DNA from: Marsupella aquatica
Lineage: Eukaryota; Plantae; Marchantiophyta
Direction of reading: 5' to 3'
DNA: 64,000 bases
Assembly (NCBI GenBank): GCA_973895155.1
Contig: OZ316895.1
Coordinates: 8,482,184 to 8,546,183, forward strand
Below the pieces are notes generated by a model. It was not told where the DNA came from, made no database searches, and worked only from the letters and a program-made list of their open reading frames with translations. Below are positions 1-64,000 of the stretch, piece by piece. A program made the position numbers and the translations under genes. Position 1 is the first letter of the stretch. Each line of letters starts with the position of its first letter.

Positions 1-626
1 GACCCTTGAAGTGCAAACTTAACTGATTGTGCATACTTTTGGCCCGACTTTCGAACCTGCTTTTGAATTGCATACATATGTACGTGATCACTTACTGCAA
101 ATAAATTCTGGCTGGTATTTTGTCCATGCACGGACACTGTGCGACTCTGGTATGTATGTGGAAGGCCCGGTGGATTGAAGGAAATGAGGGGGAATGGATC
201 CAGGTTAGCCATGCGGGTAGCCACGCATATTTGTCTTCCAATCCTACATGATGGCATGTTCTTATGATTGATTGAAAGCTTCTGTGAAAGCAATTTAAGA
301 TTTAGCAAGCATTGGTTCAACATTGGCAATAACACCAATTAAAAGCAAGCACATTGTGAGTGCTTTCAACTGGCACTTTTGCACCAGAGAAAACTAGCTA
401 GCTAGGACTCATCTTTGTAAAGAATATTCCAAAAAGATAGGGGTAGAAAAATAGTTCAATTGTTTTTTTCTTATATTTAAGGTGTTTAATTTAGCGAAAA
501 ATGTCAAGCGTGTTATGAGACCCCCTTTATAGTGAGGCCCCCGAGGAAAGAGGGTTTTGAACGTGCCCTACATCTGTAACATTGCTCTGTGTTGCAAAGT
601 CTCTTGGTAATTGCTATACTTTTGGG

Positions 627-776
627 ATCAGAAGGGCTTTGATAGCCATGTCTATGAATGAGACCTGATAATCACCATTGCGGGATTCACTGTATCTGGC
701 TATCAGAAGGGGCTTGGATAGCAATGTCCATGAATGAGACCTGACAATCAACATTGCAGGATTTAATCTATCTGGC
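627..776. repeat. Diverged tandem duplication, about 75 bp x2
   Basis: atcagaaggg..gatagc.atgtc.atgaatgagacctga.aatca.cattgc.ggatt occurs at about 627 and again at about 702. Confidence 0.85.
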
Positions 777-3521
777 ATGCAGCACTGAAAAGATCTGGAG
801 TGGTCTGCGGTTGAGTCCATGGTCACATGAAGACTGAACAAATCTTCCCTGCCACCATATTTTCTAGCTCCCAAAATCTGGGGCCCTCACTTGAAGGGGG
901 GGGGGTCTCCTATATCACGTGCAACAGTTTTGAGTCATAAACACCCTAAGAATTATTATTCTTTTTACCCCTGTTTGATTTTTGATTGAAACCTTTCCTT
1001 TTTTTATATGAATGCTATGAAAAGATTAAGAGCAAGGGATTAAGAGACTCTATAGTTATCTGTGCGTGATAGCTAGGTTGAAAGAAAATATTTGAGTATT
1101 GGGGCCCAAAATACCCAACCGTAGCTTCTCTATCCTCAGGTACCAATATTAGACTATGAGGTCCCATTACTAGCTTGACCTCACTTCCTCAGGCAACAAA
1201 GCTTCAACCTCTGGCACTATTTTGGCTCGGTTAGTTCCAAATTCCTGACAACATTATTTAATGATAGTATAAAGTAAGCCTTCATGCATGTCAGTCAACA
1301 AGGGAGGCAAACTTGGAGTGATTAACAAAGTCACATAAACGTGCTTTCCACACAATAGGCTGACCCCTCCGATAAGACATTATATGTGGTGCGTGTCCAA
1401 ACTAAGGGTTTAATAAGACTGCCCCCAAAAGGATTCTGCATGGATGCCTTTTACAACTTCTTCAGACGTAACGGGGGGACTACATGCATGCAAACAATTT
1501 TGGATATTGCACTTGGTTTGGCCCATTTCTCCTTTGGATATGTCCTCATTCATTCCGAAGCAAAACCCATATTTCTCGGGGAAGACGGGGTATTCGAGAA
1601 GCATTTTGGAGTTTTGGACTCACTCTGTCTGATGGACGGTTGATTGATGCCCACATGCTTGCTGCTGAAAATCAGTCCACTTGAATGACTGTAAATATGT
1701 ATAGCTGAGCGTTGACCAGTGAGTATTACGTTGCCAAGAAAACATCTGAGCTTGATGAGGAAATGCTGCATTGATCTTGCCGTATGGATCCTTCACAAAA
1801 TCCACAGGAAAGAAGTCTTAACATCTACACTATTTAGTGTCCCTCTTTGGTTTGTCGGTGATGAGGGTATCTATTGAAATCATATCATTCAAATGCTTCA
1901 GAAGTTTCAACAAATTAAATGAATTTCATGAAAAGGAAAGAGTTCTGGCACTGTGAGACTCTCAAGATCCTACCGAATTTCTTTCAATTCCCCGAAGAGA
2001 GAAATCTACGATCATTTCAATATTACTGGTGATCAACCTAATTAAAGAGATTGGTCTCGTCATTCAAGGTCTATTCTAAAGCTAGCTGGCTCAGCCTTTG
2101 CATGTGTTGATGAGGGGCTGGTGAGCATGTCGATCACAGCAAATGATCAGGGGCCCGGGTGGTTTGAGGCGAGAAGAGGGACTTAGCTCAATTCTGGGTC
2201 CAGCAAGTGCAGTGCTGTAAGTTCTGCTTCACATTCAGAGCCCGAGAAGTAACATTTGATGCATTAAGTTTAGGGTTTACTTTAGGGTGAACTTCTGGCT
2301 CCGATCCTACGGCCATACAATGCACTCCAACGAGAAATCTATTGCACCCTTGATTGAAGAACGCCTGCGAAGGTGAAAGATCGATCACGTACATGATTAT
2401 CAATATCTGAAGGCGTTGTGAAACTATCGGTTGTCGATTTCACCAGTTTGAGCCCTTGCCTGCCCATTAGAACGTCCTCCAGAGAATTTTTGCGGAGGCG
2501 TATATTCACGCGGGGTATCGAAGAATATGTGCCGAGCTCTCCGTCAATCATGACTTTTTAAAGGTAATCCATATACACAGCTAAAGATTCCACAAATTGA
2601 CCAAGACGGGAGCTTGATCGATCAGCTGCTCCATAACGGGCTTCAATTCAAAAGTGGGACGTACGAATTGTCGATAGTCGATCCCCACACACGATCGACC
2701 ACCTACAGGGACCAGGACCTTGTCTGGACCTTGTTCGCCCCTCGGTAAAATCGGTGAAATCAGCGAAAGGCGCGTAAGCTATGCATGGATCCTTGACTTG
2801 CAAATTAAGCAAATTAATCAATGAATCTAGGAATGAATTTATATATTTCCAGAAAGGTGGAGTACTGGAGGTCGGTGAACCTGTATACCGTACCAACGAT
2901 GAAGGTCTTAAGGTTATTTAATTTAGTTCTCGCAATTCCATGAAACCAAAACCTCGAGTCAGAGCACGAATTAATTAATAATGTTTCACATGCATGATTG
3001 TTTGTTTATTCAAAGTAGAGGTAGGGAGCTCTTGCTTCAGAGTGCAGTATCAGTGTTTGATAATCAATACCTGTCTCAAACTGTCAGCACTTGATTCAAT
3101 GTTTTCTAACTTCTGATTGCTGTGCAGGAATTTAGGGTGTCTTACTGAATAACTCCCACCCGGGCAAACGGCCTCGATTTGCTAATTCTCAACTGAAATT
3201 TGGATGAAATATTTAGATTAAGTCCAGTGTCTGGTTTTGGATGGGAAATCTCAGAATCCGGATACCCAAGGGACAACTGAATAGTATCAATTAGTTTGTC
3301 AAACGGAAAAATAATAGCAGTAGTAGTCTGATCTCTCAGAAAGCTCCGGATCGACTGTTACAGACCCTACCAAAAACTAAGTTAATGAATGGTAACCACT
3401 GGTGATGATCCGCCCCATCTTGCTTGACCCTTGGTTGAACACTCAGGTAGGGTCAGTGGGTCAGCGAAGACGATTGTATAATGCAGCGAGCCTGATCGAA
3501 GGCCTTCAGCTCGATACTGAT

Positions 3522-3998
3522 CGAATCATATGTCAATGTCCTGCATTAATATTCGTAACAACTGACGGTGAGATTTAGAGGTATACAGGAGTGTTCACTG
3601 AATCTAGACGACCGGGATTCTAGAGAAACAAGTCCTGCTGCAGGGCGGGCTGCAGGGCGGTGAAGATCAAGGGAGGGCGATGTGACATGCGAGATTTGAT
3701 ACCCGCCGTGTTCGATAAATTGCATGAGTTCGAGTTGAATGGGAAATGAAACAAGTCGTCTAGCTTGACACTGAATCATATGGCAATGTCCTGCATGCAT
3801 TAACATTCATCCCCAAATCACAGTAAAATTCAGAGGCATACAGAGCACTGTATCTAGACAACCAGGATTCTAGAAAGAACAGCCCTGCGCGGCGGTGAAG
3901 ATCAAGGGAGTGCGATGTATCTTGGCGTGCGAGATTTGATATACCCGCCCTGTTTGATAAATTGCATGAGTTAGACTTGAATGGCAAGTGAAACAAGT
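3522..3998. repeat. Diverged tandem duplication, about 250 bp x2
   Basis: Shared blocks gaatcatatg.caatgtcctgcat, ggcggtgaagatcaagggag, tgcgagatttgata, gataaattgcatgagtt and gaaacaagt in 3522-3757 and 3773-3998. Confidence 0.9.
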
Positions 3999-5216
3999 AC
4001 CAGTTCTGTCTCTAGTTTGTCTTTAAATAAGCTTATACCAGCCCTTTCTGTAGGGAGTACAAGACACTGGTTGAGAAACGATCTGGCTAAATTGTTGGAA
4101 GGGATTGACCTTGATCGAACCAACCCATCAGCTAACGGCACCGAGCCACGATTGAGTGCCATTTTATATGTACGCTACAAGCTAGCGAGTCCAGTTTCGT
4201 CACTAAAGGTTAATACTTCAGGCCTTGGATCCTCGGAATTCGTGCCCCCGCTTGTGACTGAAAGATAGCCCGGGGGCGAATTGATACAGGAGAATCACTT
4301 GGGCATGAATCCAGACTTCAACTGGTAAGAGTCAAAAGCAGGGAAGCAAGTCGATATCTCCACAGTGACGAAAGAACCGAAGCACTTGTGGGTTTATTCC
4401 GTGGCCAAAAATAAACAAAAGGAAGGAGTCAGTGTCCCTAGCTAGCTACGCACTGAGTACAGCATTGCTCACGTACCGAGGACTATATTCAGGTCTAGCT
4501 AGATCGAGTCAGAACTAACGACGATATAAAGTATTCATCTCTCATCATTCGGAGCTCAAACTACCTAGATTTCCGAGTCAAATAGTCACAACATGAGTAC
4601 CATATGGACATATCAGATCTGACGCTCCTAAGCTAGGCAAAAATCTTGTATTTTTTTCTTGAACTTTCATGTCTCACTTCCACAAGACGTTATTCCTTAA
4701 TTTAGCCTTTTGGAGCAAAGATTAAGTCTCAGCCTCAAAACGTTAGAAGATTAATATGGAGAACAGAATGATTTCAATCGTTGAGTAAATATCGCTGCAT
4801 GCATGCACAGACGGACTCCCCGAATCTAGTCCCTTGTGTAGGACTCGCTTTGAATTGGGTGCCCGGATCAAAAGTTTGGACGAAGAGTGTAAGTCGTCGA
4901 TCAGATCTCATGGCTTTAGATTCTAGACTCCGTCCACTGTCTATCCCGTCCCAAAATTTATTGGGGTGCCCAACGCCTCAACTTTCCCCCTCCCAAAATT
5001 TATTGTGGTGCTCTACGCTCCGAATCTCCACACCTTGAACTCCGTGAACAACCTGAGCTCTAAGAACAGCAACTTTTAAGTACCCATCAAATTAAGTTGC
5101 TTGGAATTCTGCCCTATTTTTTCAGTACATAAAATACTGCGGCCACTGTTTTACAATGCTGTTACAATACAACACAGGTTACGTGTAAAATGAGTTCACC
5201 AAGGTAACTATATACG

Positions 5217-5378
5217 GGAAAATCGTTGGCCGTTTTCTAAATATTAAAAAAAAAAGGCTAGAATATTATAAGTGCAGACAACAACCTCAAGTTAAACCGG
5301 AAAACGTTGGCCGTTTTCTAAATATTAAAACAAAAGGCTGAGAATATTATAAGTGCAGACAACAACCTCAAGTTAAAC
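5217..5378. repeat. Near-perfect tandem duplication, about 82 bp x2
   Basis: ggaaaa(t)cgttggccgttttctaaatattaaaa...gaatattataagtgcagacaacaacctcaagttaaac repeated twice. Confidence 0.95.
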
Positions 5379-6385
5379 ATCTTACACCTCTTCAGCAGGC
5401 CCAACCCTAAACCCTCCTTAGTAGGGCTGAGGCCCAGACCTTCACCCTCCTTCATAACGCTGGGGCAGTTTGCTTTAGGGCCTCCCGTCAGGTTCAGCTT
5501 CGTGACTCTTTTATGCGGTTTATTCCAGAGCTTTCCCAGGCCTTTCAGTTCTCCCCTCAATAGCCTGGTGTTAGCCTTCACTGCCCTTTGTAGGTTACTT
5601 TTTTATCGTTGTTATTTCTTTGGCTTTTGGTTGGGATCCCTTTTTTCTTCCCTTCATGGGTTGTTTTGTCTTTGGTATGTTGGGTTGTTTTGCCTTTCGG
5701 ATCATGTATCCAGGCATGTATCCAGGTTAGGCGTTTCCTGCCTTTGTGCTGTGATATGTACAGTTGTCTGAAATCTTGCTTTCACATCCAATTGTTTTGT
5801 TTGGCCTCTCCCTCAAATGAAACTTCAAAACCGATCATGACAATCACGCTCAGCTTCTTCTCGACAGCTGATCAACTTCTACAAGGAGGATGGCACTGCG
5901 TGCTAGCTTAGACTATGAGCCATCCACTCTACATGCAAATTGTCCAGTTCCTCCTTGTACGAGATTCGACGAGGTCCTTGTCACAAAAAAGTTCAGAAGG
6001 ATTTCAAGCTCGAAACCGATGATTTATGCCTCACTCATGAGCGCACATCTGAGCGCTTTGCATGTTGATCATACTCGAACAACAGGATTTGTAACAGGTA
6101 GCTCAACGATACCCCGCGACCAATTTGAAACCGCTCTGAATTTCATTTCCAGTTGATGTTAAGATTGGTGACAGCCTTCATATATCCACGAGGGTTGATA
6201 CCACTGATGATCGGAAATGCTGCCAAAGCTCGATCTTCGGTCCCCCACCACCTGAGTACGATCATTGCTTTACGCGTGAAATAGTTCCATTCAAGTGAAG
6301 AATTTGGAGCGGCGGGATCTGGCTGGCCAGCTGCTCGACCGAGGAGCTAGATCGATTTGCTGTCTACGCTGCAGCTGCAGCAGCA

Positions 6386-9300
6386 ATGGCGGCCAATATT
6401 CTGGATCTCACGGACGACAACATCTCAAGCATTCTGTCACTTCTGCCGTTCTCAAGCTTACAGTTTGGGGCTAAGAACGTATGTAAGCGATGGTATCGGC
6501 TAGCTCCCGCCACGGAAACCAAGCAGCTTACTTCGTGGTGCATTCTCTCGTGCCCAGCGAGATTACATTCTTCCTCAAGAGGAAAGCTTTCGCGCGTCGG
6601 ATCGTTCAGACGAGAGTATGCACGTTCGGGCAGTGTCATAACAGCATTTTCACGTTCGAGCAGCTCCAGAAGACGGCTCGCTTCGGATAATAGTGGCAAC
6701 TTCCATGTAGTCATGTTCGATCCGTCGACTAGAAAGTGGCTGAAAGTGAGGAATCCCTTCGGTTACAAAGGTCCGTGTGGATCATCGGGTCGGGAGCTTC
6801 TCTGGGTTCCTTCCACCGGTGGATATTCAGGTTTGATCCGGAACCATGATCGTTTAGACCGCAATTCCAGGCTAGGGATTAAATTCAAATCTTGGGTTGA
6901 CAATATGAAATTGATTGTCATCGCTTAATCAGTACCTAGGAACATCGAGAGATGGTATACCGCAGTCTTGGAGCCATCGATTTTAGTGCAAGCCGTACTT
7001 TACGACTGATTTCTTCTTTAATTCCATCAGATGATATCATGTCAGTGGAGTATCAATAGATCCAGCTTATCTGGAGCCTTCGTTTAGCATATTATGCATC
7101 CGTCATGCAACCTAGCTAAGAGATCTCAAACAGGTGTGTAGGCAATCTGCAATAGCACCTTCGGGAGCACCTTCAGATTATTTTGTCGTAGCACATTGGA
7201 GTGCTCACTGGCAACATACACTTGTACAGAATTTTCGTGACAGTGAGTTTCTTGACAGTTTCTTGCTGACTGCTGGATCGATCATGCTAACATGGCATTG
7301 TTTGAGAGAATGCCAATAGTTTTACAATCTCTGCAGATCATGATGGCATCTCATAATCAATGTGCTGAATTGCATTTCTCTGGCTGTCACAATGTAAATA
7401 ATTGGGCACATGATGATTTTTCCTTCAGGACTTGTATGTGTGTTCGAATGGGACGAGGAATCGTGCCACAAGACCAACACGTATTGGGTCGGCAATCCAA
7501 TCACCAACGACTGGCAGTGCATAGAAGGGCCGTCGCCATGGCGAGGCGTGCACCAGCTGGTGGTGGATCCCGTCACGAAAACGTACAAAATCATCTCCAT
7601 TCGATGGGAACAGCTCATGACATCCGAATTCGAAGTTCCTCAGGGCGTCTGGAGAGTTGCCATCTATGATTCGAAGGAAGAGAAATGGCGGTATGGAGCC
7701 AACTGGAACATGCCGAAGCCTTCGACAGGCAAGCCATACTACCTCTCCTCGAGAACCCACACTGCCTCTGACAAGATGATGTACTTGCTGATGTACAGAG
7801 CCGGAAATAGGATGAATTGGGAGACCTATACCGAGATTCAGATTCTGGGCTACGACATTCAGAAAGACGAATTTACGTTTGTGACTCCCCTGTCTCGATT
7901 CGACCACTGTCTGGAGTACTTCGATCCCACTTCCTGTAGAGACTGGCCTGTCCACTTAGTCCTCAAAACGGACGAACGAAGTGCCCATACCTCGGGAAAG
8001 AGAAAAGAGCCTGCTGAAGAAGCATCTACCTCAAAGCGTACGTCGACCGTCAACCCTGCTGATCCGTCTTGCCCAGTCTTGTTGGTCACCTGCTCAACTC
8101 GCACCGTACCTAGAAGTAGGTGCCGAACAATGTCCGTGTTGATTGGCAACGTTATCAACGCTAGACCGCGTGCATTCCACAAGGTGAGATCCCTCCGATT
8201 CCAGCACATTATTTTGTTAAATTGCTCGACAAGGTGCTCACGTCCACTGGTCAACGACATTATGCTCAGGGGAAAGTGGTTTGAGAGATAGTAGTCATTC
8301 ACACAGATGAGTCGTATGAAAATTAGAGACCCTTGCCACTTGAATATGTGGAACTGGACCCTCCCCAATGATTAACCCGGCCTGCGTCATCTCCATCCAG
8401 ATGACACGCAAGAGCAGAAGGGATGTTGTTGATAATTTGATTGGGAATTAGTTTGATTTAGCTGAGAAGAATCTGAAGATCGATGTTGGCAGCACGAAAA
8501 TCTCAAACTCAGAGGACGCGATTTGAATGCACAAAGTTCAAAGTAAAGACTCTTAGATTTCAGAGAAAACACATCAATTCAAGCCTAAAGAACGCTGGGG
8601 AAACGATTCTAACTCCCTTAGAACCGCCTGCCTCCTGAAATCATGTGGTCAACTGAATCCACAGAGTCGTTGATCAATCGAGCTTCTCCTTAGATTCTGT
8701 TGTCATTGAGATGTGGGCTGCGTATCGTGTGAACTAGAATTGTATCGTGTGAACTAGACGTTGCGGTGTAATTGCTCCAGTATTGCGGTCATGGCAGCTA
8801 TCTGGGACGTTTCAGTTCCTCACTAGGAAGAATGAGGGCAAACCTAGCTCTGTCCACTGCCCCAATAGAACCGGATCAAAGAGGGCGGACCTCCGGGTTT
8901 CACCCCGGGGAGTATTTTATTTTGAACCACTGGCCTGTTCGGCGTGGATTCCAAAATTAAAGAAACAAATTTAAACATATTATGGGTTCAGCCGCGACTC
9001 AACTCACTAAGTATGCTGTTTCAAATGATAATTCAATTCAACGGTGTATGAGCATCATCCTTGCCTTAGTAGCCATTACTTCACTGGTACGAAATTATAT
9101 ACTAACGTATCGATTTGGAAACTTAGGATTTAGTAGATTAGGTTTACGGAGCATCCATTGTATTTGGACAGCAGGCTTGGAGCTTTGGCCTTAATCGTTT
9201 GCACTGCTGATGGCAGGAATTTATCAATAAACTATGCATATTTGAATTCAACTGCGCCAGCGGCTCTTGGGACGTCCAGGATGAGTCATGTTCACAGGTT

Positions 9301-9820
9301 AGATGTTTCACTCAACCTTCCTAGACCAATATTTGGCTGAAAGTCTTTCCAAGACTCGGATATTGCTAGGTGGTGGACATTGAGGCGAAGAGGGTCATAT
9401 AAGAGATTGCCGGTACCTGGTCAGTCAGGTTGTCCTTCTCCAAAGTAAGTGATGCTTGGCATCTTCAGGTAGGCAGTGGATGTTTTGTGAGAAAAACAGA
9501 ACGTTTCTTCTATGTTGCAGGTGAGAGGGAAGTTCTACTCGGAGGACAGGGTGTTTCATTGTGCTGGAGATAGAGTCGAGCACTTGTACTACGCTCACGT
9601 GGACGAGCATCAAAGTGTCGTGGTGTACAATGCCGAGAAGGACAACTTCTCTAGTTGGTCTTGCCTCCCTCCTCTAGGGGACGAATACGGAGGATGCATT
9701 GCCAGGAACTACCATTCCCTTGGTAGCTTCGTTCCCAGAACAGATGCCACCCCTTGCAAACCAAAAGAAGCTACCGCCATCAGCAGTTTGCAGGCCCTCC
9801 TATATCTTGAAAACTGCTAG
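6386..9820 (+). CDS. F-box protein with a probable kelch/FBA-like beta-propeller C-terminus; exons about 6386-6830, 7429-8183, 9521-9820 (an extra internal exon is possible)
   Basis: N-terminal F-box motif LDLTDDNISSILSLLPFSSL..KNVCKRW. Junction phases match: tcag|gtttga to ttcag|ga gives GGYS-G-LVC; caag|gtgaga to ttgcag|gtg is phase 0. Motifs YWVGNPITNDW, IYDSKEEKW, GYDIQKDEF and VVYNAEKDNF are typical of plant F-box-associated repeats. Confidence 0.8.
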
Positions 9821-10911
9821 GTTGAGGTCACATCTTGATATTGAACCACTACATAGCTCATAAATCCGAGGATTCCCGGTGCCCCTTGATATAAAAATAC
9901 TCTATGACCAAGGTTTTTAGCTTCTTTCATACAAATTCCGGATTCTCAAGCTTGAAGTTCTAATTTACCTGTGAACCAAGACATTTGGTCTTTGGGCTAT
10001 ACTAGCTTCCCATGACCATGATTCAGACATCACTAAGCCCGAAAGCTCAGTACCAGTACTTTGATCCGGCTCAATTTGACACTGCAGATCACTGCCAAAG
10101 ATTGGCTGCCACAATCGTTGCCGGATTCTCAAGACCATACTCATCACGGTCTCCACAGATTCACCTCCACACATTTCCATTAGATGATGTTGATTCTGGA
10201 AAGTAGCATAACGGAATCAGATATGTTGGTCATATTAGACCTACAAAGCTCTGTCCCCGACACTCTATAGTTATATTGGACATCCTGTTGACAGCATGAC
10301 ATGTATACATAGACGGAGGATTAACACATTAGAATATCCCTCCACTGTGAAGATTTAGAGAGCTTTATCAATCCCTGTGTGTTTAGAACGAGGGAAATCA
10401 AAAGAAGACGAAGCTAGCCCCATAGTCGTAGAATCAGTCGATTCCTAGATCCCCGCCGCGAAGATAAGAGAGCTAAACAAGCGTTGTCTTTAGAACGAGA
10501 CGATGGAGTTCCTCCAGTTGATAGAATATTCCCACGGAGACGGATAGTGTAAGTATAGGCTATCAATTCACAAATTGGGGCTACACAGACATCAATTCAC
10601 CAATTAACAAATACACCCAGGTTGATAAAGTCTACACTCGTCGAACTGCTGTTGAGGATTGTCCTATTATGCACATGAAAAGATGAATAAGAGTAACAGG
10701 TAAAAACCATCCATCCAACGGCGTCCAGATGGTCTGGTACAGCATGAAAGGAATCTTCCATCCTTCTGTGGCCCCTTGCTCTTAGTTAATTTAGCATTGG
10801 ACTTTGAACTCACTGCCTGGCCACCTTCTTGTTGATCAGTGGAGTCTTCTACCTCGTGGATTCTGACTCAGTAACTTGATCCCCTTCAGAATGCCCAACA
10901 TAACTGCCCTG

Positions 10912-11110
10912 TCAGTACCACATCCTGCACTTCTACTTCAAACCATTTTAGTTTCTACATTGTGCACCTCGCTCATGACAATCTCAGGATTCCATTCTGG
11001 TTCCCTTCGGTTCAGTACCACATCCTGCACTTCTACTTCAAACCATTTTAATTTCTACATTGTGCAACTAGCTCATGACAATCTCAGGATTCCATTCTGG
11101 CTCCCTTGGG
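10912..11110. repeat. Tandem duplication, 100 bp x2
   Basis: tcagtaccacatcctgcacttctacttcaaaccatttta...gctcatgacaatctcaggattccattctgg at 10912 and 11012. Confidence 0.95.
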
Positions 11111-11803
11111 TTGTATTCTTCAATACTTATTCATCATCCACGCTCTTATGATCACGGGAGCCTGCAATGATTGCTTGGCTTACTCATGATCTGCACTCAA
11201 TATTCTTGGAGCAATCTGAAGGTAGTTCTTCTCAAATGAAATATTCTCCAATCTGACTCTTTCAATGAAATAACGCATTTCGATAGGTTTCCCTTCTACA
11301 CTTCAACACATAGCAAGCTCACCTGGTAAACAAACTCCTGAGTAAAATAAGTCTGCAAATCTTTCCTCCTCGCATACTACAATCCCTTCACTGGTTCTGC
11401 TTTTTATTACAGAACCGTGCATTCAAACTGAATTCGCAACCACCGTAATTTGCACCGTTGATGCATGGATGGATTTTTCTTTCACATCGGACCTAGCGTC
11501 TATTGGCTACCTGCAGCCCACATGAACTTTTCGTCAAAGTGATTCCCCAAATCCTCAGCAATGTGCATTGTCTGGTCACCGTTACACAAGAAATTAGACC
11601 GTCCAGTTGGCGTCAAACCCTATTTTCCTGCTCAAAACAATCCAAAAACTAACCACAAACGTGTCTCCAGACAGTACACATGGAAGTTGGGCATACAAGT
11701 CGGAAGGCCTACCACAAGCTTCATAATGTTGTTGACTTGAAAGTGAACTGGTCAGCGAACTGAATCCATAAGGTCTTGCATGCCTCTGTTGCAGTCAATC
11801 TAG

Positions 11804-14800
11804 TCAACCCTCATTGTCATCTCCTTCAGGGAGAAGATAGGACTCTATCTGCGACCTGCCAAATTAGACACCAGAAAGATACACATACCTAAGTTTGCAT
11901 CCAGAGAAAATCCCCGCTCTTTGAAAGAAAACAGACAGGCTAAGATCAATCCTCAAACAGGAGCTGAGAAATGAACACATGCAACTACTGCAGTAATATA
12001 CCCGATCTCTCAACGAAGAAACAAATCCAGCATGATAGATAAGCTATATTCTATATTGTAACAATCTGCATAAGGCACCGTCAGACAAACCTCATCCACT
12101 TCTGTTGAGTTGCATAATTTGCGGTGCCCCTCTCTTTCATGATTTTTGGAAGCAGTTCATATCGCCCAGAAGTATTATTTTCATTTTCGGGTATAATCTG
12201 AAAGCAGCAACTGGGGCAACAAGTACTTTTAAACTCCAAAAACTCATTCAAGACATTTCCATTGATTTTGGATTTTGGATTCACGTTGATTCGCGTATGG
12301 TCTGCAGGATTGATGTTCGCTCGAGCATCCGAAAGATCTTTCCTGGTGACAGGTGCACAACATATTGGGCATAATATATCCATGTTGAGATCTGAATTTG
12401 ACTGGCTGCTAGTGTCAGTTTTACAAGCTTGTGGATTCCTCCGCCGTCGGTTGGGAGGTTGAAGAACATCATTGAAGCTGAAGGATTTCAATTTTGCTGC
12501 TGTTCGTACAATGGCGTGTTCGCGGGACGGGTTCTCCTCCTGGAGATGATTCACCAGCGATGTCAGCAATGCACAGAGAAGCCAATGGCAACAAATAATA
12601 GGGAAAGAACAACTGACGTAGCTCAAAAGTAGGGTACCAGGTACCTGGAGGAGAGTGATGAACGAGTGAGCCAAGTTGTTCAAACTGCTTTGTGAAGCAG
12701 CCATTGTAGTGAGACCTTTGATGAAAACAGTTTTAAATCTGGAGGACATTTGGATAGCCCCAAAATATTAGTTGTAACAAAACTAAAACGTGAAATTTTG
12801 CATGCCTACGATCCAGAGTCGACGAAGGCATCACCGAAATCAATGGAACTGCAAAGACACACTAACCGTCATAATTTCATCAATGGTCGACGGGGAATGC
12901 AAAGGTGGGGGCAGGTCAACCGAAGTTATTTCCAATCAGATTTAAAAAGAGCCAAGCTCCGGCATTAAAAAGAGCCAAGCTCCGGCTATCAAGGAAAGCA
13001 TTTAGACGTCTCAGCAATTTGTGCAGCTTAAGCACCGATCCCGATCCGCTCCGCCCTATACAGACCTAGTCCTTGTAGAGCGGAGCCCGCTCTGAAAGTT
13101 AGGCACTTGACCGATGAGCCACCAGGCCCTCCTGGGTTAGGCTACCGTCTAACAACACACAGAAGAAACAAACATAGCAGAAAACCCGCTGGATTGGATC
13201 AAGGCCCTCCTTTCCAAAATGTAGACGCATCAAGGCCCCATGAACAAGAAAATGCAGTGCTAGCCTACCACAGCACAATTACAGAAACTGCATGAAGTAA
13301 TGAGGGTCAAAGAGAAGCTCTCGAATGCAAACTACAATAGAGGAGTGATCACTGATTGCCCATTGACCATGCCGACTTGCGACACCAGAACAAACTTTTT
13401 CATCTGGTTTCAAAATCACTCTTGAGAACTTACTTTGAAAAGTAGCAAAATAGTGCCAACTCTCTCGCGACACAATCTCGCAAGGGTAGTGCCACTGGTA
13501 CAGGCCATCTTGCGTCCAGATATTGAATGTCTGCAGGTAACGAGTACCCTCGACCCTGCGGAAAGGGATCGCATTGAAAGAACTCAGAAACTCTGAAAAA
13601 CGCTAATCTAAAACGTCCCGTCCCGAGCCCCACAATCTAAGCTAAAATGCCTACTTGACAAATTCACAACACGTTTGCTCATCCGTCAAATACTAGAGAA
13701 ATTGTTCGAAAGTCCAGAGAAATTGTTTGAAGTCATCTTGAAATGGACAAGATCCAAATTAATACAATGAAATGAGCAGGAATGTTGTAGGGGTCTGCAC
13801 AGATACGAAAATTTATCTTATAGTCCAGTACAATCGTTGCATGACAAATTACCTTTGTGGTGGCCGCAATCACACGGGCTGCAATTCGTGTCGTACAAAG
13901 GCCTAGAACTACTTTCGTGTAGCCTTCCTCTTGAGCTACCTGCAAAAGAGCAACTCTGGTCAGTAATTTAGAATATGCAGATGCAATAAGTGACCAGAAG
14001 AAATGTTTCTCTGACAGGGTGGCAACAAAGCCACAGACAATGGCTATGAAGGACCCGTAATAGCACTGGGGCATGGACATCCAGAAATTACTTTGCTTTG
14101 CTCCAGAGGAGAAGAGAAAAAAAATTGACACCGAGACAGACAGATCATATATTCATTGAAACGATACTGTCAATGAGCTGGTGAAATTACTGAATGACCA
14201 TGAATTTGCAGACTATTCACCTTCTGTATTGCATGCATTCGCAAGTATTCAAGAAGATCTTCCTTTCCAGTTGCGTCATTAAGTCCTTGAAACACTTTCA
14301 AGAGCTTCTGCCCAGCATCTTCCACCGCCTCTTGCCCTCCATTTACATCACTCGTAACAGTATTATCAGATGCTCTACTGTCATGGTTGTTGTCCTTGTC
14401 AAATATGCACTGCGTTTGGACAACATGTAATGAAATTCCATCTTCTCCTCCACCTACAAACATGCTACTTATCTCGTTGACACCATTGTCCGCATCAGCT
14501 GGAGCAAGTTGTAAAACTGTCCGCTCATCAACGAAGACAACACCAAGACCAAATACGCTAAGCCCGCGATCCTTGGCTGCACCTGCATTGCTTTGAGCCT
14601 TCGACCGAATCTCCTTCAAGAGTTCAAGTGCAGCCCTGAAATGACATTAGAAGCACAAATGTGGATGAGGGCCAAAATTCATGACATGGTTGCCAAAGAA
14701 AGGTTGAACTTCATGAGGCACAGTCCCTATCAAGAGAAAAAATTTGCACCGGTGTGTAGCACGTCAGGAGCTGATATCGCTAAATAATTGTCAGTCCTGA

Positions 14801-15339
14801 AAGCCTTAAAAACTAATCGACATTCCTAAAAACTTCAGTCAGCTTCAGAAATAATCGACATTCCTAAAAACATTACGACAAGCCATTATTCCTAAAAACA
14901 TTACGTTACATTACCAACAAGCCATTCTTCTACAAAATCAAAGTGAATGAGATTCATTAAAGTTACGAAACATGTACAAATATTTCTCGCTACCTAGTGA
15001 GCTAGAATTCGAAAGAATACAGGCTGAAGACGCAAGCACTGACCTAGATCCAGGGCCACCCGAGAACGCGACCAGAACCTTGTCGGATGACACGACCAAA
15101 CCGTTATTATTCACGGCGGTCTTGAATTTCGCAAGAAGGCTCGCGTGAAGGCAATCGGCGCAAATTGGCTCAGATTGATTCCCTACTGCAAGCGCTGCAG
15201 ATCGCTCTTTGCATTTGACGCACAGACTCGGTCTGCTTCCTTCAATCCTTCGCTCAGGTAGCGGACTGTCACACGAGCAGGCACCTCCACATCCTCCTCC
15301 TCCTCCTACGTCGCCGCAATCGTGGCTAGAACATGCCAT
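11804..15339 (-). CDS. CTU2: Cytoplasmic tRNA 2-thiolation protein 2; 7 exons: 15339-15044, 14635-14221, 13939-13853, 13555-13434, 12738-12645, 12539-12091, 11855-11804
   Basis: Family motifs MACSS..C, LCVKCK..ICADC, KVLVAFSGGPGSR, GKEDLLEYLRM..IQKVAQEEGYTKVVLGLC, KGRGYSLPADIQY.DARW, LQEENPSREHAIVRTAAKL, CPIC and CCPSC. GT-AG introns with consistent phases. Confidence 0.93.
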
Positions 15340-15541
15340 TGCTGTGTGTTGAAACCAACCCGCTATACAATTTTTGCCAACGAGGCAGAGAGAGCAATTC
15401 CGAGCAACGACAAAATGAGAATTCCCTCCTCTCTTCGCAACACCCACATCGAGGCAACAATCTTCAATTTCCAACTCCTGTTTCGCAGCTGCGAAATCCT
15501 ATCCGCTAACTAACGACATGAGGAGACCTTCAACACCAGAC

Positions 15542-15780
15542 GAAGAATTGATCGAGCTCGGATTTTGCCTTAGGAGCTTCGATTTCAAAGGAGACTGTCA
15601 TCCCAAGGGGAACAATTGGTCGAGCTCAGATTTCACTTAGGGGAGAGCTTCGATTTCAAAAGAGACAGTGATCCCAGAGGATGAATTGATCGAGCTCGGA
15701 TTTTGACTTGAGCAGAGCTTCGATTTCAAAGGATAACTTCATCGCCAGAGGAAGAAAGCTTTGAGCTCGGATTTTGATCG
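15542..15780. repeat. About 70-bp tandem repeat, about 3.5 copies, upstream of the CTU2 start codon
   Basis: Unit gaattgatcgagctcggattt...gagcttcgatttcaaa..gac...catc at about 15542, 15610, 15682 and partial 15752. Confidence 0.9.
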
Positions 15781-15802
15781 AAGGAGTCGTTTCATACGAA
15801 AG

Positions 15803-15848
15803 GGCTAGGGTTTAGGGTGCACGGGGATGCGGGCCCTTTTAACCCTGG
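15803..15848 (-). promoter_or_regulatory. Telo-box (AAACCCTA) plus site II-like GGCCC upstream of CTU2
   Basis: ctagggtttagggt and gcgggcccttt about 470 bp upstream of the CTU2 ATG; further telo-boxes near 16047-16088. This combination is typical of plant translation-related gene promoters. Confidence 0.5.
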
Positions 15849-16131
15849 TTGGACCTTCCTAACTAAGGTTAGTAAACTCACGGTTAACAGTCTTTCCAAA
15901 GTGAAAGAACAAAAGAATGAGGTAGTCTTATTCCACAGAAAGTTTGTTTCGCCCATCCCCATGGAACACGCTACCTCACTTTACACCTGAAATTCACACT
16001 AAGGGGCTACTTTTAAAAGGGCAATCCCCTTGTGAGTGAGTAGTGTTTTAGGGTTTAGGGGAGGGGGCGGGTTTAAACCCTAAACCCTCCCCCTCCCCAC
16101 CCAAATAGTTTTTCCAGGCACCCCGCCCAAT

Positions 16132-19100
16132 TGTAAAGTGCTGGCTTTTTGGCAGATGTGGTGCATTTTCCAAGACCTCTAACCCCAAGAACTACCCGCA
16201 ACCGATCATAAACCACTCGTTTACGTCCGTCCTCTTGCCGTATGGCAGCTATTCGGCTTGGAAACGCGATCCTCTCCTTTGATCCACACTTGCCGGACCG
16301 ATTCTTTCATTGGGCTTGTGAATTGTGCACAACTGAGACACCTAATTCCTCTTTAACTTCTTCAGGTATATTTGTATTCCGCCCCCGGAATGTACCCCTA
16401 CGGCTTAATTTCTTAAGCCGGCTGAAGGTCTTTTTCAGACGGACTCAACCCACACTTCACCGACTAAACACTCTCAATCCTCACTTTTCTCTCAGAGTTT
16501 GATTGGGCAGTCTCCAATCAAGACAATGCGATTGTACTTTGCTCAACAGTTCACCCTATCTGACTTAAATCGATCAAGCAACAGATATTGCAACACTCAA
16601 CTTCTTGGATGGCAAGAATTTGTGAACTAGGCAATGAGGCCAACTCAATTCAAACAATTGCTCAGAAATCCAAGGGAAGTGGTGGTTTACTGATACCCCG
16701 CGGTCTAGATTTAGCCGAGAGCTTCCTGTGCTCACAACAATACAGATTTTTCACTAAAGCCTTGACTAAGAAAACAACCCCTCCCAGCCACGCTGCCCGG
16801 GTTTTTATCCTTGCAGCGTGACTGAAAGAAGCGCAGAAAGCCTACCCCAGCAATCCTGACCTGCCACCATGATAATCCTTTTTATTTTACAAAAACAAAA
16901 CTAATCTGCCTAAGCCGGAAACCCGATGGATCTGGACCTCTAACACAATCGAACTATTCAAGCCGTCAGAGCGCTACTTGCCCTGTCCACATCCTACAAC
17001 GGCCGCGCTCTCCTGGCCCAAGCCCTTCTCCTTCCGCCACGTCCTCCTTCCAACTGACGACTGGCCCGCCTTAATTGTCAGATGACCGGTGGTAATCCTG
17101 AGCTGTCCGACTCTGTACCTTCCCCTGTACCCAGCTTCGGCTGACTCCCCTCGGCCACGTTAACTACGGCTTCGGGTTTGGCCTCGGCTTCATCCTCATC
17201 GGCAACGGCCTGGAGAGCCTTTGCCTTAACTTCCTCAATCCAAGTCTACTCTCCAATGCGCTCGGTCTCGATAACCCACGGCTTCACGTTCTGGGCGTCC
17301 ATAGAAGCAGTACCATCGTCTGAACCTGTCACCGCAGCTCCAAGTTGATCCGCAGTACTTACCTCTACCACAGCTGCCTTCAGGGCCATAGTACCGCAAA
17401 TGTGAGCGGCCATGCTCTCGACTTCCTCCGGAGTGGCTTTAAGGGGCTTAACTTTATTATCGCCCGGCCCCATGAACGTCTTTGCCAAATCTGCCACCAA
17501 CTGCATGGCTTTGCCCCCAGTCACGCTTGACAACAGTGAGCTCGGCTTCCGCTTCGGCTTCACTGTATTTATGTGTACCATACTACTGACGGGAAGCCTT
17601 TCAGTTGGTGACCCATATCCCGCTTCAGCATACTTCTTCAATTTCTCCATTTGATTGTCGGCACGCCTCTGCAACCCGATCATCTTATCCTTGGCCTCCT
17701 CCAACTCCTGAGATACGTCTTCAACTTCATCGTTAAGCCGTAGTATCTCAGCCTTGGCCGCCTTCAGCTCCTCATTTAAAATCTGCACGATCTCCAACTC
17801 TTGCTTATCTACGGCTGCCTTCAAGGAGTTATTGATGGTTTCCAGCTTCGTGACCTCCTCTTTCCATGCCATCTTTGTCTTCTCTATATCATCCTGAAGC
17901 TCCTTGCGTATTTGCTGGGCTCGGCTTAGGTGATCATTGGCCATTGTACTCAGGGCGTCCTCATGTTTCTCCCGCATGGCATCCAACCGATCAAGTAGCT
18001 TTTCATGCTTCCCTTGGGCTGCGGCCAAGGCCTTCTTGCTCTGAGTGGTCTGGTCTTTAGCCGCCTACCTAAGCCTATTGACTTGCCGATTAAGACCCTG
18101 TACCTCCTCCTTTGCATCAGCTAACTCCAGCTGCACCTTTGTCAATTTCTCTTTAATGTGTTGGTTATCCAATTGGTACTTTTCCAATTGGTTGTTCGCC
18201 ATCTCTAATTCCTGCTGCTTAGCCAAGAGATCCTGCTATGCTTGTTGATTCACCCTTGATTTAGCCACCTCTGCTTCCATGCTGCGAAGCCGAGCGATCA
18301 CTTCCTCCTTCAATCGCTCCAATGTCATTGCCTCCTCCAGTCTCGTCTGATCAGCCACTTCTTTTCTAAGAAATGGCCCGGATTCCAACTCGTTGCCGAA
18401 GATTTCTAAGGCTAAGAGTCCACACATGTCTCCATATTCCTTAGCTCGATTCCTTGCATAGTTTGACCTCCCAGGTGATACTGGCATATGCCATCGGGGT
18501 CGTCTCTCCCAAGCCTCCTCCCTCAGCTGATCGAAGTCAGTGAGAGGTTCGGCCTGCTTCTCACTAAGCCATCTTATTTCTTCCGGCCAGTCTCCTCCTG
18601 GTAGCTAGCATTCCTGTTTTGCACTCCGGGCCCCCCATTCCTTAATCCTCTCTTGTAGCCCGGCTTCAGCTTCCTTCATCTTGTCAAATTCTAATGGCGT
18701 CACATCTGGTGGAGGAGATTATGGTGTTTTCTAGTCCTCCGGCTTGCCATAGAAGACTGCGGGAAGTCTTCTACAAAACCTTCCCATCATTCTAACTCCT
18801 GGCACCGGCCTCTCCCCGTGATCGACATAATCGTCATCGTAGTCATCCACATTAACCTGACTTCCTAGCATGTCGGCCTCTTCTTCAAAGCCCCCGATCT
18901 CTTCCTCCGAATATTGTTGGGCTGCTGCTGGTTGATTTTCCTCCACAAGTCCCTCCACTTGGGCTCTGTTAGAAGCTCTAAATACCGGCCTCTCCTGGCT
19001 TCAGCTTACCTCCTCATCTGTCTCCGAATCCATTCGCTCGTCATATTTCTTTCTCTCTTCGGTAGTCATCTTCCTCTCGACCAATTGGATGGCTGCATAT

Positions 19101-20650
19101 GGATTATTACGAGTAGGCCGGCGCAACGGATTTCTCACCACATCGTAGGTTACTACCTTTGGCTCCTTGATAGGGAAATGCTCCCGTTCTCGTGTTGCCT
19201 GTGTTGCCGACCTCTTCCCGTGGCATCATTTGCTTAGAGGCTCCTCGTCCTCCTCCACCTCCTCAAGTGGTGCAGTGATCGGCATCCGCTCCTGTATAGG
19301 CAACACCGGTGCAAAAGACTGGCTTCTTGCATATCGGCAAAGTAATTGCAGATGGTACCCTAGTCTGAATACTGCTCCTTCCCCAATGCTCTGCTTTTCT
19401 TCATTTAATGCCTTCTTCAACTGCATTAAAAGATAGCCATTGTAGTCTCGGCTTGAATCGATATTCTCCACCAAAAATACTTGGGCTTTGCCGATTTCTG
19501 CTCTCGGCAAGGTACAATGCAACGTGACTCTCAAGAAATCAATCAGCTGCCCTATATGTGGGTTGGTACATTAATTCCTGAAAAACCCATTCTTAGTGGA
19601 AGGCCCTGGAAATGACCTGAACTGGTCATCCGGCAACATCTTCCTCTGCTCCACCTTAGTCTTCCTTCCTGTTGGTAAAGCGAAGACGGCTTTGATAAAC
19701 GCAGGTGTTAGTTCGAACACCTTTCCATACAACAGCGTCGTGTTGGAAGAAGCCTCCCAGCATCCCACGAAGTCCAATAGATCCTCATCCAGTATGTCTA
19801 CCATCCTCCAAGACAACTTGACAAAGCCCTTCAACCCTGTGTCATTCATATATCCTGCATATTTATTATCCTGAATGGCACTGAAGACCTCATCCTCATC
19901 TCTTGCGAACTGTAATTGTAAATCGGCAGGTAACCTGTCCGCCCACCCTGTCATGGTTTTATCCTCTACAGCCCGATCTCTAACTGGCCCGGCCTCCATC
20001 TTGATTGGTCTCTCTGACCTAGTTCGCTTTGCTGGAGTTGCGGATGCCGAACTTCCATTGCGCTTCCTCTCTTCAACACCTGAATACTCCCCAAGAATAG
20101 CTTCCTTAGTCCACTTCGCACTATGACCCTTCAATTCCCAACGTGGCTGCCCTGCGTTCTTGATTGCCTCCCTAATCCCCACGACCTTATTCTCCTGAAT
20201 CAGCAATTCGTCAAGCTCCGCACTGGTGGGTGTCCACGAGAAATTTTCCAACACCTCCTCCGTATCTACAAATGCCGTTTTGTGAGTTCCCCACAATCGC
20301 GCAAGCTCCGCTCGTTCTCTAGCTGCGCGCTCCGACTCAACGTCTTCATATGTAGATATCAGCTGCCTTGCTTCTTCAAGCAAACAGCCCCAAAACTTCC
20401 CTGCCTGATTCACCGTGTTCATTCCACCGAATGCCAAGAACTTGCGCAATCTCCCAATCCACCACATGCACTTGACTGACAGTCGCTCCTCAATGTCGAG
20501 ACCGTGTACACGAGAATGCCAAATGGCAGAGTATTGGTCTCTTCACTCCGAAGCCGCCACTTAGGAGTCTTTGTGATCAAGCATGGATTTAGGTCATAAC
20601 TCAAAATCCCGCCGGATCTCAACCGTTGGATCCTTTCCCTTATCATCTAA
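16132..20650 (-). mobile_element. Degenerate retrotransposon-derived element with a long decayed accessory ORF (plant transposon/Athila ORF1-like domain plus long coiled coil); right end not located
   Basis: Collinear minus-strand ORF fragments 20467-19571, 19534-19226, 18958-18731, 18487-18236 and 18028-17246, separated by stops or frameshifts. Clear homology to the ORF at 22861-24513 (LH..PR.EI..AQV..VEN). Left end tentatively at tgtaaag (16132). Confidence 0.7.
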
Positions 20651-22323
20651 TACGTAGTAATCAGCATCGGTCTTTATTGTTACCTTATACTCTTTATCTA
20701 TCCTTATTTAGCCATTATTTTAGGCTTAATTATTACTTCGTGATCCTGGCAAGGCATCACAACAGACTTGCTCATTTGACTTTTGGAAAACCTTTGCATT
20801 TATTTGGAGAATTTTGGGATCTATGTTGGAGCTCAAAATCTGCTAACATGTTCTTTGATGTCCATTGTATTTTACCTGACAAAGTTGGAGATTTTTCTAA
20901 GACCGTGTGCTCTATTGCTGATGACTGTAAAATTGGTCACATTTTATAATCCTGTTGTCAGCGGAAGCATCACTTTTGTTTGTGAAGGACACCCCAAGTA
21001 ATTTGTGCATGAGCAACAACTTGCCAGTTAGGGGAAGGACTCTTCACTTGTGACACCCCGAGTAGTTTGTTTAAACTTGCCAGTTTGAGGAAGGAAATAT
21101 CAATTTTGTAAAAGGACACCCTATGTAATTTATGCATTGCAACGACTTACCACCTCATAAAAAATGGAAACTGGCTGCAAATGGTCTCAGCTTTGGAAAT
21201 TGATGGGGGCTTCTTCAGAGCAAATTTCCCAGTCCATCCAAGCCGAGCTTAGTATTCAAAGAGAACAAACCAATTCAAAAGAAGAGGGCAAATGAAAACT
21301 CTGAAAACTTGGGCAAACGAAAACTCAGAAAACCTAGACAGACGGAAAGTAGAGATAAAGGTTTCCACTGCAATAGAGGATGAGCTAATGGTTCACACCT
21401 AGTGCAACAGTGTGATGACTAATAGTGTCACAACGTCAGCCTTGGCCTTACTCGGGCTTCGGCTTAAATAGGCACATCCTTTGTCAGAATGAGGGTTCGG
21501 GCAGGGAGGGAGGCACGGAATGCACCCAACTTACATAAAATAGCGTTAAGTGCGCCTATCGTCATATACAGATACCTCCTAGGTATGATTTGTGTTCCGC
21601 CGCCGGAACGTACCTCAATCGATAGCAGGATCGACCCTGGCTTAAGGGCCTCTAAGACTTCGTATTGTCCGCCTTCGATCCGGATTTTGGTGGTATGGGT
21701 GCTCAACCCGGGCTCGCAACCACGTACACGCAAGCTGCACCCCGTGCACTACTTGGGTAGTGCGTTCGGCCAAGCGTTGGCACCTATACACGAGATTCAC
21801 ACACATACATATGCACAAGCATAAAATCTTGATTTATACAAAGGAAATAACAGGAAGGGATTTTACTCCATAAGAGACATATGCGTACACTTAGTTGACC
21901 CGAATGCTCTGGAGTGACCAGGTCCGAGGCCGAGGGTGTACACTACAATGGAGCCCGGCTCCGCACTCGCCCAGCGAGCTTAGTCTTACACCCTCCCCTT
22001 GGTACTCTTCCACTCCCAGAGGTCGGGGCTCCCCGCACATACCGCGGATGTCCAATACTAAGACTAAAAAAACCCCCCGCCTGCCTCTATCGAGGGGTGC
22101 ACTAAATACTAAGGGCCGAGGAACGGAGTGTCCTCCCGCCCAAAGATTTGCTGACTTAGGTCCTAACTAATCTGACTGTCAGGCCGAAAATGGTTGTGTC
22201 TTATTAGAAGATCCTAACCTACGCAGGTTGGACAGCATGGCGGTGCTGTTTTAACTAGGGCAGGTTCCTGTCCCCATAGTCTGATTTAGCTATTCCTAAC
22301 CCTATTCTATTCCTACTCCGTTG

Positions 22324-24957
22324 CTAATGCCTGGCACGCTTGCCAGAGCCGCCCGAGTGGGAGCAGTCATCCCGCTGCTTACGAAGTCTGTCGTTGTCCG
22401 CCTTCAGGAGCTGGACCTGGTCCAGTAGAGATTTGTTCTCTCGCTTCGCCGTGTCCGTCTCCTCCGCTGCCTCCTGGCATGCCTCCTCCAACTGTTGGGC
22501 GTCGCTCGTCAGCTTGCCCGCCAGCTGGTCCTACTTCTCGGCTTCGGTTTGGAGCCGTGCCACTTCGGCCTGTAGCGTGGCTATCTCCACAGTGTCCCAC
22601 TGGGCCCGTTCTTCGGCCTCCTCCAGGTCTTTCTGCTAGATGACAGTTTGATTCTTCAAACTGTCAATCTGGTTCCGGAGTCGTGCAATCTCGGCCTCGT
22701 TCCCAACTTTGGCCTATTCGGCTAGAACAGTAAGGGTGTACGCCTTTGCTAACAACTCATTGGCGGCTGCAACCTTGGGTCGTAGTTGCAGAAGCTCAGC
22801 CTCTTGAGCTGCAACTTCATTCTTTAAGTATACGGACTCCACCTGGTACCGCTCTATCCTCTAAAGGGCCTCTGACTGGGCCCGACCTGCCTCCACTACG
22901 GCAACCAACTCCTGATTGAAGAAACAGGCTACCTTCCGGGCCATGAACTCCCCGATATCCCGGGCAATTTGATGAGAGAAATCTCCCAGAAGCCCGTTTA
23001 GAAATGTACCCGGTACGAAGAGTTCCGGGTGGTCCAGGTTGTGCCTGTCCGGAGTTGGGCACGGGCAGACGTCAACACGCGCGGGGGCCAGGGCAGTGAC
23101 ATCCAGCCCTGGGGACGTAGTGTTGGAAGGGGTTGGAGTGTCCTCCTGCAGCAATGTCCGGTTCTCCGGAATAGCCACCGGTGGGTCTTTGGGAGACCCA
23201 GGCTCGAGTAAGGCCTCCGCTGTACCGACTTCTGTACTTGGCCCGGCCTGTTGGATCGCATCTACGGTTGCGATAACCGACCCATCCGGTACCTCCTCGG
23301 TTACGACTACAGCTACTTGTGGAGGTGGGGTGGGTGAAGCCTGCGTGTCCGCTGGACTTCGGGCCTCGGGTTGGGGCCGTCTCTCCAAGGCCGGGAAAAC
23401 CCACCTAGCTGGGACCAGCTTTGTAACGTTGACACGGGGAAGGGTTCGTCGATCAAACCGAGCGTACCACTCGAGAATGATCTCGATGTGGCTAGCGAAA
23501 TACGCCTTCCCGCCAATGTATAGCGTCTTCCTTCGCCGCTCCATCTCTTGGAATTTCTTAGCGAAGTACGACGCCCACTTCCTAGGTCGATAGTTCTCGA
23601 CCTGGATAACCTGGGCAGCGGAGATCTCCCCCCGGGGTTCCATCATGTGGAGGGCGTACCTTTGGAACTCCAGTCGCTCAGCTATCTCGGGGATGAGGCA
23701 GGTCCTCATCACGAACGCGTTGTCCACTGCTCCCTCTGAGGGAAAACTCGAGGATTGGTACTTGGCTCCCTTGCCCCCGGGAGCCCGTGATTCGACTCGA
23801 TGGTCACCTTCGGGTAACCCGAAGATCATCTTGAGCCATTCTTCCGTGAGGGACATATTCCTTCCCCGCAGCCGAGTATGTTGACGTGCGTCATCATAAT
23901 TCTTGACAAATTCCGTCATGTCCTCCCCGTAGTACCTACAAGTGTTCCAGGGGAGAGAGGCGAGGTGCTCGAATCCCTGAGTCTTCAGATACACTGCATG
24001 CTTGGGATGGAGGATGTTTTTATGCACGTTTTCCACCATGCGGTGCATTATCACCTTGGCCACGGCTATCGTGGCCAATGGTAACCCGGATGCAGCGACG
24101 GGTTCCTTCCTCTTCTTCCCCCGTGACTGGCTCGGGGAGGGTGACACCTCCCCATCCTCTCGATCGGGCATAGGTAGTGCTACTGCCGTTAGTATTGGGC
24201 CCAGGGCGGCCACAATCACCGTGGTGTCTGCTGGAGCCGCTCCTTGGGTCCGAGCATGGGGAGGGGACAATGTAGTGTCGGCCCCCTGAGTGTTTGCTCC
24301 TCTGGGCCGCCTGAGCAAGGATGGGGTAGCCTCGTCGTCGTCGCTAAGGTCCACAGTGTTGATGACGGAGCATACTTGTACTGGCGGGGCGATCGGCGGT
24401 GGGGGTTGGCTAGGCTGAGGCTGAGACTGAAGTTGAGCCTGAGCCTGAGTTGGTGCGGGTACTGGTATGGGGTCGACTGGGCCGGCGCCGGCGGTTGAGG
24501 GTCTAGTTCCCATGAAGCTCTGCAGGTGCTAGTAGAAGTTCTCCGAAGCAAGTGCAGACGGCCTTGTCGAACGAGTAGTGCTAGACTCGCTGTTGATGAT
24601 AGCCCGAACCTGAGCGGGGATGTGGTCGAAGTGATGTCGTTGCAAGTCGATCGTACCCGGGATATTGAAGACCTCGTCCGGAAGCCAAAGCAATGCTTCC
24701 CAGAAACCGATATATTTGTCTCCGTTGAAGAAGTACCCAGATACCTCTGCTGGTCGGTAAAGCTCGCTCTGAGACGGGTAGTCAAAGTTAAGGATATAGT
24801 GGTGTCGTCCTGCTAGGCGGATGGCTCTCTCGTACTCGCGTTCGATTTCATATCGGCGCGGGTTGGCGTGTTTCAATGAGTCGGCCAAGTGTCTTCTGGT
24901 AGATAGGAACTGCGTCCAGAATCGAATGGCCGAACTGGAGAGGATCGTGTGCGACAT
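22324..24957 (-). pseudogene. Element-encoded protein of about 877 aa (N-terminal globular region, Pro/Gln linker, plant-transposon-protein-like domain, C-terminal coiled coil) interrupted by in-frame TAG stops
   Basis: ORFs 24957-24529 and 24513-22861 are in the same frame. Reading continues through TAGs at about 22714, 22636 and 22531 as a heptad-rich coiled coil to ...GKRARH* at 22324. The TAG at 24529 is CGG in the copy near 59066. Confidence 0.8.
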
Positions 24958-25057
24958 TCAGAGGAGATAGCAGTGGCGACTAAGAGCGAACGAGAGAGCT
25001 GGGGTCGAAGCTGGCGCGTGGACTGATGGACTGGTGCACTACAAAGGGTCGGCTCCC

Positions 25058-25065
25058 TTTTTATA
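25058..25065 (-). promoter_or_regulatory. TATA box about 100 bp upstream of the element ORF ATG
   Basis: ggTATAAAAAggg on the minus strand, conserved in the second copy at 59595-59602. Confidence 0.6.
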
Positions 25066-25809
25066 CCTTGAGGGCTTGTCGATCCCCCGACGTCTCCTCG
25101 TTGCCTATAGGCTGAACCGTTCACGCTTGTAGTGTACCGGCCACTCCGCCGGTCTGAGTCAGCGCGTGTCAATGGCCGCTTCCCTAAGTTCGTTATACGG
25201 ACCCGAGGGAGGGGCCCCTCCGCGCTCGCAACCCGGGCGTGCGAATGGCGACACGCCGCCAGTCCAAACATGAACTCCCCTTATTGACTAATGATTTCCT
25301 ACTCATAATGGTTACCTAAATACTGTCATTATGCTAATAATAGCGGCCTAAGATACCCCTAACGCGCGTGCTAAGCGCGGTCCAGACTGAATTACTCATT
25401 ACTCGCCGTACCGGCGGCGTCACAAATAGTCATTCAGATCTTGATTTCCTCACAGCCATTTTCTTTCCCTCTCAAACCTGCCTTCCGATGAAAAGGAGAT
25501 TATCATAAATTTTTGGTCATCATTCGCGAGAGCCTGCTTGCATGTGCGCACATTCACAAGATCTGATGGTTCTCCTTGATCTTCAAAAGATCTAACTGTT
25601 GATATTGATTAGGCAGGTATAATCTAACACAAACTCCTTTCTTGATTGGGGAGAAGTAGCCAATCTCCCTACTTTTCCAAGACACGAGAAAAACAACAGT
25701 ATCCCTTGCACTTCTCCCTGAGGGTGGATTGCCCTGGCCCATGGAAGTTAGAGGGGCTTCCACTAAGGTCACATTTCTGGACCTCATGAGAGATGATCTA
25801 CACTGTTCA

Positions 25810-26000
25810 CCAAAATTAGTTTGACTAACACTAATTCAAGAGCATCAATTTTCAGGGTTTAATTAGGAATTATTGTTAGTCACACTAATTTGATGTTAAC
25901 ACTATTTCCACACACATGAATTAGTTTTACTGCAGTCTCAAGAGTGGAACAATAGAAGGGAAAAAACTATTTTGAAAATTTCACAAGAATAGGTGTTATT
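25810..26000 (+). repeat. AT-rich dispersed repeat family, also present at 44265-44775
   Basis: Shared motifs ttagt.....cacactaatttga, tttcagggt and aataga.gggaaaaaa.tat.ttgaaaa.t.cacaagaat between the two loci. Confidence 0.7.
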
Positions 26001-26539
26001 TTGGACTCAATATCATCCATTTTTCAGTTGCAATTTAGACTAAAGTGCAGAAAAACTATTCTGAAAAGCTGACAAAAATCAATGTTACCTGGATTCAAAT
26101 CACTTTTACCAAAATTAGTGTCGATTGCTGAGAAACTATGGGTTTAGGTAAGGCTCCAGGGAACCTTAAACAAACAGTTGTGGACACTTGTGCTCTACCA
26201 CTTGACCACCCTTGGATGCGATGTGCATCAAACTGTATGATGCGGTGAGAAAAATTACTTTCTAGTTTAGGGACCTGTTCATTCATCTTCAGTTTAACAA
26301 GTTAATTAATTCAAATTCCATCTTTATGTACTACTAAATACTAAGCCATGAGTTCCCAGACTTTAGAAATGCTCAATTTTTCAACCTTTGTATTCCACTC
26401 TCAAACATAATACTTAGATCAAGCTTAACTCTATTCCTTATATGAAAAAGCTTTCAAGTTTGAAGTGACATAAGGTTGTTTTTGGCCAACAGTTCTCTAA
26501 CTCAAGAATTCCCAATCTCTTCACAGGTCAGTGGCAGTC

Positions 26540-27850
26540 TAGCCTTTTAATCATCGATGGTGTCGCCAAGTTCGTCCAGGCAAAGTTTCATCCTCCTTTG
26601 TGCTTCATTCTTTTGAAGACAATCATGGCAAAATCTTACTTTTCCCTGAGCTTTTAGCTCCTTCTCCTCTAATCTACATTTCTTTTGTTTCACATTCCAA
26701 TCCCACAAAAGGAAAAACTTCCGTCCAACCTCTTCATCACCCATTCTTTGCCAAGCTTCAAACGTTGTCTTCAACCCTAAGAAAAAACTACAGTATTCAC
26801 TGTCTTCCTATAATTTCTTATCTTATCAAAATTGCTAGACGGGGCAAACATGCTAGACGGTAAAGTAATCAAGATCTTCCTTGTCGCTCGTAATTAATCC
26901 ACCCTAGTTTTCACCACCTTCCAGCGCCGTCAATGGTGGGCAATAATTGCGTTTTTGGATCTCAAATCGAATTTTTACGCCAAAGGCTTCATACTTCTGT
27001 ATTTCAGTGTGGAAGAAAACTCATCATTTTTTTGGATTGTGTCAATGGTCTGGATAAAGTGGAGAGCAGCCTTTGTGATCACGTGGCCCTTTCTCGGTCC
27101 AAACTTTGGGATGTGTCTTGAGTAAAATAGATCTCAATTTCCAGGTGCAATCTGATCCAAAAGATATTCTTTCTCGATCAACTTCAACTGCATTCCTCCC
27201 TCAAATTCTTCTGTTCATGGCAATCACTGAATTTTCCCACAGCAATCCTCTTCTTGAGCACACACTCCACCGAAACGCTCTCAGACCATGCTCGAAATGG
27301 CACCTTTATCAGCTACTGTACATGCACGATGAGACAGAACTTCGCAGTTCAGTTTGAAACTCCCCAAAGGAAAAAAATGTTTCTCTGCTGTCAAAAACAT
27401 AGGCCTCTAGTCTCATGTCTCCCCCAGACCTCGCTTCCGTATCAATTCAATCTCTCTCCGCCTTGATGCAACAATTTCTCCAAAAATAATGATTGATTGG
27501 TTTCCTCCGAGATCACGGCGAACGCCACCTACCCACAATGCTGCTCAGACTCCGTTATTCCGTGGCGCTGTGTTCCAGAATTCATCTCCGTCTGTTACAA
27601 CTGTCTCCCCGTGATACCTCGTGAATGTATTTTTCGACTTTTGATTCATTTCTTCCCTTGGATACTCCTTGACGAGTGTTGTTCATCCCCACTCACAAGG
27701 CTTCAGTTCCCAGCTTCCAGGATCCCAGGTCCAACTGTCTCCTCTCCACAGCAACTGGCTTCCCCCGTGAGCCTGCAGAATTCTAACTTCCTCCAATTCC
27801 AATCTCTTCTCAAATCTCTTCAGGACACCTCCATTCGCCACGTATCAGCG
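26540..27850 (-). mobile_element. Highly degenerate fragments, possibly LINE ORF2-derived
   Basis: Trp/Lys-rich broken frames (EAWQRMG..FFLLWDWNVKQ; EKHFF) reminiscent of L1 linker and zf-RVT regions. No RT motif recognised. Confidence 0.3.
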
Positions 27851-29429
27851 TAAAGAAGTTCAATTTCATTCTTCTTCTTTCTTATTTGTCTGTCTTTCTT
27901 CCCTCTACTTTTCTTTTAACTTCAACTTTTAGACCCCTTTCTCTTCTCCTAAATCTTTCTCTTAAAATTTCTAACAACAACACCAAAAAACCATTTCCTT
28001 TGCCTCATTGTTTTTCTAGACGACAAGGGTGGGTTCTATGCGTTGCCTCCAAGCCTGGCCCTTGCTTGATTTCTTGGAGTCTCAACTTTGGTACAAACTT
28101 GATGGAGAATGTGATTTGATGCGTTCTAATAAGTTCAGCATTGTAGTAGGGGTTTCAATGCCAGTTATTCGAAATAGTTGTGTAGACATGCCATAACGTG
28201 CTACGGAGTGTAGTGCTGGCTCTAAAAAGAGGGAGGGAAAGTATTGTTTTGAGGTTTCCATAGGACCCCTTGCACAGGTTGGGATGCATCAACCCACACT
28301 TTATTTTTGTCTGTCAGTCCATCCACATCCACATCCTCGAGGAGAAACAATGGCAGTAGAGGAGTGAGAGATTATTCGCTTTTGTCTTCTAGGTGTTGCT
28401 CAAATAGTTGAAAGGTTGTCTGCTGGGAAATTTAAATGGGGCAAGTAGGGCGACACTTAGCATCAAACATAAGCACATCATGGTCCTTTTTCACCTGCCT
28501 TGCCAAGACCACTACGTAAATCTAAGATTGTTTAAAGCTTGGACAACCTACAGACGAACCTTTGGTGAGGTGCATTACCTTTGCACAAAATTATCGATAG
28601 TAATTGGTGTTGAACGGAAATGTTTTGGAGCAGAAGCGAGATGCCTAGGAAGTCAGGCACTATGGGGAGTCAACAAGTCAGCCTGGCAACCTGGAGGGAG
28701 TGATTGATTAAGCTTGGAAATGTGCATAGTGCATGTTTAGGTGCATCTCATGCTTAGGAAAAATTATCAGTACAATCAACGACTAGGCTTCTCCCCATAA
28801 TGACATTTAGTAAACACACAATGGGAAAGAAATAGCAAAAGTACATATTCGAGCTACAGAGATAAATTTTGAAGCTGTTATATGGTGAATGCACATTTCA
28901 GATTTTGTCTTATTCAGATTTTGTGTCATGTATTTTTTATACATTTTTAATTAATTTTTAGACCCCTTTAATTAGTTTTAGGTATTCTAGAGTGTTTGAA
29001 CTTATTTTGGGAGCCCCTTTTCACAGGATGTGTTTTCTTAGAGATGAAACCAACAGGCTCCACCACCACCAGTGAGAGAAATGATGCTCAAGAACATGAA
29101 TGCATAGCCTCTTAAGTTCTCCTCATGTTTTTCTTTCTTAGGTTTATGAGTTAAGTGCTCATGAGTTAAGGCACCATGAGTTAAGTGCTCATTCTTGGTC
29201 ACTGTGCTTTTTTTGGCAGACACTTTATTTATATAACAGCATTTCTATGCTCTCATATTTTATTTACTTTCATTTTAGATCACTACAAGACAAAAAATAT
29301 ATTTTATTTACTTTCATTTCAGATCACTACAAGACAAAAAATAAAGCTCCAGGATGAGCATGCTATATTCGAGCTACAGAGATTGCATGTTGAATGTTTA
29401 GATAGAAACACGAGGTTACCCAGGTGAGT

Positions 29430-29950
29430 CTAATTGTGTGCCCGAAAGCCAGCTTCAAAACCATGGGTACAGTTTCGAAGCCCCAAAACCTCATGAGGGT
29501 TGTCCAAAATTATATGTCAAGGCATCTGAAACTCATCACATGAGCATGATTGTGCTGAAATTTGCACAAGCCTGACTTTTTTATAGTTCGACCAAATGCT
29601 AAAGTCAACCGCACTGCTCACTGGATGTGAAGCCGCATATTGCTCCTTTAGCTTGCTTTGTCCATAGACTTTGAATGCCCCGAACACAAGTCTCTCAGAT
29701 GACGGCCACATTATTCTCAACAATTAGATGTCACCCTTCGAAGGTTGCACAGGTTCTGCATGTCCCCCATTGTACAAATTCTCAAAGTACTGCTCAATCA
29801 TCGAATCTTGTGTGTGAGAAGTATAAGCATCGCAACGACGAGGCAGTATTAATTTGAGGGCAACACTCGTGAAGGATTCCTCGTTCTTTCCGCCCTCGCA
29901 GAACCTTCTACCCAACTTTGAAAGGTTTTGAGAATGTTTCTCCGGACAAG
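29430..29950 (-). mobile_element. Possible Mutator-like (MULE) transposase remnant
   Basis: RLVQISAQSCSCDEFQ resembles the start of a SWIM zinc finger; the frame is otherwise broken. Confidence 0.4.
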
Positions 29951-30120
29951 TATAACGTCCAATTTACACAGCTCCCCCGTGAGTCGGATTCCATCGAGCT
30001 CGACCTTCCATGTTTTCCTCGATCGATAGAGAAAATTTAAGAATTATGCAAGTGATGGACAGTGCATGGCGAGCTTTAGTTGCTACGGTCGTATCAACAC
30101 TCTTATCATGAATAGGCTGA

Positions 30121-31190
30121 TTAGTCTGGTGACAATAATGCTCTGGGCCAGTACGGGTGAACAGAGTAACCTGTCTTCCAACTATTTAGAGCGATCACCT
30201 TGTGAACCGCGAGCAAACTGATCACCATTACTAAGGGCAGAAGAATCTGCTGAGCAGCTTTTGAACTGATTGTGTGCAAAAAATGGGTGGCAAAGGCTAG
30301 CAAGAGACCTACCAAAGTGTATAGACACGATATGATAACTCCCTCGGCCCCGAGTTGCGTCGACCTTCCTTGAACAAAGTACACAAGCTGTTCGAGATTC
30401 TCTGAATCTCTGACTAGGAAAGGTATTCCCTGGATGACGCTTAACATGCCCCCTGCCATGATAAAAAAGTAAATCAGCAGTATATTGAGGACCCAGAACT
30501 TAGGATCGTGCCATAATGTGTCCTTGGCCAACAATCTCCGGATGACAAACGGTAAAGCCACGAGCAATCCTCCCACTAAAAGTATTATCTGCTGCTTGGT
30601 CAAGTCCGGCGGGGTTTCAAGTGGTCCCACTCTCTGTCTAGTCTTAGCCCAAGTGGTCCCACTCTCTGTCTAGTCTTAGCCTCAACGAATCCAACCATTC
30701 CCTCTTCGTTCCAATCCATCGATTCTGAATCTTCCAGACTCCCATTCCCGGACGGCAAGTATTTGATGTGTGGCAGCGTTGTCACGCGAAAAGCGTCGAA
30801 ACTTCGCTTCGACTCTACAAAATTGAGGTCAGCGAAAAAGACTTGTTGTCCGACCATCATGGGATTGTTCCTCAGGAACGCTGTCGCCAGCACACCAAAC
30901 TCTGCCCGGTTAGCCACCAAGTTCAGGTCCGCATTATCTTTCAGGTGCGCCGCATCGAAGAAGATGAAAAACGAGTAAGGCCGGCGCTCCCGTCCCGGGA
31001 TGGCGAACTTCTCGACGAGCTCATTGTTAAGGTGAATCACGCCATCGTCGGCCTGGGCTTCCATCTTCAGTAGCTCGTCGACCCTCGTTCCGCTGTTTGA
31101 TTGCCCCGCTTGGACACCACCCGACCATTCCGCAGGGAACAAAATCACCACAGCGAGCAGCTGCAACACGCGCAAAGTAAGCGTCTCCAT
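30121..31190 (-). pseudogene. OST3: Oligosaccharyltransferase subunit OST3/OST6 homologue, intronless, frameshifted by a 32-bp tandem duplication
   Basis: Signal peptide, DDGVIHLN..RPYSFFIFFDA..L.L...EF, FF.DL.F.ES..SF..F.V..LPHI, four TM segments, QLGAEG and W.TGY..H.YWP. Removing 32 bp gives an uninterrupted 345-aa ORF. Confidence 0.9.
30618..30681. repeat. Perfect 32-bp tandem duplication inside OST3
   Basis: caagtggtcccactctctgtctagtcttagcc at 30618-30649 and 30650-30681. Confidence 0.97.
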
Positions 31191-31307
31191 TATTAATCCA
31201 AAATCAATCAAACCCTGCCTACGTTCACGAGTGAGGAAACTCATCAGGCGTTTAACGGGTCCCCTGCCATTTCAAGCTCCGCCGCTCTATTAACTTATCT
31301 CCAGCCA

Positions 31308-32451
31308 TCATGACCTCGATCCACAACTGTATTTCTTCGAGATATGGACCAATCTTTTGATTTCTAGACGTCTCGTCGATCTATTATCATACAGTAACCC
31401 AACGCAGAAAAACTTTTGAAGGCCGAAATCTCCCTGTCGAAGGGAAATCACCTTCAAATCGTATCGAGCCACAGCTACTGCACTGCCTGTGCGAAGACAG
31501 TCTTCGAGAGAAACAAAGCGGACGGCAGCCGGCAGTGCTGATTTACTTAGCGACCGGGCCAAACGGCGAACTGATTTAGAATCCACGTTGGCGATACATT
31601 CATGCCCAATAGAGGACATCCGATACTTCTTGGATCTTGGAAAAGTCCAAAGGATGCCTGGATAAATTTTTTGTTTATCTGTTCTCCTGTTGCGTCCTTT
31701 GACATCATCATTACATAGAACTTTAGCAGGTATCCCTGAGACAATTTTGCAAATACATCTACAACGTAATCATAAGATTCCTTCACAGAATGTTCAACTC
31801 GACACACTTCTCCTGGAATCCCCGTGTCATCTTTATGCATTGAGAAACTTTCTACTGATAGACATCTGAAGTCTACATACTTAGAACTTTTGCTGGTATC
31901 CCCGGTACAATTCCCAATCCGCTAATTGAAAGATTACCTAGAATTTCTCGACAGACTTCTCCTGGAATCGCCGTTTCATCTTTTGTCCATTGAGAAACTT
32001 CCAACTGATACAAGTCCAAGTCTACGTACACAAGGATTGAAGTTGTCTGGGGCAAAAAACGACCTTTCCTCAGGTTTGGAAGGTATTGAACAAGTCGATC
32101 TGGGTCGTTTAATTTCGCCAGATTATGAGGTTCTGCAGCACCGAGGCCTTCTGTGGGTTCGGAACAAGTGATAGTCCAGTTCATACCAGGATCTAATTTT
32201 CGGTGGATTGGGTAGTATCCTCGCTGTGGGCACAGCTACAACTTCCAGTAAGATTCTTGGCGGAGGTCTTCGGACATCTGTTCTCCAATCGAGGGCACTT
32301 TGTGGAGGCCGTAGCACATGGCATCGCTGATGGCCGCAGCAGAGGTCTCAGAAATGGCGGATCCAGGGTCTACTCTGGAGTTGTGGTTCTGGTTGAAATT
32401 GCTTGAACTGGAAATCTTGGGGTGAAGAAATGCCCAAGGAGTTTGTTTCAT
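31308..32451 (-). pseudogene. Decayed ORF of unknown function directly upstream of OST3, with an internal diverged duplication
   Basis: ORFs 32451-32236 and 32184-31873 are in frame across one TAG. The segment VSQWTKDETAIPGEVCR recurs as HKDDTGIPGEVCR. Further fragments extend to 31308. Confidence 0.4.
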
Positions 32452-35400
32452 CTACTAGCGTGAGGGCGGTACCGTGACTGTCCTTTCGTTGAATATAGCA
32501 AACATCACTTGGTACAGTTCGTTGTGGGCCAAAACGTGGGATTTAGCTCGAGTTTTGAGTGGCGATCATTGTCCATAAAGTACGAAATGCGTGCTTTAGC
32601 AGTTGTGTCTCGTGAGGGCTACTATTTGTCCAAAATGATTTATTTAGCTTCAGTTTTGAGGGGCCATTGTGGTCCCAAACTAGGGATTTAGCTTTTAGTT
32701 TTGAGTGGCTATAATTATTTATTTACTATTGATTTTTGAAAATAGGTTGTGAGGGGCTGTTAGTGTCCAAAAGCAGGAATTTAGTCCAAGTTTTGAGGGA
32801 CTATTATTGTTTTGAAGGAGGTGCTTTAGTTCAAGTTATGAGGTGCTATTGTTGTCCACAAGGCTCTGGTAATAAGACATTAAATAAGACATTTTAAGGC
32901 ATAATGGATTTACTAGTTTTGTAAAAGCAATGAGAAATTGCATATTGAACCTATCCAGATTTTGACTGTGCGTTTTAGGAAAACCTCACTGAGAATTACA
33001 AAGAGAATTAAGAAAAGAGATTCATTTTAATTAAGAGACTCACCCTGCCCCGATTTGCACCCTCAACTTCATTTCTGCCCCCAAAGTCTCAGTCCACTCT
33101 AGACCATAGGTGTTGGGCGAGTAGCTTTTGATCGCAATAATGTAGTTAACTGTGTAAGAATTGTTTTCGATGTTTGAAAATACAATCATAGCCCTTCAAA
33201 TGTGGGAACAAGCCAGATTTCACTTCACATGGAATTGGAGGCACAATCTAGAAAACCATATGCAACAAATAAACTTTGGGTAAGATATAGTAGTCATCAA
33301 AGTCTCCAATAGGCTTGCAGTGAAAGCTTGGAAAAATAAAGATTTTTTTGTTGGGAAGGAATAAAAATGATGATCTCTATAAAATGAATAGTAAACAAAA
33401 GCAAGGGGTAATGAGTGGAGACATTAAGTAAATGACAAAACAGAAAAGTACAATCAAAGAAGTTCAATTTGATTCCTAACTTTCTATTCATGCAAAAAGT
33501 GACCAATGGAGAAAATAATGACACTCTAAGTCTAGATTCAAGTACAACAAAATATTCTATGTTTTGTTCAAAGAGATCTCCACAGACTAATTCACATGTA
33601 AATATAATGTTCAACTTCTCATTCGAGGAGTGAATCCAGGTCTGTAGTGTAGGTCAATTCAAATACTTTATTTATTGCTGTTAGATAGAAACGTTTGCAG
33701 CTATTACAACCAAGTGAGAGCTCCAAAATAAATGCTAAATTCATTGAGATTTTATAATTTATTTGTGTTTGTAAATTTGTAATTTATCTATTCATGTCAT
33801 ATTTCAGGCTCAGCCCTGAACAAAAGTCGCCATGAAGTTTGGGAGAAAGTGTAAGTTGAATGTTTCCTTCAGAGGAAACCGAAAAAATGAATTTATAATG
33901 GATGGAAAATCGAAAAAGAAAACCTTAACATGCACTTGAGGTCATCACATATTTTTCGATCATTAGAGCTCATGTATCCCAACGAAAGATTCCATATAAA
34001 CTTCTAGGGAAGACGACCGCGTCCCGACCGTAGAAATTACGAATCCACGGCTAATATTCAAATCCACGATTCATAATTGCGCACAGTGAGCGAAGTTTGA
34101 AATGGGAGAGACTCAGAAACGTCTTGTATGCCGAGGCTCCGAAGCTCTGACTGCCTGACGTTCTTATATCCCGAGTGACTGTGTCACTGCGTGTCTTGCG
34201 CAGCCGGTGGACCGGCTTCAAGAGGTAGGCCCGGTCAACAGTCATGAGGGCGGGGTTTGCAACACATTGTCAGTTCGGTGGTAACCGGTAACCGACGATG
34301 CAAGCCAAGGTGAGGAGGACAGGTGGTAACCAATAACCGGACAGCCCGCGGCATTGGAATTTGGAAATGTATCGCGAAACCGACAGACGCGGGAAGAAAC
34401 TGAGAAAGACGCCGTATGCAATTGGAAAGAAATGCGACCGTTCGAAACGGAGGCTGACACCTCACACTTCGGTTCCAAATGGAGCTTGTTGGTGGCCTAC
34501 ACGTGAAGACTTTCCCGAGTTTTGGTTTTATATTTTTGAGAGGGTTTTTTATTTCTTTCCACAATACGCAGCTTGATTTGAGGAGGGTTTATGTAGTGCC
34601 CCATCAATCTTGGCTTGTGTAACGCAAAATATAAAAGTTTTATCATGTAAAACAAAAAATGACCTAAAATAACTGGCCTTTTAATTTAGTTTCTTTCTAT
34701 ACACAATAGTGCATGACCTTAACTTCAGGGATTTCCCCCTTTTTGGTTTCTTTCCAAAAACCCCTTCCAACCTGGGCTAAATCCATATTTTGGGGGACAT
34801 TGTATCACGCAATGTCCTCTAATCAGGATGTTACCCTATTCTTCGAGTACAGTTAGTGACTGTGTTAGATAGAGTCCTTGCAGGGAGGAAGGATTTTCTT
34901 TCAGTAAATAAATAAACGCGTAAGGGTTTAACCTCCAAAATTTGCAAATTGGTCGCTGATTACGGACCCCACTAGAGGTCCCTTCCAAAATTCCTGGCAC
35001 CACATCGTGCCACGTCAACAACAACCGCAACAAACAAGACTCGTCAGTTTTGTGAATCAAACTTATAGTTTTCATTCGTGTTTGTATCAATTTAGGTGTA
35101 AATTTTGGGACGCCGTGCCATAAAAAGAAAAGTAAAAACATTGGAAATGCAAAGAGCAAGACGGTTAAAACTGTCACTACTTATGTAACCGTTTTAGTTA
35201 CATTTTCAATTTTAAAACTTAAATTCAAAGATTTATAAAAAGTATTTTTCATATAATAAATAATGACTAATAACTAACTTGATAACTTCTTTGTTAAAAC
35301 GCAACTCCCGATATGTAAGGACCTCTCGTATTGTACAGCCATTAATGCTCGGAAGAGCACATAGAAACCCAGGATTGGGGAGGAGGAATGGCTGGAATCT

Positions 35401-35764
35401 TGAAAGTTCATTCTCAAAACAAAAAATACCCAGTCGTAGATCTCATTGAGATCTTTCTTTTGCACCCTAGATTGCCTTCTAACATGGATGAATAAGATTT
35501 CTAGAGGCATTACAAAATGGACGGCAAAGATCGTAAAATCAACAAAATCAACGGCTAGGAAGGCTTGGATTTGTTTAATTTGTCATTTGAAAAATATTAA
35601 TCCATTTGCGAAACGGACAGAACCCATCCATAGATCTATTTGAGATCTTTCTTTTGAGCCATAGATTGGCCATTATGATGGACGGACGAGATTTCTGGAG
35701 ATAAGAAATGAAGACGGCTCAGATCAACTCTTCCCCTGATTTTATTAGCCAAGGGGTCCACGAA

Positions 35765-36015
35765 CTAATTCCGAAATTTGATTATTGCCCCAGAATTCTT
35801 AGGATATGTATTTTACTCCAATACAAGACATTGCAACTAAAATAAACAAGATGACACTAGGATTGATCATTAGCCTTTAACTCTGGGACTCCAATGGACC
35901 AAACACTTATACAAACAAAACATAATGTTCAAAGTATCATATATTTGAACATACAATTGTGTCAATTCAAAAACAATCCTATTATCAGGGGCAATAATCA
36001 AATTTGGGAATCAGC
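35765..36015. mobile_element. MITE-like element, about 250 bp, with terminal inverted repeats
   Basis: attccgaaatttgattattgcccc near 35768 versus ggggcaataatcaaatttgggaat near 35988; AT-rich interior. No TSD identified. Confidence 0.65.
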
Positions 36016-37232
36016 TGGCCCATTTGCAAATTTTGGAGATTGAACCCTTAATATGCCTTTATTCTATATTATTTATTTATTTACTGAAACAAATTCCCTC
36101 CTCGGCTCCTCCTACAATTGAGCTTCAATTCAGGAACTCATCGTAAGTGACAGCCCTATAGGGTGCGTTTGACAGGCCCGCTGTGTCATCGGCGGGGCAA
36201 GCGGGACGGGAAAGAAAGACAAGCTGTGAGTATTCCCTTTTCCTTCCGTCCCTTCTCCAAAGGAGCGGAGGGAGAGGAGAGCAGAGAGCAGAGGAGAGCA
36301 GAGGAGAGCAGAGAGCAAAGACGAGGTGCAGAGCTCGTGCACGACCAAACCATGGTGCTGCCTTCCTGGCGAGACGACGAGAGCGAGCTCGCGCTCGCTC
36401 GGTGTGCCCTCTGCTCGGGCGCCGGGTGAGGAGGCAGCAGCAGAGGAGCAGCGCAATAACAGCATTATCAGATTCTTTCTGTAGTCGAAGCACTGTCGAT
36501 GATGGTGGTGTGGCTCCAGCAGCAGCATCAACAGGAACAACGGAGGAACAACGGAGGAGCAGCAAGCAAGCTCAAGGAAGATGGAGGGAGTAAGATCTGA
36601 AGAATTGCTGGCTTCTTTCTTCAATCTCAGCGGCACCTCGAGAATGCCCCTCGTTGACGGTCGCCGGTTCCTCCAACAGCAGCAGCAGCAACATTTGCCG
36701 GAGCAGCAGCAGAAGAAGAGCAGGAGCTGCGGATACGAGAAAGAAGAGGCATACGTGCAGGACGAAGAAGGAAAAGAAGGAGCACCAGAAGAGGAGGAAA
36801 GGAATCTGTTCGAAAGAGGAGAGAGTAACATTGTCAGGGGTGGAGAGATTGGAATTGGTTGTGTGCCAGACAGTAGTCGTAGTAGTAGTGGTAGTACAAG
36901 GAGGAGGGGGAGGGGGAGGAGGGAAGGTAACACTGGTGGTTGACAGAGAAGGGAGATTTATGAAGTGGACGGCAGAAGCCGATTTGGTGGTAGGATTGGC
37001 AGTCGGTAGTGGTAAGAGAAAGCTTGGCGTTGGATTAGGAATTGGAAGGAGGAAGATCATCAAGAACAGCGGTATAGATTTAGGAGAGCATCACCTGAAG
37101 CGTTGCGGCGTGTTTTTCCTGAAAAACTCCTCTGTTTTGAGTTTGAATTGGAGCCTGGACACGCGCAACAGCATCTTACTGGATCGAGACAAGGCCATGA
37201 AGCGCTCGAATGTGTTCAATTTGCTTCTCCAG

Positions 37233-40200
37233 ATGATGCCTGCCTCACATCACCCTGTTGCCCCCTCATCGCCTGACCACTGGTCGTTTCTGGTAACTCC
37301 AATTTCTGCACACAGATGCTACACATCTGCTCCCCCTCCCATCGAATGCTGTCTCCATCCTATACACTCCAAATCCTGCCTTTGACACTTCAGTGTAGAT
37401 CAGCTTCGTTTATCTCTAGGTCGATTCGTTCAGTTGACCAATTTTTCTCCTGCGCAAATTCATCTCCTTTCTCTGCCGTGATCTCGTTGTTTGGTAGGAA
37501 GAAGCAAAGTAATGTCGTATTCTCTAGTGTGAGAGTTGAATGTCTCCAAACGATATTTCTACTCCGTGACGCGATAGAAAGATAGAACGAAAATGCTCAA
37601 GCAGCACATTGCTCTTCTGTATGTTTAAAATGATCAGGACGAAGTCGATGCTCCGCGATGGGCGGACCTCGTGAAGGAGGCTGCTTTGATGGGAACGATA
37701 GGGTAACTCTCTCTCTCTCTCTCTCTTGGCTTCATCACTTCATTCAACACAGGGAGACTTCAATTCGGCAGTGTTAGAGATCATGAGTCACTGACACGTT
37801 GTTCTTCTGCTGTGCAGGGACGACGCTTGGTTTCATCGTTCTCACTTGTAAGCTCATTCACTGCTTTCAGTGTTCCGCTTGACCTGATCTCTCTTTTGGA
37901 AGTGTACTTTTTGTTCGATTTCCCCCTCTGTTTTGAAATTTCAAATCTCGCCGATCTTTGGTCAGTTGCCGGGCCTTCGGAATAATCTTTAGGCGCGTTG
38001 ATGAATCATATAGTCCGTGTAATAATGCACTTGCCCTTTTCCCCACTGAATGATCTCCCTCTAGTGGTCAATCTTGTCACTTAAAAAGAAGCTCGGTGTA
38101 AACTTTTTGTGGGAATGATCTCCCTCTAGTGGTCAATCTTGTCACTTAAAAAGAAGCTCGGGGTAAACTTTTTGTCTGGATGATTTTCGACATTCTGTTA
38201 CCAATCAGGTTAGCGCGTCTACTATCCGTGGCGTAGAGCATGTTTGCACATAATTAGCATGGTTGGATAATTTCGGATAATTCTGTTATCATCCAGGTTA
38301 GCGTTTCTGTGTAAAATGAGCATTTTGCACAATTCAGCCTGCTTTCTCTCAAGTATATCTTGAGTGGTGCATTCTTAACGGGTCAGCCTGTCTATCCCTC
38401 AAGTAGATCAGTTTTAACCTCGCGCCAAAAACCAAATTACTTGTTCGTTTGATAGGCATCACGAAACACCTCTGGAACGGGCAGAGAACTTGGTGACGGT
38501 CAGCGACAGCAAAGGGTCTTCGATAGAAATACCGTCAGTTCGAGAGCCGCAGCCGACGAAACGAAGAAAGGCGGAAAAGGAAGGAGGGAAAGGTACCGTA
38601 TCCAAATTGATAAAACCGGCTTTGAAAGCCACCGTTGTGAAGGCATGTCTGGGAGGGGGACTGCAACGCATTTCCAGCGCGGGGTCAAATTCAAGAGGAC
38701 GCCTGTCGTCACGTTCGCGGTTGTCAACAAGCCTGTCGAAGAAAGTGAACATCATCCATCGCTCCGGAGGACTACTTCTACAGCAACAAAAGAAAGTTGG
38801 ATTCGATACCAGGTAGGCTTTTCGTTGTGGGCCCTCTCGTTTATTGCGCTTAAGTGGTCCCCCGTGCGTCAATCATATTGTACTTTCTTGATACTGGAAT
38901 TATTGGCACAAGTGATCATACATTTCGTCACTTGTGTTATCCACCATACAACTCAGAAGTGCATCCCAAACCTAAGCTCCCGTCCCTCTTCAACTCGATG
39001 AACTCGAGCACTCTCTCACTCTTACTGAAACCATTGCGTACGTACTTCTTACTTAGTGTTCGAGGGGTCTTGCACTAGCGTTCCTCTTTCAACCCTAAGA
39101 ACGTCTGAAGGAGTGAGGCCCCGGCCAGTTCGATAAATGACTCGACTCCCTTTCCACGCCATGACTTTCGTTCTCTCTCTCTTCCGAAATCTTTGCAACT
39201 GTGGGTCCACCTTTTTCACCCATAAGAATTTCTGAAGGGCATAGCCGCCAAGCATACTTGATAGATACCATACTTCTTCACTCGATTGCTCACTTTATCG
39301 TTAACACTCTTATGGAAATCATTGTGTATGTGGGTCCAGCTTTCTTTGCTTTTGTGATATTTCTCACTCAGAAGCACATCTGCAGATTCATACTTCCTTT
39401 CTCGATCAATGACATTTCCTGAAATAATTGCGTACGTGGGTCCAGCTTCCTTCACTTGTCATCTTTCTCTCACTCATGTGCACTTCATAACACTCAAACT
39501 TCGCCCTTCTTCGCTCGATCAATGTGCTTTATCTCTTATCTCTCCCACTTTACTAAAATCATTGTGGGTCCAGCTATGTAGTACCTGTTTTCATCTTCCT
39601 CACTCTTATTAAGCTTTTGTCATTCTCAAGGAATCAGCCGCCACCTAGGCTCGATAAAGTTTGTGCTTAGTCGTACGTGAGACATAAATTCCGTGGTCAG
39701 AGTTCATTCGTGCCGTCTATAAATTCGTGCCGTCCATAAATTCGATTCGGAAGGTCCGTAGGATGGCAGTGTTTGATCCTGACAAGATGCGTCGGCTTAA
39801 ACTCTTCAGAGCAGCTCAGAGCGAGCCGTCGTCCACGGTAGGGACCCCGAAGAAGCCATCAGAGGCGAAAGCCAGTGGCAATAACAATCTACTGCGCAGT
39901 GAGCCGCCGCTCAAGCATGTGCGTGAGGCGGCGGCTCAGAAGGTTGTTGGACCCCTAGGAGAAGCAACTGATCGGGGAGATGCGAGTGATGCGTCTCGTT
40001 CTGTGAGTGGCGAGAGCGACGATACATCTTTGAAAAGATTCGAGTCCCCTGCTTCAATTTCGCTCTACCCGGTCTCAGGACCTCTAGGCAAGGGGGTGGA
40101 CAACTTCTCCCAGACGGATTCGGTTGCGGGCAAATCATCCCCAAGTGATATGTACTTATCGTCTGACGCATCGCCAAGGCATTCCATTTCGTCGCAGGAA

Positions 40201-42639
40201 TCGCTGATCCGAGCACTCTCAGCTGCAGCAACGGAATCCGCTAGGCGCAAAATCTTAGCATTGGGCCGGAGGTCAGTTAAGGGAAGGTCGAACGAGTCAT
40301 TTGAGACCCCTTCGGATTTATCACATTCTGCAGAAATAACCCCCGTGGATGAACCACATTTGGAAATTTCGTCATTCAATGCTGATGAGATTGTGACGGA
40401 CGACACAAGCACAACAACCAGCGGACTAGGGTGGAATACACAACAGGAGCCGACATCAGTTGTTAAGAAGAGAAGGAGCCTGGGACCTCCATTGCGTTTG
40501 AAGATGACCGAGAAGGTGGGTTCTTCGAGTGTCAAGAAGAAGAGCAGTTCTCGCAACACCAACAACAACAACCTAGTCGGAGGAGCAGCAGCAAGAGCAC
40601 CTGCTGAAAAAAGCAGTGGGGTCCCAGCAACGCATCCGATTCTCGAGAAATTGCGGAGAAGTTGGGGTTCTGCTCTGCGAGTGAAACAGAGAAACGACGC
40701 AGAGGCCGCTCTCACCGACACCAGAAGCGATACCAGTCCCGAGAATTCCGCTGAGTTCAAGGCTGGTAGTAAAATCACTACACGTAAGAAATGGGACGAA
40801 TCGCCAGTGCACTCGGAAGTCATGAAACGGACTCTACAAGCTGGTTCTGCAACGGCCAACCAGCCTCATTCTGATACGGAGACCATGATACGAAACATCG
40901 TCACTCGTGAAAGACGAGCAGCCATTACCCTACGACAGCAACATTTACAAGCACCACAACTACAACTCGTCACTGATGCCGGGGTGTTAGTCTCGCCAAC
41001 CAAATTTAGCTCAAATGACTCAGAGAATCGCAAGGGAGAGAAGACCTACGATTCGACCTACACAAAGAGCAAGCCCAAGTCAGCGGCACCCAACGTTGCG
41101 AAGGTGGATCTCGCCAAGAGTCAAGCCAATCTCCAACGATCCAAGTCCGACTTGCCCTCAAAATTCAAGAAGCAATACGTCCATGCGGACACCGGCTTGA
41201 GCAAAAGTTTGTCCATGCAAAGAGGTAACAAGGAGAACGTGCAGTTGGAGCTGAAATCGCCGTCACCTCCGAGTGGTCTCGGTATCAAAAGGAAGCCTGC
41301 TGTCCCCATGAGGAAACAGCTGTGCCCAAGACACCTCGGGACTGCTGTAAATACGGCCCGAAGCGTTCCTCCTCAAGCGCCGGCCCGGACTTCTGGTACT
41401 GCTCATGCAAATGCCCGTCCCAACCCACCATCAACAACCCAAACCAATCCTGCGGCGAGGAATTTGTTCACCAGTAGAAGTGGTCTTCTTTGGGCCCCAA
41501 CGACGAAGACGCTATCACTTGACGCCGCCGATGCCTCCACTTTTTATAAGACGGAAGTACAAGTACGTTCAGCCGCTCCTCGCGCTTTTCTGTCAGTGAG
41601 TTGGTATTCCTGTTTTTGTGATGGCGTTTCAACTGTAGATTGGCTCGTTCTCCCTTGTGCTGTCTTCCATGGCCTTTGGCATTTTTCAATAATTTGATGC
41701 CGTTTGTGTAGATTCTATTTTCTCTGTTGTGCTCACTGTTGCCCTCGTCTCGTTCCTTTGTTCGTTTATAGGCTACAGTTTGCTTTCCCATCGGACCCGT
41801 TATTCTAGGGTATGACTGGTTTTGATTTGACCCTCGATCTCTACGGCTGTTACACTGTTTGGTACTTTATGTCAGTACTATCTCTCCACTCTGTCAGGAT
41901 CAAAGTATACTTTTGAAGCGATTTCTGCGAAGAGTTGCTGATTGTGTCGCAATGTCCTGGTTGTCGTATTGTCGCAGGATAGGAAAGCGCACAACTTAGC
42001 GGTACTTCGAGGGAACAGAACTTCCTCAGTCCCTAAGCTGACAAAACAAAAGTCCGAGAAGATTCATTCGACGACTGTCAACGAAGCATTCACCCAAGCT
42101 TCTGGCACAAAGGCGTGCAAGAATGACGTAAAGGTTGCAGATGAATTTGTTGTTGCTGCTGAGGTAATTTTCAGATCCCAAGGCAATGTGAGCTTGTATT
42201 AGTGCACAAAACCTTGCTCGATTACATCCTCACGAATGATTACTTGACTCGGTGCATTCGTCTGACATTCTTAAATGTAGTGGACCATCAACAGAGGCCA
42301 GGGTATATTCCTACAAGTTAATGCTGCCATTCTACTTGAAGCCAAAGTTTGATGTTTACTTCGTATCCTTTTCGGCGTTGAACTCTCTGTCTCAGGACCG
42401 AAAACCCAAGGCAGCACTAAAATACGAACCGAGGATCCACACCGTCAAAGCCATCAGAGAGGTTAGTAGTGGGTGCTCACACCTGTTGCAAACCTTCAGG
42501 GATTCTAACAAATTCAACAGGTTCATGGTGAGCTATGACTGATGACCTTATACGTGTGTTTATGGCAGTGGGAAAGCAAGTCTGGCAAACGATACTATGA
42601 CCTGTCGCCGCCTGAACGGCAGAAAGTCAACCAGAATAT

Positions 42640-42672
<33 letters not shown>

Positions 42673-42703
42673 GTTAAAGACAGGAGAGAGGAAGAAGAGT
42701 TAA
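37233..42703 (+). CDS. Large basic Ser/Lys-rich protein (about 900 aa) with an N-terminal TPX2-like DAP..W.DL..DD.WF motif and C-terminal YEPR.H.VK.IREWE motif; exons 37233-37292, 37638-37702, 37818-37847, 38456-38812, 39762-41562, 41978-42163, 42396-42461, 42569-42703 (start may lie further upstream)
   Basis: All seven GT-AG junctions are phase-compatible, giving PDHWSFL-DEVDAPRWADL..G-DDAWFHRSHL-HHE... and ...LKYEPRIHTVKAIRE-WESKSGKRYYDLSPPERQKVN..., ending in poly-Ala and TAA at 42701-42703. Confidence 0.8.
38048..38175. repeat. Near-perfect intronic tandem duplication, about 65 bp x2
   Basis: gaatgatctccctctagtggtcaatcttgtcacttaaaaagaagctcgg.gtaaactttttgt twice. Confidence 0.95.
42641..42672 (+). 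repeat. (GCT)n microsatellite encoding poly-Ala in the last exon
   Basis: tctgctgctgctgctgctgctgctgctgctgcg. Confidence 0.9.
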
Positions 42704-44264
42704 GCTTATCTAATTTAACTAAACTAACCTACACAACCCTCCCTTCAGATGGGAGGCAAGCGAAGCTGGATTGCTTGACATATTTGTATCATATCGAAGT
42801 CCAAATTATTTTTCTTGCCCGAGTAATAAACCAGCAGTTGTTCCCCATCACTCCACCCTTCACAAAACGGAATCCGTCTTCCAGCTGAGTGTCATTGTAA
42901 TAATGAGAATGTATGAGAATCATCCGTAGCGCCAAACCATGACTAGCACCAGGATTCTGGTGGCTTCTTTTAAGCTGCTCGAGAGTCATCTGCGATATAA
43001 ACGCAATTCCTCTTCCTATGATTCGCGCAGTTTTTTCGGAAGGCTTGACAAATGTAGACCCACAGCATAGAGAGAAGATAGGGTGTTGGGACCATCTTAT
43101 GTTCTTGTGAGACAGCAATGTGCTATGCTGGGTCTTCCTGTATTTATCGTCACTTCTAGAGAGAGACATCAACTGTCTCTGATGTACAGACCTGTGTACT
43201 TTCTTAGAGCTCCTGCTTTCCCTTCAAACAAAGTGAAGATAACTTGTTGCTTTGTTTTATGGAGCGTTTCAGAATTAGACCTAGCTGGCATCCATTGCCA
43301 AGGGACCTACATTCCCGGTAGATGTAGTAGTGGGCGCGCCCCTGAGAAGATGTTTGGAAGAAATCGATGGGAAGTAGTACACGCTGTCCTATATTGTGTC
43401 CCTCAGATTCAGTGGTGGGCGCCACGCTGAGGAGATATTTCGAAGGTGTGCGATGTGGAAGTGGTAGATACAGCCCAATATGCCTCCCTTGGCGTGAAAT
43501 TGTCGCCGATTTGGAGTTTTAACCATAGGAACAAGGAAAAGTTGAAACGAGGTGATGGAGTTTGTACATTTCAGATTTGCAGTGTCATTTTCTGTACCTC
43601 TCTGCCAAGTATGTTCTTCTGATTGCATGACACTTACACAAGAAATCAAGTCTCGGTCTACAAGGCACGTACAGGACTACTGAAATTGTAATTGTAACAC
43701 TTTTAGTATAAACAAGACTACGAAAGTGTATAATGAAGTACCAAATAGCAAAATACCGAGCCGCACAAGGAGGTAAAATGTTTGCAGTTTCCTCCTCCGT
43801 AAGATTTGGCCCAAAAGGAACTTCTGTAAGATTTTCAAGTGCAAGAGTAGATGGACACACAATTTTGAGATGATACTTGGATGGACAAGTGAGACTGTTG
43901 AACGTAAACAAAATCTTGGAGTTCATTAGTATAGCGTGATTTACACTTATGTTCCAAAGGTGACAAGTAATTGTGTATTTGACCGTAAAACGTCTCTTGG
44001 GACATTGTCCATGTGGCGATTCAACAGCCTTTGTTCCCACTCAAATCTAAGGAGTTTAGTGTTCCCTTCTTATCCATGGTTACCTTGTCTAGAACCTCTT
44101 ACATTTCTATATCATGACAGTGTAATGTTCCAGGAGTATTGTGACAATATGAAACTGGATGGACTACCATGACATAGTAATGTTCCTGGTATATTGTGGA
44201 ATTTCAAGATTAGTGTGCCCCTCTGAGAAGCAACCTCAAATGTCTGAGAAGCGAGTAATATCAT

Positions 44265-44775
44265 ACGTTAGTCCATCTAACCTTGTACTCCACAAAAGAC
44301 TACATTATTTGCTTGAATTAGTGTTACTCACACTAATTTGAAAGTGCCAAACGTTAGTCCATCTAACCTTCTACTCCACAAGTCTCCTGTACATTGTTTG
44401 CCTTGTTTGCCTGAATTAGTGTTACTCACACTAATTTGAAAGTGCCAATTTTCAGGGTCAACTCATGGATTAGTGTCGGTCACATTAACTTTGTTATAAC
44501 ACTAATCTCCCTCACATTAAATTATTGTTACTGGAACACTCCACAAGCCTGCACTATTCACCACAATTAATGTTATTCACACTAATTTGATAGTGTCAAC
44601 TTTCAGAGTCTACTCTTAAATTAGTGTCAGTCACAATTTCAAGGTCTCTTTGTAAACTAGTGTTACTCACAATAATTTTGTTATAACACTAGCCCTGCTC
44701 ACATGAAATTAGTATTATTGGAAAAATAGAGGGGAAAAAATATGTTGAAAAATCCACAAGAATTAGTGTTACTTT
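44265..44775 (+). repeat. AT-rich tandem and dispersed repeat (ttagtgttactcacactaatttg units)
   Basis: The motif recurs at least 4 times; related to 25810-26000. Confidence 0.75.
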
Positions 44776-44776
44776 C

Positions 44777-45497
44777 ATTCCTTACTAAGACATTGCTAGA
44801 GTAGTAAGCAGCTCAGATCTTGCTCAAGATTCTTGGAGGGCTAACCTCACATCTTTGAGGACCAATGAAACCCTGCCCTAAACTCTAGCAGCCTTGTTTC
44901 ACGGAATGAAGTCATCAAATCAGTTATTTTGATTCCCTTCTGGTAGGGTGTCTGTTTGTGTTTTCACTGATTGTTAATGGCTTGTTTCGCCTCCCTATCC
45001 CTGGGGCTCTCACGGTATTAAAATTTATAAAAAATCCATTCGAGGAAATCAGTTATTTTGAGGGCCGCAAAACAAAGGGTAGATCACGTGTGAGTTGGGT
45101 CTTAAGGAATTGAGGTCACCAAAAGCAGAGGTTGGCCATCCATTCCTCAATAGAAACGTTGCTGGAGTAGTAAATGTCTCAGATCTTGCCCAAGATTCTT
45201 GGAGAGTAAAGGGCTAACCTCACATCTTTGAGGACCAATGAAACCCTGCCCTAAACTCTAGCAGCCCAGTGATATCATCACATCAGTTATTTTGAGGGCC
45301 CCAAAACAAAGGGTAGATCACATGCAAGTCGGGTCTTAAGTTGAGGTCACCAAAAGCAGAGATTGGCCGTCCATTCCTTACTAGAAACGTTGCTGGAGTA
45401 GTAAACGGCTCAGATCTTGCCCGAGATTCTTGGAGAGTAAAGGGCTAACCTCACATCTTTGAGGACCAATGAAACCCTGCCCTAAACCCTAGCAGCC
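44777..45497. repeat. Tandem repeat of about 235 bp, about 2.5-3 copies
   Basis: ctcagatcttgc.c.agattcttggag..gggctaacctcacatctttgaggaccaatgaaaccctgccctaaac.ctagcagcc near 44811, 45178 and 45408. Confidence 0.92.
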
Positions 45498-45563
45498 CCC
45501 AATTGCCTTTCCTCCAGAAAGACGAGTAATCACTAAAGAAGTTTCGATAGACGACGATTTCGT

Positions 45564-45945
45564 CGAAGAACCGAAGAGAAAGTGATCCCAATCCATTTTC
45601 ATGTCGACATCGATTTCAATTGCAGTGCGCTGCGCCGCATGTCACCTCTGTTCATCACGGAATTCTTGAAAGGATCGAGAGATTGAACAGGCAGCGCAAT
45701 TTTTCGGCGACCAGGAGCTTTAGTAGAGCACTTTCCGTCCAAGGTTTTGGCGAAGAATCGAAGAGAAGGCGATGCCAATTCATTTTCATGTCGACATCGA
45801 TTTCAAGTGCGGTGCGGTGCGTTGTCATAGACGATGAGACGGACGGGCCATGTCGCCTCTGTTTACCGCGGAATTCTTAATGAGGTCGAAAGATTGAAGA
45901 GGCTGCGCAATTTTCCGGCGACTCGGACCGTTATTAGAGCACCTT
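45564..45945. repeat. Diverged tandem duplication, about 190 bp x2, upstream of the BTB gene
   Basis: cgaagaa.cgaagagaa.g.gat.ccaat.cattttcatgtcgacatcgatttcaa.tgc.gtgcg at about 45564 and 45750. Confidence 0.85.
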
Positions 45946-46973
45946 CTGTGCTGCAATCTTTCATCTACCGCACCCATTGAGAGCGAGAGCGAACGATTTG
46001 ATAGGCATTCGACACGGACGATCGAAAGGTGGGGCGTCGAGAACCGAGGACGAGTAACGCCTTTTGGCTACAAGTCGGGGGAGTTCGAAAATTGCAACAC
46101 AGACGCGGTGAAAGGGAATTTGGAGGTCTGATTGATTTAGGTCGGCCTTGATTCTGGTCTCGTCTGGGACGGGAGGGACGGCGTTATGATGATTGAGAAC
46201 GTCAAGCTTTGATTCTGGTTGAGAACCGCCTGCATGATTTCATTGACGATTGGATTCATTCGCTCACATTTCCGCGCATCGTGCTTTGAGTGCTTCTAGA
46301 GTAGGTCCAGGCGCGAATCAGGAATACCATTGTCGCGGATTAAGGCATTCTATGACCTGAAGAGATTCCTATTCCTCATTGGACATTGTATGTATGGTAA
46401 TTCGAAACTATCCTCCACAAGACAAGGATAGCCCGCTGAGGGTTAGCCCAAGCCTCTCCTAGGGTTTTGCTATTGGTTGGTTTCAGGTTTCTTTCGAACC
46501 CTCAGGTCTCGACAAATCTTATGTTACTTGGATTTCACTGGCGGGATCCTGGTCTGTTCAGGGTCATTTTTGAACCGGTAATGTTCCATACTAGTCAACT
46601 TACTGCCCATTGAATTCTTTCGTCAATGACAGCTCTTCAATTGAGGCTTTCTATGCTGCTACCCACAACAAAGGATTAGGGCGAAGGAATTGCCATGTGA
46701 TGATCTCCCCCATCTCGTGAACTTCGTTCTTCAAATTCGAGAGCTCTGCATCGAAAGTGAGGATATTACGACCGTTGGGTTGCAAATCCAGGGAAGGATG
46801 TCGCCCTTCGTAATTTGCTTATGAGTTGGAGCAGAGGAAGATCCAGTGATTCAGTGATTGGACTTGAATCCAACAGGGATTCGACCCGGGTCTTAGTGAA
46901 GTTCTGTAATTCCGCTGCCGAGTGGAGTAATCTGTCTAACTCGTGAAAGTTCAGGTCGAACGAGGACTGGAAG

Positions 46974-48958
46974 ATGGAAACAGATGCATCTTCCAGAAAC
47001 GTAGACGATGGTAGTAGCTGGCAAAGGACTGGCCAGCTTCATAGAAAGCGACAACGAGGAGAAGGTGGTGGCAATAAATTCGCAGGTGCCGCAACAAACC
47101 AAGACGAATTGGAGGTTATGAACGTGGCTAACACTGGACTGGGAAGATTCAAATTTGATGATGTGACTACAGCTGATGTTCTCCTTAGCTTTACAAGGTC
47201 TGCAAGTCCTACAGAAGCATGTAGGCTGGAAGACCATGTCGCGGAACCAGAGAGGACTCTTCACTTGCATTCTAGAGTTTTGGTTCAGTGCGGCTACTTC
47301 AAAGCTCTTTTTTCGGAGCGCTGGCAGGATTCGAAACAGCAGTTGGCCAAAGAGGAAACTCACGGGAAGGCTCGAGAAAACAACAGAGATCAGCCGCTGA
47401 AGCAGATACACATGAGCATTCCAGAAAACCGAGAGGTGTCATTCTATCTCACGACACTCTGCCTTCTGTATTCCGGAGACTTTTCAGGTGTAATTGTGGC
47501 CATCCAGTCTGCTTTGGCCATTCTGCAAATAGCAACTGAGCTGCTTTTCGACGAATGTATTGCAGCTTGCATCGCCTTCTTAGAAGCTGTACCGTGGACT
47601 AAAGACGAGGAGAAGCTGATCGTGCAAGTCGTCTCCGACCTCCAACTGGAAGAGGCCTCGAGTCTTCTGGCCCGGCTCAGACCTGTAGAGGACAATGCTG
47701 TTGAAGAAATGTTGGATGGATTGGTCCATGCAGCAATGCACAGCCCGCGGAACATCTCGGTCCCGGTGAAGACATTTGTGACACGGATAATCAGCGATTA
47801 TGGGTCCCGTGATACTGTGAGAGTCGTTCTCGAAAGGGCCTTCGCTAGCACCCTCAAGACTGTGAAGGATTCCGTGGAAGAGTACTCCAACCCAAATGTG
47901 CGTGGTCGTTATGACGAAATTGAAGCCTTGCAGCGGCAGAATTTGCATACTGCTGTGGTGAATGGAAGGTCGTTGCTTTGGCTGGTGGATAGAATGATCG
48001 AGATGAGAGTTGCTAAGACTGCAGTCACAGAATGGAGTGAGCAGGGCACATTTACCGCTAACTTGAAACGTGCATTTAGTGATGATACATGGAGAAACAT
48101 TGCCCCTGGTCTGCCTGCGCTTGTTCTTCGTTGCACTTGTCGGCTAGCAGGCGCAGTTGCTACTGGGTCGATTGTTGCCTCGAGCCAGGTATCCAATTCC
48201 CTTGTCTTCCTCCGCAATGTTAGCCCGGTGATTTCAAATGCCCAGTGCTGCATTTAAACAACAAAATGTGTTCTCATTTTGTAATCTTGAAACGACTCAT
48301 TTCCGTGGCATCTCTAATGTTCGCTTGTGACGAATGTGTACTTCATTTTGGATACTTTCAGATTGAAGGCTTAAGGTTGTGGTCATCTGGGTTTTTTGTG
48401 TCTTTGTAAAAGCTTGCTATGTTTGCACACTGATCAACTGCATTTTTTACCTTAAATCTTCTTGTTTTTCGTTTCCCCATACACGTCTGATTCATGTAAA
48501 CTAAAAGATCGGTTATCAGATGGTTGGGTTAGAGGAGTAATGTTTGTATCGGATAAGCTATGCGTATGTTATCGTCCGCACTTTTATGTGTTACCGTGCA
48601 TGGTTAATAATTCGTTCTGAGTTAATGCATTGAATTTGGTGTCGCTGCATTTTTGCAGGTAAGGCTGAAATTGGTGAATGACTGGTTACCAGTTCTCATA
48701 GTGTCACGAGAGAATGCAGTCTCAGCAACACAGAACAAGCCAGTGCATCAAGAACTGGAAGATGTGTTTTTGCGCATCATCTTGACGCTTCCAATGGCTG
48801 ATGCTCAAAAGCTTCTCCAACAGTGCCTGAGTTTTGCGACTCGCACAGTGGAGGATTGCCCACATCTAGTCTCGGCTTTCAATACTTGGTTCAGAAGAGC
48901 AAGTCAAAAATCTCCTTTATTACTGTCGGAGGATGACGAATCTGACGAGGTTTTGTAA
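46974..48958 (+). CDS. BTB/POZ domain protein (At3g05675-like family); exons 46974-48188 and 48659-48958
   Basis: F.D..TADV.L, LHLHSRVL..C.YF.ALFSERW, L.IA.ELLF..C...C..FLEAVPW..DEE, VRLKLV.DWLPVL and LE..FL.IILTLP..DAQ. Phase-0 intron cag|gtatcc...ttgcag|gta. Confidence 0.92.
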
Positions 48959-51198
48959 TCTGTCCATAATTATATCCCACTGCTTGTAAACATACAAAGG
49001 AAAACGGAAATAGATCAAGGTGTTATAGGACGAGTAGTGTCCGAGCGATAGACGGTCAGGTAAACTAGAACAGAGCGAGCTTAATTGCTGTCCATACTTA
49101 TCAGAATACGTCATTGTAATTTGTAGTGTACGAACCCAACTGTGTAGAGAAGTCCACTATTCAGTGCATGTAGTTTCTATATTGTGAATATTCTTCAACG
49201 GATGGAATCCACTTTACCTAACAAACTTTACCATGTAGGAGGAGGATTTGCTCACCTTTGAATTTGGTACAAGTGCTTTTTAATGTATAAACCACTGACC
49301 GCTAAAGGTTTTGTGGGTTATTTTACTACTTCACTCGGAAGGAAACTGCAACACATCCAAGCTGGGAAAGCTGAACCATCATCCGGGTTCTAATCCATAG
49401 AGACGACATCCAGACTCATAGGCAACTACAGTGAGAGTCGTGCTGGAATAGTAGGCTTGACTAAGAGATACCAGGTAAAATGCCAGTTTGTGACTCCAAC
49501 GCTGCACTACCGATCCTCGAAATCGATCTGCTGAACGTCGCGGAGTCTGATAAAGGTCATGAAGCTTTTGTTTTAACATGGGATTTTGTACCACTTTTTG
49601 TCCCTGTGGGAGTTTCGCGTGATTGCACCAGATTCACATTTTGTGTTTAGGTAAGCTCTATTTATAGTTTGGATGAGTCGATACTCTGCATCCGCTCATT
49701 TCAACTTGGAATCGTTCAGATGACTTCATTCAGTCTGATCCACAAGGAATTTCCAGACGGGCTTTCTTATCTGGAGCCACAGCTTCATGTCAATTAATGA
49801 TACCCTTACAAAGATGGCTCGACTTCGCCTCCGGTAAGTACAGAATCCTCTTGAAGCGACGCACGGGGTTATATTTGCGATGGTTTGGTCGTTTAAACAA
49901 GATCTGGTGTCTTCCCGGTCGTAAAATAAAAAATGATTCCGGCTTGAATTCCCTGCCTGTAGTTGAAGGATCAGTACTTTTTAAAATCCCATTCAACGTT
50001 CCCGTCGATTCATCTATATAGCGCATCACAGCCTTCTTCCAAATTTTGGCACCTGCACACGGTCAAGAATGGCTGCTGTTCGTTTTGAGAGTCATGGGAA
50101 AGGGCGGTGGTCTCTACAGAAGACCAATTGCAATGTCCACAGGTTGTAAGGGGAGATGATCGGAAAACCGGATGAAGCCGAAGATAAAACTAATTTGTCT
50201 ACACCAGACAAAATGACATGAGGTTGAACGCAGTTCGGACAAGACGTCGTGCACGGTTTCCTTTTTCACTGATGCTCATTCCATCTACTTTTAGGTTAAC
50301 AATGACACCTGCAAATAACTTGCCTCATAAACGAAAACGACAGAGCATCCCTGAGAAACTAAAGATAACACACCATTAAGGTTAGATGAGACATCAATTA
50401 TAAAGCAATACGCATGAGCCACTTCGGGGAATCGAAAAAGGCACTCTATTCTTGACGTCATCCTACTCGAGTTCGACCAAAAACAAATGCTCCCGAGGAA
50501 CAACCCCACACCCTGGTTCCCTGATATGTCGCCCAACACTACTAATTCTAAAAAACAATTGTCCAACATTTCACCAATAGAATTTTATCCAGAAGTAAGG
50601 CACTCACAACCCAATGACCTTGGTCTCGGTAATTATCAGGAAGTAACTATCCACTGTATGTTCTGTGGTCCCATCAGTCTAGATGGGATCAGGAGCTTGA
50701 AATCCCTTGCAGGTCTCAGCAAACTCAAACATGAGAGCACCACGTCAGCAGTCAATATACAAATTGTTAATGTAGAATGGATCCTGAGAGTATACGTTTG
50801 GACCGAAATTGGGAAAAGTTTACATGTTAAATATCCAGTGAACAGCTGCCGCATGTATAAATAACTCCGAACCAACCTGCCAGCTGCTGATGTTTGTTAA
50901 GCGTCACAGTGGCCTATCACAAGCACAGCCCATCAAATTTTTGTACTTTGGCTGCAAGTTTGCAGATTGTACGTCTTTGAATCTCTCCTCTAGCAAAAAT
51001 TCAACTTCGATCATGTCGCTCCCGAGTGGAACACACTGGACATCCATGTAAGACTCATTACCTTGCTGGCATTGACAATGCCATCAGAACTCTACAAATC
51101 GCAAAGGAATGTACACTCTCAGAGACGCAACTAGCTTAAACCGTTTGCCGCTTGTGTCTCTGGCTCGATTTCTATACTAGGGATAGAAAGCCCAAGCT

Positions 51199-54100
51199 CT
51201 ATCCAATTGAATGCTCATGAAGAAGAACATATTCCCGGCTGCACAAACATCCATCAGAACAAAACAAGCATAAATTTAAGACCAGTTACTCACAAACTGA
51301 TGTTATCAAGAAGCCTGCCAGCAAAAGCTTCTACTTCTGGCAATATTACGTAGATATCCAAAAAAGCTTTACACAGGTTGGTAGTTGGCATACAGGCTGC
51401 AGAAGAATTTACGATTGCTTCCAAATACAAGTAAATGCGACGAGAAAAATGTAGTAACAAATCTAAAGACCGACAGTCAGAATAGGAGGTATTGTATTCT
51501 TGTTGTCCTGTCGAGTACCTGCTATTTCCAAATTTGATGGTGTCCTTTTCGAACATTTCATAATATCGTTGAGGGTCCAGACGTTCACCCTGCAGTCACG
51601 TAAAGCCATTGTGCTTCAAGCTCGAACTCAAGATATTAAGTGGACTTCTTGAAATGCAACCCAATTTTCTGCCGGTTCCAAATCCATGAGTCCTAGCAAC
51701 AACTTTTGATGATCTACACCATTGCCAAGTCACAAGAACGATTACGTTCACGCCGCTAAACGATCGCGCTCAATGAATCTCCTCAAGGGCTATGAGTTTG
51801 ATACTCCATATAGGGCACTATAAAGAAATAGTTAACTCATGAAGACAAAGGAGCAAATGGTTGACGCACTGGAGCGAGAAATAAAACTGACTCATGAAAA
51901 CTTCCCGAACACTACTCACATTCAACATTGTTCCATTTGTGCTTCCCAGATCCATCAGGTAGGGCCTGTCAGCAGGGTTAAAACAAAACAACGAGGACGT
52001 AAGAAAACGTCATGACTGACATACATCTCTACATTTGAAGCAGATAATAAGATCTCTGCCCCAAGACTCCCTCTGGTATGTACTGAGATCCGAGGAAGGA
52101 ATCAACTCATTGCCCCGAGTGTCAACACGGACCAAACAGTGCAGCAAACTTACTGTAGGTATAAGATATAAACAGAAAGCGTTACATTAGACTGTACACC
52201 CAATACCCTAGAGACTAACGGGTTTGATTTGTTACCTCACTTTACTGGACATCATACCGTCAGCATCCTCTTTTTCTGTTAACCTGCATAAGATATAATT
52301 CTTGCTTTAATCACTTATTACCGTAATATGGAGTTCTTCATGTTTCTACAACACTTCTGAGACAATGGCCACTGTCCAATAATATGTCCTCAAAATCCAT
52401 CCTTCCTGACATCAAGCTGACACATCTTTCCCAAGGATTCCAACATCTCAAAGAGCCTGTGGACAAGGCAATGGAAAGTCAATTATATGCCCCAAAAACA
52501 TATTCCTTAGTTTCGGTTTGTAGTTTCTTGAGAGAAGGTCATCCATCCCAACAAGACTCAGAAAGTGCGGTATCAATGCGGACAGAGTTTTTTCAAATAG
52601 AAAGACTTGCTAGACAATTCACCTGTATTGTATTACTGCATGTTGCTTGCTGCATGAAGGATGATCTGTGGGTATGTCTGCCACCCTCCTCTCACGCCCA
52701 AACAAATAACAGGTTTGGCGATGTATGTAAAGAGGGTCTGCAAGAAGGCAGGAGGTTACGTCATTACGACAGATAAGGGTGATCTGTGGGCCTTCTGAAG
52801 AAATAAAAACTGCAACACTGCTCCGGAGGAATCATTTGGAGTGGGCTCAGATGCCTTAGAGACAGAGGTCATGTGCAAAGAACAATATACCAGGTCATGA
52901 GAAAAAAGAACATGAACGGACCATTGAGTGGCTCCGAATCCTTAAACACATACAGTCGCCACCTGGTGGTTGGCTTGCGAGCCTCAGGAGGTTCAGTGAA
53001 TTGCAATGTCACTCCTGTAAACAGACGAGAAGGTGCGAGAGGATAAAGTGTTATGGCATACATTTTTAAGAAAACTGAAACGCGCCCGAGTTATGGACAT
53101 CCACAACAATCGAATCAGCAAAATTCACCTTCCAGGTATTCACAACAGTCAGATAAGGTCAAGGACTTGAGATAAAAATAAATGTCTTTACCTTTCACTT
53201 TGTTGGTTTCTGCAGCAAGCTTCCCAGAGTACTCAAAGGATGGCTGCTCCTGCAAGAACAAAACAGCTTTGGTAAATTTCTTGAGGCACGAGGCAACCTC
53301 AAGTGCGATCAAAACTTCGCAAGATTCTTAAAGACCTTCCACTGTGCCACAATTGTAGCCTTCAAAACAAGTGACGGGCGGGCCTAATCGACCCTTGTCC
53401 TCATTGGGGTGCTGAATCTGACCTTGTTCGTTTCCTTTTTCTCCAATGCAGCTTCAACCTCTTTCATCCTGGCAACGGAAACATCTTCTTTGGGACTACC
53501 CTCGCCCCTGAAAAGAACGTGGCACAAATCAAATTTCATCCACAGTATTGAGTTAATAAGAACACTTTGGAAACGGGGAAACCTGAACTCGGACAGAAAA
53601 TGTGTACCTGATTCTCTCGAGTGCAGCATCATCCCCATCCTGCACGCAGGCAAGTGAAACTATGAGGAACAAGCATCTATAGAATCCTGCGACTCATAAA
53701 CCATAGCCGGTCCACTCCTACCGTAACAAATACTGCCGTAATTAACAGCAGATCACAGTAATAAATTTATGCCTGGGAAAGTATGGGAGTGAGTTGTTGA
53801 GGAAAGAATTTGCGCAGGGGAATGAAGGGGAGTTTCCATGAGTTCATGCTAAAAGAAATATGCATGGGAAAGAATGCGGATTAAAATGATTTTAACCTAA
53901 AGAACTTTAACCATGAGAAAAAGTGGAAATTCCATTGAGTTCATGATAAAGAATCACTTCATGTAACAGAATGGAAGTAAGCATGAGTTTCTGATAGAAA
54001 TTCGTGTACGGGAGGGACTGGGAAAGCATACACTGGAACCAAACTGACAGACCCGAAATACTTTCGGAATGTGAAAGCAACAGAGCTGAGTAAAGCATTG

Positions 54101-55433
54101 GAGGAGAGGCTGTAAGGGCAGGTGGAAAGAAAGCACGGAACAACTGTGGATCGAAGGAGTGGATTTCACCAGACACCTCGTCACGTGCTGCTGCTGAAGG
54201 GCCTGTGCTTGTGCGCTGATCATGCTTGGAGCCTGTTTGATGACGTGTTGGTGATCTTGAAGGTGAACGTCGACGCCTCGTTTGCACATCCATAGGGGAA
54301 AAAGATCGGTCCCGGCGGGACCTTACTGGAGGAGACCGCCCAGGAGGAGATGTTTCAAGTGGCCTTTCTCTACCACCACCTCTTCTTTCTCGAGACCTGT
54401 CTCGTGACCTCTCTAGTTCCCGGTCTCTACCTCGTCTATCTCGAGGCCTCTCCTCCTCTCTACTCGGCTTCCTATCTCGACCGTGATCTCTGTCTCTGCT
54501 CCTAACCCTATCGATATCCTTCTCTCGCTCCCGATTCCTATCCCTGTCTCGGTCTCGGTCTCTGCTTCGGTCTCGGTCTCTCTTCATTCCACTGTCTCTG
54601 CTTCTCCCCCTACCTAAGTCCCTCTCCCCTTGAGCTCTACGCAAACGTTTGGTTCGTGGTGAAGGTGACCGAGAACGAGAAGGAGAAGGAGCTGGAGGGG
54701 ACCTGGCAGGAGAGCTTGAGTAGGACCTATGACATTGCACATACCCCACCAAAAACGTGGGTAACCGTTAGGTTTACAAGCGAAGGTATTAAAATTGAAA
54801 TCGTAGTTCATTCTGCCCGTTGTTGAAAGTCAAAAGACTACCCCAGGCCTGCTCTGACCTGATTTAATCTGCTAAGGACAACGATGTCAACACTCTGGAA
54901 AGACAATGCAGGTGAAAGACGTGACAAGGATCGTAAAAATTCAGGACGATTGCGTGTTTTTTTCTGAAGCCGGTACCATTTAGCTTTCTGTACAACTAAA
55001 TAAATAGGAAGACACTAGTTCGTAAGGACTGGAATAGACTCTCTAGACTTGATCCACCAATCATCATTCGACAACAATCGCAGACCTTTTCGTGACCGGC
55101 CGAATATCTAGGTGCTGTGCTCGCGATTTCACGACGCCTTAGGTACGGGCGAAACATGAGGCTCTCTTGGAAATAGACCAGAACCTCATCGTTCCTTTCA
55201 TTCTCATCAATTGACATGACCTAAACCAATTCTTTACAAGACTACCGTCGTCATCGTCGTCCTCGAGGGAGCAAAAGTAATTGCGGGTCGACACAGGCTT
55301 GAAGAGAGCAAGATGATCATGGTTTAACGAGAATCGAAGGAGCAAAAATTCAACCATGGATGGTGCAGTACCTTCGGGAGGAGTGTGAACGCCTAGGTGC
55401 TGCAGGACCATCTCCATTTCTTGGGGCCGCCAT
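51199..55433 (-). CDS. DDL: FHA-domain protein DAWDLE/SNIP1 with RS/RD-rich N-terminus; about 11 exons
   Basis: Exon peptides MAAPRNGD..., RSRSPSPR..RDRDRD, EQPSFEYSGKLAAETNKV, F.EPPEARKP..RWRLYVFK, LFGRERRVADIPTDHPSCSKQHA, PYLMDLGSTNGT, ERLDPQRYYEMFEKDTIKFGNSS and REYVLLHE. First exon 55433-55372 is phase-compatible with the exon starting at 54726; a 32-nt micro-exon at 53639-53608 is needed for phase. Confidence 0.92.
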
Positions 55434-56624
55434 CGCTTCGCCTCGCCTCGCCTCGCCTCACCACGCCACGAGTTTAGACAATGTACTCGAAGCTAATTTT
55501 AATCGCTCTTCTTCGATCCTCGCGATTCCCATTTTCCCTCCTCTAATGAAAACTCCGGTACAGTCTCTTTCTCTCGTTTCGCATCGGAGAATTATCGGAC
55601 TCCGTTACCTCCCTCCCGGGCCCGGGCCCTGGCCCTGGCCCTCCGTTGGCCTCCCGTCCACTGGCCCTCCCCTAGTCCCCTACCGTAGTCCCCTGGCCTG
55701 GCCTCCACTTCGAGTGAAAAAGGGGGTCACTAAATTCTTCTCTCCCTAAATGAAACCCTTTTGTGTACTTTTTCCTTTGCAATCTATGGATGGTTCCGTT
55801 AGGGCGTCTCAAAGCTTCTAACTTATGGATGATGGCATTAGGCCTTAAAGGAATGGGCATAATTTTTCACAAGGTTTTGTAAACATTTTCTTTGTGTTTT
55901 TGGTCACTGGCCTCTAGAGTGAGTGATGGTAATGGTATAAGAACAAGCCTTGTGTCCATAACCTGTAACTAAGGAGTTAAGGTACATCAAATTGAGACTC
56001 CTTATTACCCCCTCCCCCCCCCCTGCCAGCCTAGCATATGGGTTGAGAGATTTTGGCCCCTGAATATCCTGCCTGGAGGGTTATCAAATTTTGAACTTTT
56101 GCTCGGATAAAATTTGCATTGGATCTATGAGAAGGTCTCAGACTTCCGACCACCTCATTGGAGGTCTCCTCATCTGGCCGCTTGGTCCATTTCTATTTTG
56201 AGTCATTTGCATTAAAAGTGGACCCATGAGTCCTTCATGAGATGTTTGTGTGTCAGAACTATAAGGGCTCTAACCAAAGAACTAGGTCACTTTGAGGTGG
56301 AGTGGGTCCCCAACTTGTCTTTTAATAAATTAAGTTAGCACCATTTGCTGGAGTTAGCTTTTTATTACCAGTTGTTGGGGACAAAGAGGATTCCAAATAC
56401 TCTCTTAGCCCCACAAGACTATCTTTACTATCTGAAATGGCCCTCCAATTTGCTTTGGCCGAGAAAACTTCACAAGTGCCTCCCACCGTCTTGTAAAACC
56501 ATCCTACGTCTAGACTAGATTTAGTCAAAACCATTACACTTAATCTTCTGGGCAAGAGATTGATTTGCAAGATCACCAGAATATTTATAGTTGCCTAAAT
56601 TGGTTTGCATGAACCCTTATAGAG

Positions 56625-56969
56625 TGTTAGGATTTACTCTTAGGTCTAGAGTTATGACTGTACCGTAGTTAAGGTTAACCTTAGTCGTAGACTTGATTAG
56701 GTTAGTCATGTTGTGCACACTCTATAACCAAGCAGTGTTTGCTTGGAGAGTGGGAACTCAGGCTCAGTGTTACGGAGCTAGTTGAGAGATAGAGAGAGCT
56801 TGCGCTGTGAATGCTTGGTATGGTCGATCGGCCAAGAGTGCAGTAAAGCTCTTGTGTGTTCCCATGGACGTAGCCTCGTGTGGAGGTGAACCACGTATCC
56901 TCCTGTGTCGACTCTTGTGCGTTGGATGGTTCATGGGCTTGCCGTTGCGATTGACGTCTATGCTCAACA
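56625..56969 (+). mobile_element. Solo LTR, 345 bp, with 5-bp TSD TAGAG
   Basis: tagag|TGTTAGG...GCTCAACA|tagag; related to the LTR at 57138-57470. Confidence 0.85.
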
Positions 56970-57137
56970 TAGAGGAGTTGCAACTTCTAGCCCATATTCC
57001 CTCAACTCACACTTGTTGATAAGTGCAACTTATTTTTACATAGAGTAAAATTTGCACTTATGAGATGGGGGTTCACATTTAGGGCAAGGATGTACAATGT
57101 ACTAAGAAATTCAATAGAATCTTGACTGAGAGAGTAA

Positions 57138-58065
57138 TGTTAAGGATTGCTCTTAGTCTTGTGACTCAAAGGTTATGGCACTTAGGCTAACCAGAGTTAG
57201 GGTCTTAGCTGAGGTTAGATTTAGTCGTGTGTGACCTTGTATATACCAGGGCTAGTGTAAGCCGCTGGTGTGTTGTGCTTACTCATTGTAACGGAGCAAC
57301 TTGAGGAAGAGGGAGAGCATGTGTATTCGTCTACTCTTGAAGTAAAGCTTGAGTGTTCATGTGGACGTAGCCTTGGAGAAGAGATGAACCACGTAGAGAT
57401 TGTGTCGACTACGTGTGCATGGAATGAGTAATGATTAGATCGTCATGAAGGAAGACGTCATAGTTCAACATTTGGTATCAGAGCAAACCTGGGAGGTGAC
57501 GCTAAGGTGACAATAGATTTTTTCGTGATGGATTTTCCAGCAGTTAGTGTCGGTTGATTTCACAAAGTTTTGTTGCATGAAACTTGCAGGTATCGGGCTC
57601 ATTGGATAGATCGGGGCAAGGGCTACCTAACGGTACAAAGAAATCTCTTAACGGAGTTTGTGGTGTTGAGGAATTTACGTTTCCATCATTCTGGATTTTT
57701 TGTGATTCGTGTTTGACAGTTCTTTCGGGGGGGACCTGAGATCTTTTTCTTGATGGTGTGAGCTTTGCGGTGCGTGAGGCGTCACAACCTATAGCTCAAA
57801 TTGTAGATCGGGCAAAGCTGATCATTTCGGTAGCTGGTTTGCTGTCAAGGGTGTACCGAGTGCAACGTACCAAGTAAAAGAGCCGTTATGAGTTTCTGAC
57901 CGGCTATGGAGTCTTCTTTTGACTCAAGCGGGCTTTCTTGTTGTTGTGTTCGACTCGGAGGAAGATTTGTGAAGTGCTACGACTTACAGGAGAGATTGCG
58001 TCAAGCCGGTCATTTTGAGCTAGGGATTAGCACTTGACGCTGAGAGGGGGAATCGCAGCGGAGAT
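57138..58065 (+). mobile_element. 5' LTR (57138-57470) plus tRNA-iMet primer binding site and leader of a truncated LTR retrotransposon
   Basis: TGTTAAG...TTCAACA followed after 2 nt by TGGTATCAGAGC (57473-57484). Shares tggacgtagcct..gaaccacgta..tgtgtcgact with the adjacent solo LTR. No gag ORF follows. Confidence 0.85.
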
Positions 58066-58927
58066 TTCTACTCTACTGGACCACCTGACGGCAAGGAGGC
58101 AAAATCCAAAAACATTTTTCTTCCGTTAGTGGCACTTTTCTCATCGAAACGGCAAGGCAAGAGTGTTTTTGCTTTGTAATCGGCAATTTTTATTTGGGGC
58201 ATTTTTGGCTTAGGTTTAGGGCGTTTTTCATGTGTATACACACAGGGTGTATACACACCCTCCCGGCCCCGATACCCCCCCTTCACGCCCGCTCCCGCAT
58301 ACAGGCAGCCGCGGCCGTGGCCTATAGCGCCGGCCGGCGCGTTTGCTGCCGTCGCGGCCACCTCACTCGCCCCACCGGTCGCCTCTCCCCGCCTCGCTAT
58401 GCGCCCGCGCCCTCATCCTGCCCACTGCCGCTTTGTGGCTCCGGTGCCTGCCTCACAAGTTGCGGCTGCGACTTAGTTTTTACACCCCGGCCCGGCCGTA
58501 CGCCCTCTATGCCCTTGTAATACTGTCTGGCCCATCTTTAGGGTTTAGCACCCCCTTTAGGCCCGGTTTTTAAACATTTTTTTCAGGTTTCTTATTGGAT
58601 GTGCCGCTTCCCGGGACCTGCCGCCCTCTGAATTAACCGCTTCGACACGGGGAACGGCCCCCTGTGAGACCTGTCGCACAATTCGGGGAATATTCTGAAA
58701 AAATAGAGAGCTATTTTTTGGCATTTAGTCAAAGATTCTGAGGTCCAAACAATAACTTTTTTGGATCTTTTTTGGCAAGGACGTAGCCATTGAAGCTAGC
58801 AACGCGGTGCACCAATCAATTTGCATTTCCGATGACAGGTGGTACTTGGCACTTTTGTTATTCCCCCAGGTGGTCAAAATGGGACAAAAATTTTGAATTT
58901 TACCCACTCCAACCAAAGACGGATCTC

Positions 58928-59916
58928 ACCTGTAGGGGCAGGGCGACTGGTGGCGGGGGTTGGCTAAGCTGAGGCGGAGCTTGAGCCTGAGCTGGTGCTG
59001 GTGTGGGCACGGCTGGGCTGGCACCGGTGGTCGATGGAGTGTTTGCCATGAAATTTTGTAGGTGCCGGTAGAGGTTTTACGACGCAAGTGTAGACGCCCT
59101 TGTAGATCGGGTAGCGCTGGACTCGCTGTTGATGATGTCCCAGACCCGAGCGGGGATGTGGTCAAAGTGGTGCCACTGTAAGTCGATTGTGCCCGGGATA
59201 TTGAAGACCTTGTTCAGGAGCCGAAGCAATGCCTCCCATAAGCCAATATATTTGCCTCCGTCGAAGAAGTACCCTGATATTTCTTGGGGTTGGTAAAGCT
59301 CGCTCTGGGATGGGTAATCAAAGTTAAGGAGATAGTGATGGCGGCCTGCTAGTAGGCGGATGGCTCTCTTGTACTCGCATTCGATCTTGTATCATTGCGG
59401 GTTGGCGTGTTTCAACGAGTCGACCAAGTGCCCTCTGATAGACAGGAACTACGTCCAAAATCGTATGGCCGAACTGGAAAGGATCGTGTGCGACATTTAG
59501 AGGAGATGGAAGGCGACTAAGGATAAGCAAGAGAACTGGGGTCAAAGTTGGCGCGTGGGTTGAAGAACTGGTGCACTGCAAAGGATCGGCCCCCTTTTTA
59601 TACCCTGAGAGCTCGTCGATCGCTTGTCGCGTCCTTGTTGCTTATAGGTCGTCAGTGGTCGCCTCCCAAAATTTGTTATACGGACCCGAGGGGAAAGAGT
59701 GGAGGGCCCATTACACGCTCACAACCTGGGTGTGCAAATGGCGATCTGCCGCCAGCCCAAACACAAACGCCCCTTATTGACTAATGATTTCCTACTCATA
59801 ATGGCTACCTAAATACTGTCGTTATGCTAATAATTACGGCCTAAGATATCCCTAACGCGCGTGCTAAGCGTCTTTAGGCCAAATCACTCATTACCCACCG
59901 TACCGGCGGCGTCACA
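58928..59916 (-). mobile_element. Truncated diverged copy of the 21426-25424 element (terminus, TATA, ATG at 59496 and about 190 codons)
   Basis: Collinear with about 24377-25424, with the same end ccgtaccggcggcgtcaca and many substitutions. Confidence 0.92.
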
Positions 59917-62700
59917 CTAATGTGTCTTGTTTTGTTCATGTTTCGTGGGTTTGATCAGGGCTCTCCATTTAATATAGCCATAATGGGGCATTGGGATGGA
60001 TTTCAAGCGGCTACTACTGTTCACAAAGATTGTTGGACTGTGGAGATTGTTATATTGAATGGTGGTAAACACCCACTCCCAAACTCCAAAATAGCTCAGC
60101 CTATTCCTTTACTCTTCATTCCCATGGACCATTGAAGTTGCTACAGAAAAAGAAGAAGTATCACCTATTGCAAGCATTTTTGAAACCCCTATGGGCAGAC
60201 TTTCAGAAATGTTTTGTTGATGGATTCCCATCAAATTTAGATTTCCGGTTCCTTCTTCCTTGATGTCAGATCCCTGGTCAGATCATAGAAATGATGAGGT
60301 CAATGTTTGAGTGATGGTCATGAGTTGGACAGGGGATGGGCCAGCTCAGAGTAAGATTGGCGGGACCTTGTTAATGGGCTATAATGGTTGTCGACGTGAC
60401 TTGTTACATTCTGAAAGTATCATGACAACTATAGGGAAGAATAAAAAGATTGTTGTTTACAATCACAATAGACAAGCAGTTAGGATTTCACCTGTGAGAC
60501 GAGATATTCAAGCCATGCATTTTTTTGGCAAGTGTTTAAGAGAGGCAGCAAACGAAGATCAAAGATCTGAGTTCAAACAGCAAAGTGGATTGTCATTCTA
60601 CTATGACATGTGATCCCTATATGATCTTTATGAATTTGATCTATCACTAGATTCTGTCCACGATCCAATGCATGGTTTATCATTAGGAGTACTCAAAAGT
60701 TTTAATGACAGACTATTGGGCTCTTGTAGCGCTGGAGAAGTTAGTAAAAAAATTGATGAAGGTCTTAGCACATGTTACCAATCATCGACCTGCCGGATTA
60801 GGTGCACGTTGGCCACGACCCCCTATATATGTGAAAAATATAAGAGGCCCAGGATCAAAGTGGAGGTTCTCAAACTATAAAGTGGAGGAACATGTGTTTT
60901 TCATCTTATATTGTGCAGCGCCTATCTTGGAGGAGTTGGGACATGGTCTTGGAACTCCTCTAGGTGCAGAAGGCTCTTTACTTGTACATTTAAGTAGATT
61001 GTTTTTTGTGGTTTCAAGAAGCAAGGATGGACTAGAGACATGATACAAAATGCAAGGCAACATTTCTCAGCCTGGCTAGTGCTTACAGAAGAAACTTATG
61101 GAGCAAACGGCCAAATAGTGGAGCATGTCATTGGTTGGAAACTCTTACTATCTTAATATGTTTATTATTCATTAATATTGTTGGCGTACGTCTTTCAAGT
61201 TCTCTGTTGTGTAATAGACTATTTCATGATTCTAGTTTGAAATATATGTGCTTATATCTTGTGTGTGTACTTGTCTTGAATGTGCACTAGGGAATGGAGA
61301 ATTGTTGGATGATATCCATAGACATGGTCACCATGACATTTTCTGGTGCTATAGTTTTGAGCGCATGGTTAGTGGTTATAACAGCATAAGTACAAATCAA
61401 AAATCCAATGAGCTGAGTTATGCACAGTACTTTTGCCGCCAACTCTTTTCAGAGTCTTTTTTTCAACTACAACAGGACAAAGATGGGTTGCACAGAGACC
61501 AAAGGACATTGAGATTGTTACAAGGTTCAGTGTATCCCGGCATCATTGGACTTCCAGCAAGAGCTGTTCCATGCTCCATATTTTACTCCAAGAAGGTTAC
61601 TTTGTTTTGTGACCAGCATAGAAAAAGCAAACCAGTTATGGACGCTACTGCAATTTATGAACAAGTCTGACTTGCCATCAGTGCAATTCAAGCTACTACA
61701 AAAGGAATAGCTGTTGGGCGACAAAAGGTGTGGAGGTTGATGTTCCTCTTGGTGGAAAGACATCGTCATGTCTTAGATCTTATTGGTCAGACCAAAGCCT
61801 TTTGAATTGAATCCTCAGAATGATAATCAGCTGAGAGACAGGATAGAGATTCTTCGGGCTGTTCTTGTGAATGGAGTGCTCTACAGAAAGAATGATTAGG
61901 TGGTGGTCCGGAACAATAGGAATGACAAATCAACCTTGAAATGTAAAATCAGGTCTTTTTTCCTCCATACATTTGATAGCCACTATCAGATTTTCTTTGA
62001 TGCACTTATCTACGCTCAAGTATCAACAGCAGGAGATAATGGTGAGGAAGTATTGTTTAGGACAGAATGTACAGACATGGAATTTTTTTGGGATGAACCA
62101 GGTGATGCTTACGAGACTAATATATTTCCAGTGAGGCACATCCTCCATCAATTCATGTCTCATCCCACTCATAAAACCAACAGGCAAGAAAGTGAGTGTG
62201 GCATTTGAGTTTGATGACATTACTCCTCGTACTCATCTGCTGATTCCTGGACGACCTGGGTGTTGTCCTCCTTGGCCAATGTGCAATGACGTTGTCATTG
62301 TTTCATTATCCCCTAGGGAGAAAAATGCACCTTTGCATTTAGCATCAATCACTTCAGTTGACTATGGTGATCTAGATGGCGTTGACAAAAATGAGATTCA
62401 CAATTGTGATAGAACACTGGAAGTTGCTTGGTTAGTACTTGATCATTCAACTGACCATGCTGAAATATTCAAGGTGAACTCCATCAATATATCGGGTCTT
62501 TACTTTGCTGTGGAAAAACATTTTGACACTGGTGGATCCTTCTTTATTTGAGAAACGACACTTGAAAAGTTCCATCACACAGAGTTGGATTGCATCACAT
62601 GATTGGACAAGAGGCTTGTATTAATTTGACACGTTCCAGGATTCAAGGTCCACCTGTACAGGAAGATCCATATGACAAATATCAATATCTGATAAAAGAC
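59917..62700 (+). pseudogene. Degenerate CACTA/EnSpm (CMC superfamily)-type transposase and downstream coding remnants
   Basis: WDGFQ...IVILN, GDGPAQSKIGG..GYNGCRR, DFVHDPMHGLSLGVLK and DDIHRHG...FWCYSFERM match the EnSpm-like DDE pattern (DGF, D.MH, FER). Many stops and frameshifts. Confidence 0.75.
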
Positions 62701-63299
62701 TATCGGTAATTAATCAGTACATTTCTTTGATGTTGAAATCTCTGCCCCTCTCGGGATCTCTGCCATATTTGGGCCTCTCCTTTGTAAGCTATTCTCGCCT
62801 GAGGTTACTAGGATCAAGCACTTATATTTGGCAGTTTTTTAGTTTTTGTGCATTGTGGCTGATATATATAGTGGTCTTGGGTTAGACACAGGTGATACTA
62901 GGTGATGATACAAATAGGTGCTGCACCCTAATCTCAGTACATATATGTCCGTTTATATCTAAGTTTGAATTGATTGGGGAGCTTCGTTTGTTTGGTTTGC
63001 TAGTACACAGAAGCTCTTATAGTGTTCACGAGAGTGTTTCGATCTGGAGAGTGTTAGCTACTTACGAATATAAGTACGGGTTAATTGATTCAAGCCGGAA
63101 TGGCACTCTCTTCATGTGGACCCGATTGATGTATTAGAGTATTTTGTGCCTACAATTAATTGATCCAAGCCACGATGGCACCTCGTTGAATTGGATCCCA
63201 TTGATCTAGCTAGCTAGGAAGTGCTTCGATCGGTGTACACGTACTGTCTAACTAATGCAGATCGACGACAGGCAGGGACGGATATCTAGATGCGCTTGG

Positions 63300-63460
63300 G
63301 CTAAGGTGTAAAGTTGATGGATCAAACACATTTAATTTCACACTTAAGACTGTAGACATTCGAAGAGTGTAAATCACTTTAAGACTTAATTGCACTTGGA
63401 CTTTAGGTGTAAAGTCACTTTAGCAGTTCATTGCACTTGGACCTAGGTGTAAATTTATTC
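63300..63460. repeat. Short degenerate tandem repeat, about 38-bp units
   Basis: gtgtaaa(g)tcacttta...ttgcacttggac repeated. Confidence 0.6.
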
Positions 63461-64000
63461 CCTAGAGCATTGCTAAGTGCAAAATATTTTTAACACCTCT
63501 AAAGGACACCTTTGAGTGCATTTTTCAGAGAACTTGGGTGTAAACCACGAAAGTTGCCCTGTGGTGCCTGATGAAGACACAGCCAATCAATCAAATGAAG
63601 GTGTTGGGGACAACACAAATGCACAGATTTGTTCTCATCCAGAATTATCAATCTCCACTTGGCTTTTATTTCTAATACTATGGGAATGATTTGAGATTTG
63701 ACAAGTCTTCATTGTTGAAATCTATCTACTTGTATCTGACTAATTAGCCTTCAGTTCGAGGAGAAGTGTTCAAAAAGTCTAGGGAAAAAACTTCAAGTCC
63801 AAACTTGGCCTTCAGTTCTCGGAGCAGTGTTCAGTAGCCTCGGGCAAGATTCAATTTCAAGTCCAAACTCCTGGCTAGACATCCGACAGTTCGCGTACCT
63901 TCTTGCTGTTGCTATACGGCGTTCCTGGAAGATCCACTGGCAGCGCTGCTATTGCCTCAAAGGTCGTCTTAAAGTTTTTCAAATTCTTGCTTCCTTGTGG

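Follow-up and report, generated by a model that had tools for sequence, protein, structure and literature searches.

A unit of about 4 kb on the minus strand of the window, the stretch of 64,000 nucleotides from the liverwort Marsupella aquatica analysed here, raised the question whether a solo LTR can carry a complete protein gene, and what such a protein would do. The coordinates of all features are collected in Table 1.

Table 1. Features of the unit, its gene and the paralogous loci in the window.
Feature	Position	Strand	Basis or remark
Likely solo LTR, TG...CA unit, 3,999 bp	21426..25424	-	Ends, whole-length high copy (4/4 runs), sharp end at 25424
TSD, left copy, AATAG	21421..21425	+	Directly abuts unit
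TSD, right copy, AATAG	25425..25429	+	Directly abuts unit
TATAAA, predicted promoter	25060..25065	-	108 bp upstream of ATG; CT-rich leader next
Accessory gene, 877 codons, pseudogene in this copy	22324..24957	-	Five in-frame TAG, no frameshift
N-terminal domain, conserved, ~110 aa	24619..24945	-	Family conservation; without known match
Basic core domain, conserved, ~200 aa	23464..24057	-	Predicted VANC21/PMD-like fold
Acidic predicted coiled coil, residues ~701-865	22363..22857	-	Sub-cut-off coiled-coil Pfam hits
Second TATAAA, in T/GT-rich tract	21833..21838	-	Putative role
3' non-coding motif, ~42 bp, small TTCCG/CGGAA stem	21573..21614	-	Common to distant paralogous unit
Second copy, truncated, 76% identical	58918..59916	-	Same 5' end, TATA, first ~190 codons
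Decayed paralogous gene, ~1,115 codons	17078..20422	-	Same N-domain, core (28% identical), coiled coil
Paralogue's copy of 3' non-coding motif	16354..16396	-	~700 bp past its stop

Ends and copy number of the unit

The minus strand of the unit starts with TGTGACGCCG and ends with CGTTGTGACA. Both the TG...CA ends and the perfect 5-bp TSD, AATAG, claimed in a preliminary description, were present as stated. For a chance check, 664 pairs of TGTnAC...GTnACA lying 0.2-15 kb apart were taken from the window; three had exact TSDs versus 0.65 expected by chance, so the AATAG duplication on its own is weak evidence. The unit was judged real because the repeat boundary in public contigs independently lands at 25424. 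Contigs from four runs (X1-X4) were mapped on the window as evidence of copy number, and in run X1 the depth was 62,306 just inside this boundary versus 54 ten bases outside. The 5' end of the unit is fixed at base resolution across contigs and the 3' end at 147-bp bin resolution, the left repeat boundary falling within the bin that contains 21426. Ends, TSD and boundary together support the integrase-type insertion proposed earlier.

In all four runs every bin of the element had a depth of 1e4-5e5, versus 12-145 in the flank bins. Depth over the ORF bins was not below that of the unit ends, nor did it increase at the ends; the high-copy unit of 4 kb includes the ORF as a constant component. 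Only 0-2 of the 4,954-12,222 contigs per run fitted two places, and the biggest skip at a contig joint was 506 bp among the 15 of 38 joints listed. Loose ends at 25424 were found in 16, 8, 17 and 15 contigs of the four runs, and past this position their consensus agreement was 0.38-0.47, which means that the 5' end of the unit joins many different flanks. No dominant common neighbour or PPT was seen beyond these loose ends, a weak test with 8-17 contigs per run. The pyrimidine-rich start of the loose-end consensus in X2 and X4 could hint at a PPT, and was rejected as X1 and X3 were without it.

As described earlier, the unit lacks an internal direct repeat (none longer than 12 bp by self-comparison), gag/pol and, in a scan inside and beside it, any convincing PBS. 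Its first and last 400 bp had nothing in common, and neither of the two long uninterrupted stretches of the ORF matched Pfam or showed a transposase domain. As inverted repeats the termini match at 7/10 bases, then at 3/10.

The gene and its relatives

The ORF reads from 24957 to 22327, its frame unbroken by shifts over 877 codons. TAG stops stand in frame at codons 143, 699, 748, 774 and 809, which makes the gene a pseudogene in this copy; the copy at 21426-25424 is dead. Comparison with the second copy in the window gave a dN/dS of 0.16 (dN 0.088, dS 0.54; 137 codons; Fisher p 3e-11), which supports a real gene, formerly under purifying selection. An intact relative of 906 aa, P0064, is collinear with it at 28% identity (E 3e-93). 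The single ancestral 2.6-kb ORF of about 877 codons was thus recovered, and the conserved TATA said to precede it was found as TATAAA at 25065, retained in the second copy, which keeps the end-TATA-ORF order of the unit. The TATA-like motif noted after the ORF near 21835 exists as TATAAA at 21838; since it sits in a T/GT-rich tract past the stop, it is more likely a polyadenylation or 3'-end signal than a second promoter.

Distal to it, about 150 bp from the 3' end of the unit, lies the 3' motif, with a folding energy within the range of shuffles (z -0.9 to -1.7). Two matches of this motif in viral contigs were dismissed as chance, the contigs being unrelated, and Rfam gave 0 matches over 16000-26500. 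For the element of the paralogue no convincing ends were found among four TG..CA/TSD pairs (2.0 expected).

In the protein, residues 291-520 hold 36 K/R versus 25 D/E. A basic GKRAR motif, a possible nuclear signal, stands at the C-terminus after the coiled coil and is also found in P0064. No Pfam match was obtained for the core of about 200 aa, and no DUF1985 or PMD hit for P0001 and P0003 (for other members, 25 of 54 weak families were listed). PF20167 gave weak hits in 2 of 48 members, the best with 16.9 bits (P0038) versus a cut-off of 45, and none of PMD, TRP28, Athila ORF1 and Transposase_32 exceeded the Pfam cut-off among the members. Sequence searches of the PDB with core and N-domain profiles returned coiled-coil noise or nothing.

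At E<=0.001 the protein had 59 relatives. An organism was named for 11 of the 30 clusters looked up, in all 11 the liverwort Calypogeia fissa, under the label 'unnamed protein product'. A word-based protein search with the core gave no match, and another such search only two already known proteins; a fused form of 1587-4530 aa was not found in a word-based protein search, which is weak evidence. No related loci were listed from viral contigs (one relative reported), metagenome contigs or prokaryote genomes. The C. fissa entries CAM6101869/70 and CAM6101879/80 were considered as an LTR pair and rejected, as their accession order is mirrored, not that of a direct repeat. Family genes of C. fissa also sit at near-adjacent accessions.

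Predicted fold of the core domain

The core was modelled with a pLDDT of 86.6 and a pTM of 0.82; a model from just two sequences reached a pLDDT of 33. The best Foldseek match was the VANC21-DNA structure 9lnj (E 0.027, prob 0.97, TM 0.50), followed by a runner-up with E 1.5 and TM 0.13. Among 48,161 chains compared with VIA, the sole chain with Z>=2 was 9lnk (Z 7.8, 218 residues aligned, rmsd 4.4), and a comparison with 9lnj gave Z 8.0 (212 aligned, rmsd 4.3). The match is moderate, the Foldseek E being above 0.001 and a Z of 7-8 being a common best score for the VIA tool. Sequence identity in the structural alignment was 9-11%, no sequence match from the core to VANC21 (9LNJ) was found at E<=10, and a viral structure library held no real match for the model. 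On the predicted fold, the core domain is probably a distant homologue of the DUF1985/PMD domain of VANC. The preliminary description had left the function open between anti-silencing, targeting and movement; among these, the fold match to VANC21 favours an anti-silencing or DNA-binding role, and the first option gains by it.

VANC21 of Arabidopsis VANDAL21 (PDB 9LNJ/9LNK; PMC5735166, PMC10398659) resembles the present protein in the predicted core fold of about 215 residues, and both are accessory proteins carried by transposons, with a coiled coil and low-complexity stretches. VANC21 differs in its low identity and the lack of a profile match, in its tandem target arrays and in lacking the extra N-terminal domain; it rides on a Mutator-like DNA transposon, whereas the present unit has TG..CA ends, a 5-bp TSD and no transposase. 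The non-coding DNA of the element held no tandem array of the VANC-target kind, and no k-mer was enriched there above shuffle maxima. Three partial YAGTATT motifs in it, with the full YAGTATTAY found 0 times, were taken as chance. VANC has been described as dicot-specific and proposed to stem from a captured MAIN (PMC13547354). A structural resemblance of the host PMD-C proteins MAIN, MAIL1 and MAIL2 to VANC DUF1985 is reported in PMC5418596 and 10.1101/2024.09.27.615353, so they indirectly are likely to share a fold superfamily with the core; they are angiosperm host genes, and PF10536 was not matched here.

Interpretation of the unit and its protein

We regard the unit as probably the solo LTR of a retrotransposon. 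In full elements two copies of the 4 kb would enclose gag-pol, and this copy would remain from recombination between such a pair of LTRs, a history that we likewise consider probable. According to PMC6317226, 93.4% of plant LTR elements have TG..CA ends with a 5-bp TSD, and LTRs of up to ~5 kb as well as PMD, TRP28 and Athila extra ORFs typify non-chromovirus gypsy elements. The source was probably a Ty3/gypsy retrotransposon of liverworts; with no RT linked to the unit, this assignment is by analogy alone. The TATA at 25065 would serve as LTR promoter, which would place the ORF just after the start site, in R/U5 and not in U3; with transcription ending near 21800, any intact LTR would yield an mRNA of its own.

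A complete protein gene within a retroviral LTR (U3) is known from MMTV sag, which encodes a membrane protein. Here too the whole gene would lie inside the LTR, and solo LTRs would therefore keep it; MMTV is an animal retrovirus and its protein is unrelated, whereas the present element is of a plant, with a much longer ORF that likely lies downstream of the main TATA. No plant precedent for a gene wholly inside an LTR was found in the literature consulted. The extra ORFs compared, of Ogre (PMD, PF10536), Retand (TRP28, PF04195, with SMC-like coils), Athila (ORF1, PF03078) and Transposase_32 (PF20167), share with the present gene the status of retroelement accessory gene, a conserved core with coiled coil, and an own promoter, known for Grande gene23 and predicted here. 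In seed-plant gypsy elements they are internal and not wholly within the TG..CA repeat, and unlike them the present family stays below the Pfam cut-offs, with named relatives solely from a liverwort.

The most likely job of the protein, judged from the modelled fold, is anti-silencing or self-activation. If the VANC/PMD homology holds, there is an even chance that the protein enters the nucleus and oligomerises by its coiled coil, and that by binding to motifs of its own LTRs it keeps these unsilenced or renders them so, in trans for the whole family. We give similar weight to, and against, the view that the unit is a gypsy-type solo LTR encoding a VANC/PMD-like DNA-binding protein directed against silencing. 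Only tentatively do we suggest the most specific form, in which a sequence-specific anti-silencing gene of VANC/PMD fold inside a liverwort LTR makes each intact LTR, whether solo or paired, a trans-desilencing cassette of promoter, gene and terminator.

The solo-LTR anatomy could be kept while the VANC/PMD-like protein does another job, for instance tethering the integration complex to chromatin, nuclear import or the handling of genomic RNA. Likeness to VANC21 by itself proves no function, VANC-style target arrays are lacking, accessory proteins of Retand and Grande are nuclear with unknown roles (PMC7264820), and the adjoining family genes in the window, like the near-adjacent C. fissa accessions, could reflect targeting. 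Host PMD-C proteins related to the fold are, however, described in 10.1101/2024.09.27.615353 as countering Polycomb silencing. With a DNA-bound anti-silencing factor as sole structural neighbour of the core, such other roles seem unlikely.

Ginger-type elements move by an integrase-like (DDE) transposase, and the unit might be a complete non-autonomous element mobilised whole by such an enzyme in trans. This would suit the lack of a PBS/PPT junction or gag-pol link among the sequences examined, the mirrored accession order of a near-identical C. fissa gene pair, unlike a direct repeat, and the fact that VANC itself rides on DNA transposons. We hold it to be quite improbable, as a true terminal inverted repeat is absent and the layout of promoter, leader, ORF and 3' signal suits an LTR. 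Mutator elements have a 9-bp TSD, unlike the 5 bp here, while TG..CA ends with 5 bp are the usual plant LTR pattern (PMC6317226). That the ORF is an ordinary internal one, left between two LTR parts by deletion or recombination, would agree with the internal position of all plant extra ORFs described so far in the literature consulted, but is very unlikely given the dissimilar first and last 400 bp, the depth at the ends, no higher than over the ORF, the biggest joint of only 506 bp (among 15 of 38 listed) and the 76%-identical second copy that repeats the end-TATA-ORF order.

Sequence-specific anti-silencing is established for VANDAL DNA transposons, while the function of extra ORFs in plant retrotransposons is open (PMC7264820, PMC11963269); the tentative reading of a desilencing cassette in each intact LTR, if true, would for the first time assign an anti-silencing factor to an LTR retrotransposon. 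Whether PMD originated on gypsy elements or in host genes was left entirely open in PMC5418596, which discussed the matter for angiosperms. The unannotated family with a predicted VANC fold, carried by mobile elements of liverworts, makes both this origin and extra-ORF function testable; on the tentative reading, the fold would have been on retroelements before angiosperms, which would speak for PMD/VANC having arisen on retrotransposons. A gene sited in the LTR would outlast solo-LTR formation, which normally strips coding capacity. Such 4-kb units get annotated as host genes, as in C. fissa.

Structure and copy number of the 4-kb unit

The 4-kb unit, a TG...CA repeat with a gene inside, is, judged from its sequence, probably a solo LTR. 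The traits fitting an LTR are the TG..CA termini, a 5-bp TSD, short att-like ends (PMC4029996) and the 4-kb length, which lies inside the non-chromovirus LTR range (PMC6317226). Tat-related gypsy elements are present in liverworts (PMC13468544, PMC12885004). The TG...CA ends and the perfect 5-bp duplication given in the preliminary description were both present, with AATAG immediately flanking the unit on each side. Taken alone, this TSD is weak evidence, since the chance check gave three exact pairs among 664 candidate pairs vs. 0.65 expected. Self-comparison revealed no direct repeat longer than 12 bp inside the unit, as had been claimed, and the termini read as inverted repeats were identical at only 7 of 10 bases. 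The element sits in a short palindromic target with 6-bp arms and three central bases (21415-21433, 25425-25433), one base off the TSD centre. No dominant PPT was found at the 5' end of the unit among the loose contig ends of four public runs (8-17 contigs each). An excess of solo over full copies would lead to this result, but so would a unit without an internal region.

Part of the window was contained in six of the seven public runs listed. Four of these (X1-X4), originating from two studies only, were compared in detail. Their contigs include the flanks of the 21426-25424 insertion itself, so the source of the window may be among them. Over the element bins the contig depth in X1 was 1e4-5e5, whereas the two flank bins had 94 and 145; X2-X4 repeated this contrast. 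At 25395-25399 the depth was approximately 560- to 2,000-fold above the flank. Because summed contig depth does not equal copy number, the estimate drawn from these values goes no further than hundreds to thousands of copies. The ends of the unit were no deeper than the ORF bins, contigs fitting two places numbered 0-2 per run, and the longest skip was 506 bp among the 15 joints listed of 38; the ORF is therefore a fixed part of the unit. Contigs leaving at 25424 into unrelated flanks (16, 8, 17 and 15 in the four runs, agreement 0.38-0.47) independently confirmed this boundary.

Positions of the unit, its gene, related sequences and host genes in the window
Feature	Position	Strand	Remarks
TG...CA unit	21426-25424, 3,999 bp	minus	starts TGTGACGCCG, finishes CGTTGTGACA
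ORF	24957 to 22327, 877 codons	minus	single frame; five TAG stops, zero frameshifts
TATAAA	25065 and 21838	minus	motif occurrences in unit
Decayed paralogue	20422 to 17078, ~1,115 codons	minus	many stops; much more diverged; 1 kb from unit
Second copy	58918-59916	minus	truncated, 76% identical; 5' end, TATA and start retained
Host gene	6299-8291		F-box/beta-propeller
Host gene	30121-31271		OST3/OST6
Host gene	39688-41697		long frame without Pfam match
Host gene	46947-48257		long frame without Pfam match

Conservation and relatives of the gene

The frame of about 877 codons noticed earlier was recovered at that length, but with five in-frame stops, and the window copy (22324-24957) cannot produce the full protein. 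Among the 40 variant rows listed of 577, three coincide with stop codons, each with a different one of the five; these three stops are private to the window copy, because more than 99% of the depth has another letter there. All five stops are TAG, with no TAA or TGA, which suggests context-biased decay, e.g., methyl-C deamination. Comparison of the unit with the second copy over 137 codon pairs, three further pairs containing stops being excluded, gave dN 0.088, dS 0.54 and a ratio of 0.16 (p 3e-11). Such codon evidence argues that the gene was once functional.

A profile built from the basic central domain (core) of the protein and that of the adjoining paralogue was run against 1.84 billion proteins and retrieved 59 at E<=0.001. 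An organism was named in 11 of the 30 clusters examined, and in all 11 it was Calypogeia fissa, which makes a liverwort the likely host of the unit. One relative, P0064, is stop-free (906 aa). Its collinearity with the ORF (28%, E 3e-93) extends from the start as far as the terminal GKRAR. The family layout comprises, from N to C, an N-domain (~110 aa), a P/S/T/Q-rich linker, the basic core (~200 aa), a linker and an acidic coiled coil. Family genes also cluster in C. fissa: CAM6101869/70 and CAM6101879/80 are a near-identical pair on one contig with the same break point and mirrored accession order, and CAM6086213 and CAM6086215, different subfamily genes, lie two accessions apart on another contig.

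Unit and paralogue have a 42-bp non-coding motif in common (score 51 vs. a shuffle maximum of 40), situated in the paralogue ~700 bp past the stop, within 16354-20422. Its pattern, derived from those same two sites, matched twice in the window. The motif hints at an old layout. Ends of the paralogue's element were looked for around 16354-20422 and none were found.

Predicted fold and possible role

No Pfam family scored above cut-off for the protein; Transposase_32 matched weakly in two of the 48 family members. The core was modelled from 48 sequences with pLDDT 86.6 and pTM 0.82. Foldseek ranked first the anti-silencing protein VANC21 on its target DNA (9lnj; E 0.027, prob 0.97, TM 0.50), the remaining rows having TM <=0.16. 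In an independent structure search, 9lnk, another VANC21 structure, was the sole chain with Z>=2 among 48,161 (Z 7.8, 218 aligned, rmsd 4.4), and re-alignment to 9lnj gave Z 8.0. The score is moderate and identity only 9-11%. We trust the predicted match with rather high confidence, because it is solitary, spans the whole domain and falls on a plant transposon accessory protein.

A precedent for a gene inside an LTR is sag of MMTV. Plant extra ORFs were said to lie normally in the internal region, in agreement with PMC7264820, PMC11963269 and PMC6317226, whereas the present ORF lies inside the TG...CA repeat. In the non-subscription literature, searched at the level of titles and abstract openings, no ORF within a plant LTR was found. 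VANC binds short motifs and frees its own family of silencing marks (PMC5735166, PMC10398659), its DUF1985 domain is similar to host PMD-C (10.1101/2024.09.27.615353, PMC13547354), and PMD-A is encoded by gypsy (PMC5418596). The protein of the unit is predicted from its model to act like VANC/PMD, but is a member of neither VANC nor the Pfam-defined extra-ORF families.

Anatomy, conservation and predicted fold come from the analysis, whereas transcript ends, binding and function in the following, most likely mechanism are inferred. The LTR promoter would most likely be the TATA at 25065, with the ORF as the first transcribed feature of a stand-alone mRNA terminated by a signal near 21835. Once in the nucleus, the protein would form oligomers that bind the LTRs of its own element, countering silencing. 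Against a VANC-like mechanism, the non-coding parts of the unit contain neither tandem arrays nor an enriched motif.

Other features of the window

Further frames matched the F-box and OST3/6 families in Pfam, which fits a plant host; the two long host frames without a match look like TPX2-like and BTB At3g05675-like genes. An LTR-like, copia-like sequence on the plus strand (56300-58917) finishes in CAACA and carries a tRNA-Met-type PBS motif at 57473; next to this sequence the second copy breaks off at 58918. Members of a dispersed, AT-rich family of repeats, whose units measure ~86 bp, lie at 25799-25936 and 44282-44723. Inverted arms at 34885-34952 and 36019-36103 may bound a MITE-like element of ~1.2 kb.
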